Origin: a virus | Taxonomy: Duplodnaviria > Caudoviricetes | Virus record (IMG/VR): IMGVR_UViG_3300021476_000008 | Span: 1-45,932 of that record | DNA length: 45,932 nt | Direction: 5' to 3' (one strand) | Shown: positions 1-45,932 of the stretch, piece after piece | Position numbering within the stretch: the first letter of the stretch is position 1 | Layout of the letters: each line of letters starts with the position of its first letter | Position numbers and translations under genes: made by a program | Notes under the pieces: model-generated | Told to the model about the DNA's origin: nothing | The model's input: only the letters and a program-made list of their open reading frames with translations | The model's database searches: none

Positions 1-266
1 CCGGGTCGAGTCCAGAAAAGGTGTCCGAAGTGTCCGAATGCATTCCAAAGGGAACGATCTCGGACACTTCGGACGCAGTTTTGCCACACGATCCACCGGC
101 AGAACACCCGGTGAAGAATGAAAATTGTCCTTCGCTGGCCCGGGTCGAGTCCAGAAAAGGTGTCCGAAGTGTCCGAATGCATTCCAAAGGGAACGATCTC
201 GGACACTTCGGACGCAGTTTTGCCACACGATCCACCGGCAGAACACCCGGTGAAGAATGAAAATTG
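1..266. repeat. 127-bp exact direct repeat (1-127 and 140-266)
   Basis: Copies are identical up to ...GTGAAGAATGAAAATTG and then diverge. The contig-end position and length of 127 suggest an assembler k-mer artefact. Confidence 0.85.
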
Positions 267-637
267 AAATTGAAACCATACCGCACGCCGACCACCACTA
301 CCCAACCTGTGGTGACTGGTTTGAAAAGGACGGCGTGATGCACATTAAAGTGTCCAGCCTCTCTGACTGGCGGCGAGAGGCGCTGATTGCCGTGCATGAG
401 CTGGTGGAAGCGATGCTCTGCAAGCACGATGGCGTCAGCGAAGCCTCCGTGGACGAATTCGACAAAGCTTACGAAGCCGCCCGCCCGGCTGACGACGTGG
501 AGAGCGAGCCCGGTGATGACCCCAGGGCCCCCTACGTTGACCAGCACTGCTTTGCTACCGGCATCGAACGTTTGCTTGCCGCGCGCCTGGGTGTAAAGTG
601 GAACGAATACGCTGATGAGATTGAGTCGCTGCCGTGA
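257..637 (+). CDS. Small zincin-like metalloprotein (HExxE motif), putative peptidase
   Basis: 126 aa with ALIAVHELVEAMLC and a later YVDQHCFATGIE; GTGA overlap with the next gene. Confidence 0.6.
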   Translation: MKIEIETIPHADHHYPTCGDWFEKDGVMHIKVSSLSDWRREALIAVHELVEAMLCKHDGVSEASVDEFDKAYEAARPADDVESEPGDDPRAPYVDQHCFATGIERLLAARLGVKWNEYADEIESLP

Positions 638-1914
638 AGGATATCCGGAATGTAACCGCCTGCGTAATTGACAATGGTTTATTTCTCCCATTTGCTCGCC
701 GCCTTGCAGAAGAAGCCGCAAGGGTCATCTGGTGTCCCGCTTCTTGGCAGCGAGGATTTGCCTCTGTTAGAGTGGCTTCCATCGGAAGTGGTTTTGGCAA
801 CGTGGAGCATTGTCTGGACTTCTGGCCCCACTTCAAAGAAATCGACCTGTTTTGTTTCCCGGACGTTGGTCATTCCGGGCTTCAGTTATTTCTAGCCGAG
901 CAGGGCAAGGCGGTTTGGGGCTCCCGCACCGGAGACATTTTCGAGCAGAACCGGGAGCACTTCATGCGCACTCTGGCCAAGTGCGGACTGAAGGTGCCCC
1001 CGCACAAAGTCTATAGGGGACTGGAGGAGCTCTCGCATAACCTGCGAGACGCAAAGGACAAATACATTAAGGTGTCCCGATGGCGCGGAGACTGTGAGAC
1101 CCGCCACTGGCGCTCGTGGAAGGAGGATTCCGGCTGGCTGGACTGGCTGGCCGTCCAGCTCGGTCCCTTCAAGAACATAATGCGCTTCCTGGTGTTCGAT
1201 AAAATTGACACCGGCACGGAGCTAGGCGGCGACACCATCAACGTCGATGGCCAGTGGCCGTCGTTAATGCTCAATGGCTTCGAATATAAGGACAACACTT
1301 ACTTTGCCGCGGTTACACCCCGGGACGACATGCCCGAGCAAATCCAGGATATCCTCGATGCCTTTGGCCCGCTACTGGGAGAGCATCACTATCGAAACCA
1401 ATGGTCGATGGAGGTTCGTGAGGGCAATTTCATCGATGCCACCTGCCGGGGCGGCATGCCCAGCACGGCCACGCAGATGAAGGTGTGGAAGAACTGGCCC
1501 CAGATGGTTTGGGCCGGGGCCAACGGCGAGCTGGTGGAGCCGGAGCCGGGCTACAAGTTCGCCATCGAATGCATGGTGAAGTCAAAGGAAGACGCCGGAC
1601 AATGGGACGAGGCGTTGATTTCCCCGGAGCTGGAGCCACACCTGATGCTCTCCTCGTGCTGCTTTGTGGATGAGATGTATCACTTTCCACCCGAGGATAC
1701 GCGCTCGGGCGACCTGGGATGGCTGTGCGCCGCTGGTGACACACCCCGGGAAACGCTTGACCGAGCCAAAAAACTTTGTGATTTACTTCCCGACGGCCTG
1801 GACGGTAATGTCGAAGCCATGGCTAACCTGCTGAAGGAAATTGAGACCGCGCAGGAACAGGGCATCGACTTCACTCACCAGGAATTGCCCGAACCAGCAG
1901 AAGCAATCGAATGA
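634..1914 (+). CDS. ATP-grasp ligase, PurD (GAR synthetase)-like but divergent
   Basis: 426 aa. IDLFCFPDVG, VWGS...FEQNREHFMRTLAKCGLKVPPH, YIKVS, GFEYKD and FIDATCRGGMP follow the PurD-like ATP-grasp motif order. Confidence 0.7.
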   Translation: MKDIRNVTACVIDNGLFLPFARRLAEEAARVIWCPASWQRGFASVRVASIGSGFGNVEHCLDFWPHFKEIDLFCFPDVGHSGLQLFLAEQGKAVWGSRTGDIFEQNREHFMRTLAKCGLKVPPHKVYRGLEELSHNLRDAKDKYIKVSRWRGDCETRHWRSWKEDSGWLDWLAVQLGPFKNIMRFLVFDKIDTGTELGGDTINVDGQWPSLMLNGFEYKDNTYFAAVTPRDDMPEQIQDILDAFGPLLGEHHYRNQWSMEVREGNFIDATCRGGMPSTATQMKVWKNWPQMVWAGANGELVEPEPGYKFAIECMVKSKEDAGQWDEALISPELEPHLMLSSCCFVDEMYHFPPEDTRSGDLGWLCAAGDTPRETLDRAKKLCDLLPDGLDGNVEAMANLLKEIETAQEQGIDFTHQELPEPAEAIE

Positions 1915-2060
1915 GTCGGGGATGTTGTGGCGGAGCGCCGATGGCGGCGGCCGGCCAGCCCCAGTTTATGGCCGACCAAAGCCCGCGCTTTGACAACCAA
2001 CCGGGACGACGCAAGCGTATGGCTAAGAAAAAGAAAAAGAAGAGAATGTATTTCCATTGA
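1911..2060 (+). CDS. 49-aa basic peptide (MSRGCCGG...RKRMAKKKKKKRMYFH)
   Basis: Translated by hand (below the ORF-track cutoff). ATGA overlap upstream and TGATG overlap downstream. Confidence 0.65.
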   Translation: MSRGCCGGAPMAAAGQPQFMADQSPRFDNQPGRRKRMAKKKKKKRMYFH

Positions 2061-2251
2061 TGGACGAGCAGGCCCCATGCTGCCCGCAGTATCCGCCGCC
2101 CAAGCCGGGCATCCAGGAAGCTGACCCCAGGTTCCAGAAGCCGCTCATGAAGCTGATTAAGAACCTGGCCAAACCATTGCGTCAGCGGGACCCGTTCCAC
2201 ACCCGCATGAAGCGCGGGCGTGGCAAAATGAAGAAAGTCAAATTCCACTAA
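2060..2251 (+). CDS. 63-aa basic peptide (MDEQAPCC...RGRGKMKKVKFH)
   Basis: Translationally coupled; shares CC, PRF and a basic FH end with the preceding peptide. Confidence 0.65.
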   Translation: MDEQAPCCPQYPPPKPGIQEADPRFQKPLMKLIKNLAKPLRQRDPFHTRMKRGRGKMKKVKFH

Positions 2252-2253
2252 TC

Positions 2254-2568
2254 ATGCCAGAAGCACCGGCGCTCAAGCCGCCCCCGAACCTCAACCCCTC
2301 TCCCAAAGCCCAGTTCCGTGAGTCGGGCGAAAATATCTCCAAGCACCGTGCGCTGCTGGAGTCGCGGGAGTTTCATCGGGCCATCCACTACGCCAAGACG
2401 CAATACTGGCGGCAGCTGGCAATGGCTACTCCGGATAATAATTACGCGATGGCGATGGGCTGGAAGATGATTGGCGTGGAGGAATTCCTGGCGGTCCTCA
2501 TGAATTTGAGCGAATCTCCGCCAGCGCCGTCAGCGGCGGTTAATAACAATCTCGACCACCGGGCCTGA
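2254..2568 (+). CDS. Hypothetical head-module protein
   Basis: 104 aa, tightly packed directly before the scaffold gene. Confidence 0.7.
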   Translation: MPEAPALKPPPNLNPSPKAQFRESGENISKHRALLESREFHRAIHYAKTQYWRQLAMATPDNNYAMAMGWKMIGVEEFLAVLMNLSESPPAPSAAVNNNLDHRA

Positions 2569-2570
2569 TT

Positions 2571-3860
2571 ATGCCGGAAGTTTTAGCTCCACCTCCGGGT
2601 TCGCCGCCACCGGCTCTTCCACCGCCCAAGCCGCCGCCTGCTCCGACTACGGCTATTAAGTTAGGTCAGCCGACGACTCCCGTGGAGCCAGCCAGGCCCG
2701 GAAGCGCCCGCGCCCGGCTCACTGCCGATTTGGCTCGCAAAGCCGGTGTGACTCCAGCGGCGACTCCACCTTCCTCAGCATCTGAGGTTCCACGTCCCGG
2801 GGCTGGGGCCGTCGATCCGGACCCTGGCGAGGCCCCTCAAACTCCGCCAGGGTCACCTCCCGCCGAGGGGACTCCGGCAACACCACCGGCACAACCAGCC
2901 GAGAAGAAGAAGGGTGTCAACCCGTGGAAGTTGAAGGACGAGTGGAAAGCCAAAGCTGAGGATTTGGAAAGGCAGCTGGTGTCCGCCAGGACCACCAACC
3001 TGGCGACGCAGGAAAAACAGGGTTACCTGGACCAGATAAAGGGCCTCGCCGACCGGAACAAGGTTCTGGAGGATGAAATCCGGTTTGTGAATTACGAGCA
3101 GTCCTCGGAGTTCAAATCCAAATACCAGGACCCCTATGAAAAGGCGTTCAATAACGCGCTGGAGGAAATGTCGGAGTTGGTGGTAGTGGACCAGAATACC
3201 GGCGCGCGCCGTCAGGTGAACGCCCAGGACATCGTCGCCCTCTGTCAGCTGCCTTTGCAGGACGCCAGGGCTTTGGCAAATGATCTATACGGCGACTTCG
3301 CCGACGACATGATGGCCCACCGGGCGGAAATCAAGAAAACCTTTAAGATCCGGCAGGATGCGCTCAAAGAGGCCAGGGAAAATGGCGGCAAGCGGATGAA
3401 GGATCAGCAGGAGCTGGCCAAAACCGCCTTCGACACCATGACCAGGGAAATTAAAACCACCTGGGACGCCGTGAATGGCCGGGCCATGAAGGATGCCAAT
3501 TACGGCAAATACCTGACCCCTGTCGAAGGGGACCAGAACGGCAACCAGCGCCTGGCCAAGGGCTACGAAATGGTGGACCGCGCCTTCAATGAAATTCCCA
3601 ATAACCCAAACCTTACCAAGGAGCAGCGCGATGCCATTATTGAGCGTCATGCCGTGGTGCGCAACCGGGCGGCCGGTTTTGGCCGGCTTAGGGCTTGGTA
3701 TGAGGCGGCGATGAAGGAGAACGACGAGCTCAAGGAGGAGCTGAAGCAGTATCGCGGCTCGACTCCGCCAGCTGGCGGGGCTCCGGCACCGGAACCTTCG
3801 GCTAATGGGGGTAGTGCGCGCGACCGCATATTGGGAGAGCTCAGAAAGAAGGCCAGATAG
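2571..3860 (+). CDS. Putative capsid scaffolding protein
   Basis: Pro-rich disordered N-terminus and long charged coiled coils; lies just upstream of the capsid gene. Confidence 0.65.
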   Translation: MPEVLAPPPGSPPPALPPPKPPPAPTTAIKLGQPTTPVEPARPGSARARLTADLARKAGVTPAATPPSSASEVPRPGAGAVDPDPGEAPQTPPGSPPAEGTPATPPAQPAEKKKGVNPWKLKDEWKAKAEDLERQLVSARTTNLATQEKQGYLDQIKGLADRNKVLEDEIRFVNYEQSSEFKSKYQDPYEKAFNNALEEMSELVVVDQNTGARRQVNAQDIVALCQLPLQDARALANDLYGDFADDMMAHRAEIKKTFKIRQDALKEARENGGKRMKDQQELAKTAFDTMTREIKTTWDAVNGRAMKDANYGKYLTPVEGDQNGNQRLAKGYEMVDRAFNEIPNNPNLTKEQRDAIIERHAVVRNRAAGFGRLRAWYEAAMKENDELKEELKQYRGSTPPAGGAPAPEPSANGGSARDRILGELRKKAR

Positions 3861-4067
3861 TTCTTGACTGAATCAAGGAAGTAGTGTTACAGGTCCGTTT
3901 AGCTGCTTGCAGCTTTGGTTAGCCACTGACCTACAGTGGTCCGGCATACCCAACAGTGGGTGAAGGCAAAAGCGTCCGGCTTCAAAACTGTATCCCGATA
4001 ACTCCGCCTGCGCGATGGCGCTGGTAATGGCTCGGGCAACCGTAATGTCCGAAACAGTTTTGAATAT
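3861..4067 (+). promoter_or_regulatory. Structured leader of the capsid gene with possible promoter (TTGACT at 3864)
   Basis: At least five stem-loops, including an 11-bp perfect stem (3981-3991/4054-4064) ending 3 nt before the ATG. Confidence 0.55.
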
Positions 4068-5585
4068 ATGCCGTGTCCAACTGGCACGATACAAGCCTGC
4101 GATTTTGCGCAGTTCCTTGTTGACCAGACTCCCCGATTTGACGAGCTAATCATGGAAGATATCCGGCCGACCGACGGCTGGCTTCTAAACATCTCCACCG
4201 GCACCACGCCGATGGGAACCCCGATTGAAGTCACCCAGGACCGCTTCCGTCATGTGTGGCCCAATACCACCAAGACCTGGACGAAGCGCGTCGCCAACGG
4301 CCCTGGCTGCACCGGCTCCCCGTGCGACCCGACCGAGCACCAGATCGCCTGGGGCGCGGACCGGCTCACCTACTTTGCCGAGCAACAGACCTGGGGCACC
4401 CCCCTGCTCTGCTACGACCAGGAGATGCACATCACCCACGCCGAAGAGCACCTGTCGCAAATCATCAACGACATCCTGCGCCCGGCGACCACGGCGATTT
4501 CATCCAACTTCCTGCGCAAGCGGCACCTATTCTGGGCCAAGCAGAAGAACGTAGCCAACGCCACGCTCGACCAGTTCAGCTTCCAGTGGACCAACCCCAT
4601 TACCGGCCTGCTCGGTGGCGTGAACAACGACGACGAGATATTTTTCTACTGCTCCGTCAACCCCAACAACGTCTTCCACCTGGTTCCCCAGATGCTGCAG
4701 AACCGGTTCAGCCCGCTCATGCGGCGCGGTTATGCCGGGAAGAATCCGTTTAAGGAGACGGCCCCGTATATCGAGTTGGTCACCAGCATGGATACCTGCT
4801 GGTTCCTCGATAAGTTGGGCGGCCAGTTGGGCGTAGGCGGCGGTGACCTGCCCAACTCGCTCGGCAACTGGCGGTTCACGGAATGGAACGCCGCCAACGC
4901 TTACTTCCGGTATGGGTTTACCGGTCAAATCGGCAACTACATGGTCCGGGTGGACGAGATGGGGTTGCGCTTCAACTTCGTCCAGGACCTGGGAGTTTCG
5001 GCGGCTCCCAACCGGTTCCAATACCAGATTGTGCTCCCTTACCGGAACCAGATTAGCACCGGTGCTGGTGGTTCCGCCGGTCTGGGCGACGACGCTAACC
5101 CGGACTTCGATAAGGCGCAGTTTGAAATCAGCCACATCTCCCACAAAAAGGGGATGGAGCTGCTGGTTCCCGACGCCCGGCCCATCAACCCGGAAATGCC
5201 CTACGGCCACCGCGACTTCGGCGGCAAATGGCGCTTCGCGATGCACGACCTGGGAGCTGACTCTAACGGCGTGGTCATCGCCAACAAGTGGGAGAACAAA
5301 GGGCAATTCATCGCCTGGTTTGTTTACTACATCCGCCCGCTCCACTATGAGTTCATGGAAGCCTGGTTCCATGCCCGGGAGCAGTTCTGCATCCCGACCA
5401 TTGCCCCTTGCAATCCGTCGCCCGGATACCCGGCGCAATTTTACAGCTCCACGCTGCCGCCTTGCCCGGTGCCCGGTGCGTTCAACGCCCTTTACGGAAA
5501 CTTCCCGTGCGCGGTTCCCACTGGCGCCCAGGACGGACCAGTTCCGCCCGCCGCGAATCAGCCGCCGACGCAGCCGGATATTTAG
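4068..5585 (+). CDS. Major capsid protein
   Basis: 505 aa with strong C-ending codon bias, following the scaffold gene and long leader and followed by a hairpin; Pro/Cys-rich C-terminus. Confidence 0.75.
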   Translation: MPCPTGTIQACDFAQFLVDQTPRFDELIMEDIRPTDGWLLNISTGTTPMGTPIEVTQDRFRHVWPNTTKTWTKRVANGPGCTGSPCDPTEHQIAWGADRLTYFAEQQTWGTPLLCYDQEMHITHAEEHLSQIINDILRPATTAISSNFLRKRHLFWAKQKNVANATLDQFSFQWTNPITGLLGGVNNDDEIFFYCSVNPNNVFHLVPQMLQNRFSPLMRRGYAGKNPFKETAPYIELVTSMDTCWFLDKLGGQLGVGGGDLPNSLGNWRFTEWNAANAYFRYGFTGQIGNYMVRVDEMGLRFNFVQDLGVSAAPNRFQYQIVLPYRNQISTGAGGSAGLGDDANPDFDKAQFEISHISHKKGMELLVPDARPINPEMPYGHRDFGGKWRFAMHDLGADSNGVVIANKWENKGQFIAWFVYYIRPLHYEFMEAWFHAREQFCIPTIAPCNPSPGYPAQFYSSTLPPCPVPGAFNALYGNFPCAVPTGAQDGPVPPAANQPPTQPDI

Positions 5586-5605
5586 CCCCAACTGTCCTTG
5601 GCTAT

Positions 5606-5640
5606 GGGGCCGGTGGTTTGGCTTGGTGGCCGCCGGCCCC
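5606..5640 (+). terminator. GC-rich stem-loop after the capsid gene (terminator or mRNA stabiliser)
   Basis: GGGGCCGGTGGT...GGCCGCCGGCCCC; no U-tract. Confidence 0.45.
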
Positions 5641-5656
5641 TCCAGGGCAAATAAAC

Positions 5657-5917
5657 ATGCCGTGGTTGTTTATCAAAACTGGCAAACCGGCGGATGTCAT
5701 CGCCGCCCTGAGCGCCACGGTGGCGTCCGCCCACCCCGGTCAGATAGACCAGTTCGCGCGGGCGCAGTTGTCCATCATCAACGAAATCAACGCTTTCAAT
5801 CCCAATGTGGTTCACGTGAATGCCTTTGGGCACAGAGATTTAACGGTCAGTGAAGTTCATCTTCTGGTTTACCCCTCGCACCTGACCGCCCGGGGTGACC
5901 AGGTGTGGGTCCCGTAA
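5657..5917 (+). CDS. Hypothetical protein, 86 aa (paralogue A)
   Basis: ATG after AAATAAAC; resembles the next gene. Confidence 0.65.
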   Translation: MPWLFIKTGKPADVIAALSATVASAHPGQIDQFARAQLSIINEINAFNPNVVHVNAFGHRDLTVSEVHLLVYPSHLTARGDQVWVP

Positions 5918-5918
5918 T

Positions 5919-6221
5919 ATGGCTTTTGTTTATGAAACTATCGCCACTCCGGCCAATGCGGTCACCGGAATAGGCGCGATCCAGAGCGGCACGCCGGCGA
6001 GTGACCCATCGTTTGCCACCGAGCAGGCGTTCATCACCCGCGTGATTGCTTTCATTCAAACCGAAATAAACAACATGGGCGCCCCCAATCAGCTCCAGTT
6101 GAGGGTGTCGGGAAGTCACGGCGAGAAGCAGTGCCGTCTTTACCTGGTCCTCGACAAGGCCACGCCTGTGTTCGTCACCAACCAGCTCGTCCACATTCTG
6201 GAGCAGGCCGGGCTCAACTAA
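5919..6221 (+). CDS. Hypothetical protein, 100 aa (paralogue B)
   Basis: Starts 1 nt after the previous stop; shares an EIN..PN...GH/GSH motif. Confidence 0.7.
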   Translation: MAFVYETIATPANAVTGIGAIQSGTPASDPSFATEQAFITRVIAFIQTEINNMGAPNQLQLRVSGSHGEKQCRLYLVLDKATPVFVTNQLVHILEQAGLN

Positions 6222-6229
6222 GGAAAATT

Positions 6230-6565
6230 ATGCCCTATGGAAATCCTGGTCCCGGCGGCGCGGATATGTATTCTGACGCGCCGGAACACGAAGAGGCTGA
6301 AAGTCACGACGAGGGTGGAGAGAAGGAGGAGGGAACCGAGTATCCGCCTTTCACTGTTCCCCGAACCGCCTTTGGCGGAATTGAGCCCAAGCCGGGCGAG
6401 CAGTATTACTTCGATGTAAAGAGCGTCCACGAGGACGAAGTCGTCCTGGCCTACGCCACTGATGTCAAAGAGGAAGAAGAGGAAGGCGGGCACAAGGAGG
6501 AAGGGCCGAAGAAGATGGAAGCCCCAAAAGGCGGTGGCGGCGGCATGGATGATATGATGTATTAA
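6230..6565 (+). CDS. Highly acidic small protein
   Basis: 111 aa, AAGGA RBS, Glu-rich tracts flanking a small beta core (PKPGEQYYFDVKSVHEDEVVL). Confidence 0.7.
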   Translation: MPYGNPGPGGADMYSDAPEHEEAESHDEGGEKEEGTEYPPFTVPRTAFGGIEPKPGEQYYFDVKSVHEDEVVLAYATDVKEEEEEGGHKEEGPKKMEAPKGGGGGMDDMMY

Positions 6566-6568
6566 GGT

Positions 6569-8503
6569 GTGGTTACCAGTTGCGACCCACAGGCCCTCAA
6601 CAATGCTGTCCGGTGTTACGTTTCGTGCATCCCGTCTAACTACCGGAAGCTAATCAACGTCTCGCTGCTGGCCGCGCAGACCGGCAACGGCAGCCTTACC
6701 CCCAACCAGCTCCTCCTCAACGCCGGCGGTTTTCAGCTCTTCAACGGCTCCAACGGCCTGGCAGCCGAGGTATATCTCCTGTCGTTAATCGCCATGGGCT
6801 CCACCGACCCGAATGTGTTGTCCAACCAGGCGCGCTGCATCGAGTGCATTGACGACTCAGTGCTGCAGGAGCTGCACACTTACCTCCTGGCCCAGGCGAC
6901 CAACAGCGCCATTGACACGCCGACGCTCATAAAAGGAGCCCAGCCCTACATGCAGCTTTGGGGAGCGGAGTGGTATGTCGAGTTGTATCTTTACGCTCAG
7001 CTGGCCGTCCTGCAGGGAGCGCTGTCCGTGGCAGGGTCAACCGCTCAGTCGATTGCCAATGCCAGCCGGTGTTTCTTCAGCTGCGGCACCGGGCCCAGCT
7101 TATCGGCAATTCGCGCCTTCCTGCTCTGCCAGATCAGTCTTAACGGCGGGTTCAACACCAACCCCAATCTGGTGCCGCCGGGTTCAGTCTATCCACCCGG
7201 AGCTGGCAATAGCCAATTTAACGTCAATATCCTCGCCGGCATGTGCTACAACATCTGCTGGGGAACCAATGACGCCAGCGCCACGCTGGTCGTTTCCGGA
7301 CAGACATTTACCAGCACCGGCGCAGGGACTTGCACGGCGATTTACTCCTCGGTGGATACGGTGCTTGAGCTCTTCGGCGCGGCGGGCACCATGGTTACCG
7401 CCACGGTCATAAACTGTTCCTGCGGGATTTGCGTTCCGCCTCCGACCCAGCTTCACCTGCAAACCCAAGCCGACGGCATGACTGTGGCCGTGACTTGGGA
7501 CGTTCCACCCGCCGGGGTGACCGCCACAGAGGTTTGGACCAGCACTGACAACATTACTTTTGCCCTGTTGACCACCGTAGCCGCGCCTGGCGCCACGGCG
7601 AACGCCACCGCCCAGGCGATTGGAAGTTTCCTCTATGTGAAGCTTCGCTGGGACAAGACCGCCATTCAGGGTCCGTTTTGCGCCGTCAACTACATGAGCG
7701 GCCGGGTTAGCGACTGGGCCAAACGTGTGGTCGCAAACGGCGGCGGCCTGCCATCGGCGAGGATACAGGACGCATTCGGAACCAGTGAATTCGACCTTAC
7801 GCTGGTGAACAACTCGCTGGATAGCTTGATGGTCATTTTGAACACGGTTTGTCCCGGCGACGTTCCGACCGCCAGCACGCCGTTGTATAAACTTCAGGGT
7901 CTTGATCCTTGGACCAACAATAATTTCGTCAACGCGGACGTGACTCTAAACGGAATCATTGGGGATGGGGCCACCAAATACCTGGACCTGGGCACCATCA
8001 ACACCGGCCTGAACGGCATGGGCAACAACAGCGCCGGGATGACGCTTTACTTCGCGACAGGCAATAACAACGTAGAAAGCGAGTTCGGCGACTTTAACGC
8101 TTTTACAAATGAAGCCTGGAATTTGCAGAATCAAAGCGGGACTTCTTACTACGAGTGCTACGGATTTTTAGGTAACGACTTTGTGAGCGCGGCCAATTCT
8201 AATTGGGCTGGTTTTCTATCCGGCAGCCGGATCGCGGCTAACGACATCCGTCTTTACAAAGCCAACTCAACAACAGCTTTCGTGCAAATTGCCTCGAACA
8301 CCAACGCGCGGACGAATAGCGGCGGCCAATTTAGAACGATATTCATGGCGGTTTGGGACTCAAACGGAGGAGCGCCAATCAATTTCAGCACCAAGCGCTT
8401 ATCTTTTGGCGCGCTCCACCCCGGCCTGACTAGTGGCCAAACCCAGACGTTATTCAACGCCGTCCAACGGTTAAGACAGAGATACGGTGGCGGCTCTGTC
8501 TAA
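6569..8503 (+). CDS. Virion fibre/decoration protein with Cys-containing N-terminal repeats, FN3-like domain and C-terminal beta-sandwich
   Basis: 644 aa; about five 35-aa helical repeats ending in YLL/FLL, VAVTWDVPP...VWTSTD...YVKLRW, and an N/G/T-rich C-terminus (GDGATKYLD). Confidence 0.65.
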   Translation: MVTSCDPQALNNAVRCYVSCIPSNYRKLINVSLLAAQTGNGSLTPNQLLLNAGGFQLFNGSNGLAAEVYLLSLIAMGSTDPNVLSNQARCIECIDDSVLQELHTYLLAQATNSAIDTPTLIKGAQPYMQLWGAEWYVELYLYAQLAVLQGALSVAGSTAQSIANASRCFFSCGTGPSLSAIRAFLLCQISLNGGFNTNPNLVPPGSVYPPGAGNSQFNVNILAGMCYNICWGTNDASATLVVSGQTFTSTGAGTCTAIYSSVDTVLELFGAAGTMVTATVINCSCGICVPPPTQLHLQTQADGMTVAVTWDVPPAGVTATEVWTSTDNITFALLTTVAAPGATANATAQAIGSFLYVKLRWDKTAIQGPFCAVNYMSGRVSDWAKRVVANGGGLPSARIQDAFGTSEFDLTLVNNSLDSLMVILNTVCPGDVPTASTPLYKLQGLDPWTNNNFVNADVTLNGIIGDGATKYLDLGTINTGLNGMGNNSAGMTLYFATGNNNVESEFGDFNAFTNEAWNLQNQSGTSYYECYGFLGNDFVSAANSNWAGFLSGSRIAANDIRLYKANSTTAFVQIASNTNARTNSGGQFRTIFMAVWDSNGGAPINFSTKRLSFGALHPGLTSGQTQTLFNAVQRLRQRYGGGSV

Positions 8504-8508
8504 ACGCT

Positions 8509-8796
8509 ATGGACAAACTCCTCGTTGAACTTGCCAAGGGCGCTCCGGCCGCCGCGGCGGTCGTGATAGTGGTGATTATTTTCATCAGGATGATGCGGGA
8601 GGAGCGCAAAGCCATAATGGAATTCTTCATAGAACTGCACCGTGAGCACATTGACGAGCGCGCGATTTCGCGCTCTGCTATCAAAGAAAACAGCGCCGCC
8701 TTGCAGCAAAACGTTATCGCCACGACGCGCAACACGGACAGCCTGGCCGATTTCACGCGGTCTATTGACAAGCTCCTGGAGCATCAGGGACACTGA
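8509..8796 (+). CDS. Holin-like membrane protein
   Basis: One N-terminal TM helix (AAAAVVIVVIIFI) followed by a coiled coil. Confidence 0.5.
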   Translation: MDKLLVELAKGAPAAAAVVIVVIIFIRMMREERKAIMEFFIELHREHIDERAISRSAIKENSAALQQNVIATTRNTDSLADFTRSIDKLLEHQGH

Positions 8797-8799
8797 AGC

Positions 8800-9534
8800 A
8801 TGAAGAACTCACTGACTCTCTTGGGTGTGCTGGCCGCGGCCATCGGCATTATTGGCTGTTCCGCCTTCAGCAATGGTGGCGCGCCAACCGCAGTCGAGCG
8901 GTCAATTTACAACGTGCGGACCAATTACCTGGAAGTGGCGGTGGTGCACACGAATGTGATTCCCATCTCCACCTTCGTCACGAATGTTGTGCCCATCACC
9001 ATCGGCGAGTCGAAGGTCATCTACACAACCAATGTCATTGGCACCACCAACTTTGTGACCACCACGACCTATTTCACGAACGAGGTGCCGCAATACATCT
9101 TCACCGTAAAAACCAACGTGGACACTGGCATCGGCACCGTGGGGACCGTGGTGAACACCTTCCTGCCCGGGATGGGCGGGATTGTGTCCACGGGGCTAAC
9201 CGCGCTGCTCGGCGTCTGGGGATACCTGAGGTCGAGCAAGCAGTCCGCCCAGAATTACAACACCGCCTCCGTTCTGGCCCAAAACATCGAGACGATCCGG
9301 GCCTTCATTCAGGGCATGCCCAATGGCGGGAAGATCGACACCGCGTTCACGCAATACATCCAGGCCCACCAGGCCGACGAGGGCGTGCTGCAGAACGTGC
9401 TCTCGGTGATTCAAAACGAAGTGAGCAATCCCGACGCGCGCATTGCCGCCCAGGAGCTGGCCAACACGGTCAACGCGCTGGGCACCGCCACGGCCGCTCC
9501 CCCGATTCCCCCCAATCAGCCCGTGTCCCACTGA
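8800..9534 (+). CDS. Lipoprotein with TN repeats and internal TM helix (lysis/spanin candidate)
   Basis: Signal peptide with IIGC lipobox, repeated TNV/TNF/TNY beta strands, TM segment GIVSTGLTALLGVWGYL. Confidence 0.55.
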   Translation: MKNSLTLLGVLAAAIGIIGCSAFSNGGAPTAVERSIYNVRTNYLEVAVVHTNVIPISTFVTNVVPITIGESKVIYTTNVIGTTNFVTTTTYFTNEVPQYIFTVKTNVDTGIGTVGTVVNTFLPGMGGIVSTGLTALLGVWGYLRSSKQSAQNYNTASVLAQNIETIRAFIQGMPNGGKIDTAFTQYIQAHQADEGVLQNVLSVIQNEVSNPDARIAAQELANTVNALGTATAAPPIPPNQPVSH

Positions 9535-9572
9535 CGCTCACCTCTTGAATGGCAGGTGGGGCCGAACGGTCC

Positions 9573-9959
9573 TTAACGGGATATTTGTAGATTGTCCAAC
9601 ACCGACACCGGAGCTGGTGTAAGTGTTGGTTGTGAGAAAGGGCTCTCGCCCCACCAGTTGCTGGCCGTCATTTCGAAGAAATACTGCGCCGGGATGAGGG
9701 ACATGGGAAACGCGAGCTGCGTCCCGTTGCTCACCACTACTGGATTGGTAACCACCGCGACCAGCGGCCAGTTGTTGGAGGCGGCCGTGAGATTGGTGGT
9801 GCCGTATATCCGAAAGGCGTAGGTCGTGGTCCACGACGGGTCGGTCGGCACGTTCCAGAGGAATACCACCACGACCGGCTGGACGGCGCGCGCCAGGGCC
9901 ATCCCCAGCACGAGGATTGCCGCCAGAATCACCGGTAAGACAGTTGTTTTGAATGCCAT
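9573..9959 (-). CDS. Secreted small FN3/Ig-like protein
   Basis: Signal peptide; FLWN, FRIYGTTNLT..NW and YFFEMTASNWWGESPFS (FN3-type). Confidence 0.65.
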   Translation of the reverse strand: MAFKTTVLPVILAAILVLGMALARAVQPVVVVFLWNVPTDPSWTTTYAFRIYGTTNLTAASNNWPLVAVVTNPVVVSNGTQLAFPMSLIPAQYFFEMTASNWWGESPFSQPTLTPAPVSVLDNLQISR

Positions 9960-11779
9960 AACTTATTTGCCTGGTCGCGCACTTCGTTCTTCCAAGCCTG
10001 TTCTCTCGGATTAGCCCGAAATTCGCGCACGTTTTGTATCCTGAACCCCAGCCGCCTGGCCCCCTCCACTCCGCACACCAGGGCGTCGAACAGGTCCGGG
10101 CTCTGCCCAGTCTTCTCCTTCATCTCGGCTTTGGTTTCAATCTCAATCTTGTTTTTGCCGACCATCTTCCATTCCCGCTGGCAGCCCTCCATCAGCACCT
10201 CCTCGGTCATCGCCCGGAACTGTTTGGTTTCCACAATCAGCCTCACGGTGAACCAGAGCTCGGTGACGAACTTGCTGAAGTAATCTTTGCACAGCACGTC
10301 GATGTCGTTGGAGACGCGCCGGTCGCTGGGCGGGCCGCCAAAATCAATGGGGTTCACAGCAGGTGACCACATACGGCCGAATGAGCTGACCAGGGTGGTG
10401 CGCATGCCCGCGTCAAAGAAGAAGTTCGAGGGGGGTATGCCGCGCGAGATGCACTGCTCCATCACGAAAGCCACGATTTGGTCCTCGGCCTCCTGCTGGC
10501 GGATGGCGACTCCGGATTCGGACTTTATTGGCACCACCATCATGTCGATGAGGGCCATGATTTGGCGCCGGTTCCGTTCCCGGTCAGCCTGGTTGATGAT
10601 GGCTGAGGCGCTGGCTTCTTCGGGCGGGGTAACCTCAATCCCAAAGTCCAGCTCTCCGAATATGCATCGGTCTCCACCCACGCCACGGTAAGCCGCGTCC
10701 AGGAAGGCCACTTTGGTCCGCGCATTATTTTGCCAAATCGGCCGGTCAAGGGCTCCGTTCTGCACGCAGAGCGTGCGGGTCAGCACGCGACGGCTGCCCT
10801 GGCCGCGCGGCATGCGGCCCTCGTTAAACATCGTGTAGTGCCAGTCGTCGGTGCCCCAGATTTTGGCGTCGGCCTCCATGTCCTGTTTGGCAATGAGGAA
10901 GTCGAAGATGGGCTCCTGGCCGGGCGGGGTGGCGTTGTTCGGCGAGTCCGATCCGCAGAGCTGAACGCAAACGCCGCTGGGCCACTTGGTTTCCCACGCC
11001 TTGGACTTAGGGCTCTGGTCGATGCCGCCGTCCCATCCATGGTGCTCGCCTGATGGTTCGCAGAGTCGGCCGAGTGAATCGGTGGTCTCCTTGGGGTTCC
11101 CCATGCCGGTGACCTTGCGGTGGCCGCCGGAGCGCTTCATCACGTTGGAGAGGGCGTCGATGAACACCGGCGGCAGGAGCTGCAACTCGTCCCCGCACAT
11201 ATAAAGGAACTTGTTCTTGATGCCGATGAAGTCCCCCAGGCCCACGTAGCTATGGCCCTGTTTGCAGGGCACCCCGATGACGCCGTTGCGGAAGTCACGG
11301 CCCTCGGTTATCTGGTCCCGGTCGTCGGTCACGATGCGCTGTTTGCCCTCAATAAGGTTGCCGTGCAGCCAGCCGTAGCGGCGCTTGGCCTCCCGGTGCA
11401 TCTTCTTAATTTCCCCCCAGATGCGGTCCTCCAGGCGCTCCCGGGTGGTGGAGCAGATGAGGATGGTGCAGCAAGTGGGGTGTGCATAATATGTTAATAA
11501 GTGCATCCAGGCAGCCGTGTTGGTCTTGCCTGAGTCGGTCGGCCCCATGATGCCCACGTAGCGGTGGCTCACCCAGTTGGCCAGGATAAGGTCGTTCCAA
11601 TGGTGCCAGCGCAACTCGGGCCAGGCGTATTTGGCCGCCTCCCGGTAATGGTGCCCCAGTCCCTCACCGGCAAACTCGCCGTTCTGCTTTTTGAACCGGC
11701 CCCCTTTTTCAATCATCGCCAGCTCCAAATGGAACAGGTCCACCGTGTCGGCGTGGCGGAGGTTGTATTTCTCAAACAT
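9929..11779 (-). CDS. terL: Terminase large subunit
   Basis: Walker A GPTDSGKT, Walker B YMCGDE, GMGNP coupling motif, RNase H-like FLDAAYRGVGGDRC and SPDLFDA. Confidence 0.9.
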   Translation of the reverse strand: MFEKYNLRHADTVDLFHLELAMIEKGGRFKKQNGEFAGEGLGHHYREAAKYAWPELRWHHWNDLILANWVSHRYVGIMGPTDSGKTNTAAWMHLLTYYAHPTCCTILICSTTRERLEDRIWGEIKKMHREAKRRYGWLHGNLIEGKQRIVTDDRDQITEGRDFRNGVIGVPCKQGHSYVGLGDFIGIKNKFLYMCGDELQLLPPVFIDALSNVMKRSGGHRKVTGMGNPKETTDSLGRLCEPSGEHHGWDGGIDQSPKSKAWETKWPSGVCVQLCGSDSPNNATPPGQEPIFDFLIAKQDMEADAKIWGTDDWHYTMFNEGRMPRGQGSRRVLTRTLCVQNGALDRPIWQNNARTKVAFLDAAYRGVGGDRCIFGELDFGIEVTPPEEASASAIINQADRERNRRQIMALIDMMVVPIKSESGVAIRQQEAEDQIVAFVMEQCISRGIPPSNFFFDAGMRTTLVSSFGRMWSPAVNPIDFGGPPSDRRVSNDIDVLCKDYFSKFVTELWFTVRLIVETKQFRAMTEEVLMEGCQREWKMVGKNKIEIETKAEMKEKTGQSPDLFDALVCGVEGARRLGFRIQNVREFRANPREQAWKNEVRDQANKLWHSKQLSYR

Positions 11780-11830
11780 CGAATGCTATTGCCAAGGGTC
11801 TGCCAGGCAGTATCGTCCACGTCAAGTGCT

Positions 11831-13681
11831 ATGGCCGACCGCAATACGGTTGTAACCCTTACCGACGGCAGCTCAGACTTTTCCGGCGGGGTGGACTCCA
11901 TCAAGGTTACCACCGTCAAATCCGCCCGAAACCCCAACGGACTGGCGCGCAACCAACTGGCGTGGCTGGACAATGGTGGGGTGAGGGATGGCGGGATACT
12001 CCAACGGACTGGCTGGGCGAACCTGGGAACTATCGCGCCCGGAGCGGCTGGCCAATACCAGGGCGGATTCCTCTACGAGCCCGATTCAGCCAATCCGTAT
12101 CTCATCCTTAACATCGGCGGTCAGACCTATCAAGTGCTTTTGGACCCGGCGGTGACCGGTGGTGCGCCACTCCTGGCCAACAACCTCACCGCGTCATTCC
12201 CGGGCACCACCATGCCCACGAATCAGCCGCAGTTCTTCTATGTCCAGGGTGAAAACTACCTGATCGTCCAGGCTGGTGATTTCGTGACCCTGCCACTTTT
12301 CTGGGATGGGACCAGGCTTACGCGGTCCATTGGGATTACCAACAACGCGGTGGTGACGGGAACCCCCGGAGTGAACCAAATACCTGCGGCCGGTCCCATG
12401 GATTACTACATGGGCCGAATCTGGTACGCCCAAGGCAGGCAGTATTCGGCTGGCGATATCGTTGGCGGGCCGTCCGGAGTCCTGATACCGGCCAAAAGGG
12501 ACGCCATCCTTAACATTACCGAGAATCCCTTGGTGCTTGGTGGCGGTGGTTTTACCGTGCCCTCGAATGCCGGGAACATTAGAGCCCTCTTCCATAATGC
12601 CAACCTCAACTCCCAGCTCGGACAGGGGCAGCTGCTCATCGGCACCAGGAAGAACATCTACACCCTGCAGGTGCCGGTGACACGCACTCAATGGATTGCG
12701 GCCAACCAGGCCAACCAGCCGCTGCAGACCGTGGTGCAAATTGCCTGGGGTCCGGTGAATGACCGTTCGGTGGTGAAAGTGAATGGTGACGTGTGGTTCC
12801 AGACCTTGCAGCCAGCCATTTCCAGCATGTTCTCCTCCGTCCGCAACTTCAATCAGTGGGGCAACCGCGACATCTCCTCCAACGAAGACCGGCTCCTGGG
12901 GTTCAACAACCGCGCCCTGCTGAATTTCTCCAGTGGCATGCTCTTTGATGACCGCATGTGGCAGACGGCGCTGCCGATGCAGCTCGCCCAGGGAGTGGCG
13001 CACCAGGCAATCGCGCCCATGGACTTCGTCCCCATCTCCAGCTTCGGAGCCGACGTGAACCCCGTGTGGCAGGGCATGTATGAGGGCCTACAGATACTGC
13101 AGCTATTCGCCGGAGACTTCGGTGGCTTGCAGCGCGCATTTGCAGTCGCGGTGTCCGCCCTGGACTCGTCCTTCCAGGTCTGGGAGCTGACCGACTTCCT
13201 GCGCACGGACTTCCGGCTGCCGGACCAGACCAATGTGAACAATGAGACGCGCGTTACCTGGGTGATTGAAACTCCGGCCTGGACCTGGGGGGATGAGTTC
13301 ATGCTCAAGAAAATGGTGAGCGCCGAGCTCATGTTCGACAAGCTCTTCGGCACCGCTGATATCCAGGTGGAGTGGCGTCCGGACATGGACCCTTGCTGGA
13401 AGCTGTGGGCAAGGTGGAAGGAGTGCTCGGCCAGGAACTCCTCCGAGGATTGCTTCAACCCAATCACTTACCCGCTCGTTGGATACCGTGAAGGTTACCG
13501 TGCCACCCGCACGCTGCCCCAGCCGCCATTGGAGTGCGAATCGGCTACCGGACGCCCGGCGCACATTGGCTATCAGCACCAACTGCGCATCACCATCAAG
13601 GGCTGGCTGAGATTGCGCGGCCTGCTGGTGCATGCCGAGGAAGTGGCCCAGCGCTTGTATCATTCACCCATCCCGTGTTAA
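11831..13681 (+). CDS. Tail nozzle / DNA-stabilisation protein (P22 gp10- or T7 gp12-like)
   Basis: 616-aa beta-rich protein starting DFSGGVDS...LDNGGVRDGGILQRTG; ATG 11831 avoids overlap with terL. Confidence 0.65.
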   Translation: MADRNTVVTLTDGSSDFSGGVDSIKVTTVKSARNPNGLARNQLAWLDNGGVRDGGILQRTGWANLGTIAPGAAGQYQGGFLYEPDSANPYLILNIGGQTYQVLLDPAVTGGAPLLANNLTASFPGTTMPTNQPQFFYVQGENYLIVQAGDFVTLPLFWDGTRLTRSIGITNNAVVTGTPGVNQIPAAGPMDYYMGRIWYAQGRQYSAGDIVGGPSGVLIPAKRDAILNITENPLVLGGGGFTVPSNAGNIRALFHNANLNSQLGQGQLLIGTRKNIYTLQVPVTRTQWIAANQANQPLQTVVQIAWGPVNDRSVVKVNGDVWFQTLQPAISSMFSSVRNFNQWGNRDISSNEDRLLGFNNRALLNFSSGMLFDDRMWQTALPMQLAQGVAHQAIAPMDFVPISSFGADVNPVWQGMYEGLQILQLFAGDFGGLQRAFAVAVSALDSSFQVWELTDFLRTDFRLPDQTNVNNETRVTWVIETPAWTWGDEFMLKKMVSAELMFDKLFGTADIQVEWRPDMDPCWKLWARWKECSARNSSEDCFNPITYPLVGYREGYRATRTLPQPPLECESATGRPAHIGYQHQLRITIKGWLRLRGLLVHAEEVAQRLYHSPIPC

Positions 13682-13689
13682 GGTAGCCC

Positions 13690-15138
13690 ATGCCGGCCAT
13701 ACCGTGCTGCACACATATCCTTTGCCCCGGAGGTGGCGTTGGACCGAACTCGCTGGAGTTCGACAGCCCGCTGGCCAATCTTTCGTCGGAGTTGCCAGAC
13801 CAGGATGTTTTTATCGGCCAGAACTTTGGCTACGCCCGATATTCGCAGCCGTTCCTGGGTTCTAACTGGACGCGCAACTCCTGCTTGGGAATCTGCACCT
13901 CGACTGTTTCACAGCAGGCGGCTAATGATTGCGCCGCCAGGAACAATCTTATTTGCGTCACTCCCAGTTGGGGTGTTCCTCCTGGAACTGGCAATAACGG
14001 CGGACCGTCGAGTGGGCCACCTCTCATACCCGCGCCGCCGGGAATAAACCCGCAATTGCAGCTCAACCTGAATCAGTCATGCACAGCCAACTGCAACGAT
14101 CCGGAGAGCACGCCATTTACCTGGACGGTTGCGGCCGGAACCTTTATCGCGGAAAATCAGCTTTTGGCCAACCAAATGGCCTTCTCCAGGGCGTGTCAAT
14201 TGGCCGTGGTTAACATTATCTGCATGAGCGACCCGGCCGCCTGCTGCTGCGGCACACCCTATAGCGGGGTCATCAACGTGACGGGCTCAAACGGTCCTTT
14301 CTCGATCAGCGGCAACCCTCCAACGGGTCTTGGAATTTCACAGTCGGCAGACGGCAGCAAGGTCTTCTTAAGCGGCACCATAGGCTCGCCCGGCAACCAG
14401 CAATTCACCCTCACGGCCACCGACGCTAACGGTAATTTCCAAACGAAGACTTTCATTCTCAAAGTTCTTTGTGTGAGTGGCTCGCCAGGGCAAGCCATAT
14501 TCGGCCAGGCTTACTCTTTTAATTTCACGGGCGGCGGAGGTGACGGGGGGCCTTATAGTTTTCTGCCTTTCCAGCCCCCGCCTCCGCCGGGTCTTGTCCT
14601 GGATCCGAGCGGGCTCCTTCACGGAACACCAAGCCAGGTCGGCACATTTACCTTCGGTGTTGGCATCACCGACAAGAATGGCAACACCTGCGGCACTTCG
14701 GTGACCATGCAGGTGTTGGGTGTCACTAATAATCCGCAAACCGGATCGTATCCGTGCCCGAACAATGGTGCCATCGTGGTTAGTTCTACGGTCCCGGCGG
14801 GCTCGGTCAATTACCCGGTAGGCACGCCGCAACAGGTGGCTGATGCGGCAGCCAGCCAGATGTTGCTAAATCAACTAAACGCAGCGCTTAAGAATTCCGG
14901 TTGCACCTGCGCCGGGGTTAACGTAACCAACGGGGTGATGAGCAATCCGGGATGTCCGACAGGGGCCGAGGCTTGCTGCCAAGTTTGGGTCAGCTCCTGC
15001 CAGGGCAACATGCAGATTACATCCGCGGGAGTCGACCCGATCCATTCCTGCGATGTCTTTGTTGGCAACGCGAACCGGCCGCGCGGCGTCACGATGACTT
15101 TGCCTGGATTTGTCTCGGTGAGTTTTTACGCGACCTAA
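13690..15138 (+). CDS. Cys-rich virion protein with DUF5977-like repeats and putative Ig domains
   Basis: Repeats STVSQQAANDCA, VAAGTF..NQLLANQMA, VPAGSV..QQVADAAA; two PPxGL...G.L.GT...G...F....TD units. Confidence 0.65.
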   Translation: MPAIPCCTHILCPGGGVGPNSLEFDSPLANLSSELPDQDVFIGQNFGYARYSQPFLGSNWTRNSCLGICTSTVSQQAANDCAARNNLICVTPSWGVPPGTGNNGGPSSGPPLIPAPPGINPQLQLNLNQSCTANCNDPESTPFTWTVAAGTFIAENQLLANQMAFSRACQLAVVNIICMSDPAACCCGTPYSGVINVTGSNGPFSISGNPPTGLGISQSADGSKVFLSGTIGSPGNQQFTLTATDANGNFQTKTFILKVLCVSGSPGQAIFGQAYSFNFTGGGGDGGPYSFLPFQPPPPPGLVLDPSGLLHGTPSQVGTFTFGVGITDKNGNTCGTSVTMQVLGVTNNPQTGSYPCPNNGAIVVSSTVPAGSVNYPVGTPQQVADAAASQMLLNQLNAALKNSGCTCAGVNVTNGVMSNPGCPTGAEACCQVWVSSCQGNMQITSAGVDPIHSCDVFVGNANRPRGVTMTLPGFVSVSFYAT

Positions 15139-15141
15139 ACG

Positions 15142-16242
15142 ATGCTGCAGTTGCGCTTATATGACTGCGTGGCGAGCCGGCTGCCGTCCTTGCTGGGGTT
15201 GTGCCAGGCGGATCGCCCCCAAATTGCCAGGTATGTGAACAGCGCCCAGCGACGGCTTCTCTATTGTGCCGAGGCTGGCGATGAAGGTTGGTGGGGCACC
15301 TGGGCGGAGATGGCCTTCACCGTGTCGCTCCCGGCAACGACGACCGCGCCCAATCTCCCTGGTCCGTACCTCACCACCCCCCGGGAAGTTGCCCGCCTGG
15401 AGGCAGTTCAAATCTGCGACCGGCCATATGTGCCGCAAAACCAGTTTTACGAATACCTTCAATTTGGCAATGGCAGGCTCCCCAAGCAGAACTGCTGCCA
15501 GAGGCCACTTATCCGCCAGATATTCACACGTAACAACGTCCCTACCTTTGTGGACATCAACCCGGCCCCGCAGAACATCCTGGCCGCACCCACCAATGCG
15601 GCGGACGTGGGTAAGCGCGTCCTCATTCAGGGCCTGGATAACAACGGTAACGTGATTTATTCACAGGATGGGCTCAACCCGGTCCTGGGACAGTTTGTGG
15701 TGCTCACGCTGCCGTTTGTGAAAATGCCGGTGATGATGAATCAGATTACCGGCATCCAGAAGGATATCACCCAGGGCAACGTGCAGATATTCCAGCTGGA
15801 CCCCAACAGCGGCGTGCAGACTTTGCTCGTTACCATGGAGCCCTCCGAGCAGACTGCTTCCTACCGGCGCTATTACTTCGACAACCTGCCGCCGACGTGC
15901 TGCTTTGTGGCTGCCGGACCTAACGTAACCCTCCCGACGACTCCTCAGGTCCTCACCATCACCGCCATTTGCAAGCTAGAGCTGCAGCCGGTATTTGTTG
16001 ACACGGACTACCTCCTGATCCAGAACCTGGAGGCGATAACCGATGAATGCCAGAGCATCCGCTATTCGGAAGTCGATAATCCGAACTCCAATGTGGCCAT
16101 GTCACGGGCTCACCACCAGAACGCCGTGCGTGCCCTTCGCGGAGAGCTGGCGCACTACCTTGGTATCACCGAACCGGCTGTTGAGTGGGCACCTTTCGGA
16201 GCGGCCCGGCTGGAGAGGCGCAAAATTGGACTCATGCTTTAG
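15142..16242 (+). CDS. Putative head-tail adaptor
   Basis: 366 aa; N-terminal YVNSAQRRLL...GWWGTW helix pattern; position between tail and ejection genes. Confidence 0.55.
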   Translation: MLQLRLYDCVASRLPSLLGLCQADRPQIARYVNSAQRRLLYCAEAGDEGWWGTWAEMAFTVSLPATTTAPNLPGPYLTTPREVARLEAVQICDRPYVPQNQFYEYLQFGNGRLPKQNCCQRPLIRQIFTRNNVPTFVDINPAPQNILAAPTNAADVGKRVLIQGLDNNGNVIYSQDGLNPVLGQFVVLTLPFVKMPVMMNQITGIQKDITQGNVQIFQLDPNSGVQTLLVTMEPSEQTASYRRYYFDNLPPTCCFVAAGPNVTLPTTPQVLTITAICKLELQPVFVDTDYLLIQNLEAITDECQSIRYSEVDNPNSNVAMSRAHHQNAVRALRGELAHYLGITEPAVEWAPFGAARLERRKIGLML

Positions 16243-16245
16243 TCC

Positions 16246-17310
16246 ATGCCTATAAATTATTACAATCCCGGTGGAGTTGCTGGAACAGCTGCCGGATGGG
16301 GTGTTACCGGAGGAACTGGCACCGGCACTCCGGGAAGCGTCATCCACCCCGCAGGCGTGCCACCCACCACCGCTCCTCCTGGAAACGTTGCCCCAGCTGG
16401 TTCGTTCGGCTACAACCCGGCTTACGGCGGCATCCCCTACGTCCCCAGCCCAATCGCCACCCAGGGCGGCGCGCTCACGGGCAACATTGGCAACCTCGGA
16501 AGCATTTACGGTCTGACCACCGGCACTGCCGGAGCCTCCGCGGCGGGAGCCCGGACCCAGATTGGCGCAAACCTTCCCGGCTACGGACCGATGACGCAGA
16601 CGGCCAGCGGGAACATACTCTCGGAACTGCACGGCCAAATCCCTCAAGATGTAGTGAATCAATTGGCCGAGCAGGCGGCTGAACGAGGCGTGGGATTTGG
16701 GGCGGGCGCGCCAACCACCAACGCATCCCTGTTGCGCGCTCTGGGATTAACGTCCCTTGGCTTAATGGAACAGGGCAACCAGGACCTGACTGGGGCAATT
16801 GGGCGCACGCCCGTAGGCCCGGCGGTGAACCCTTCCGGTTTCCTGGTGAGTCCGGAACAGGTGCAGGGCGCGGCGACGGCGGCGAACCTTTATGGCGCGG
16901 CTCCCATCCCGGAGCAGGCTGCGGCAGCCGGAATCGCCGCCGCCGGAACTGCTCCGACGGTTCGCGCGCCTGGAATTGGCGGTGGCGGCGGCGCTGCCCC
17001 TTTCGGCGGAGCCCCACTGCCGACGGCCGCTGCCGCCCCGCTGTTCGGCACAGCCGGTCCAACTGGAACAGTAAGTTCGCAGCCGAGCGCCTCGGCTTAC
17101 CAAAATTGGAACGACTGGTATAACAGTCTCTTCGGCGGTGGCAATACCACCGGCGGTGGGCCTGGTGAATTCGCCGGGATGTCTCCGGAAGATGCGATGT
17201 TCTACAACACCTACGGAATGTTTGCGCCAGGCTCCGAAACGGGAGGCAATGCCGCAGGAGCCCAGGTCCCCGGAGTAGAGGATTACTACGGCACTGGGCC
17301 ATACGACTGA
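16246..17310 (+). CDS. Putative ejection (internal virion) protein, Gly/Ala/Pro-rich
   Basis: 354 aa low-complexity protein with QAAERGVGFG helical core; synteny. Confidence 0.55.
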   Translation: MPINYYNPGGVAGTAAGWGVTGGTGTGTPGSVIHPAGVPPTTAPPGNVAPAGSFGYNPAYGGIPYVPSPIATQGGALTGNIGNLGSIYGLTTGTAGASAAGARTQIGANLPGYGPMTQTASGNILSELHGQIPQDVVNQLAEQAAERGVGFGAGAPTTNASLLRALGLTSLGLMEQGNQDLTGAIGRTPVGPAVNPSGFLVSPEQVQGAATAANLYGAAPIPEQAAAAGIAAAGTAPTVRAPGIGGGGGAAPFGGAPLPTAAAAPLFGTAGPTGTVSSQPSASAYQNWNDWYNSLFGGGNTTGGGPGEFAGMSPEDAMFYNTYGMFAPGSETGGNAAGAQVPGVEDYYGTGPYD

Positions 17311-18272
17311 TGGCTGAGGGATATCCACTTCCTCCATGGCTGCACGGCGTCTCGGCTGGTGAGGTAGGCCAGCTGGCTGCCGGTGCCCAGTCGCGTATTC
17401 TGCAAGGCTCGGAGGCCCAGGCCCGGCTCAACATGCAGGCCCAGGAAGAGTCGCAGCGATTCGCCATGGAGTCCGCGCGACTGGAACAGGAACGGCAGTC
17501 CCGGCAGTTGCAGCTCGAACTGGCCAGCCGCGGGCTGCAGGAGGAGTCTCAACGCCGATATGCGCAGATTGAGATGCAGCGCCAATATCACGACCAGGCC
17601 ATCAATGTCGCGCAGGACCGGTTGAAGCTGCAGTCTCAGGCAGCCGCCAGAAAATACTCCGCCCAGGCAAATTTACAGGCCGACTTGGCCGCGGCTGGTG
17701 ATGATGAGGCTGCCAAGCGCGCCGCCGTGCTCAAGTGGGGTCCGGAAATTGGTGGCATGGCCACCGCCGTTTCCGGCGCGCTGCGCGCCGGAGCCAATGC
17801 GCGCCAGTATGGGCCAATCACGATGAGTGATTTGGGTGGCGGGGTCCGCGCCGCTTACCGTGAGGGTAGTCCCGGGTTGCATATCATTCCTCCAGCCAAA
17901 AGCCGCGAACCTACGCCTGGACAATTGGCGCAACTGGCGAGAGAGATTCCGCACCTGGAGGCAATTTCAAAAGCCGTGCCTGGGGGTATGTCTGAGCGCT
18001 TGCTCAAGCTCCTTGGTCCCATGATAGAAGGCGCACCGACCAGTGGCACCTCCACTTCTCAATATCCCATCGCCCCGCGAGATGCAAAGCGCCGGGTGGT
18101 GAACCAGATTTACCAAACCCCTAAAGGTCCATACCTATGGGGTAAGGATAAGGACGGTAAGATAGGTTGGATGCTGCCGCCCGAAACTGAGACTGGACAA
18201 ACGCCTGCGGCGACGGAAACTGAGGAAGAACCGGACACCGACGAAATGGGTCTGGACATTCCAGGTGACTGA
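17310..18272 (+). CDS. Putative ejection protein, Gln/Ala coiled coil
   Basis: 320 aa, TGATG coupling on both sides. Confidence 0.55.
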   Translation: MAEGYPLPPWLHGVSAGEVGQLAAGAQSRILQGSEAQARLNMQAQEESQRFAMESARLEQERQSRQLQLELASRGLQEESQRRYAQIEMQRQYHDQAINVAQDRLKLQSQAAARKYSAQANLQADLAAAGDDEAAKRAAVLKWGPEIGGMATAVSGALRAGANARQYGPITMSDLGGGVRAAYREGSPGLHIIPPAKSREPTPGQLAQLAREIPHLEAISKAVPGGMSERLLKLLGPMIEGAPTSGTSTSQYPIAPRDAKRRVVNQIYQTPKGPYLWGKDKDGKIGWMLPPETETGQTPAATETEEEPDTDEMGLDIPGD

Positions 18273-21200
18273 TGCCGGATACACTCACGGACGAGCAGGT
18301 TGGCCTTGGCCCGGATCAAGTTTTTAGTGATGCGGACGTAGGGCTCTATGGCCCAGAGGAAGCGCTGCCATTTTCCCTCAGGGCCGCCCAAACCGCCACC
18401 GTCCTGGGCACCGGCATGCTGCGAACCGGCATGCAGTCTCAGGCGCGGATGCGGCAACAGGAGGAGGAAGAATGGCAGAAACGCAGAAGCGCCGCTTATA
18501 TTCCGCAGTTCACCGACTTGGGCATCCCGCTCGGCACCGAGTCGGAGGAGATGCAGAGAGGTTTCCGGGAAGGGGCGGTGGAACCATTGTTCCACCTTCC
18601 CCGCCCAAGCGGCACTGACCCAAGATGGATTGCGGCATTGACCGCTGCGCTTGGACAGGCTCCAACGCCTGAACTTTCAGGCGAACTGGCCGGTGCGGCA
18701 GGCGCAGCCGAGGGTGCGGTGGAAACCTCTTTGGGGACACCAGTCGGGCTGGCGACCGCCGGTATGGGAGTTGGCCCCGGGGGAGCCATTTCGCGTCCGC
18801 TTCTCGGAGCCGCCTGGGGCGGATACATGGCCAGTCAGGTGCCGCAATCAGCTCGCGAAGCCGGGAGACTTTCAGTTGAGGGAACGCCACGAGAACAAAC
18901 CGAAGCCTATTTGAACCTGGGCGGTAACGTGATTCTGCCGGGCTTTATAGGCGCAAATGTAATTCCGCGAACGAAAGGACTAATCGATGCCAGCCGTATC
19001 CAAGAAGCAACAGCAGTTCATGGCGATTTGCGCGCACAACCCGGGCAAGGCCCGGGGCAAGTGCCCACCGAAGTCAGTGGCGCAGGAGTTCAGCCACCGC
19101 CCGAAGAGGTGGCCAAAACGGCACAAGTATCACTGACACCGGTTGACCCCTACAACGCGCTGGAGCGTGAGGCAATTGACCATGCTGAGCGCTTAGGGGG
19201 CAACGCCGATGTGGTTGAGGCCACCACTGATCCGCAAACGCCATTTGCCCGGCGCATTGCCTGGGTTGGCAGTGACGGCCGCATTAAGATTAACCGTGGT
19301 GAATTCCGGGAGTGGCTCTCCTGGGTGCCCGAGGAACGCCGTTCGGCCGCCATTGAATCCCTCATTGGCGAGGAGCACATCCACTCCAAGGTCACCGACG
19401 AGATGGCTAAATCCTACTGGAACAACCTCACCGGCCTGGAGAAATGGCTCGTGCGCCGCCGATATTTGGGCAAGGACATCAGCCCACTGGAGCGAGCCAA
19501 GTTTGATGACACGGCTCTCGGTCACGAAGCAATTCGCGGACGCATCCAGCAGCTCACCCGCGCTACGCCGCGCGAGATTGCGGAGGCTGTGGGCCGCGAG
19601 AAGTGGACGGTCAAAATCATCTATGCCCTGGAGAGGGCAATTGCTTCAGTGCGTAAGGCACTGGGCACCAAGGCGAGCTGGGCGCAGAAGGCAATCCTGG
19701 AACGGGTGCAGCAGAATTTGGAGCTGGCGAAGGGCGTCGTCGCACCGTCCAGCGGGCCATCAGCGTTCAGGAAGCGGTCGGACGAGGAGTTGTCAGATTC
19801 GGTGAAGATGTTCCGCGACCAACTCCCGCAGGAAAAGACCGGCGTTGGCGGTGGGACCAATCGCGCGCATGCGGCTGGGCTGGGGGCCAGAACGGTGGCC
19901 GACCTGGATGCGCTAGCCCAAATGCGCCTGGACTCTCACATGCGTGGAAAGGGTATTAAGGATTTGAATGAAAAGATGGTGGAAATGATGCGCGGTCAAT
20001 ACGCACGTGAAGCCATCGAGACCGCTACCGATACGGGGAGCAATGCCGAGGTTGAGTGGGCCGGGCGCGGCGCGCCACTCGGCCCTCGTCCATTGGATTG
20101 GAGAAACAACCCCGATGTTGCCAACTGGCTGCGGGAGCACGGCCCGGCGATTGGTATTGCCCTGCCGGATGCACTGCGTGAGTCCGAATACATGGGCTAC
20201 CTCACCGAGGAGGAGCGGAAAGGACCGACTGCCGCCTTCGGGAAACGTCGTGGTCCCAAGCCAGGCCCAGGTAAGGAGGGCAAGGCTGGGGAGCAGCCAG
20301 AGTTGTTCGGGGAGCCAATAACTGCCAAAGGGGTGCCGGGAGCGGAGACTGTTCCACGTGGAACGAGAGGGTCAGCCCAAGAACTGGGGGCTGCCCAAGG
20401 CGTCACGACCCAGGATGTTCTGCCAATAATTCAGCAGCACCTGGAGGAACAGGAGCGACCGAGCTTCAAGGGAATGCTGGACTGGTTCCAGCGCAATGCG
20501 GGGCGGCTGGGAATCACGGCGGCACAGGTGCGACCCATCTGGGAGGACACTCTCTGGAGCCACCTGATGAATGCCAAGCCAGAGAGGCTGGAGCAATTGC
20601 GCAAGGAGCTGAAGCTGGAGAGCCGGTTGGGTAAAAGGCCAATCCAGCAAGTTGAGATGCCCACGGCAGAACAGGCCGTTGAAGGCACTGCGCTTACGCG
20701 AGAACGGGAGAGGAAGGGCAGAGTCTCAGCTGAAAAATACCGGTTCACGATCATCTCCGGAATTGCCCGCAAACTGCTCGGTGAATCCACCGAACGCGCC
20801 AAACCACTCAACCGGACATCCATCACCCTGGATGACATTGATTTCTCCAGTGACCGCACCACTGCGGGAGCCTACCGCGAGATTCGCCCGGACGAGACGG
20901 ACAATCTTGACCGACTTTATCAGGTTTTCTCAGACTGCGCCAGGCCATCTAAGGAGGAACCAGAAACCAATACTTGCCGCGTGGGCGCATTCCTGGACCC
21001 CAGAACCGGCCACATCGAGCTATTGGACGTTTATCCTTACGGCGTGAGGGACCGTTTTGGCAAGCAGGTGGAACGCGGTATCCGGGTGTATGAGCCAACT
21101 GGTGGCACCGGCATCAAGAACAAACCGCACATCACCTTGAAGGAGTTGCTGGGGAGAGGATACAGGCCAATTGCCTCCATACTGCTGGACGACCCGGTTA

Positions 21201-24200
21201 AGGACTTTCACCAGCGCTTCGACAGCTTGACTGATTTCAATGATGCCATTGCAGAAGAAGGGGCAAACCGCAGCAAGGTGGCGGATTGGGCTTGGGCGGG
21301 AGAGCCGGAAGAGGGTGCAGCCGACATCTCGGACGTTCTAGCTCAAATGGAGGCATCAGAGCAGGAAGCTGAAATGGAAGAGGAAACGCCGCCGACCATG
21401 CAGGCGGGAACCTTCCAAGGGCCGGGGAAAAAGACGGTGCAGGCATTGCTGGGATATGTCCGGGGAGAGCTGCAGCGCGCGGAAACCGTGCCTCTCACCG
21501 GCGGTGAGGCAAATGCCGTCCGGGAGCACGTCCTTGACTTTGCCGGTCGGGAGCCCACTGCCGAGGATTTCCGCGAGGCCATGGAGGACATAGGGAAGCG
21601 GGTTACTCAAGCCGGGACTCCTTACGCTCCGGTGGGCAAGCGCCGGACCTTCACGCAGTTAATGCAGACCTTGCCGCGCTATGTAATCCGTGGCCGGGAC
21701 CGCCAAGTGATTTCCGCCTTCAAAAAGGCTGCCGACTTCATCCGACGCAAATACGGTGAAACCATTCTGACGCCTGACCAGGCGATGGAACAAGCTTTTG
21801 ACGAATTCTATGAAACCATCACGCAAGCCAAAGACCCCGAAGAGTTTACCCAAAAAGCCCTGGGGCGATTTACCGAGCCAGTTTCTGAAACTCGCGGCCT
21901 CATTACCCCGACGGTCCCTGGCGCGCCTCCAGGAGCCGCCCCGACCGAGCTGAGCATGCTGGCTCGCCGCGCGCCAACGGCAGTGGCTGGAATGGCCCCT
22001 GGCGTGCCCCCAGAGATGACGGAGGCCCGTCCGGCTCCTCCCACACCACCGGAGATGCTCCCGCCTGGCGCACAGGCTGCCGTGGAGCAGCGCGCGGCCG
22101 AGGAATTCCCGGTTGAATCAAAACCGCCCGTTGGCCTAGCCAAACCAGCCGGTGGACCAGCGCTCTACTATCCGCCCCTGGAGATTGACCCCACCAAAGG
22201 CCCTGGAAAGTATTACAAGCCATCCAGTGGCCCCCGGGCTGCCGCCTGGAACAAGATGAAGAGCCGGGCCGAGGAGATGCTCTCCACTACCGCCCTGGAG
22301 CTGGGGGCCAAGTTCAAACGCAAGCAGTTGGAGGATGACCTGGCGGCAACGGTTGACGTGCGGCAAAACGTTGCCAATATCCAGGGCGACCAGGCCGAGC
22401 ACCGCATTCGCAGTTTTGCGAACTTGTCCAAAGAACACCCGAACGGTGACCCGGAGATTTTGAGGGCGGCAGCAGCCGTGATTGCCGTCCGTGGAAGGAA
22501 GCAATTCACTCCGGGACTCATCAAGCTGGCCGAAAACGGCATTGTCAAAGGTGAGAATATTGCGCAGTCCATGGTGCCCTGGAAGCGGCCAATTGGCCGT
22601 GCTCAGGCGGACGCCGCCCGTGAACTCAAGGCAGCCGCCGAGTATGCTCTGGACCACTGGACCGACCCCGCGTTGCAAAACACAGCCAAGGCCATGATGG
22701 ACGAGATGGACGCGCAGTATGCCCGGGAGATTGCCGTGGGTAAGAGGCTGCGCTACCGGCAGAACTACTTCCCCGGCCGATATGATGGCATGTTCTGGAA
22801 TGATACCAATATCAGCTTTCCGGGCGTCGGCCGCCTCTCGGTCCTGGGCCGTAATTGGAGGATGCCCAAAACGTTCGACAATATGTGGGTTGCCATCGCC
22901 GCCGATGGCCCTTACATCCCGGCAGCTCTTGATGGCGCGGCCATTGTGGGCCACCGCGTGCGGCAGGGCATGGGCTACATCAACCGGAAATTGTGGCGGG
23001 AGAATCTGCTGGAGATTAACGACCCGGTCAGTGGTGAAAGAATAGCGCGCCGGCCGCGCAGCACTCCCGAGGGGATGCGAATCCCGGGTCCCAATGCCGC
23101 CAATTACGAACTGCTGACGATGGGGCCGATGGAGACCCTGGCAGTGCGTAAGGGATACTCCTCCCTGATCAATGCGCTCACCCAACCAAGCTGGTTCCAA
23201 AAGTATCAGCTTACCCGGGCTGCGGTTGAAACCGCCATGCGGCTCAAGCACTCGCTGCTGGCCGGTGACATCTTCCACCTGTTCCGTGAGATGTATTACG
23301 GCGTAGCTACGACGGGGACCCAAGTTGGGTTCAGGGCTGGCAGGGCAGCCCTGGAGTATGACGACGCTTCACTGCAGCGCGCAGTTCAGGCTGGAGTGGT
23401 GAGCAAGGCCGACGCCGACTGGAGCCGTCAGCAAGTGAATGTGAGGGTGGGAAATCAGAGCTTCCCAATGACCCGAAGGCAAATCCTGGAGCAGGGCATT
23501 GCGCGAGGTTTTAATGTTGGCCGCATCCAGGACGCCATCTACCGCGACCTGGTGAACACCATGCCGGTGGTCGGGAAAGCGTTGAAAGTCTACAATCGAT
23601 GGCTGTTCGACGATTGGACTCGCGGGCTTATGTCCGAGGCTTACGTCCGGAACTTTGAGGTGCTCAACAAGAAGCACCCGAACGTGGACTGGGGAGTGCT
23701 CGCCCGGGATGTGGCCAGGGACACCAACACGTTCTTCGGCTCTCTGGGCAGGCAGGGGTGGATAAAATCCGAGACGTTTCAAGACCTGTCCCGCCTGGCC
23801 TTCCTGGCTCCGCAGTGGGTGGAGAGCCTCCTGCGCAAAGAGATTGGCGCATACGGCCGACTGGGGGCCTACGCCCTTTCGAAGGCCGGGCTGGAAGTTG
23901 GCCGGACCAAAGCCGGTCTTCCGGCGTTTGGCATGCTTGGCAAAGGCATGGGCAGAGGACTGGCGGCAATGTTCGCCATCACCCAAATTGTCAACCTTAT
24001 CAGCCGTGGGAAGCCCACCTGGCAGAATCCAGAGAAGGGGCATATGTGGGATGCGTGGGTGCAGGTGGGGGACCATGGCGTGTGGATTTCCCCTCTCTCC
24101 ATTTTCAACGAACTGCTGCACGACGTTTTGCGTTACTCGGTTTCCAAGCCCAAGGTCCACGACGCCATTCAGCAGATAGGCCAAAACAAATTGGGGCCTT

Positions 24201-24817
24201 ACAGCCGGGCGATTGTGGTCCTGGCGAGCAGCCGCACTCCTACCGGGCAACTCATCACCACCACCCCGAGGGTTTACGGTGAGGCGGCCAAGCAACTGTT
24301 CCCGGTGCCAATTGGTGCCTCTCAAGTTCTGCGCGCCGCCGTTCACCCGTTGGTTCCCGGTCTGGTTTCAGCCCCACCGCCGGGACAGGTCGCGCGCCAG
24401 GCGTTCTCCACGCTGGGTGTGAAGGCGGAGCCAGCGCAATCGCCGCAGCAAGAGCTTTACAGCATGGCGCAGGATTTCCTGGCCAAGTCAGGAATGAAAA
24501 AGGAAACGGGGTTTCAGGAAGTGCCGACCGTGGAAGCGTCCTTCACGAGGCTGAGACAGGCGATTGGCCAGAACGACATGGCCGGGTTCGAATGGAATTT
24601 GAAGCACCTGATGAAGAACCGGAATGTGGGCGATGTCATCGACGGCATGAAGCGGTGGGTGGACCGGCCCATTACCGGGAACCGCAATGCGGATGACCAG
24701 TTCTTGACGACGCTGACTCCGGAGCAGTTTAAGGTTTACTCCCAGGCCCGGGAGGACAAGTGGAAGACCTACATTGATTTCTACCGCATGCTCTTTAAGA
24801 GCGAAGGGGTTAGGTAG
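18272..24817 (+). CDS. Giant ejection / polyvalent protein (2181 aa)
   Basis: Last late gene, mostly helical, with a metallopeptidase-like segment (GRIKINR...LIGEEHIH...LGHEAI). Confidence 0.7.
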   Translation: MPDTLTDEQVGLGPDQVFSDADVGLYGPEEALPFSLRAAQTATVLGTGMLRTGMQSQARMRQQEEEEWQKRRSAAYIPQFTDLGIPLGTESEEMQRGFREGAVEPLFHLPRPSGTDPRWIAALTAALGQAPTPELSGELAGAAGAAEGAVETSLGTPVGLATAGMGVGPGGAISRPLLGAAWGGYMASQVPQSAREAGRLSVEGTPREQTEAYLNLGGNVILPGFIGANVIPRTKGLIDASRIQEATAVHGDLRAQPGQGPGQVPTEVSGAGVQPPPEEVAKTAQVSLTPVDPYNALEREAIDHAERLGGNADVVEATTDPQTPFARRIAWVGSDGRIKINRGEFREWLSWVPEERRSAAIESLIGEEHIHSKVTDEMAKSYWNNLTGLEKWLVRRRYLGKDISPLERAKFDDTALGHEAIRGRIQQLTRATPREIAEAVGREKWTVKIIYALERAIASVRKALGTKASWAQKAILERVQQNLELAKGVVAPSSGPSAFRKRSDEELSDSVKMFRDQLPQEKTGVGGGTNRAHAAGLGARTVADLDALAQMRLDSHMRGKGIKDLNEKMVEMMRGQYAREAIETATDTGSNAEVEWAGRGAPLGPRPLDWRNNPDVANWLREHGPAIGIALPDALRESEYMGYLTEEERKGPTAAFGKRRGPKPGPGKEGKAGEQPELFGEPITAKGVPGAETVPRGTRGSAQELGAAQGVTTQDVLPIIQQHLEEQERPSFKGMLDWFQRNAGRLGITAAQVRPIWEDTLWSHLMNAKPERLEQLRKELKLESRLGKRPIQQVEMPTAEQAVEGTALTRERERKGRVSAEKYRFTIISGIARKLLGESTERAKPLNRTSITLDDIDFSSDRTTAGAYREIRPDETDNLDRLYQVFSDCARPSKEEPETNTCRVGAFLDPRTGHIELLDVYPYGVRDRFGKQVERGIRVYEPTGGTGIKNKPHITLKELLGRGYRPIASILLDDPVKDFHQRFDSLTDFNDAIAEEGANRSKVADWAWAGEPEEGAADISDVLAQMEASEQEAEMEEETPPTMQAGTFQGPGKKTVQALLGYVRGELQRAETVPLTGGEANAVREHVLDFAGREPTAEDFREAMEDIGKRVTQAGTPYAPVGKRRTFTQLMQTLPRYVIRGRDRQVISAFKKAADFIRRKYGETILTPDQAMEQAFDEFYETITQAKDPEEFTQKALGRFTEPVSETRGLITPTVPGAPPGAAPTELSMLARRAPTAVAGMAPGVPPEMTEARPAPPTPPEMLPPGAQAAVEQRAAEEFPVESKPPVGLAKPAGGPALYYPPLEIDPTKGPGKYYKPSSGPRAAAWNKMKSRAEEMLSTTALELGAKFKRKQLEDDLAATVDVRQNVANIQGDQAEHRIRSFANLSKEHPNGDPEILRAAAAVIAVRGRKQFTPGLIKLAENGIVKGENIAQSMVPWKRPIGRAQADAARELKAAAEYALDHWTDPALQNTAKAMMDEMDAQYAREIAVGKRLRYRQNYFPGRYDGMFWNDTNISFPGVGRLSVLGRNWRMPKTFDNMWVAIAADGPYIPAALDGAAIVGHRVRQGMGYINRKLWRENLLEINDPVSGERIARRPRSTPEGMRIPGPNAANYELLTMGPMETLAVRKGYSSLINALTQPSWFQKYQLTRAAVETAMRLKHSLLAGDIFHLFREMYYGVATTGTQVGFRAGRAALEYDDASLQRAVQAGVVSKADADWSRQQVNVRVGNQSFPMTRRQILEQGIARGFNVGRIQDAIYRDLVNTMPVVGKALKVYNRWLFDDWTRGLMSEAYVRNFEVLNKKHPNVDWGVLARDVARDTNTFFGSLGRQGWIKSETFQDLSRLAFLAPQWVESLLRKEIGAYGRLGAYALSKAGLEVGRTKAGLPAFGMLGKGMGRGLAAMFAITQIVNLISRGKPTWQNPEKGHMWDAWVQVGDHGVWISPLSIFNELLHDVLRYSVSKPKVHDAIQQIGQNKLGPYSRAIVVLASSRTPTGQLITTTPRVYGEAAKQLFPVPIGASQVLRAAVHPLVPGLVSAPPPGQVARQAFSTLGVKAEPAQSPQQELYSMAQDFLAKSGMKKETGFQEVPTVEASFTRLRQAIGQNDMAGFEWNLKHLMKNRNVGDVIDGMKRWVDRPITGNRNADDQFLTTLTPEQFKVYSQAREDKWKTYIDFYRMLFKSEGVR
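18987..19136 (+). CDS. Nested out-of-frame 49-aa basic protein (MPAVSKKQQQFMAICAHNPGK...)
   Basis: +1 frame inside the giant gene with its own GAAAGGAC RBS. Resembles the common phage MPxxSKxQxxFMA..AHNP...SVAxEF family, as I recall it. Confidence 0.7.
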   Translation: MPAVSKKQQQFMAICAHNPGKARGKCPPKSVAQEFSHRPKRWPKRHKYH

Positions 24818-25013
24818 CCTCGGCGCGCAGTATCCGCGCCATCTTTTCCAGCAGCTCCGCCACTCCATCAGGCGGCACTTGGTTAATGGAGGCCGAAGTG
24901 GCGCACAAATTTCCATCCTCGTGCAGGACGATAGTGATGACGCACTTGGCGTTCAGCCGGTCACGGGTGATGCTGCAAAAGTTCTGGAGCTGCTCGGTCG
25001 TTATGTGCCGCAT
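24810..25013 (-). CDS. Hypothetical protein, 67 aa
   Basis: GGAGGT RBS; converges on the giant gene. Confidence 0.6.
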   Translation of the reverse strand: MRHITTEQLQNFCSITRDRLNAKCVITIVLHEDGNLCATSASINQVPPDGVAELLEKMARILRAEAT

Positions 25014-25360
25014 TGGACTACCTCCACCTCGGTTCTCTCTTCCCACCAATGTTTCACCTGTTGCTGACAGACCTGGACTTGCGCCCATTGCGGCGAGTCG
25101 TCAAAAATGACTCCAGACGCAACGAGTGCGTCAACAACGTAGTGGTCCCAAAGGTTCCGCTCGTCAAGGAGATGCGCGCGGTAGCTCGTAATGCGCACAA
25201 TACTGCGGAACGGGTCAGCACTCTTTCTCGGTGCCGCTCCCACGGGTTCATGGCCAGGATTTGGTTTTTGCTCGGTAGCGGGTGATGCACCGTCAGTCTT
25301 AGCGTAGCTGCCGTCGGCCTGACGACGAAACCCTTTGGCGATAAGTTCTTGTTCATTCAC
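25001..25360 (-). CDS. RusA-like Holliday junction resolvase
   Basis: LDERNL...VVDALVASGVIFDDSP and terminal RTEVEV strand. Confidence 0.75.
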   Translation of the reverse strand: MNEQELIAKGFRRQADGSYAKTDGASPATEQKPNPGHEPVGAAPRKSADPFRSIVRITSYRAHLLDERNLWDHYVVDALVASGVIFDDSPQWAQVQVCQQQVKHWWEERTEVEVVQCGT

Positions 25361-25402
25361 GCGAGTTCAATTCGGCCGCACCGTGTATTTGAACCTTCCA
25401 GC

Positions 25403-26185
25403 TCACTGGTTCCTCCAAACCATGCACCTTACCATGGATTCAATCCCCAGGCGGTTGCCACCGGCGGCTACGTAATCGCGGATATCCTTGGCGGGCATGA
25501 CCAGGATGCAGGATGGGATGCTGAGGTGTTCCTGGAGGTTTTGCGCACCGCGCAGCCCGGGGTCGTCATCGTCAGCCACGACAATAGCTTTTTTAATACC
25601 CAGGCGTTTGAACGCGATGCGCAAATGTTGGACGCCGCCGGAGCAGGACGGCCTGCCGATGGCGAAATACCCCAATGTGAGCGCTGCGGCGCAATCGCTC
25701 GGTCCCTCACAGACTACGACTGTTTTATCAGGCTCACACCGGGGTAGGAATATCCCCGCGTGACTGCCCTTCACCGCAAACTTTGAGCCATCCGCTGTCC
25801 GAAGTCTAACGCCAATATAACCGCCCGCCCCATCCCGCATGGGGAAGGCCCAGGCCCGGTGATGGATGCTCCAGCCGCACTCCAATGCGTAGAGGGCGTC
25901 CACTGAAACTGACAGCTCCTGCGCCAGCCGGGGCACGCCGGCGCAAGTGCATTGCGCCATGATGGCCGCCACATCGATGACGGGCTCAGGCTCGGGCTTT
26001 GCCCGGACGTAGCTGACTGTTTGGCCAATTTGGTAAAGCCAGCCATCCTCGCCGGACTTCAAGTGAAACGGCCGGCCGCCCCGGGCGCGCATGCACAGCA
26101 CGGCGTTGTCGCTGTAAAGGCACCAAGTGTCGTGCTCGCAGATGGGGCACTTATTCCACCTGCTTACTCTTTTCCATGAATTCAT
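25403..26185 (-). CDS. Primase-like protein (Zn finger + TOPRIM)
   Basis: CPICEHDTWC, FPMRD, VVCEGPSD, VVADDDDPG, KDIRD. Confidence 0.8.
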   Translation of the reverse strand: MNSWKRVSRWNKCPICEHDTWCLYSDNAVLCMRARGGRPFHLKSGEDGWLYQIGQTVSYVRAKPEPEPVIDVAAIMAQCTCAGVPRLAQELSVSVDALYALECGWSIHHRAWAFPMRDGAGGYIGVRLRTADGSKFAVKGSHAGIFLPRCEPDKTVVVCEGPSDCAAALTLGYFAIGRPSCSGGVQHLRIAFKRLGIKKAIVVADDDDPGLRGAQNLQEHLSIPSCILVMPAKDIRDYVAAGGNRLGIESMVRCMVWRNQ

Positions 26186-26366
26186 TTGGGGTGAAGAGCT
26201 CGGTTTGCAATGAACAAAGCCTCAGGCAGTGGGCTAGCGGCACCAGCCATTCCCGGCGGGAACGGTGTTGGCGAATCCATAAGCCGTCCGTGCGTAACTC
26301 CAGCCTGTAGCGCTGGCCGCTCAGCTCGATCTTGATGCGGCCAAATACGCGGCGTGTGCGTTTCAT
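26151..26366 (-). CDS. Hypothetical basic protein, 71 aa
   Basis: ATGA overlap with the upstream gene; contains QTELF. Confidence 0.55.
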   Translation of the reverse strand: MKRTRRVFGRIKIELSGQRYRLELRTDGLWIRQHRSRREWLVPLAHCLRLCSLQTELFTPNEFMEKSKQVE

Positions 26367-26725
26367 GATAGATGAATGAGATGGAGGACTGTGGTGAGCG
26401 CCCAATACTCGGGGTTGAAAAATCCCGCGAAGACCAGCTCGCCGTATTCCAGTGCGGAAATCACAATAATTAATCCAAGCACAACGCCGCAAACGCCTGA
26501 CGCAAGTCCGGAAATCGCGTAATTGTCGTCCTCCTTGTATTTCTCAATGCTCCACTTGAACCATCGGACGCATGCGTAGAGGCAACCCCAGAGCAAAAAC
26601 CATTCGAATAGGGTTATCGCCGCGCTCCAAGGCGCTTGCCGCACAAGGACGCGCCACAGGTGCTCGCTGGTGGTGCCCATTTTCTCCGCCAGCTGGTGGA
26701 GCAGTTTTGTAGTTTCTTCGTTCAT
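26363..26725 (-). CDS. Membrane protein, 120 aa
   Basis: Two TM helices; GAAAGGACAG RBS. Confidence 0.7.
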   Translation of the reverse strand: MNEETTKLLHQLAEKMGTTSEHLWRVLVRQAPWSAAITLFEWFLLWGCLYACVRWFKWSIEKYKEDDNYAISGLASGVCGVVLGLIIVISALEYGELVFAGFFNPEYWALTTVLHLIHLS

Positions 26726-26734
26726 CTGTCCTTT

Positions 26735-28432
26735 CTAAAACGGAACGTTGTCCGTTGGTTTTGGTGTTTTGGTTTCGCGTTGTTTCCAGTTCATCCTCAG
26801 AGCAATCCGGTCGATGTATTCACTGGCTTGGTCACGGGTGGTCCGGCTCCAGTCCAGTTTCCCCGGTCCAATTATCCAGCTGTATTTCTTGAGTATTTGG
26901 ACCTGCTTAACCGAGGCCAGGTTGCCCCTCCACCGCTCGAAGAGGGTGTTGATGATTTGCCTGGCCTGGGCGTAGGGCATGTCATCCGGGTTGATTCCCT
27001 GGCGAAGGAGTAGGGCGCGCTGCTTCCCGGAGAGGGTGCGGCCCCGGTCCCAGCCCCGGTCCTTGACCGGCGTAATATCCAGGACCGAGAAGGGGTTCAC
27101 GTAGCGCCTGCTGTAATCGGCCTTGGCGGTCAGGTTCGCCCGGCGCGCCTCCTCGGCGGCCCTGGCCTTCAGTAATCCGGCCTGGGCCTGCTCCAGCGCT
27201 TTGGACACCTTCACCGGCCCCTCAGTCTCCATGGATTGGCGCAGCGCCTTTTCCACCACCCGGTCATCCATCTTGCCGCCAAGGATATCCGCGCAGTAGA
27301 TGAGCTTGTGCTTGCCGGAGTTGCCGACGAAATCCACCACCAGGCAGGAAGGTTTGCGGGAATTGAGGATGGCCAGCACGCGGTCAACCGGCGAGCATAT
27401 GCCATCCACTAGGCCCGGCACTGGCCTGGTGGACCGTCCCACCATCTGGCAGTAAAGCGAGCGCGACTTGGTTGGCCGCGCCATGATGATGACCTCAACC
27501 CCGGGGTCGTCGAATCCCTCGGTCAGCACCCCGCAGTTCCAGACCATTTGTATTTCCCCTGCCGCAAAACGGCGCAACGTTTCACGGCGTTCTTCCCTGG
27601 CGGTTTCACCGCAGACCCAGGCCGCCTTGCCCGGCCGGTGACGGTTAAAGATGTTACAATACTGCTCGGCCTGATTCACCGACACAGTGAAGCCTATGGC
27701 CCGCCGCTCGCCGATTATCTCCAGGGAGGAGCTTACGACGCCGTGCAGGTTGCGCTCGTTCTCCATCACCCTGGCCAACTCGCCGCCATTCAGGTCGCCG
27801 GCGGTGGTCCTTACCGTCGAGAAGTCCAGGTCCTTGATGCGCACGAACTGCTGGTCGATATCCACGAGCCAGCCATTGTCGATGGCATCCTTTATTTCGT
27901 AATCGTCAGCGACGGTCTTAAATATTTGTCCGAGCGCCTGTTCGTCCGTCCGGTCCGGAGTAGCCGTGACGCCCAGCACGCGCAGTTTTGGGTTACGGCA
28001 GAAATACTGAATTATAAAGCGGTAGGTTTCGGCGGTGGAGTGGTGGGCCTCGTCGATGATGAGGCCGGTGAAATCCTCGGGCCGGAACTTGTAAAGGCGT
28101 TTGCCCATGCCGGTCACGGTATTGAGCGTCTGGACAGTGGCCACGATTACCGGGGCGCGTTCGAAGAGCCCGTGCTCGGTGGCCCGCAGGTCGGCCATTT
28201 CTATTTCCACGTCCAGGCCGGTGACGCGGTGAATCTTGTCCCTGGCCTGCCAAATCAGTTCCTCCCGGTGCGCCACCACCATGAAACGGCCCGGCTGCAT
28301 CGCTTCGATGACGGAGGCAAACAGAATGGTCTTGCCCAGGCCGGTGGGCCACACGAGTAATGTGCACTGCGACTCCTCCCAGGCCCGAATGACCGCGTCC
28401 CGCCCCTGTTCCTGGTAATCTCTAAGAATCAA
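26735..28432 (-). CDS. SF2 DEAH helicase (ResIII/Irc3/YejH-like)
   Basis: LRDYQ, PTGLGKT, DEAHH, TATPDR, LTEGFD, QMVGRSTR; probable TTG start overlapping the upstream TGA. Confidence 0.9.
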   Translation of the reverse strand: MILRDYQEQGRDAVIRAWEESQCTLLVWPTGLGKTILFASVIEAMQPGRFMVVAHREELIWQARDKIHRVTGLDVEIEMADLRATEHGLFERAPVIVATVQTLNTVTGMGKRLYKFRPEDFTGLIIDEAHHSTAETYRFIIQYFCRNPKLRVLGVTATPDRTDEQALGQIFKTVADDYEIKDAIDNGWLVDIDQQFVRIKDLDFSTVRTTAGDLNGGELARVMENERNLHGVVSSSLEIIGERRAIGFTVSVNQAEQYCNIFNRHRPGKAAWVCGETAREERRETLRRFAAGEIQMVWNCGVLTEGFDDPGVEVIIMARPTKSRSLYCQMVGRSTRPVPGLVDGICSPVDRVLAILNSRKPSCLVVDFVGNSGKHKLIYCADILGGKMDDRVVEKALRQSMETEGPVKVSKALEQAQAGLLKARAAEEARRANLTAKADYSRRYVNPFSVLDITPVKDRGWDRGRTLSGKQRALLLRQGINPDDMPYAQARQIINTLFERWRGNLASVKQVQILKKYSWIIGPGKLDWSRTTRDQASEYIDRIALRMNWKQRETKTPKPTDNVPF

Positions 28433-28794
28433 AGCTTCCCCTTCTTTTCCCGCATGTCGCGCAACTCCTTGGGCACCGAGTGCCAGCGCACAATGGAGAT
28501 AATCCGGTGATTGCGGCAGAGCGCGCAGTTGACCTCCTCCCTGCCCTGGCACATCCCGCACACGGCGTAGGGCGCGAATTTGGATAGCATCGCCATCACC
28601 CCGTGGAGGGTGTCGATTATGTCCTTGTAGCTGTCGTGCAGCTCCCAGAAAAGCGGGTCCTTATCCTTGCCAGCCCGGGCCAGGGTGTCATACGCCTCCT
28701 GAAGGTGGTTCAGTAAACCAGCAAACCGGGCGCTAGCGGCGTCGTAGCAGTCTTCGAGCTCTTTGGGAATGGTGTGTTTGGTCTTGTCTCTCAT
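28429..28794 (-). CDS. Hypothetical protein with CxxC...CxxC
   Basis: 121 aa, CGMC and CALC; coupled to the helicase. Confidence 0.7.
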   Translation of the reverse strand: MRDKTKHTIPKELEDCYDAASARFAGLLNHLQEAYDTLARAGKDKDPLFWELHDSYKDIIDTLHGVMAMLSKFAPYAVCGMCQGREEVNCALCRNHRIISIVRWHSVPKELRDMREKKGKL

Positions 28795-28968
28795 GGGTAA
28801 AACGCGCCGCCCCCCGTAGAATCCTGTTAGCGACCGAAGAGGAGGGTGAGGAACCCCTGGTCAAGCCAGTGGACGGCGCAAGGTTTGAAGCAGCGTTGCA
28901 GACAGGATTCATTTATGAGTGACTCCTAATTACAGCACCCCGGCCCGCAACTTACAATTTAAACTTAC

Positions 28969-29091
28969 TTACTTTTTTCTCCTGGTTATCCACAGGAAAC
29001 TCACAATGGAAGCCACCGCCACAATCGCCGCGGCCAGGTGTCCGCGCCCAGTCTGCGCTAAATTTGACAGTTTCTCCCATTGGTCCGGCAT
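28969..29091 (-). CDS. 40-aa single-TM protein
   Basis: TGATG coupling; LAAAIVAVASIVSFLWITRRKK. Confidence 0.5.
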   Translation of the reverse strand: MPDQWEKLSNLAQTGRGHLAAAIVAVASIVSFLWITRRKK

Positions 29092-29285
29092 CAAGCCGTG
29101 CCTTCCCAACCCCCATTGAGATTGAACTCTTTGGAACACAGGCGGCATTCGCGGGCGTGATACCTCTCCATGCAAAAGTCGCAGAACGTTCCGCAAGGGG
29201 TTGCGTAATAAGGGTCACTGCGCATGACCTTGGTGCCGCACTGGTTGCAGCGCTCGAATGATTCTTTGCTCCTTTTCCTGGTCAT
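29091..29285 (-). CDS. Small Cys-rich zinc-binding protein
   Basis: CNQC, CDFC, CRLC; coupled on both sides. Confidence 0.6.
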   Translation of the reverse strand: MTRKRSKESFERCNQCGTKVMRSDPYYATPCGTFCDFCMERYHARECRLCSKEFNLNGGWEGTA

Positions 29286-30574
29286 GGCTCCTTTCCGGCT
29301 TCCTTGAGCTCGGCGATTATTGTTTCCCAGTCGCTCGCGACCGCGCGCAGCGCCTCGACCGATAGCTTGTCGAGCGACTCGGCTTTGGCGATGCCCTTCT
29401 CCGCCAGGTAACCACAGAGCACCGGCTCCGGCAACCTGTGCGCCTTGCAGAGCAGTTTCACTCCGGCGACAATGGCTTCGTCGGTTGCGGGACCTAAGTC
29501 GCCGTCGTCTTCACGCGGCGGCTCCACGATTCCCAACGCTGACTTGAGCACCGGGATGCGTTCGCGCAGCGCTTCGCTCCTCATGTTTTCAATCGCCGTC
29601 CAGGACCGGGTGTTGAACACCTTCTGGAACAGGTCGGCTTTGCGTTTCTTGTCCTCGGCCCCCAGGCCGGGAATGACCGAGATGATGAGTCCCTGAATTT
29701 CCTCCGCCAGGATGGTGCGTATCCGTTTCTCCCGCTGCCAGTCGCCATCACCCTCCTCGTCGGCACCGGTCTGAGTTTTGATTCGCGTGTCCACGAGCGA
29801 ATGAGCCCCTGGCTTTAACATGAGGATATGGGGCTTGAAGAACTCAAAGGTTGGATTGTCACACTCGGCCCCGTCCATCACGTTGAAACGGTCGCCCAAG
29901 ACCCGCGCCCGATGAACCAAGCGGAACTTGTCCGACTGCTGTTTGTCTTCAGCCTGGACCCTCTCCATCTCGATAAGCAGTGAGGGTTCGAATCCAAACT
30001 CCGATTCAACCCGCATCTTGACTCCAGTTTTGATGAGTTCGTTACGGCCGGTCTCGTCGTTGCGTTCCATGTCCCACTCGAATCCCGCCCTGCCGCAAAT
30101 AATGATGTGCAGCGGAGAGTTGAGGAAGAAGTCTGTCCACTCCGACCAGAGAGCTTTAACCGCCGCCCAGTGCATGAATTCTAGCTTGAGCAGCTTTGAC
30201 CGGTTGGAAGCCATTCTCTTGTCGTTGATTTGCTTAAGGTAGGCATCGCACAGCTCGCGCCAGGGGTGGGTGATGGAATCGACTATGCCGACACTCACCT
30301 TCTCTTTTACGCAGTCCCGGCCAAATTCCATCAGGTCGTTAAACGAGCGAGACTTAACGCCGAGGAGTGGTTTGCCTGTTGCCTTTTCCACCATTGCCGC
30401 GATATACTCCGAGCCGGTCTCGGTGTCGAACATGGCGATAGGCCCATCCAGTTTGAACAACTCCCGCAGGCCGATAGCTAATTGTGTGGCTGTAAAAGAC
30501 TTCCCACTCTTCTGGAATCCCAATAATCCAGCCTTAAGATAGCCTGTTCCTTTCCCTAATTGTGTTAATGGCAT
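29282..30574 (-). CDS. Sak4-like (AAA_24) recombination ATPase
   Basis: GFQKSGKS, FDTETGS, IVDSITHPW, FGFEPSL. Confidence 0.8.
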   Translation of the reverse strand: MPLTQLGKGTGYLKAGLLGFQKSGKSFTATQLAIGLRELFKLDGPIAMFDTETGSEYIAAMVEKATGKPLLGVKSRSFNDLMEFGRDCVKEKVSVGIVDSITHPWRELCDAYLKQINDKRMASNRSKLLKLEFMHWAAVKALWSEWTDFFLNSPLHIIICGRAGFEWDMERNDETGRNELIKTGVKMRVESEFGFEPSLLIEMERVQAEDKQQSDKFRLVHRARVLGDRFNVMDGAECDNPTFEFFKPHILMLKPGAHSLVDTRIKTQTGADEEGDGDWQREKRIRTILAEEIQGLIISVIPGLGAEDKKRKADLFQKVFNTRSWTAIENMRSEALRERIPVLKSALGIVEPPREDDGDLGPATDEAIVAGVKLLCKAHRLPEPVLCGYLAEKGIAKAESLDKLSVEALRAVASDWETIIAELKEAGKEP

Positions 30575-30576
30575 TA

Positions 30577-31047
30577 CTATCCTTTTTCTTCGGGGAAGTT
30601 CGGCGCTGCAAATCTTCCCCATTGGTTTATTGCTGCTTGGTCGTAGGCTAGCGCTGCCTCCTCCGGTGTGTTGAAAGTTCCAATATACTTCCATTTGCAA
30701 CCCACCCGGATTTTGGCTGCAAAACGTTTGTGATTTTTGGCTACACCGCGGTAGCCTGTCACTGGAACTTTCTTAAAAGCATTTGCCGCTTGTTGTCCCT
30801 TAGTGGCCACTAACAGGTTTCGGCGGCGATTGTTCAGTCCGTCATGATCATCATGGTGAACCTCAAATGGCTTTGGTGGGAATCCCATGATTTGCCGGTG
30901 CATGTAAACCTTTTTGCCGTTCTCCCGGCGAACCGCATACCATGTTCGGCCAATTTTTTCAGCGCTCCATCTGTAACGATGTAACACGCCGAAGTCACTG
31001 TCGTTGACTGAGGCAAATTTTCCATTTGTTAGGGGAATCCTAAGCAT
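30577..31047 (-). CDS. HNH-AP2 homing endonuclease
   Basis: YMHRQI, VHHDDHDGLNNRRRNL, YRGV...IGTFNTPEEAALAYD. Confidence 0.9.
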   Translation of the reverse strand: MLRIPLTNGKFASVNDSDFGVLHRYRWSAEKIGRTWYAVRRENGKKVYMHRQIMGFPPKPFEVHHDDHDGLNNRRRNLLVATKGQQAANAFKKVPVTGYRGVAKNHKRFAAKIRVGCKWKYIGTFNTPEEAALAYDQAAINQWGRFAAPNFPEEKG

Positions 31048-31134
31048 AAAGAAAATCGGGCTCGGGGCACCAGGTCGCGGTGATTTTCCAGCTGAGGTAT
31101 TATTTAGGTTTTGGGCCACAAGTTGGACAGGCAC

Positions 31135-31536
31135 TCATGGAGCCTCAGCGGTTTCGTTTGTAATGGCGTTTGCGTCAATGAAATGAAGCCCAAGAAGGTT
31201 TGTTGTGCCAGCTTCCTTGTCAGTTTCGATTCTCTCCTGATACTGGATTAGAACATGCTGGCCCTTGGTTAGCTTCTTGTAAAGAGCCTCGCCTCGGTTG
31301 CCGTCGATGACCCAACGGCCATGTTGGCACGCGAATACAACCGCATACCGGGCTGGAATGTCAACGTCTGTGAAGACAGGACCACCGTCTTTTCCAAAGG
31401 AAAAGCCTCTTCCTATACCATGTCCTGCTGGCACGAAACAAATGTCATAGACTGTGCCCTTTTCTGACTTGTTTACATAGCTGATTTTAGGGCAACCGCA
31501 TAGCAACAGAGGGAACAATAACAGTAATTTTTTCAT
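31135..31536 (-). CDS. Lipoprotein, 133 aa
   Basis: MKKLLLLFPLLLCGC lipobox; visibly more AT-rich than the rest of the genome. Confidence 0.75.
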   Translation of the reverse strand: MKKLLLLFPLLLCGCPKISYVNKSEKGTVYDICFVPAGHGIGRGFSFGKDGGPVFTDVDIPARYAVVFACQHGRWVIDGNRGEALYKKLTKGQHVLIQYQERIETDKEAGTTNLLGLHFIDANAITNETAEAP

Positions 31537-31552
31537 AGTGGATTATACGTTC

Positions 31553-31777
31553 TTAGTCAGTCATCGCGCACCAGGTTGGCGAACTCACTGGCATTGAGGT
31601 TATGCGCGCGATTTGGAACGGCCTCATGTCCCTGGCCGCTTTAAGTTTCTCGCCCGGGGGGTTGATGACCACGTCACGATACTTCTTCTGGGCCTCCAGG
31701 AAAATGTCCCGGTGCTCAGCGCGGTTCTTAGTCACTATCCCTATCAGCACTTGCTTCTTAATTCTTACGTCTCTCAT
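31553..31777 (-). pseudogene. Probable deleted/frameshifted phage gene
   Basis: Good RBS and helical N-terminus; a family-like tail EFANLVRDD lies in another frame at 31557-31586. Confidence 0.45.
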
Positions 31778-32106
31778 TGTTTACCTGTCCTTTCTTTTGA
31801 ATTCGGGGCACCAGGTCGCGGTGATTTTCCAGCTGCTCTGGCTGTTGGTTGACACGCCCAGTGCCCCGAAAATGTTTAATCCTTTTCCCCTAGCTCCCTG
31901 GTCGCGTTTTCAATCAGTTGACGCGGCGCCAGTGGCCCTGAGGAACCGTGCCCAAGTCTCAGGGGTGTTGTCCAGGCCGACGTTTACTCTGATATTCCTT
32001 TTTCTCATGGGTAAAGAAGTCGGGCTCCGGCCTTTCGCGGTGGACAGTAGGGTCACCGTCGAGTTCGAAACGTCGCGCGCCCCGATGACCGGAGCCCGAG
32101 ATTATT

Positions 32107-32694
32107 TTATTGGCTTAGCAGCCGGTAGAACTGCTGTGGCACCCTGCCGGTTTTCAGGCCCGGCAAGCGCACGATATTGGTTTGGCCGTAGGCGGCATAG
32201 CTGCAGGCTATTGGTCCGTCACTGCCGGCCACCTGCACCATTTTCCCATTCGGACTGAGCCACGCATTGATGCGCAGCCAGTCGTGGAACCCGTCCAGGG
32301 TATCGCCCCGCTGCACCATTCCCGTGGCGAAGTTGGTAAAGATGCAGTTGGCACCGCCATTGGTGTCCGGCCAGGAGAATGCAGCGCAATCCGCACTCGC
32401 CAGCTGGTGCGCCACTATTCTCATGCGCGGCACTTCATTGGTCTCATCCGGCGGAGCGTTGGCTCCCCCGATTGGCGGGAAGTTTTCCGGCGGAGGAGAT
32501 GTCATTTCGATGGGCTGGTGACGCGCATTTTGCCAGCAGTCATAGGCCACACAGATCATCAGGGCGTCGAACATCAGCAAGCAGCTGCACTCGAACGTGA
32601 TGATGAGCTGCGGGTCGTTGGTGCCCTGTTGCGAATGCGCCGGCGCGATAACTAAACCGGCGGCCAGGAACCCGGTGACGGCCTTGCGTTTCAT
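32107..32694 (-). CDS. Secreted/membrane protein ending QQFYRLLSQ
   Basis: Signal peptide, a hydrophobic Cys-rich helix, and a C-terminal beta domain. Confidence 0.65.
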   Translation of the reverse strand: MKRKAVTGFLAAGLVIAPAHSQQGTNDPQLIITFECSCLLMFDALMICVAYDCWQNARHQPIEMTSPPPENFPPIGGANAPPDETNEVPRMRIVAHQLASADCAAFSWPDTNGGANCIFTNFATGMVQRGDTLDGFHDWLRINAWLSPNGKMVQVAGSDGPIACSYAAYGQTNIVRLPGLKTGRVPQQFYRLLSQ

Positions 32695-32906
32695 AATGCC
32701 CCCGTGATGTGGGCGCAATGCTCCATTATGTTGCTGAGCTCTTTTCTGGTGGGCTCACTGAGGGCAATGCCGTCTAACGCCATGTCCAGGGCCTTCGTCA
32801 TGAAGGCTATGGAGCCAACGAGCGTGCGGCACCTCTCCTTCCACTCTTTCATGTCCGCGTTGGCCCTCTCCAGGTCCTCAACGCTTACCAATAATTTTCT
32901 GCTCAT
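32691..32906 (-). CDS. Hypothetical coiled-coil protein, 71 aa
   Basis: GAAAGGACAGTA RBS. Confidence 0.65.
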   Translation of the reverse strand: MSRKLLVSVEDLERANADMKEWKERCRTLVGSIAFMTKALDMALDGIALSEPTRKELSNIMEHCAHITGAL

Positions 32907-32907
32907 A

Positions 32908-33309
32908 TTACTGTCCTTTCTGGAATCCCGGGGCTTTTCGTTCATCCCGGGATAGTTTTTTAAGGCCGGATTTTACCAGGGATTTGCGCCCGGCCTCGGC
33001 ACGCTCTTCCCGAAGCCGCTCTTCGTCGGCGGCTTGATGCTCCTCCCGCCAGTCAGCCAGGTCTCTTGATTTCCTGGAGTGTGGGTTGTAAACAATTGTC
33101 CGTTTCTGCGCTTCGGTCATGTCTTCGATGAGTGCGGACAGTAACGGGACCGGGTCGGGACCCTTGCCGTATATGTCCTCGGCCTGGCCGATAACCCCGC
33201 GAGGGGGTTTTCGGCCGGTCATGGTCATGGCATACGCCAGAAGCCTGGCCGCCCGCTGCATCTCTTGCTCGAACTCGCTGGGCTCAAGGCGGCTTGAATG
33301 GCGCGGCAT
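32908..33309 (-). CDS. Hypothetical phage protein, 133 aa
   Basis: TAATG coupling; SRDLADWREEHQAAD...LKKLSRDERKA. Confidence 0.65.
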   Translation of the reverse strand: MPRHSSRLEPSEFEQEMQRAARLLAYAMTMTGRKPPRGVIGQAEDIYGKGPDPVPLLSALIEDMTEAQKRTIVYNPHSRKSRDLADWREEHQAADEERLREERAEAGRKSLVKSGLKKLSRDERKAPGFQKGQ

Positions 33310-34256
33310 TAGGACCTCGCTTTCATCCTGCGGTCGGTGGTGACAAGCCTGGTGATGGGGGTTCCGGCCCGCCAATGGTTCCAGGCGTTCACGCACACCG
33401 CGTAGGTTTCTTCCGTTTTAATGGCGATGGACACACTGCTACCCATGGAATGGCCATGCTCTTCCAGGTAGCGCCGCAACTGCCAGCGCGGGTCCTGTTT
33501 GTCGTTAAGTCCGAGCGCCGTCAGCACCGGGCTCCAGAATTCGTCGGACTTTTGAACGTTTCGCTCGAACGTGGCGAACATCGCGCCCACCACTCCGGCG
33601 CGTCTGATGACCACACTGTCACTGTATCTCATGGTGAAGAACCGGCCCACAATATTAAAAAGCCGGCTGTAGTTCTTCTCAATCAGCCCGACCAACTCTG
33701 GTGGGCAAAGTCGGGCGCGTTTGTTGCCCTCCGGTTCCCAGAATATCCGGAAACCGGCGACTATCCTGCCGATGTATGAAGCGGGTATTTCCTTTGAAGC
33801 TTCAGTGTCCATCAGCATGACCTTGGACACGTGGCCCGCGGAGCGTGGGGTGTTGCGGTCGAACGCTGAATACAGCGCCCGCATCTGCTCCCGGCCGTTG
33901 ACGATGTAAACCATCATCCGGATCATTGGGTCCAGCGGCTCATTCTTCTCCGGCACGCTGACCCGCATCCAGCAGGTGTGTTGGCCGTTGATTCTGAATT
34001 CCCTGTCGCCGCATTTGACGGAGGCAAGGATGACGTTTTGCCAAAGGAATCTGCCCGCCACCCACTCATCATAGAGGAACTGCACGTGGCTCTCCCGGAT
34101 TGGGCGTTCGCCTTCGAACACACCCAGTTCCAGGAATTTGTAGGCATCGCCTTTGGTGAATTTCAACTCCGTATCCGCCTGGATTTTGTATCTCAGCGGA
34201 TCGGCGAAGCTGGAGTCTCGGCGCTTAACCGGGACCCTCAGTTTGTCTTCTGTCAT
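33309..34256 (-). CDS. ParB/Srx-like (DGQHR-type) protein
   Basis: ERPIRESHV, FRINGQHT, FDRNTPRS; 315 aa. Confidence 0.7.
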   Translation of the reverse strand: MTEDKLRVPVKRRDSSFADPLRYKIQADTELKFTKGDAYKFLELGVFEGERPIRESHVQFLYDEWVAGRFLWQNVILASVKCGDREFRINGQHTCWMRVSVPEKNEPLDPMIRMMVYIVNGREQMRALYSAFDRNTPRSAGHVSKVMLMDTEASKEIPASYIGRIVAGFRIFWEPEGNKRARLCPPELVGLIEKNYSRLFNIVGRFFTMRYSDSVVIRRAGVVGAMFATFERNVQKSDEFWSPVLTALGLNDKQDPRWQLRRYLEEHGHSMGSSVSIAIKTEETYAVCVNAWNHWRAGTPITRLVTTDRRMKARS

Positions 34257-34300
34257 ACTGTCCTTTCTTTGTTAATCCAGCCCGTCATTGGACTGGAAAT

Positions 34301-35389
34301 TCATTCCGTGCTGAACCCCGCCTCCCGGTCGTAAGGGTTCGCCTTGTCGTTTATCTCCTTTGGTGGCGCGCCAACCTGCTTGCCGGGTTTATGCCTGCCC
34401 TGTTTCTGGTCCGGCTCCTGGTCCATCCCTTGAACCGGGAAAGCCGTCCACAAGTCCCCGATTTCGACGCCCTCCCCCACGCACTGGTCGATGATGGATT
34501 TGCACCACGGGTCCGAATTCAGCTCGCCCACCAGCTTCTCAATCCCGTCTGGATGAATCCCGCTGTCATTCGCCTCCTTGCACAGCGCCTGCACCGCCCG
34601 CCGGGCGCGCACCCAGGGCGGCTGGTCGCGGTTATGTTTGGATGGCGCGCCCGTGCCGCCGTAACCGGAATAGAATCCAGCCGTAGCCAGGCCGTCACTC
34701 TTGTTGTGGGAGAAGTCGCCCCGCTCCCACTTGACTTCAATCAGGTTCTGCTCCCACTGCTTGGGATACCCCACCTCTATGACATCGCACATCTGGTGGC
34801 GCGCAATTCGGTCGTGCATGTCGGAGGGCAGGAGCCTGGCCATGTCCTTGCCGATATCCCAGAAGTCCGACATATCCGGATCAAAGCAGTAGCCACCCAG
34901 GTAGAACCGGCAATGCATGTCATGCCGGGGCGAGGCCATCATCCCGACCGTGATGTGCAACCCGTCCTGATCCCGCTCGTTGGCTTCGTCGGTGCCGGAC
35001 TGGAAGGCCCCGCCCGAGCAATGGTGGTGAACCGTGCCGAAATACACCCAGCCGTCAGTCTCCTTGAATTGCTCGCGCTGCTTCTTGGCGTCGTCGTTGT
35101 TCACCTCCCGCGCGCTCATGCCGCTGCGCGCCTCCTGCGGATAAGCCCAGGAAGTCCACGTGTTTTCCTTCATGTTCACATACAGCCGCACCTGGCTTTC
35201 GCTGTGCGACGTTTTACTGGTCCACCGGAAGAAGGAGAGGATGGCGTGCCACTCAACCTCCGGGATGCGCGGGCCGGTGAAGACACAGCTGCCGCGCGTT
35301 TCCTTAATCACATGGTTGAACTCGGCCTTGAGCAGGCCGGGAAAATCGCGGGTGATTTTAACCGCTTCTTTGGTCTTGGTAAGTTTCAT
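34301..35389 (-). CDS. Prokaryotic JAB/MPN+ metallo-isopeptidase
   Basis: SESQVRLY, YPQ, FGTVHHHCSGGAFQSGTDEANE (HxH-x7-S-x2-D), GLHITVG. Confidence 0.9.
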   Translation of the reverse strand: MKLTKTKEAVKITRDFPGLLKAEFNHVIKETRGSCVFTGPRIPEVEWHAILSFFRWTSKTSHSESQVRLYVNMKENTWTSWAYPQEARSGMSAREVNNDDAKKQREQFKETDGWVYFGTVHHHCSGGAFQSGTDEANERDQDGLHITVGMMASPRHDMHCRFYLGGYCFDPDMSDFWDIGKDMARLLPSDMHDRIARHQMCDVIEVGYPKQWEQNLIEVKWERGDFSHNKSDGLATAGFYSGYGGTGAPSKHNRDQPPWVRARRAVQALCKEANDSGIHPDGIEKLVGELNSDPWCKSIIDQCVGEGVEIGDLWTAFPVQGMDQEPDQKQGRHKPGKQVGAPPKEINDKANPYDREAGFSTE

Positions 35390-35406
35390 CTACCGTCCTT
35401 TCCAGG

Positions 35407-36159
35407 TTAGAATAACCATTTCCCATAAACATTAGGATGATTTCTAAGCAACCAATCTTTAAGGAGTGGTTCCAGGTTATCAAACTGCACCGAATTGTCG
35501 CACGTTTCATCGTCGTCTTCGTGGTTGTCATAGTCGGTTTCGCCGTGACTGTGCAATGCGGGCGGCTCCGCTTTCACCACCCTCTTCGCCTCGCGTGTCA
35601 CCTCGGAGAAGAATGATGAGAAATTGGAAGCCCCATCCATCAACCCGTTCATTGTCTCCACTGACACCTCGTAATACCCAACTCCCGAGCGGGTGTACGA
35701 GTAATCACACCTGCCGCTCACACACTCGGTGTATTGCGCCTCGTATTTTAGCGCGCCCGGAGAAGCGCCGCACTGAACCTGCTTCATGCTCGTGGGGTGA
35801 ATCCACTCCATAATGGACTCGTAGTCCGTCTTGTCGTCAGGCAGGGGAATTTTGATGGCGGAGTGCACCTGACTTCTTACGGTTGGATTGGTAGGCGACT
35901 GTCGCAGTAGCGCGACCAGGTGGTCACCCAGCAACGTCACGGCATCCATTTTTACGCCCTCCAGTATTTCCACCTCAAGCCCGCCACCCGCCGCCGCGAC
36001 TTCGCGAACCGTGAAGATGCCGGCGTTCAGCCTTTCCTTAACAATTGGGGTCCATTGCGGACCCCAATAACCCGCATGCTCAACGGAGTAAGCCAGGCAC
36101 AGCCTGTCAGGCCCCTCCTCTAATGCTTTAACCACACTCTCTCGTTTTGGTGGAATCAT
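35407..36159 (-). CDS. Hypothetical acidic protein inside the Ubl cassette
   Basis: 250 aa between E1 and JAB, ATGA-coupled to E1. Confidence 0.7.
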   Translation of the reverse strand: MIPPKRESVVKALEEGPDRLCLAYSVEHAGYWGPQWTPIVKERLNAGIFTVREVAAAGGGLEVEILEGVKMDAVTLLGDHLVALLRQSPTNPTVRSQVHSAIKIPLPDDKTDYESIMEWIHPTSMKQVQCGASPGALKYEAQYTECVSGRCDYSYTRSGVGYYEVSVETMNGLMDGASNFSSFFSEVTREAKRVVKAEPPALHSHGETDYDNHEDDDETCDNSVQFDNLEPLLKDWLLRNHPNVYGKWLF

Positions 36160-36851
36160 ACTGCTGTCCTTTCTCTATCTATTTGTTCCTGGGCGTGGTC
36201 CACGTTTTCCAGGCGGCCCAGGTTCGCCCGGAAATGGTGGGGCAGGCCATGGGCGACCGATTGCTCCCACCCTTTTGCCTCCATGCCCCAGAGCACATAC
36301 AGGTGCTGGGCAAGCGCGGCGGCCATGAAGTTGGCCGACACCAGTTGGCGGTTTGATTGTTGTATTACCCCGGTGCAGCCGATTGAGGCCGCGCGCGGGT
36401 CGTTGCCGTCGTCCCTGTCATAGGCTTCCCGGTAGAACATTCGCGGGTCTTTGGCGGTGCCCATGAACCGGTAATAATAGAAATAGGCCTCGGCCGAGGT
36501 GATTTCGTTGGCCGCAATCACCGCCATGACCCCGGCCCGGTCGCATTCGAACAGCACCGCCCGGCGCGCGGCCACGTTGTCGGCGCAACAGAACAACCAG
36601 TCGTCACCGTCCAGTTTGAACTTGAGCTCGCTGAACCAACCGTGGTGGAAGCCGCACCGGTATTTCTTGGCCAGCGCCCTGGCCTTTGATTTCCCCACAT
36701 CCTTCAGGGTGTAGAGCTGCCGGTCCAGATTTTCAGGCTCCAGGGTGTCGCCGTCAATTACGGTGACCCCCGAGGGACCGCGGAGCATGCACAGCGAGGG
36801 GGTAAGCCACGAGCCCACCCCTCCCGCTCCGATTATATAGAGAGAGCTCAT
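36156..36851 (-). CDS. ThiF/E1-like adenylating enzyme
   Basis: IIGAGGVGSW, IDGDTLEPENLDRQ, GKSKA, CCADNVAARR, candidate catalytic Cys in SIGCTG, QLVSANFMAA. Confidence 0.92.
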   Translation of the reverse strand: MSSLYIIGAGGVGSWLTPSLCMLRGPSGVTVIDGDTLEPENLDRQLYTLKDVGKSKARALAKKYRCGFHHGWFSELKFKLDGDDWLFCCADNVAARRAVLFECDRAGVMAVIAANEITSAEAYFYYYRFMGTAKDPRMFYREAYDRDDGNDPRAASIGCTGVIQQSNRQLVSANFMAAALAQHLYVLWGMEAKGWEQSVAHGLPHHFRANLGRLENVDHAQEQIDRERTAV

Positions 36852-37153
36852 ACCCAGAATACTTTACTAAGGGTGGTGTTGGCCTTGGGGGGTGTGTTAA
36901 TCCTCCCCCAGCCGTCCTGCGCGCGCGCCATTATGTCACGTAACTGGCAGAGGTCGGTTTCGCTTAGAAGGCTGCTGAATTCGGAAGGCCAGCCGGAGAT
37001 GAGGAATAGCAGATGGGAACCCGACAAACCATCGCTTGTTTCTTGAATCTTTCCCGGCATATGGCCTGCCAGGCATGCCCTTGCGAGCCCCCAAAGCTGG
37101 GTGCTCCTCGGAATTGAGCCCCGATCCAATTCTTTGTATAATTGTTCACTCAT
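36848..37153 (-). CDS. Hypothetical protein, 101 aa, between E2 and E1
   Basis: Overlaps both neighbours (8 and 4 nt). Confidence 0.6.
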   Translation of the reverse strand: MSEQLYKELDRGSIPRSTQLWGLARACLAGHMPGKIQETSDGLSGSHLLFLISGWPSEFSSLLSETDLCQLRDIMARAQDGWGRINTPPKANTTLSKVFWV

Positions 37154-37865
37154 GTATTATGGCAAAGTTGTGGGCGTGGACGGAGACCTTGACTGACAGG
37201 TTGGTCCAGGACGCGGCGGGGGCCAGCTGCCGGTGGCCATCCTCCTTGGAGGTCCAGCGGAACATCATCCAGCTTTTCTCGCGGTCCTTCCACAGGTCGG
37301 CGTTCCAGGCCGAGGAACTGAGCCGGTTAATGGACTTCACCGCCAAATCGAACATGGTGGCGGCGGACTCGCCGGCGCCGCCAACCCCCGTGCACACCTT
37401 GCAATCGTCGTGCAGGTTGGGCAGCGGCAACCGGTAGGTCGAGCCGCGATTGTCGTAGGCGAATAGATAGACGCTGTAGGTTCGCCAGGTCCCGCCCTCG
37501 TTCCAGCATTGGATTAACACCCGCAGGGGGAATTCCGGCTCCCACTCCAGCGAAAGCAGGCTGGCGTTGTCCTGATTGGAGAAATCAGGCACGAGGATTC
37601 GCGATTCGCCCTCATCAATCAAACGGTAGTGGGCTTTGATGGTGAGCCGCGGGATTTTGATGGTGAGGTAGGAATAATTGGCGCCGTCCACCGCCAGGTT
37701 GGCCACTCCCCAGTTGGGGATGGCAAATATCCCGGGTAATTTTCTAGGCACCAGGTTGGCCATGGCGTTGAGCGCCGATGACGAAATCTCCACCGGCTGT
37801 TCGGTGACATCCCGCCTTAGTATTTGACCTTCCTGCAGGATGACGTATTCTCTTTTTGAAGGCAT
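37146..37865 (-). CDS. Prokaryotic E2-like conjugating enzyme (Prok-E2_D / PRTRC protein B-like)
   Basis: YLFA...YRLPLPNLHDDCKVCTG...SSAWNADL. Confidence 0.8.
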   Translation of the reverse strand: MPSKREYVILQEGQILRRDVTEQPVEISSSALNAMANLVPRKLPGIFAIPNWGVANLAVDGANYSYLTIKIPRLTIKAHYRLIDEGESRILVPDFSNQDNASLLSLEWEPEFPLRVLIQCWNEGGTWRTYSVYLFAYDNRGSTYRLPLPNLHDDCKVCTGVGGAGESAATMFDLAVKSINRLSSSAWNADLWKDREKSWMMFRWTSKEDGHRQLAPAASWTNLSVKVSVHAHNFAIIHE

Positions 37866-37888
37866 AACTACTGTCCTTTCATGGGTTC

Positions 37889-37933
37889 CCCGCCCCGGGG
37901 ATTGGTCTCTCCGGGGCGGGTTTTGTTTTGTTT
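37889..37933. terminator. Stem-loop between Ubl and E2
   Basis: CCCGCCCCGG...CCGGGGCGGG; the T-tract follows it on the + strand only. Confidence 0.55.
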
Positions 37934-37935
37934 AG

Positions 37936-38175
37936 CTAAACAACCAAGGCCGGTTCCGCCTTGGTATTGGCGGCCGTTTCCACGGTGACGGTCGAGCCGT
38001 TGGCCAGGAGCGCGTCATCCGGAAGGATGACTCCGTTCATCAGCAGGTTGATGTTGTCGCCGTAGCCCAACTGCGCGCGCAATTGGGAATCCCGCCTGAT
38101 TTCACCGACCCGGGGCTGGGTGTTGAACGCCCTTTCACCCACATCCAGGCCGTAGCGCACTACTATTTTCCACAT
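37936..38175 (-). CDS. Ubiquitin-like (beta-grasp) protein
   Basis: 79 aa with beta-beta-helix-(LLMNG)-(DALLANGSTVTVE) pattern and tail TAANTKAEPALVV; first gene of the E2/E1/JAB cluster. Confidence 0.8.
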   Translation of the reverse strand: MWKIVVRYGLDVGERAFNTQPRVGEIRRDSQLRAQLGYGDNINLLMNGVILPDDALLANGSTVTVETAANTKAEPALVV

Positions 38176-38272
38176 TACTGTCCTTTCGTTTTAGGCTGCC
38201 CGAGCAGGGCTTTCCCACCGCCCAAGGCGGTGAGGCTCAGTCCGCCCCCGGTTAGCCCGGGGATGGAATGAG

Positions 38273-38716
38273 TCAGAAGCCCAAGCCGCGACCGGGGACG
38301 GGGCGGGAGTCCGCGCCGCCGGTCCTCATGAAGTGCCTGATGCGGCTTATCGCCGCTCTGGCCATGCCCTCACGGTCGGCGCCGCACTCCGCCATTGAGT
38401 AGTCGTCCCTGAACGGCTCCGGCCAGCGCTCAAGACGGAAAAGGCGGACCCCCTGCCTTTCATCTATCCGCAAGAGTTTTCCAGCTTCATAATCCCAGTT
38501 TATATTACCCCATTTGTCGCATAGTTCTTTTGATACTTTATCGAAAGATAATCTCTTATCCCTGTTCATCATGTCGAGGCATACCGCCCAACCGGCAATG
38601 CAGGCGGTGGAGCCGCACCGGCTGTCCGCGCGCGCGCTCACATAATCGCGCATGTCAAGGCGGCCGGGATTGCGCCCCACCTGCTCGATTATTTGTTTTA
38701 ACAATGGCTTGTTCAT
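38273..38716 (-). CDS. Phage protein with CGSTACIAGWA motif
   Basis: 147 aa; LDMRDY...CGSTACIAGWAV...LF. Confidence 0.7.
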   Translation of the reverse strand: MNKPLLKQIIEQVGRNPGRLDMRDYVSARADSRCGSTACIAGWAVCLDMMNRDKRLSFDKVSKELCDKWGNINWDYEAGKLLRIDERQGVRLFRLERWPEPFRDDYSMAECGADREGMARAAISRIRHFMRTGGADSRPVPGRGLGF

Positions 38717-38833
38717 GAGTCCCCCGGCATGGGGCCGCGCCGCCCGCCCGGGGCGCGGCCGGTCCAAAGGAGCGCCCCGCCCCGGATTCGGCCGGCGCGG
38801 GGCGGTCGGCCGTATAACCGGCGATTTAGCCGC

Positions 38834-39037
38834 CTAGGCCGCCCGGGTCTTAACCACCAAGAGCTCGTAAGAAGTTTCCTTCCTGAGCCTTTCGGCGTTA
38901 AGCGCGCCGATCATCAGGACGGCGACCTCCTGCTTGCTCGCGCAAACGGCGGTCCATGGCACAATAAGCTCCTCGCCCTTGCCCTCCAGCTGCTGCGCCT
39001 GGCTAACCAGGCGCGTCACGGCCACTTCGATTAACAT
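38834..39037 (-). CDS. Hypothetical protein, 67 aa
   Basis: GAAAGGACAGTA RBS. Confidence 0.65.
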   Translation of the reverse strand: MLIEVAVTRLVSQAQQLEGKGEELIVPWTAVCASKQEVAVLMIGALNAERLRKETSYELLVVKTRAA

Positions 39038-39139
39038 ATTACTGTCCTTTCTCTTTGCCTCCGGTTCTGGGTGAGCTCGCATGGCAGCCCACGTCCGCTC
39101 CCCAGGAGGTTGTTTGTTGCTTGGTTCGTGTTCGTTACG

Positions 39140-39187
39140 TTTCCGTTCCGGGGACGAACCTTACACCGAACGGAAATTAAAAGTCAA
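39140..39187 (-). promoter_or_regulatory. Sigma70-like promoter upstream of the Ubl cassette with 9-bp inverted repeat
   Basis: TTGACT-18-TAAGGT; TTTCCGTTC (39140-39148) and GAACGGAAA (39168-39176) bracket the -10 box. Confidence 0.55.
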
Positions 39188-39402
39188 GAGAGAATCCCCG
39201 GGGACCTCCCGCGCAAGCCCCGCGACGCCCGCGCTCGCAAAATATAGAAGACCACGCATTCACCATTCACAATTGCGATTTCCTCCACCACCCGGGGCCC
39301 GGCCCGCCGGACGGGCTCGAATTCGGGGATGAGGAGGATCGGGCTTGCGCCGGCCGCGCCGACGATGAGCCCGAGGGAGCCGAGGAATTTACGCCGGTTC
39401 AT
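39184..39402 (-). CDS. Small protein with twin-arginine-like signal
   Basis: MNRRKFLGSLGLIVGAA; RBS motif present. Confidence 0.6.
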   Translation of the reverse strand: MNRRKFLGSLGLIVGAAGASPILLIPEFEPVRRAGPRVVEEIAIVNGECVVFYILRARASRGLRGRSPGILS

Positions 39403-39613
39403 ACCGTCCTTTCTTGAGGTTGAGCGGCGGCCGCCCCGCGGCGTTCGGCCGCTCGTTTACCCCGCGCACGCCGTCGGCCCGCACCTCGGCGTCGCCCATC
39501 CGCCGCGCGCACGCCCCGGGCGCCAATCCCCATTCGGCGTTCCATGCCTTCAAGAAGATGACCCACCAGCGGCCGGGCTTTGGATGGCGTTTTACTTTGA
39601 CTTTTTCTCTCAC
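39389..39613 (-). CDS. Hypothetical basic protein, 74 aa
   Basis: GAAAGGAAC RBS and GTG start. Confidence 0.45.
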   Translation of the reverse strand: MREKVKVKRHPKPGRWWVIFLKAWNAEWGLAPGACARRMGDAEVRADGVRGVNERPNAAGRPPLNLKKGRYEPA

Positions 39614-39792
39614 TTTGTTCCTTTCTCTTCTCTTGCATTTCTCTCCAGGCGGCGCGCCAGTCGGGCGCGAACCCGGTTCCACCGGCAACCGCCAGGCGTT
39701 GCATGCGCGCGTTAGAGGGAAAAACAGGAGGGAGGAGGGGGTTGCCCCGCGCGCCCTCCCGTTTTCCAATCGGCTGGCTGTCCCGCATTACA

Positions 39793-40290
39793 TCAAGCCT
39801 GGACCGTGGTGGTCCGGGCTTCCTGTTCCCTGGCCTTTTCGGCGTCCATGAGCCCTGTGACCTCCTCGGTGGTCATGCCCAACGCCCTGGCAATCTGCGC
39901 GGGGTCGAGCTTCGAACCGCGTTCGGCCACCTCGCGCAGGACGACCGAGATTTGGCGCTGGCCGTTGGCGAGCTTTTTGTTGTCGGCCTTTTGCAAGGTC
40001 CAGTTGCCGTCCAGCTCGTTCAGCTCGGCGCGGATTACCCGCCACATATTGTCCTGTTGTTTCAGGACGGCGGCGTCGAGCCTGGCGCGGTCGCCCCTGC
40101 CCGTGGTGAGCCCGAGGTTGGCGGCCATTTCCTTGCGTTTCTGCATGCGCAGCGAGTAGCCCACGGTTTTGCCCTTGGATTCGATGGCCTTGGGGTTGAA
40201 CACGTTGGCCATTTCCTCGGTGAGGATGCCGCCCGCCGCGAAGAGCGCGAGCTGGGTGTTTTGGTTCGGTTTGACTGCTTCATCAGACAT
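39793..40290 (-). CDS. Hypothetical protein with C-terminal HTH-like motif
   Basis: LDPAQIARALGMTTEEV; RBS motif; strong codon bias. Confidence 0.7.
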   Translation of the reverse strand: MSDEAVKPNQNTQLALFAAGGILTEEMANVFNPKAIESKGKTVGYSLRMQKRKEMAANLGLTTGRGDRARLDAAVLKQQDNMWRVIRAELNELDGNWTLQKADNKKLANGQRQISVVLREVAERGSKLDPAQIARALGMTTEEVTGLMDAEKAREQEARTTTVQA

Positions 40291-40392
40291 AATGCTGTCC
40301 TTTCTTACTGTTTTGGTTTACCGGCAGGCCCGCGTTCATGCGAGAGCCTGTCCAGCCCGCCACCGGGTGATGCCAGTGGCGGGCTGGAATTC

Positions 40393-40578
40393 CTAGTCGC
40401 CGCCTCCCGTCCTTTTATTCTCCGCCTGGCCCTGGCATCGCTCGCAGTAATCCTCATCGGACGGGATGAGCCGGTCGCACGCCTTGCAACGGCGGTATTG
40501 GAGGGAGCAGATGGAGTCGACGAGCTTGTCCCACTGGATTTCGCGAAGCTCCATTTCGGTGAGTTTGCGCGCGGTCAT
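40393..40578 (-). CDS. Zinc-ribbon protein
   Basis: CKAC...YCERC. Confidence 0.6.
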   Translation of the reverse strand: MTARKLTEMELREIQWDKLVDSICSLQYRRCKACDRLIPSDEDYCERCQGQAENKRTGGGD

Positions 40579-40602
40579 CGGGCTATCACCCCCCATTCGC
40601 GG

Positions 40603-40788
40603 TTATCGGCCTTTTGCCGCCGCGCCTGACGCGCTCCGCGGAGAACGCCCCCCGCGCATAAAGCGCGCCGCGCGCGGGATGGCCCGGCCTTCCCCGGCGA
40701 GCCTCTCAACTTCCGCTATTGCTATTTCCCGCAGCCATCGCCCGGGAGCGAATAGCGCCAGTGTTTCCATCAATTCGCGATTAGACAT
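40603..40788 (-). CDS. Hypothetical protein, 61 aa
   Basis: Overlaps the upstream gene by 8 nt. Confidence 0.45.
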   Translation of the reverse strand: MSNRELMETLALFAPGRWLREIAIAEVERLAGEGRAIPRAARFMRGGRSPRSASGAAAKGR

Positions 40789-41023
40789 AGCACCCCGCCT
40801 CCCACGGTTGAATCACCGGCGGTTCGATGCCCTCGGGCACGTGACGGTCAAGCCGCAGCCTCGCCTCCTCGCACCACCTGGTCCAAACCTCGGCAAACGG
40901 CCGCGGCTCGCGCCGGCCAACCTGGAGTTTCTCCGCCTTGGTCAGCGGACCTTTTTTGCCCGGCTCGACGACGGTGACGACTTTGTAACCGTAGCCGGCG
41001 AACAATCCGAATTGTTCCGTCAT
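40781..41023 (-). CDS. Hypothetical protein, 80 aa
   Basis: GAAAGGACAGTA RBS. Confidence 0.6.
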   Translation of the reverse strand: MTEQFGLFAGYGYKVVTVVEPGKKGPLTKAEKLQVGRREPRPFAEVWTRWCEEARLRLDRHVPEGIEPPVIQPWEAGCYV

Positions 41024-41121
41024 ACTCTACTGTCCTTTCATTGACGACCGGGCGCCATGCCCGGTCACCCCGCCAGGAAGTGATGCTTGCCCAAAGCCCC
41101 GGACCGGGGTAGCTGTTCGGG

Positions 41122-41355
41122 GTGGCTTTTCACCCGCCCACATATAAAACCGCCGTTAAGCTCCAACGGTTTATCGAGCAAAAGGCCACGGCGGATACGA
41201 ACGCGAAAGATTTGGGTATTCTCGCACGCGCCCTTTGCGAGCTTGAGACGCTAAAGCGCAAGTTGAAGATGAGGCCCGACCCGCGCCCGGTTGACGTGAC
41301 CAAGCTCCCGCGCGAGCGCAGCCGCCGCGTCACCGCCCCCGACCTGAACCAGTAG
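41122..41355 (+). CDS. Small helical protein, possible terminase small subunit
   Basis: Lone + strand gene (LARALCELETLKRKLKMRPDP) next to a G-rich non-coding stretch; the function is inferred. Confidence 0.45.
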   Translation: MAFHPPTYKTAVKLQRFIEQKATADTNAKDLGILARALCELETLKRKLKMRPDPRPVDVTKLPRERSRRVTAPDLNQ

Positions 41356-42104
41356 AGTGGCGCGCTAGTGGCGCACCCCTTTTTTCCCGCGCGCGACCGA
41401 GACCGCGAAGGAATCTCTTTTTACGGCGCCGACCGTCCCCCGGGGGCGGGAGGGGGAGGGGGGTCGTGATCCGAGCTTCCATGTAACCACCCCCTTCCGC
41501 GATACGAATGATTTTCCCCGCGAGCCGGGTGGCGGGTCGGGTCGGGTGGGGGGGGTGTTTCGGAAATGTGACAGGCGCGGGCGGGCTTGTCGCATTCGCC
41601 TCCGGGGAGAGGGTCGGGCGAGCCGGTTGGTGGGCGGCGGGGTTGGATGGGCGAGACCGGATGGGCGACAGCCTGCTGCTTTTTACCGATACTCAGTGGG
41701 GGGGCGGGGACGTGGGTAATCCACCCTGGGGAAACCGAACGGACGGAGGGCGGCGTGACGGCATGGTGCTTCGTGGGGGTGAGACTCCCCCTTAAATGGG
41801 GGGCGGGGTGGTATTAACCTCCGGGGAGGGGCGCAGGGTTTGTGGGGCCTGTGGCTGCGGCGTAGAAGGCAATGGTTCGGCCTCCGGTCTTCCGGTAAGG
41901 CTGTAAGCCGCAGTCAGGTGGGCGTCAGCGTAAATGCGTCATGTGCTGTCGGTCCCAAAGACGGTCTTTTCACATCGGGGCTTGCGGGACGGAGGATGGT
42001 ATCCGCGCCGGGCGGGTTGTTTTACAAGCACCGATATGGTCGGGGCTGCTGCCCCAGGCTTGCGCCTCGGTGGCTTGCCGGGCAATTGCGCTGGCCCGGC
42101 GCGT

Positions 42105-42350
42105 TCAGGGTTTTGCTTGAACGGGCTGGATTTGGGAACCGGCAGCCTCGGTTTTATGTTTCCCTGGGCGAAGGGCGGGTTTGGCGGGGTATTCGTATTC
42201 GGGCGGCGGCGGGCGCCCTTCGTATTTGCCCGGCCGCCAGCCTTCAAAAATCGGGGTTCCGGGCGCCTTTCGCCGGGCGCGCGGATGATAACGGGGAATC
42301 GGTTGATTTACCCGATCCCGGCGTCTTAATTTGTCCCAATCCCGGTTCAT
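42105..42350 (-). CDS. Hypothetical basic protein, 81 aa
   Basis: MNRDWDKLRRRDR; starts 1 nt after the upstream stop. Confidence 0.4.
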   Translation of the reverse strand: MNRDWDKLRRRDRVNQPIPRYHPRARRKAPGTPIFEGWRPGKYEGRPPPPEYEYPAKPALRPGKHKTEAAGSQIQPVQAKP

Positions 42351-42351
42351 T

Positions 42352-42540
42352 TCAAACTGACGAGAAATTATATCCCGTATCCGCGTCCGGCCCGCTCCTG
42401 TTTGGCTCCCGTCCGGGCGGGCCAATCGCCTTGTCGATTTCCGCCCGGGTCATGCCCCGCTTCTCGGGATGCGAACGCAGGTGGAGTTTGCGGGCCTTTC
42501 CCGCCCGGCGGCGGCGGTCTTTGCGGGAGGGCGCTTTCAT
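42352..42540 (-). CDS. Hypothetical basic protein, 62 aa
   Basis: MKAPSRKDRRRR; tight packing. Confidence 0.35.
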   Translation of the reverse strand: MKAPSRKDRRRRAGKARKLHLRSHPEKRGMTRAEIDKAIGPPGREPNRSGPDADTGYNFSSV

Positions 42541-43037
42541 GGGGTTAATGGGAATGCCGGTTGCCCGGACGGCGACCCGGGTCGCCCCGCCGCTTGCGGC
42601 GGGGGCGCAACCGGCAAAAATGGCGAGCACGACGGGATTTTCACCCGCAACCACACCCCCAACCCGCGGATTTCTACCGCATTGCGTAGGGCTGCCTCTC
42701 GAGGTTGGGCCGCGCGCCAATAAAAAACTCCGGGAGAACGTCCGCCGTATTTCATTGGGCGGCGGCCCTCAGTTGGGCGAAGGGTCTCCATTAGCGCTCC
42801 CCCGGGAAAGATTCCCCGGCTGTTACGAGCAACCGGGGGTTTGACGGCGGGGGGCGACCCGACCGTCGGTTTATTTTCGGCACGGATGTCCGAAAGTGGA
42901 ACGAACATTTCCGTGCCGGCACTCGCACTCGTAATGCACATGGGCGAACTTATCCACCACGGGCGCCGGGTTGGCAAGTCTTTTTTGAAGATAGTTTGAC
43001 TCAGGCTGGTTCAGGCGGGACAACCCTTCTCAAATCA

Positions 43038-43232
43038 CTACCACCCCCCTCCGCGGCCGGCCCGCCAGCGCCGGCGGTAAAGCCGGGCATGCAGCCGGTT
43101 GCGGGCGCGCCACTCGCGCGATTTGCGGGCGTGATAGCCGGGATGGCGCAGGCGGAATTTAGCCTGCGGCGACAGGTCCCGGCGGCGCGTCAGGCGGTCC
43201 CGGACTGGGCGCGCTGGCATGGCGAAAGTCAT
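43038..43232 (-). CDS. Arg-rich small protein
   Basis: FRLRHPGYHARKSREWRARN; the start is uncertain. Confidence 0.45.
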   Translation of the reverse strand: MTFAMPARPVRDRLTRRRDLSPQAKFRLRHPGYHARKSREWRARNRLHARLYRRRWRAGRGGGW

Positions 43233-43407
43233 CCCCGAGGTCCGCGATTACGCGGCTCAGTTTTAAAAGCGCGTCATAAACCCCGTGCCTGTAGGCGTCG
43301 CTCTGGATGTCGTCAATGTCCCGGCGGGTCACGGCGGTAAACGGCCCCTCAACCTGCCCCGGCCCGCGCTCCAGGGTTTTGTTGAACCAATACTCGGCGT
43401 TCAGCAT
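43159..43407 (-). CDS. Hypothetical protein, 82 aa
   Basis: GAAAGG RBS; DIDDIQSDAYRHG. Confidence 0.55.
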   Translation of the reverse strand: MLNAEYWFNKTLERGPGQVEGPFTAVTRRDIDDIQSDAYRHGVYDALLKLSRVIADLGDDFRHASAPSPGPPDAPPGPVAAG

Positions 43408-43601
43408 CGGCTGCCTTTCACTTCGGCGTCCAGGTCCACCCATCGCCACGCGGCTCCCCGGGCGCGCAGGATTTGCCCGACCTCGCGCGCGCTCATCCCC
43501 GCCATCCAATTGAGGCGATCGTCCAGCGCGTTCACGAAACAGCCATTCTCAAATTCGGCCGCCATCCATTCCCCTTTGAGCAGCACCCGCAGTATCTTCA
43601 C
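43401..43601 (-). CDS. Hypothetical protein, 66 aa
   Basis: GTGA coupling. Confidence 0.55.
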   Translation of the reverse strand: MKILRVLLKGEWMAAEFENGCFVNALDDRLNWMAGMSAREVGQILRARGAAWRWVDLDAEVKGSRC

Positions 43602-43858
43602 ACAATGTCCCGCGGCTGATCGGGCGGCTCGGGCCTGGGCGCCATCCAGCCGCAATGCACGCATTGGGGGCTGTCCACAAATTCGTGTTTGCAAACTTGC
43701 TGCGCTTTTTCCAGCAGCTTGGCCAGAATGGCCCGGGCAAACTCGTGATGCGGTTTGTGCTGGAGGCTCCCCTCGGGGTGGTCTTCGAGCACGACGCGCA
43801 CGGCGTCGACCGCGCGCTGTGAGAGGGTAATTTGGACGGGGAAGGCCGGGTCGCTCAT
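43598..43858 (-). CDS. Hypothetical protein with CKH...CVHCG
   Basis: ATGA coupling; 86 aa. Confidence 0.55.
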   Translation of the reverse strand: MSDPAFPVQITLSQRAVDAVRVVLEDHPEGSLQHKPHHEFARAILAKLLEKAQQVCKHEFVDSPQCVHCGWMAPRPEPPDQPRDIV

Positions 43859-44136
43859 ATTTCGGCTTCGGGTTGCCGGTCCCACACCGCCTGCACCTGG
43901 CTCGTGTCGCCGATGATGGAGCCGTCCCGCAACGTCACGAGGTTCGAGGCCCAGGGGATGAGGACGTAGCAGCCGGGATAAATCTCCGGCGGCGCCTTGG
44001 GCCCCACCCCCAGCACCCGGAACTGGCGGCGGTCATCCTGGCGACTCATGTCAAACCAAATGCCGCCGCGCGACTGCTCCGCCGGCGTCAAACGCCAGAG
44101 ATGCAAACGGTTTCCCAGGAGACGGATTTTGGTCAT
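43855..44136 (-). CDS. GroES-like co-chaperonin
   Basis: KIRLLGNRL, SRGGIWF, RVLGVGP, PGCYVL, QVQAV. Confidence 0.75.
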   Translation of the reverse strand: MTKIRLLGNRLHLWRLTPAEQSRGGIWFDMSRQDDRRQFRVLGVGPKAPPEIYPGCYVLIPWASNLVTLRDGSIIGDTSQVQAVWDRQPEAEI

Positions 44137-44246
44137 TGGTAGTGGCGCGCCGGCCTCATTTTGAGCGTTTCCATCAGGTTGTCCTCCCGCGCGCGGCAAA
44201 CCTTTTCCGTGCCGCGATCATCGCCGATGTTTAATGCTTCGTCCAT
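44133..44246 (-). CDS. Hypothetical 37-aa protein
   Basis: Hand-translated; ATGA-coupled to the GroES-like gene. Confidence 0.35.
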   Translation of the reverse strand: MDEALNIGDDRGTEKVCRAREDNLMETLKMRPARHYQ

Positions 44247-44259
44247 AGGTTTTGGTGTT

Positions 44260-44418
44260 TTACCGTTCGCCGTTCAGCCCCATTTCAATAATCAGGTTCA
44301 CGAACCTGTTGAAGGAAGTGGTTTTCCTATACGGCCGCTTCCGCAGGGCCTTGCGCAAGCGTTTCAGCACATCGGGATAGAGTCGGACGCGTGTCATTTT
44401 GTCGTGTTTTTGGCTCAC
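44260..44418 (-). CDS. Arc-like ribbon-helix-helix regulator
   Basis: Hand-translated MSQKHDKMTRVRLYPDVLKRLRKALRK...SFNRFVNLIIEMGL; first gene at a divergent promoter (alternative ATG at 44397). Confidence 0.65.
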   Translation of the reverse strand: MSQKHDKMTRVRLYPDVLKRLRKALRKRPYRKTTSFNRFVNLIIEMGLNGER

Positions 44419-44496
44419 CGCCGCTAAAAGTGGCGCACTCTCATATTTTCGGCAAGAAAAAGTTGCGGAAAACTGTGGCGCTCTTTAGGGTGCGGC
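44419..44496. promoter_or_regulatory. Divergent promoters, probably giving near-leaderless mRNAs
   Basis: + strand TTGCGG-17-TAGGGT, 5 nt before ATG 44497; - strand TTGCCG-17-CACTTT. Confidence 0.5.
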
Positions 44497-45198
44497 ATGC
44501 CTCTGAAAAACCGGCTCACGGGGCTGCCCAACGGATTCCAATACCGGCAGCCCGAAACCAACTGGGTGCCCGACCGCTACAGTTCGTTCGCCTCCGTCGT
44601 GGCGCAGCTCATCCACCATCGGCTGGGTAATCCCCACCTCATGGAGAAAAACGGCTACAGCGTTGATCGGGCGACGGTCGAGATGGAGGTGGACAATTTC
44701 AACACCGCGTTTTGCCGGGCCATGGGTGGCGACTGGCTGGCTTACGTGGAGGGAGGCCCGGCCCCGCCAATCCCTTTTCACAACCCGCCCCCGCCCCCGA
44801 ACCTCAGCCCGTTCCCCGGTGGGGTTGCTGCGGTAAAAAAGCTGGCTAGCGGGATGGCGGTGCTGTTCGACTGGGAGGAGGGCGGGGAACCGCCGGTGGC
44901 TCCGGAATTGTCGGCCAAACGCGCGGCGGTGTGCGCGCCCTGCCCCAAAAACAGTCCCGGCGCCCTGTCCCAATACCTCACCGGCCCGTTATCGGATGGA
45001 TTTCGCAAGCGGCTGGAGCGCCTGCACCAAATGAATCTCAACACCCCCAGCGACGCCCAGCTCTTCGCCTGCGAGGCCTGCCTCTGCCCGATGCGCTTGA
45101 AGGTTCACGCGCCGCTCTCCTTAATCGAAGCCCGGCTGAAGCCGGAGGTGCGCGCCGAACTGGACCCGCGTTGCTGGATTCTTTCCCGCGACCAGTGA
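44497..45198 (+). CDS. Hypothetical protein with C-terminal Cys cluster
   Basis: RAAVCAPCPKN...CEACLCPMRLKVH...CW. Confidence 0.75.
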   Translation: MPLKNRLTGLPNGFQYRQPETNWVPDRYSSFASVVAQLIHHRLGNPHLMEKNGYSVDRATVEMEVDNFNTAFCRAMGGDWLAYVEGGPAPPIPFHNPPPPPNLSPFPGGVAAVKKLASGMAVLFDWEEGGEPPVAPELSAKRAAVCAPCPKNSPGALSQYLTGPLSDGFRKRLERLHQMNLNTPSDAQLFACEACLCPMRLKVHAPLSLIEARLKPEVRAELDPRCWILSRDQ

Positions 45199-45929
45199 AA
45201 TTCGCGCTCGTCTACATCTGCGTCTCGCTCGGCCGACGCTCGATGGAATACGCGCAGCGCTTTGCGACCACTTACCGCCGGTTTCCGGCGGATTGGGAGC
45301 ACGAGTTAGTGGTGGTGTTCAATGGCGGGCCGGCCCGGCGGGAATTGAGGAACGTTTTTGAGCCGGTGCCCCACGGCCACCACGAGCGGCCCAATACCGG
45401 TTGGGATATTGGCGCTTACCAGGATGTGGCTTCCCGGATTGACCCTGATTTGATGCTCTGTTTCGGTGAGGCCACCTACTTCCACCGGCGCGGCTGGCTC
45501 GCGCGCTACGCGCAGGCGTTCAAAATCCACGGTCCGGGGATGTATGGCGCTTATTCCAGCTACCTGGTGTCACCGCATTTGAACACCACGTCCTTCGCCT
45601 GCTCGCCCGCCCTCATCCGGCAATACCCGGTGAGGTGCAAGGACCGCCGCGACCGTTATGAATTTGAACACGGCAGCGCCTCGCTCTGGCGTCGGGTGGC
45701 AACCCAGGGATTCGCCGCCAAATTGGTGACCTGGGATGGGGAACGGGACATGCCGGAGTGGCGCACCCCACCTAACATCCTGTGGCGCGGCGACCAGAGC
45801 AATTGTCTCACGTGGTGCCAGCACACCGACCGCTATAACGAGGTGAATCAGGAGACCAGGGAGAGGTGGGCGGACGGCGCGGATGGCAAAGCCGTCATTC
45901 AGAACCCGAGATTTACCGTGCTGGCATGA
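45195..45929 (+). CDS. Glycosyltransferase-like protein (GT-A / RgpF-like)
   Basis: LVVVFNGG, RPNTGWDIGAYQ, HLNTTSF, YEFEHG; GTGA coupling. Confidence 0.6.
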   Translation: MKFALVYICVSLGRRSMEYAQRFATTYRRFPADWEHELVVVFNGGPARRELRNVFEPVPHGHHERPNTGWDIGAYQDVASRIDPDLMLCFGEATYFHRRGWLARYAQAFKIHGPGMYGAYSSYLVSPHLNTTSFACSPALIRQYPVRCKDRRDRYEFEHGSASLWRRVATQGFAAKLVTWDGERDMPEWRTPPNILWRGDQSNCLTWCQHTDRYNEVNQETRERWADGADGKAVIQNPRFTVLA

Positions 45930-45932
45930 GAA

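Follow-up and report, generated by a model that had tools for sequence, protein, structure and literature searches.

A small basic gene nested out of frame in a giant phage gene, and its probable standing as the older of the two frames

Background

The locus described here raises three questions: whether a 49-codon open reading frame (ORF) that lies out of frame inside the gene for a 2181-residue protein of a tailed phage is itself a gene, how it came to lie there, and what its product might do. The window, which is the whole stretch of 45,932 nucleotides that was analyzed, is a phage record that CheckV rates as 83% complete; its plus-strand virion operon ends in the giant gene (Table 1). An initial annotation had proposed a hidden gene at this place, and the coordinates, the translation and the +1 frame that it gave for the ORF within the 2181-aa gene were reproduced in the present work. 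A literature search, thin on subscription journals, returned no paper describing such nesting or DUF3008, a family that is discussed below as a distant relative.

Table 1. Positions of the nested gene, its host and the other features of the window referred to in the text
Feature	Position	Strand	Remarks
Nested small gene	18987..19136	+	49 codons, +1 frame of giant gene 18272..24817
Shine-Dalgarno GAAAGGA	18973..18979	+	7 nt 5' of nested ATG; start region unstructured
Host giant gene, 2181 aa	18272..24817	+	last gene of plus-strand virion operon
Host-frame linker	18986..19135	+	giant aa 239-288, the stretch overlain by the nested ORF; P/Q/A/E/G-rich, predicted disordered
Folded domain after the slot	19148..19741	+	giant aa 293-490; pLDDT mostly >85 (AlphaFold2)
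Probable major capsid protein	4068..5585	+	Atlas lead only; no PDB sequence match
Terminase large subunit	9929..11779	-	phrog_2, E 3.8e-7
Conserved marker gene, 366 aa	15142..16242	+	upstream of giant; used for independent sampling of relatives

Results

The host gene

The initial annotation called the giant an ejection gene; the 2181-aa gene is there, and the label came from its size and position, the product having no Pfam, PHROG or PDB match. We infer a head-packaged protein of the ejection or polyvalent type. Polyvalent proteins, in the excerpts of PMC5512222, are marked by recognised domains such as a zincin-like MPTase and by a late-gene context; the giant has the late-gene context, and the motif is EEHIH in this genome and HExxH in 5 of 20 relatives' giants. 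The folded domain that follows the overlap may, by motif only, be zincin-like; it has no PDB or Pfam match, and its globin rows in Foldseek are non-significant. Elsewhere in the virion operon, the terminase large subunit gene lies mid-operon on the opposite strand and is overlapped by a 705-aa ORF (listed start 11564) whose true start is probably later. A 426-aa protein encoded at 634-1914 (+), whose sequence looks ATP-grasp-like, has no Pfam or PHROG match.

The nested frame and its start signals

The nested ORF encodes a protein with 12 K/R, 1 acidic residue and 4 His, and an aromatic C-terminal tail. Its open length alone proves nothing, because 695 of the 2131 49-codon windows in the giant's +1 frame contain no stop. 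Against a profile built from 63 non-nested copies only, the nested ORF scores 87.7 bits (E 2e-26), and the runner-up among the window's 1209 six-frame segments reaches 6.2 bits with the same profile.

The initial annotation had also recognized the core of the phage's early ribosome-binding site before the nested ATG, and this holds: the window holds 18 copies of GAAAGGA where 6.4 would be expected, a count reached in none of 100 shuffles, and 14 of the 18 sites sit 3-10 nt 5' of an ORF of at least 49 aa, 13 of these ORFs being minus-strand early or replication genes. The sequence GAAAGGAC is common to the minus-strand early genes (window 25000-41100). The plus-strand virion genes (257-18272) have a weak or absent Shine-Dalgarno sequence (SD), none of the 14 starts checked being as strong as -5 kcal/mol, and the nested gene is the plus-strand exception in having a strong one.

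The main frame was said to look like a disordered linker, which agrees with the AlphaFold2 model, where the overlap has no secondary structure and a pLDDT of about 30-50. Gene callers did miss the inner frame, as had been foreseen: in a collection of 15 billion called proteins the giant and three of four stand-alone copies are present, and all five nested copies looked up (P0001 and four others) are absent. One public DNA run containing the giant matches it without differences; as the run may be the giant's source, this argues only against a simple assembly slip. Eleven other +1/+2 ORFs inside the giant are unsupported as genes; the six that were scanned have no PHROG match, and among all loci these ORFs gave one weak tblastn match, which contains a stop. 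As judged from sequence comparison, the nested 49-codon ORF is very probably a real, translated gene, likely expressed by internal initiation on the late mRNA.

Recurrence of nesting

A search with the small protein yielded 174 loci (L001-L007, L081-L247) with 133 distinct copies, 62 of which are covered by an open frame of at least 300 aa. In two of them (L105, L114) the module is the tail end of a different protein and the following gene overlaps the module; without these, 60 nested copies remain, this genome's own record (L161) included; L189 holds one further nested copy on a short, cut contig. The small gene is in the +1 frame of its host in all nested loci, and none of 73 Cys-free freshwater-type loci (L008-L080) has it nested in a long same-strand frame. 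The host giants are mosaic and often just 25-40% identical, in patches, and uninterrupted homologous giants in other relatives carry the small gene directly after the stop. Stand-alone homologues thus exist, and relatives that nest the gene retain an open +1 frame with its start codon and SD, so that the proposal of a hidden gene stands on both counts. An SD of -5 kcal/mol or stronger precedes 54 of the 60 nested starts, as against 280 of 1433 other +1-frame ATGs, and the start region is less structured than 80% of control windows at 55 of the 60. When giants were chosen by their flanking domain, only 5 of 15 showed the shadow of family A, the family of the nested protein.

Some loci depart from the common arrangement. 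L270 (=L148) carries two full tandem copies of the nested gene, at giant aa ~307 and ~438, and L081/L261 a partial second copy at giant aa ~282, the host frame being open in both cases. In eight loci of another phage group (L089, L098, L104, L107, L109, L115, L116, L140) the module lies directly before a ~810-aa gene, and there it ends either a short ORF or a longer protein.

Selection on the two frames

Selection was evaluated over an ungapped core of 36 codons, with all pairs pooled and without tree correction, in 54 nested copies (7 with indels dropped) and 63 non-nested copies (6 with indels and 3 near-duplicates dropped). The small-frame pN/pS is 0.36 in nested and 0.33 in non-nested copies, the former value indicating purifying selection on the nested frame, much as in stand-alone copies; the host-frame pN/pS is 1.41. 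The invariant residues are alike in nested and free copies. The host frame is under constraint all the same, and the third-position entropy falls from 1.52 in free to 1.01 in nested copies. In family A, T occupies 2% of fourfold sites in nested copies vs 18% in free ones, a shift repeated in the other occupant families described below (2% vs 11%), and the C/W/F/Y/L/M/stop share of host-frame residues is 1.3% vs 16%. A synonymous T that gives a host stop is found at 0 of 434 junctions in nested copies and 95 of 465 in free ones, a difference that follows in part from the definition of "nested". The host frame holds stops in 50 of the 63 non-nested copies and is already open in 13.

These data bear on which frame is the older. 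The host-frame linker is found solely over nested copies, and the inner protein is widespread, jumbo phages included, so that by the phylogenetic distribution criterion, as set out in the excerpts of PMC8227390, the small gene counts as ancestral and the linker as derived. The disorder of the linker and its avoidance of stops and bulky residues likewise mark the nested gene as the older frame. Classical overprinting, in which the inner gene arises de novo, calls for a narrower distribution of the inner frame, which was not found. A single origin of family-A nesting is compatible with the data (p-AU 0.11); the small-gene tree has 36 columns and little signal. Two propositions go beyond the initial annotation: that the small gene is ancestral, and that its slot is exchangeable between families.

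An exchangeable slot

Relatives were sampled independently through the 366-aa marker gene, in order to avoid selecting on the small gene, which gave 144 loci in 111 clusters, 86 of them with the giant in view. A small basic gene is nested in 48 of these 86, lies just after the giant's stop in 13 and upstream in 4; in the remaining 21, 8 of which have the giant cut, there is none within 10 kb of the marker. The nested occupants belong to families A (34), B (2), C (4), D (4) and E (4), the after-stop occupants to A (7), C (1), E (2), F (2) and G (1), and the upstream occupants to A (2) and G (2), where families B-G were chosen by eye from SD-led, MP-starting basic ORFs. PHROG matches were obtained for 2/2 members of B, 3/5 of C and 2/5 of E. 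When profiles were compared, A, D and E showed a weak link (probability 66-94%), and no relation to A was seen for B, C, F or G; the nested occupants come from five families (A-E), at least three of which are mutually unrelated.

All 14 nested genes of families B-E are in the +1 frame, and 13 of the 14 have a strong SD, vs none of six after-stop genes of families C-G; 6 of 11 after-stop family-A copies have one as well. The giants of L255 (occupant B) and L261 (occupant A) are 80% identical over 1427 aa and their occupants are unrelated, and the giant of L274, which is colinear with that of L321 (43% identical end to end), has an empty slot with a linker that is different and about 30 aa shorter. 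One-clade tests on the marker tree, in a 33-row subset, rejected a single clade for "after-stop" (p-AU 6e-8), for "C nested" (p-AU 7e-47) and for "B nested" (p-AU 1e-6), although recombination between marker and giant could also scatter the occupants on this tree. An aromatic C-terminal pair is present in 36 of 61 nested A copies, in 15 of 21 free A copies of this phage group and in 8 of 19 B-G proteins, and in only 3 of 48 other A copies, with group membership assigned from context. Families F and G stand in tandem after the giant's stop in L297:11999-12400 and L325:8876-9300; G alone lies upstream of the marker in L279 and L305, and family A takes that place in L281 and L283.

A tentative reading of this pattern, which is possible rather than probable, is that the giant's linker is an exchangeable expression slot for unrelated small basic genes and that its occupants are a general class of portable capsid-loading modules that has so far gone unrecognised. 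If so, basic genes would have been swallowed, swapped and released repeatedly with the host frame intact, and these protamine-like head proteins would bring head proteases and other cargo with them into the prohead.

The small-protein family

The resemblance to a widespread small phage family, noted in the initial annotation, has proved correct: PHROG 16759 matches residues 1-39 of the nested protein (E 8e-7), and a profile search found 485 cluster representatives with E values of 0.001 or below. Twenty called proteins of 48-79 aa match the nested protein at 67-90% identity, and weak matches link it to the N-termini of two PHROGs labelled "virion structural protein". Distant homologues are found in the Chimalliviridae (phiKZ gp165.1, 201phi2-1 gp383, EL gp94, Moabite, Phabio) and at the N-terminus of Asteriusvirus gp51 (phAPEC6 gp161c). 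PHROG 16759, phiKZ gp165.1 and the gp51 N-terminus have a two-helix N-terminal module in common with the nested protein. The subfamily to which the nested protein belongs is set apart by an invariant Cys pair (C15, P19, C26-P27 and F35 are its invariant residues) and an aromatic C-terminal tail, whereas the homologues from cultured phages lack both cysteines and none is nested; evidence from them therefore carries over only loosely.

The AlphaFold2 model of the nested protein (pLDDT 74) has helices at 6-17, 19-22 and 29-36 and a loose basic tail. It has no PDB match by sequence or Foldseek, and its fold neighbours in BFVD, at E values of at least 0.13, belong to the family and come from 2050HW, 201phi2-1, Phabio and EL. 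Membership of DUF3008 (PF11450) was rejected, since P0001 and 27 close relatives gave no match at Pfam's 24-bit gathering score; in a wider set of 96 relatives, 4 match at 17-20 bits, below that cut-off, and an Atlas cluster with 37% DUF3008, matched at 0.93, is a lead only. DUF3008 may accordingly be kept as a distant lead, remoter than the relatives named above. A text match to "165.1" in the excerpts of PMC10643120 proved to be an accession number and not the phiKZ gene. In phiKZ, Phabio and 201phi2-1 (L251:2501-2677; L250:3501-3704; L252:1471-1734) the homologue stands alone on the strand opposite its neighbours. The S-x-E motifs in the tails of these three homologues are ones that we take to resemble the phiKZ head-protease site.

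Role of the small protein

All occupants are 45-65 aa long with a net charge of +7 to +13, and every occupant position falls within the virion operon. Module A forms the N-terminus of DUF2213/phrog_530 head-maturation proteases (P0103, L221, L223) and of phAPEC6 gp161c, and in L107 it lies directly 5' of the portal gene. The gp161c protein was detected in virions by mass spectrometry (MS), with 6 unique peptides and 28.9% coverage (PMC7247149 Table 1, in excerpt), the peptides being unmapped to the module. Module B, which is unrelated to A, forms the N-terminus of Obolenskvirus head-maturation proteases. The occurrence of the unrelated A and B both at the slot and fused to proteases suggests a role in prohead loading or DNA neutralisation, and the two protease-fused families taken together with the virion-detected fusion make a head-internal basic protein the likeliest role, at somewhat better than even odds. 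Against it stand the lack of an occupant in a quarter of the relatives and the observations on the phiKZ and 201phi2-1 homologues given in the Discussion. A head-internal protein would be taken into the prohead by means of the helical module or the aromatic tail and may neutralise or organise the packaged DNA, a dispensable job that would be open to unrelated basic proteins. The full reading, namely a nested gene expressed by internal initiation, whose basic product would be carried in the head and whose nesting would have arisen when the giant's frame crossed an older gene, is given a probability of about 0.56.

Discussion

Alternative explanations

The most serious competitor, doubtful in our estimate, accepts the gene and holds that its protein remains in the infected cell, as a late factor that binds nucleic acid or acts against the host, and is no part of the virion. 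It would explain why the record of 201phi2-1 gp383 has no virion-MS note when that of its neighbour gp382 has one, and why PHIKZ_p52 is not among the p5x rows listed in the phiKZ proteome file of Fossati 2023 (PMC10449902, in excerpt). It also suits the dispensability of gp165.1 in phiKZ, which follows from tolerated transposon insertions at 3 and 6 sites (PMC12676376, in excerpt). Exchange among unrelated families on the tree is typical of accessory conflict genes as well, and the RSB1 family-B homologue sits after lysis genes. Very basic 5-kDa proteins are, however, easily lost in tryptic MS, and a cell factor accounts poorly for the fusion of two unrelated occupant modules to head proteases, for the fusion of one module to a virion-detected protein, and for the confinement of all occupant positions to the virion operon.

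It is considerably less probable that the small protein serves the giant specifically, as its partner or packaging chaperone, with nesting coupling their synthesis as in Rz/Rz1. The gene does lie inside or directly behind the giant in 61 of 65 occupied relatives, but the occupants are unrelated to one another, the giants are mosaic and often barely alignable, the colinear giant of L274 has no occupant at all, and four copies are found at a distance from the giant, upstream of the marker.

Programmed frameshifting into or out of the frame, which would join the module to the giant's N-terminal or C-terminal part, is improbable to a further degree. An internal SD can stimulate frameshifting, and the module is naturally fused N-terminally to large virion proteins (e.g. 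phrog_22033); against this, the start codon (ATG/GTG) and its distance from the SD are conserved, this genome has a +1-frame stop two codons 5' of the ATG, and X XXY YYZ heptamers are absent here and are scattered and differing in the 22 of 61 nested loci that have them.

Least credible is an untranslated +1 frame, a relic or the shadow of a conserved host-frame motif, for although the gene is known from sequence alone and a VHGDV-like motif recurs in the host frame, identical host-frame letters lie behind non-nested copies, with stops there in 50 of 63, variation gathers at the small frame's third position while host-frame pN/pS exceeds 1, and SD and start codon are retained across giants just 25-40% identical.

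Comparison with known systems

The nested gene resembles Rz/Rz1 in architecture, the spacer of the HBV polymerase in proposed origin, and the ShiLan domain in that an older gene serves as a host loop; it is a member of none of them. In Rz/Rz1 of lambda and T7 (PMC6139136, in excerpt) a small gene likewise lies wholly inside another, in the +1 frame and over a flexible linker, and is often overlooked by annotation, and stop-codon loss is discussed as an embedding route for spanins. These are, however, fixed lysis partners for which that paper found no family having both embedded and non-embedded forms, whereas at the present slot embedded, adjacent and absent states coexist and occupants are exchanged among unrelated families. 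An embedded spanin of the Rz1 type, which calls for a lipoprotein signal in the inner gene and an i-spanin with an N-terminal TM as host, was rejected, since on inspection the N-terminus is basic without a hydrophobic signal stretch and the host is a 2181-aa protein.

The HBV spacer over Pre-S (PMC8227390, in excerpt) is alike in its proposed origin, an outer-frame linker formed de novo across an older short gene, and in joining two domains; it arose once, long ago, in a compact eukaryotic virus, whereas here the setting is tailed phages of ~55 kb, the process is reversible and several inner genes are involved. ShiLan, an HNH domain lying out of frame within an actinophage methylase (PMC11855218, in excerpt), is also a pre-existing gene that was inserted out of frame and is read by its host as a stop-free loop; it is a selfish homing nuclease, in contrast to a nested protein of 49 aa that has no nuclease motif and has free copies in the virion operon. 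A hidden homing endonuclease of the ShiLan type was rejected in view of the length of 49 aa, the lack of a Pfam or PHROG nuclease match and the all-helical model. T4 IPI-III (PMC9958956, in excerpt), which are small, non-essential, loaded into the prohead core and equipped with a portable N-terminal targeting element, are an analogy in proposed role only, with no sequence similarity behind the comparison.

Implications

A gene swallowed in this way would have come to overlap by a path that is the reverse of classical overprinting, and because free, adjacent, nested and empty states all occur among living relatives, the origin of the nested gene can be studied directly. Genes open to being swallowed are predicted to be small and basic, with a minus-one frame that reads as a disordered linker. 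The other occupants likely encode head-packed proteins overlooked by annotation, in which case a very common class of small phage proteins would be systematically absent from annotations. The fusion pattern suggests a function that can be put to the test for several large uncharacterised families, among them that of phiKZ gp165.1 in a tractable laboratory phage.

Route to nesting

The giant's reading frame likely ran across an older free-standing gene. Codons rich in K/R/H/P, read one base back, would give P/Q/A/E/G and hence a harmless linker, and the gene would have been swallowed through stop loss, or through modules being shuffled where the giant's N-terminal part meets its variable cargo; once nested, a copy would need a strong SD of its own. 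That the minus-one frame yields P/Q/A/E/G, and that 13 of 63 free copies are already open in it, make swallowing by either means possible. The nested gene is also found in short hosts, at L299:13029-14174 (382 aa), at L361:12530-14152 (541 aa) and in L225 (387 aa), which may be intermediates or the result of misassembly. The long cargo of L299 and L361 is an ORF separate from the short host, and hosts of 382 and 541 aa with a separate cargo ORF fit a route of read-through followed by fusion.
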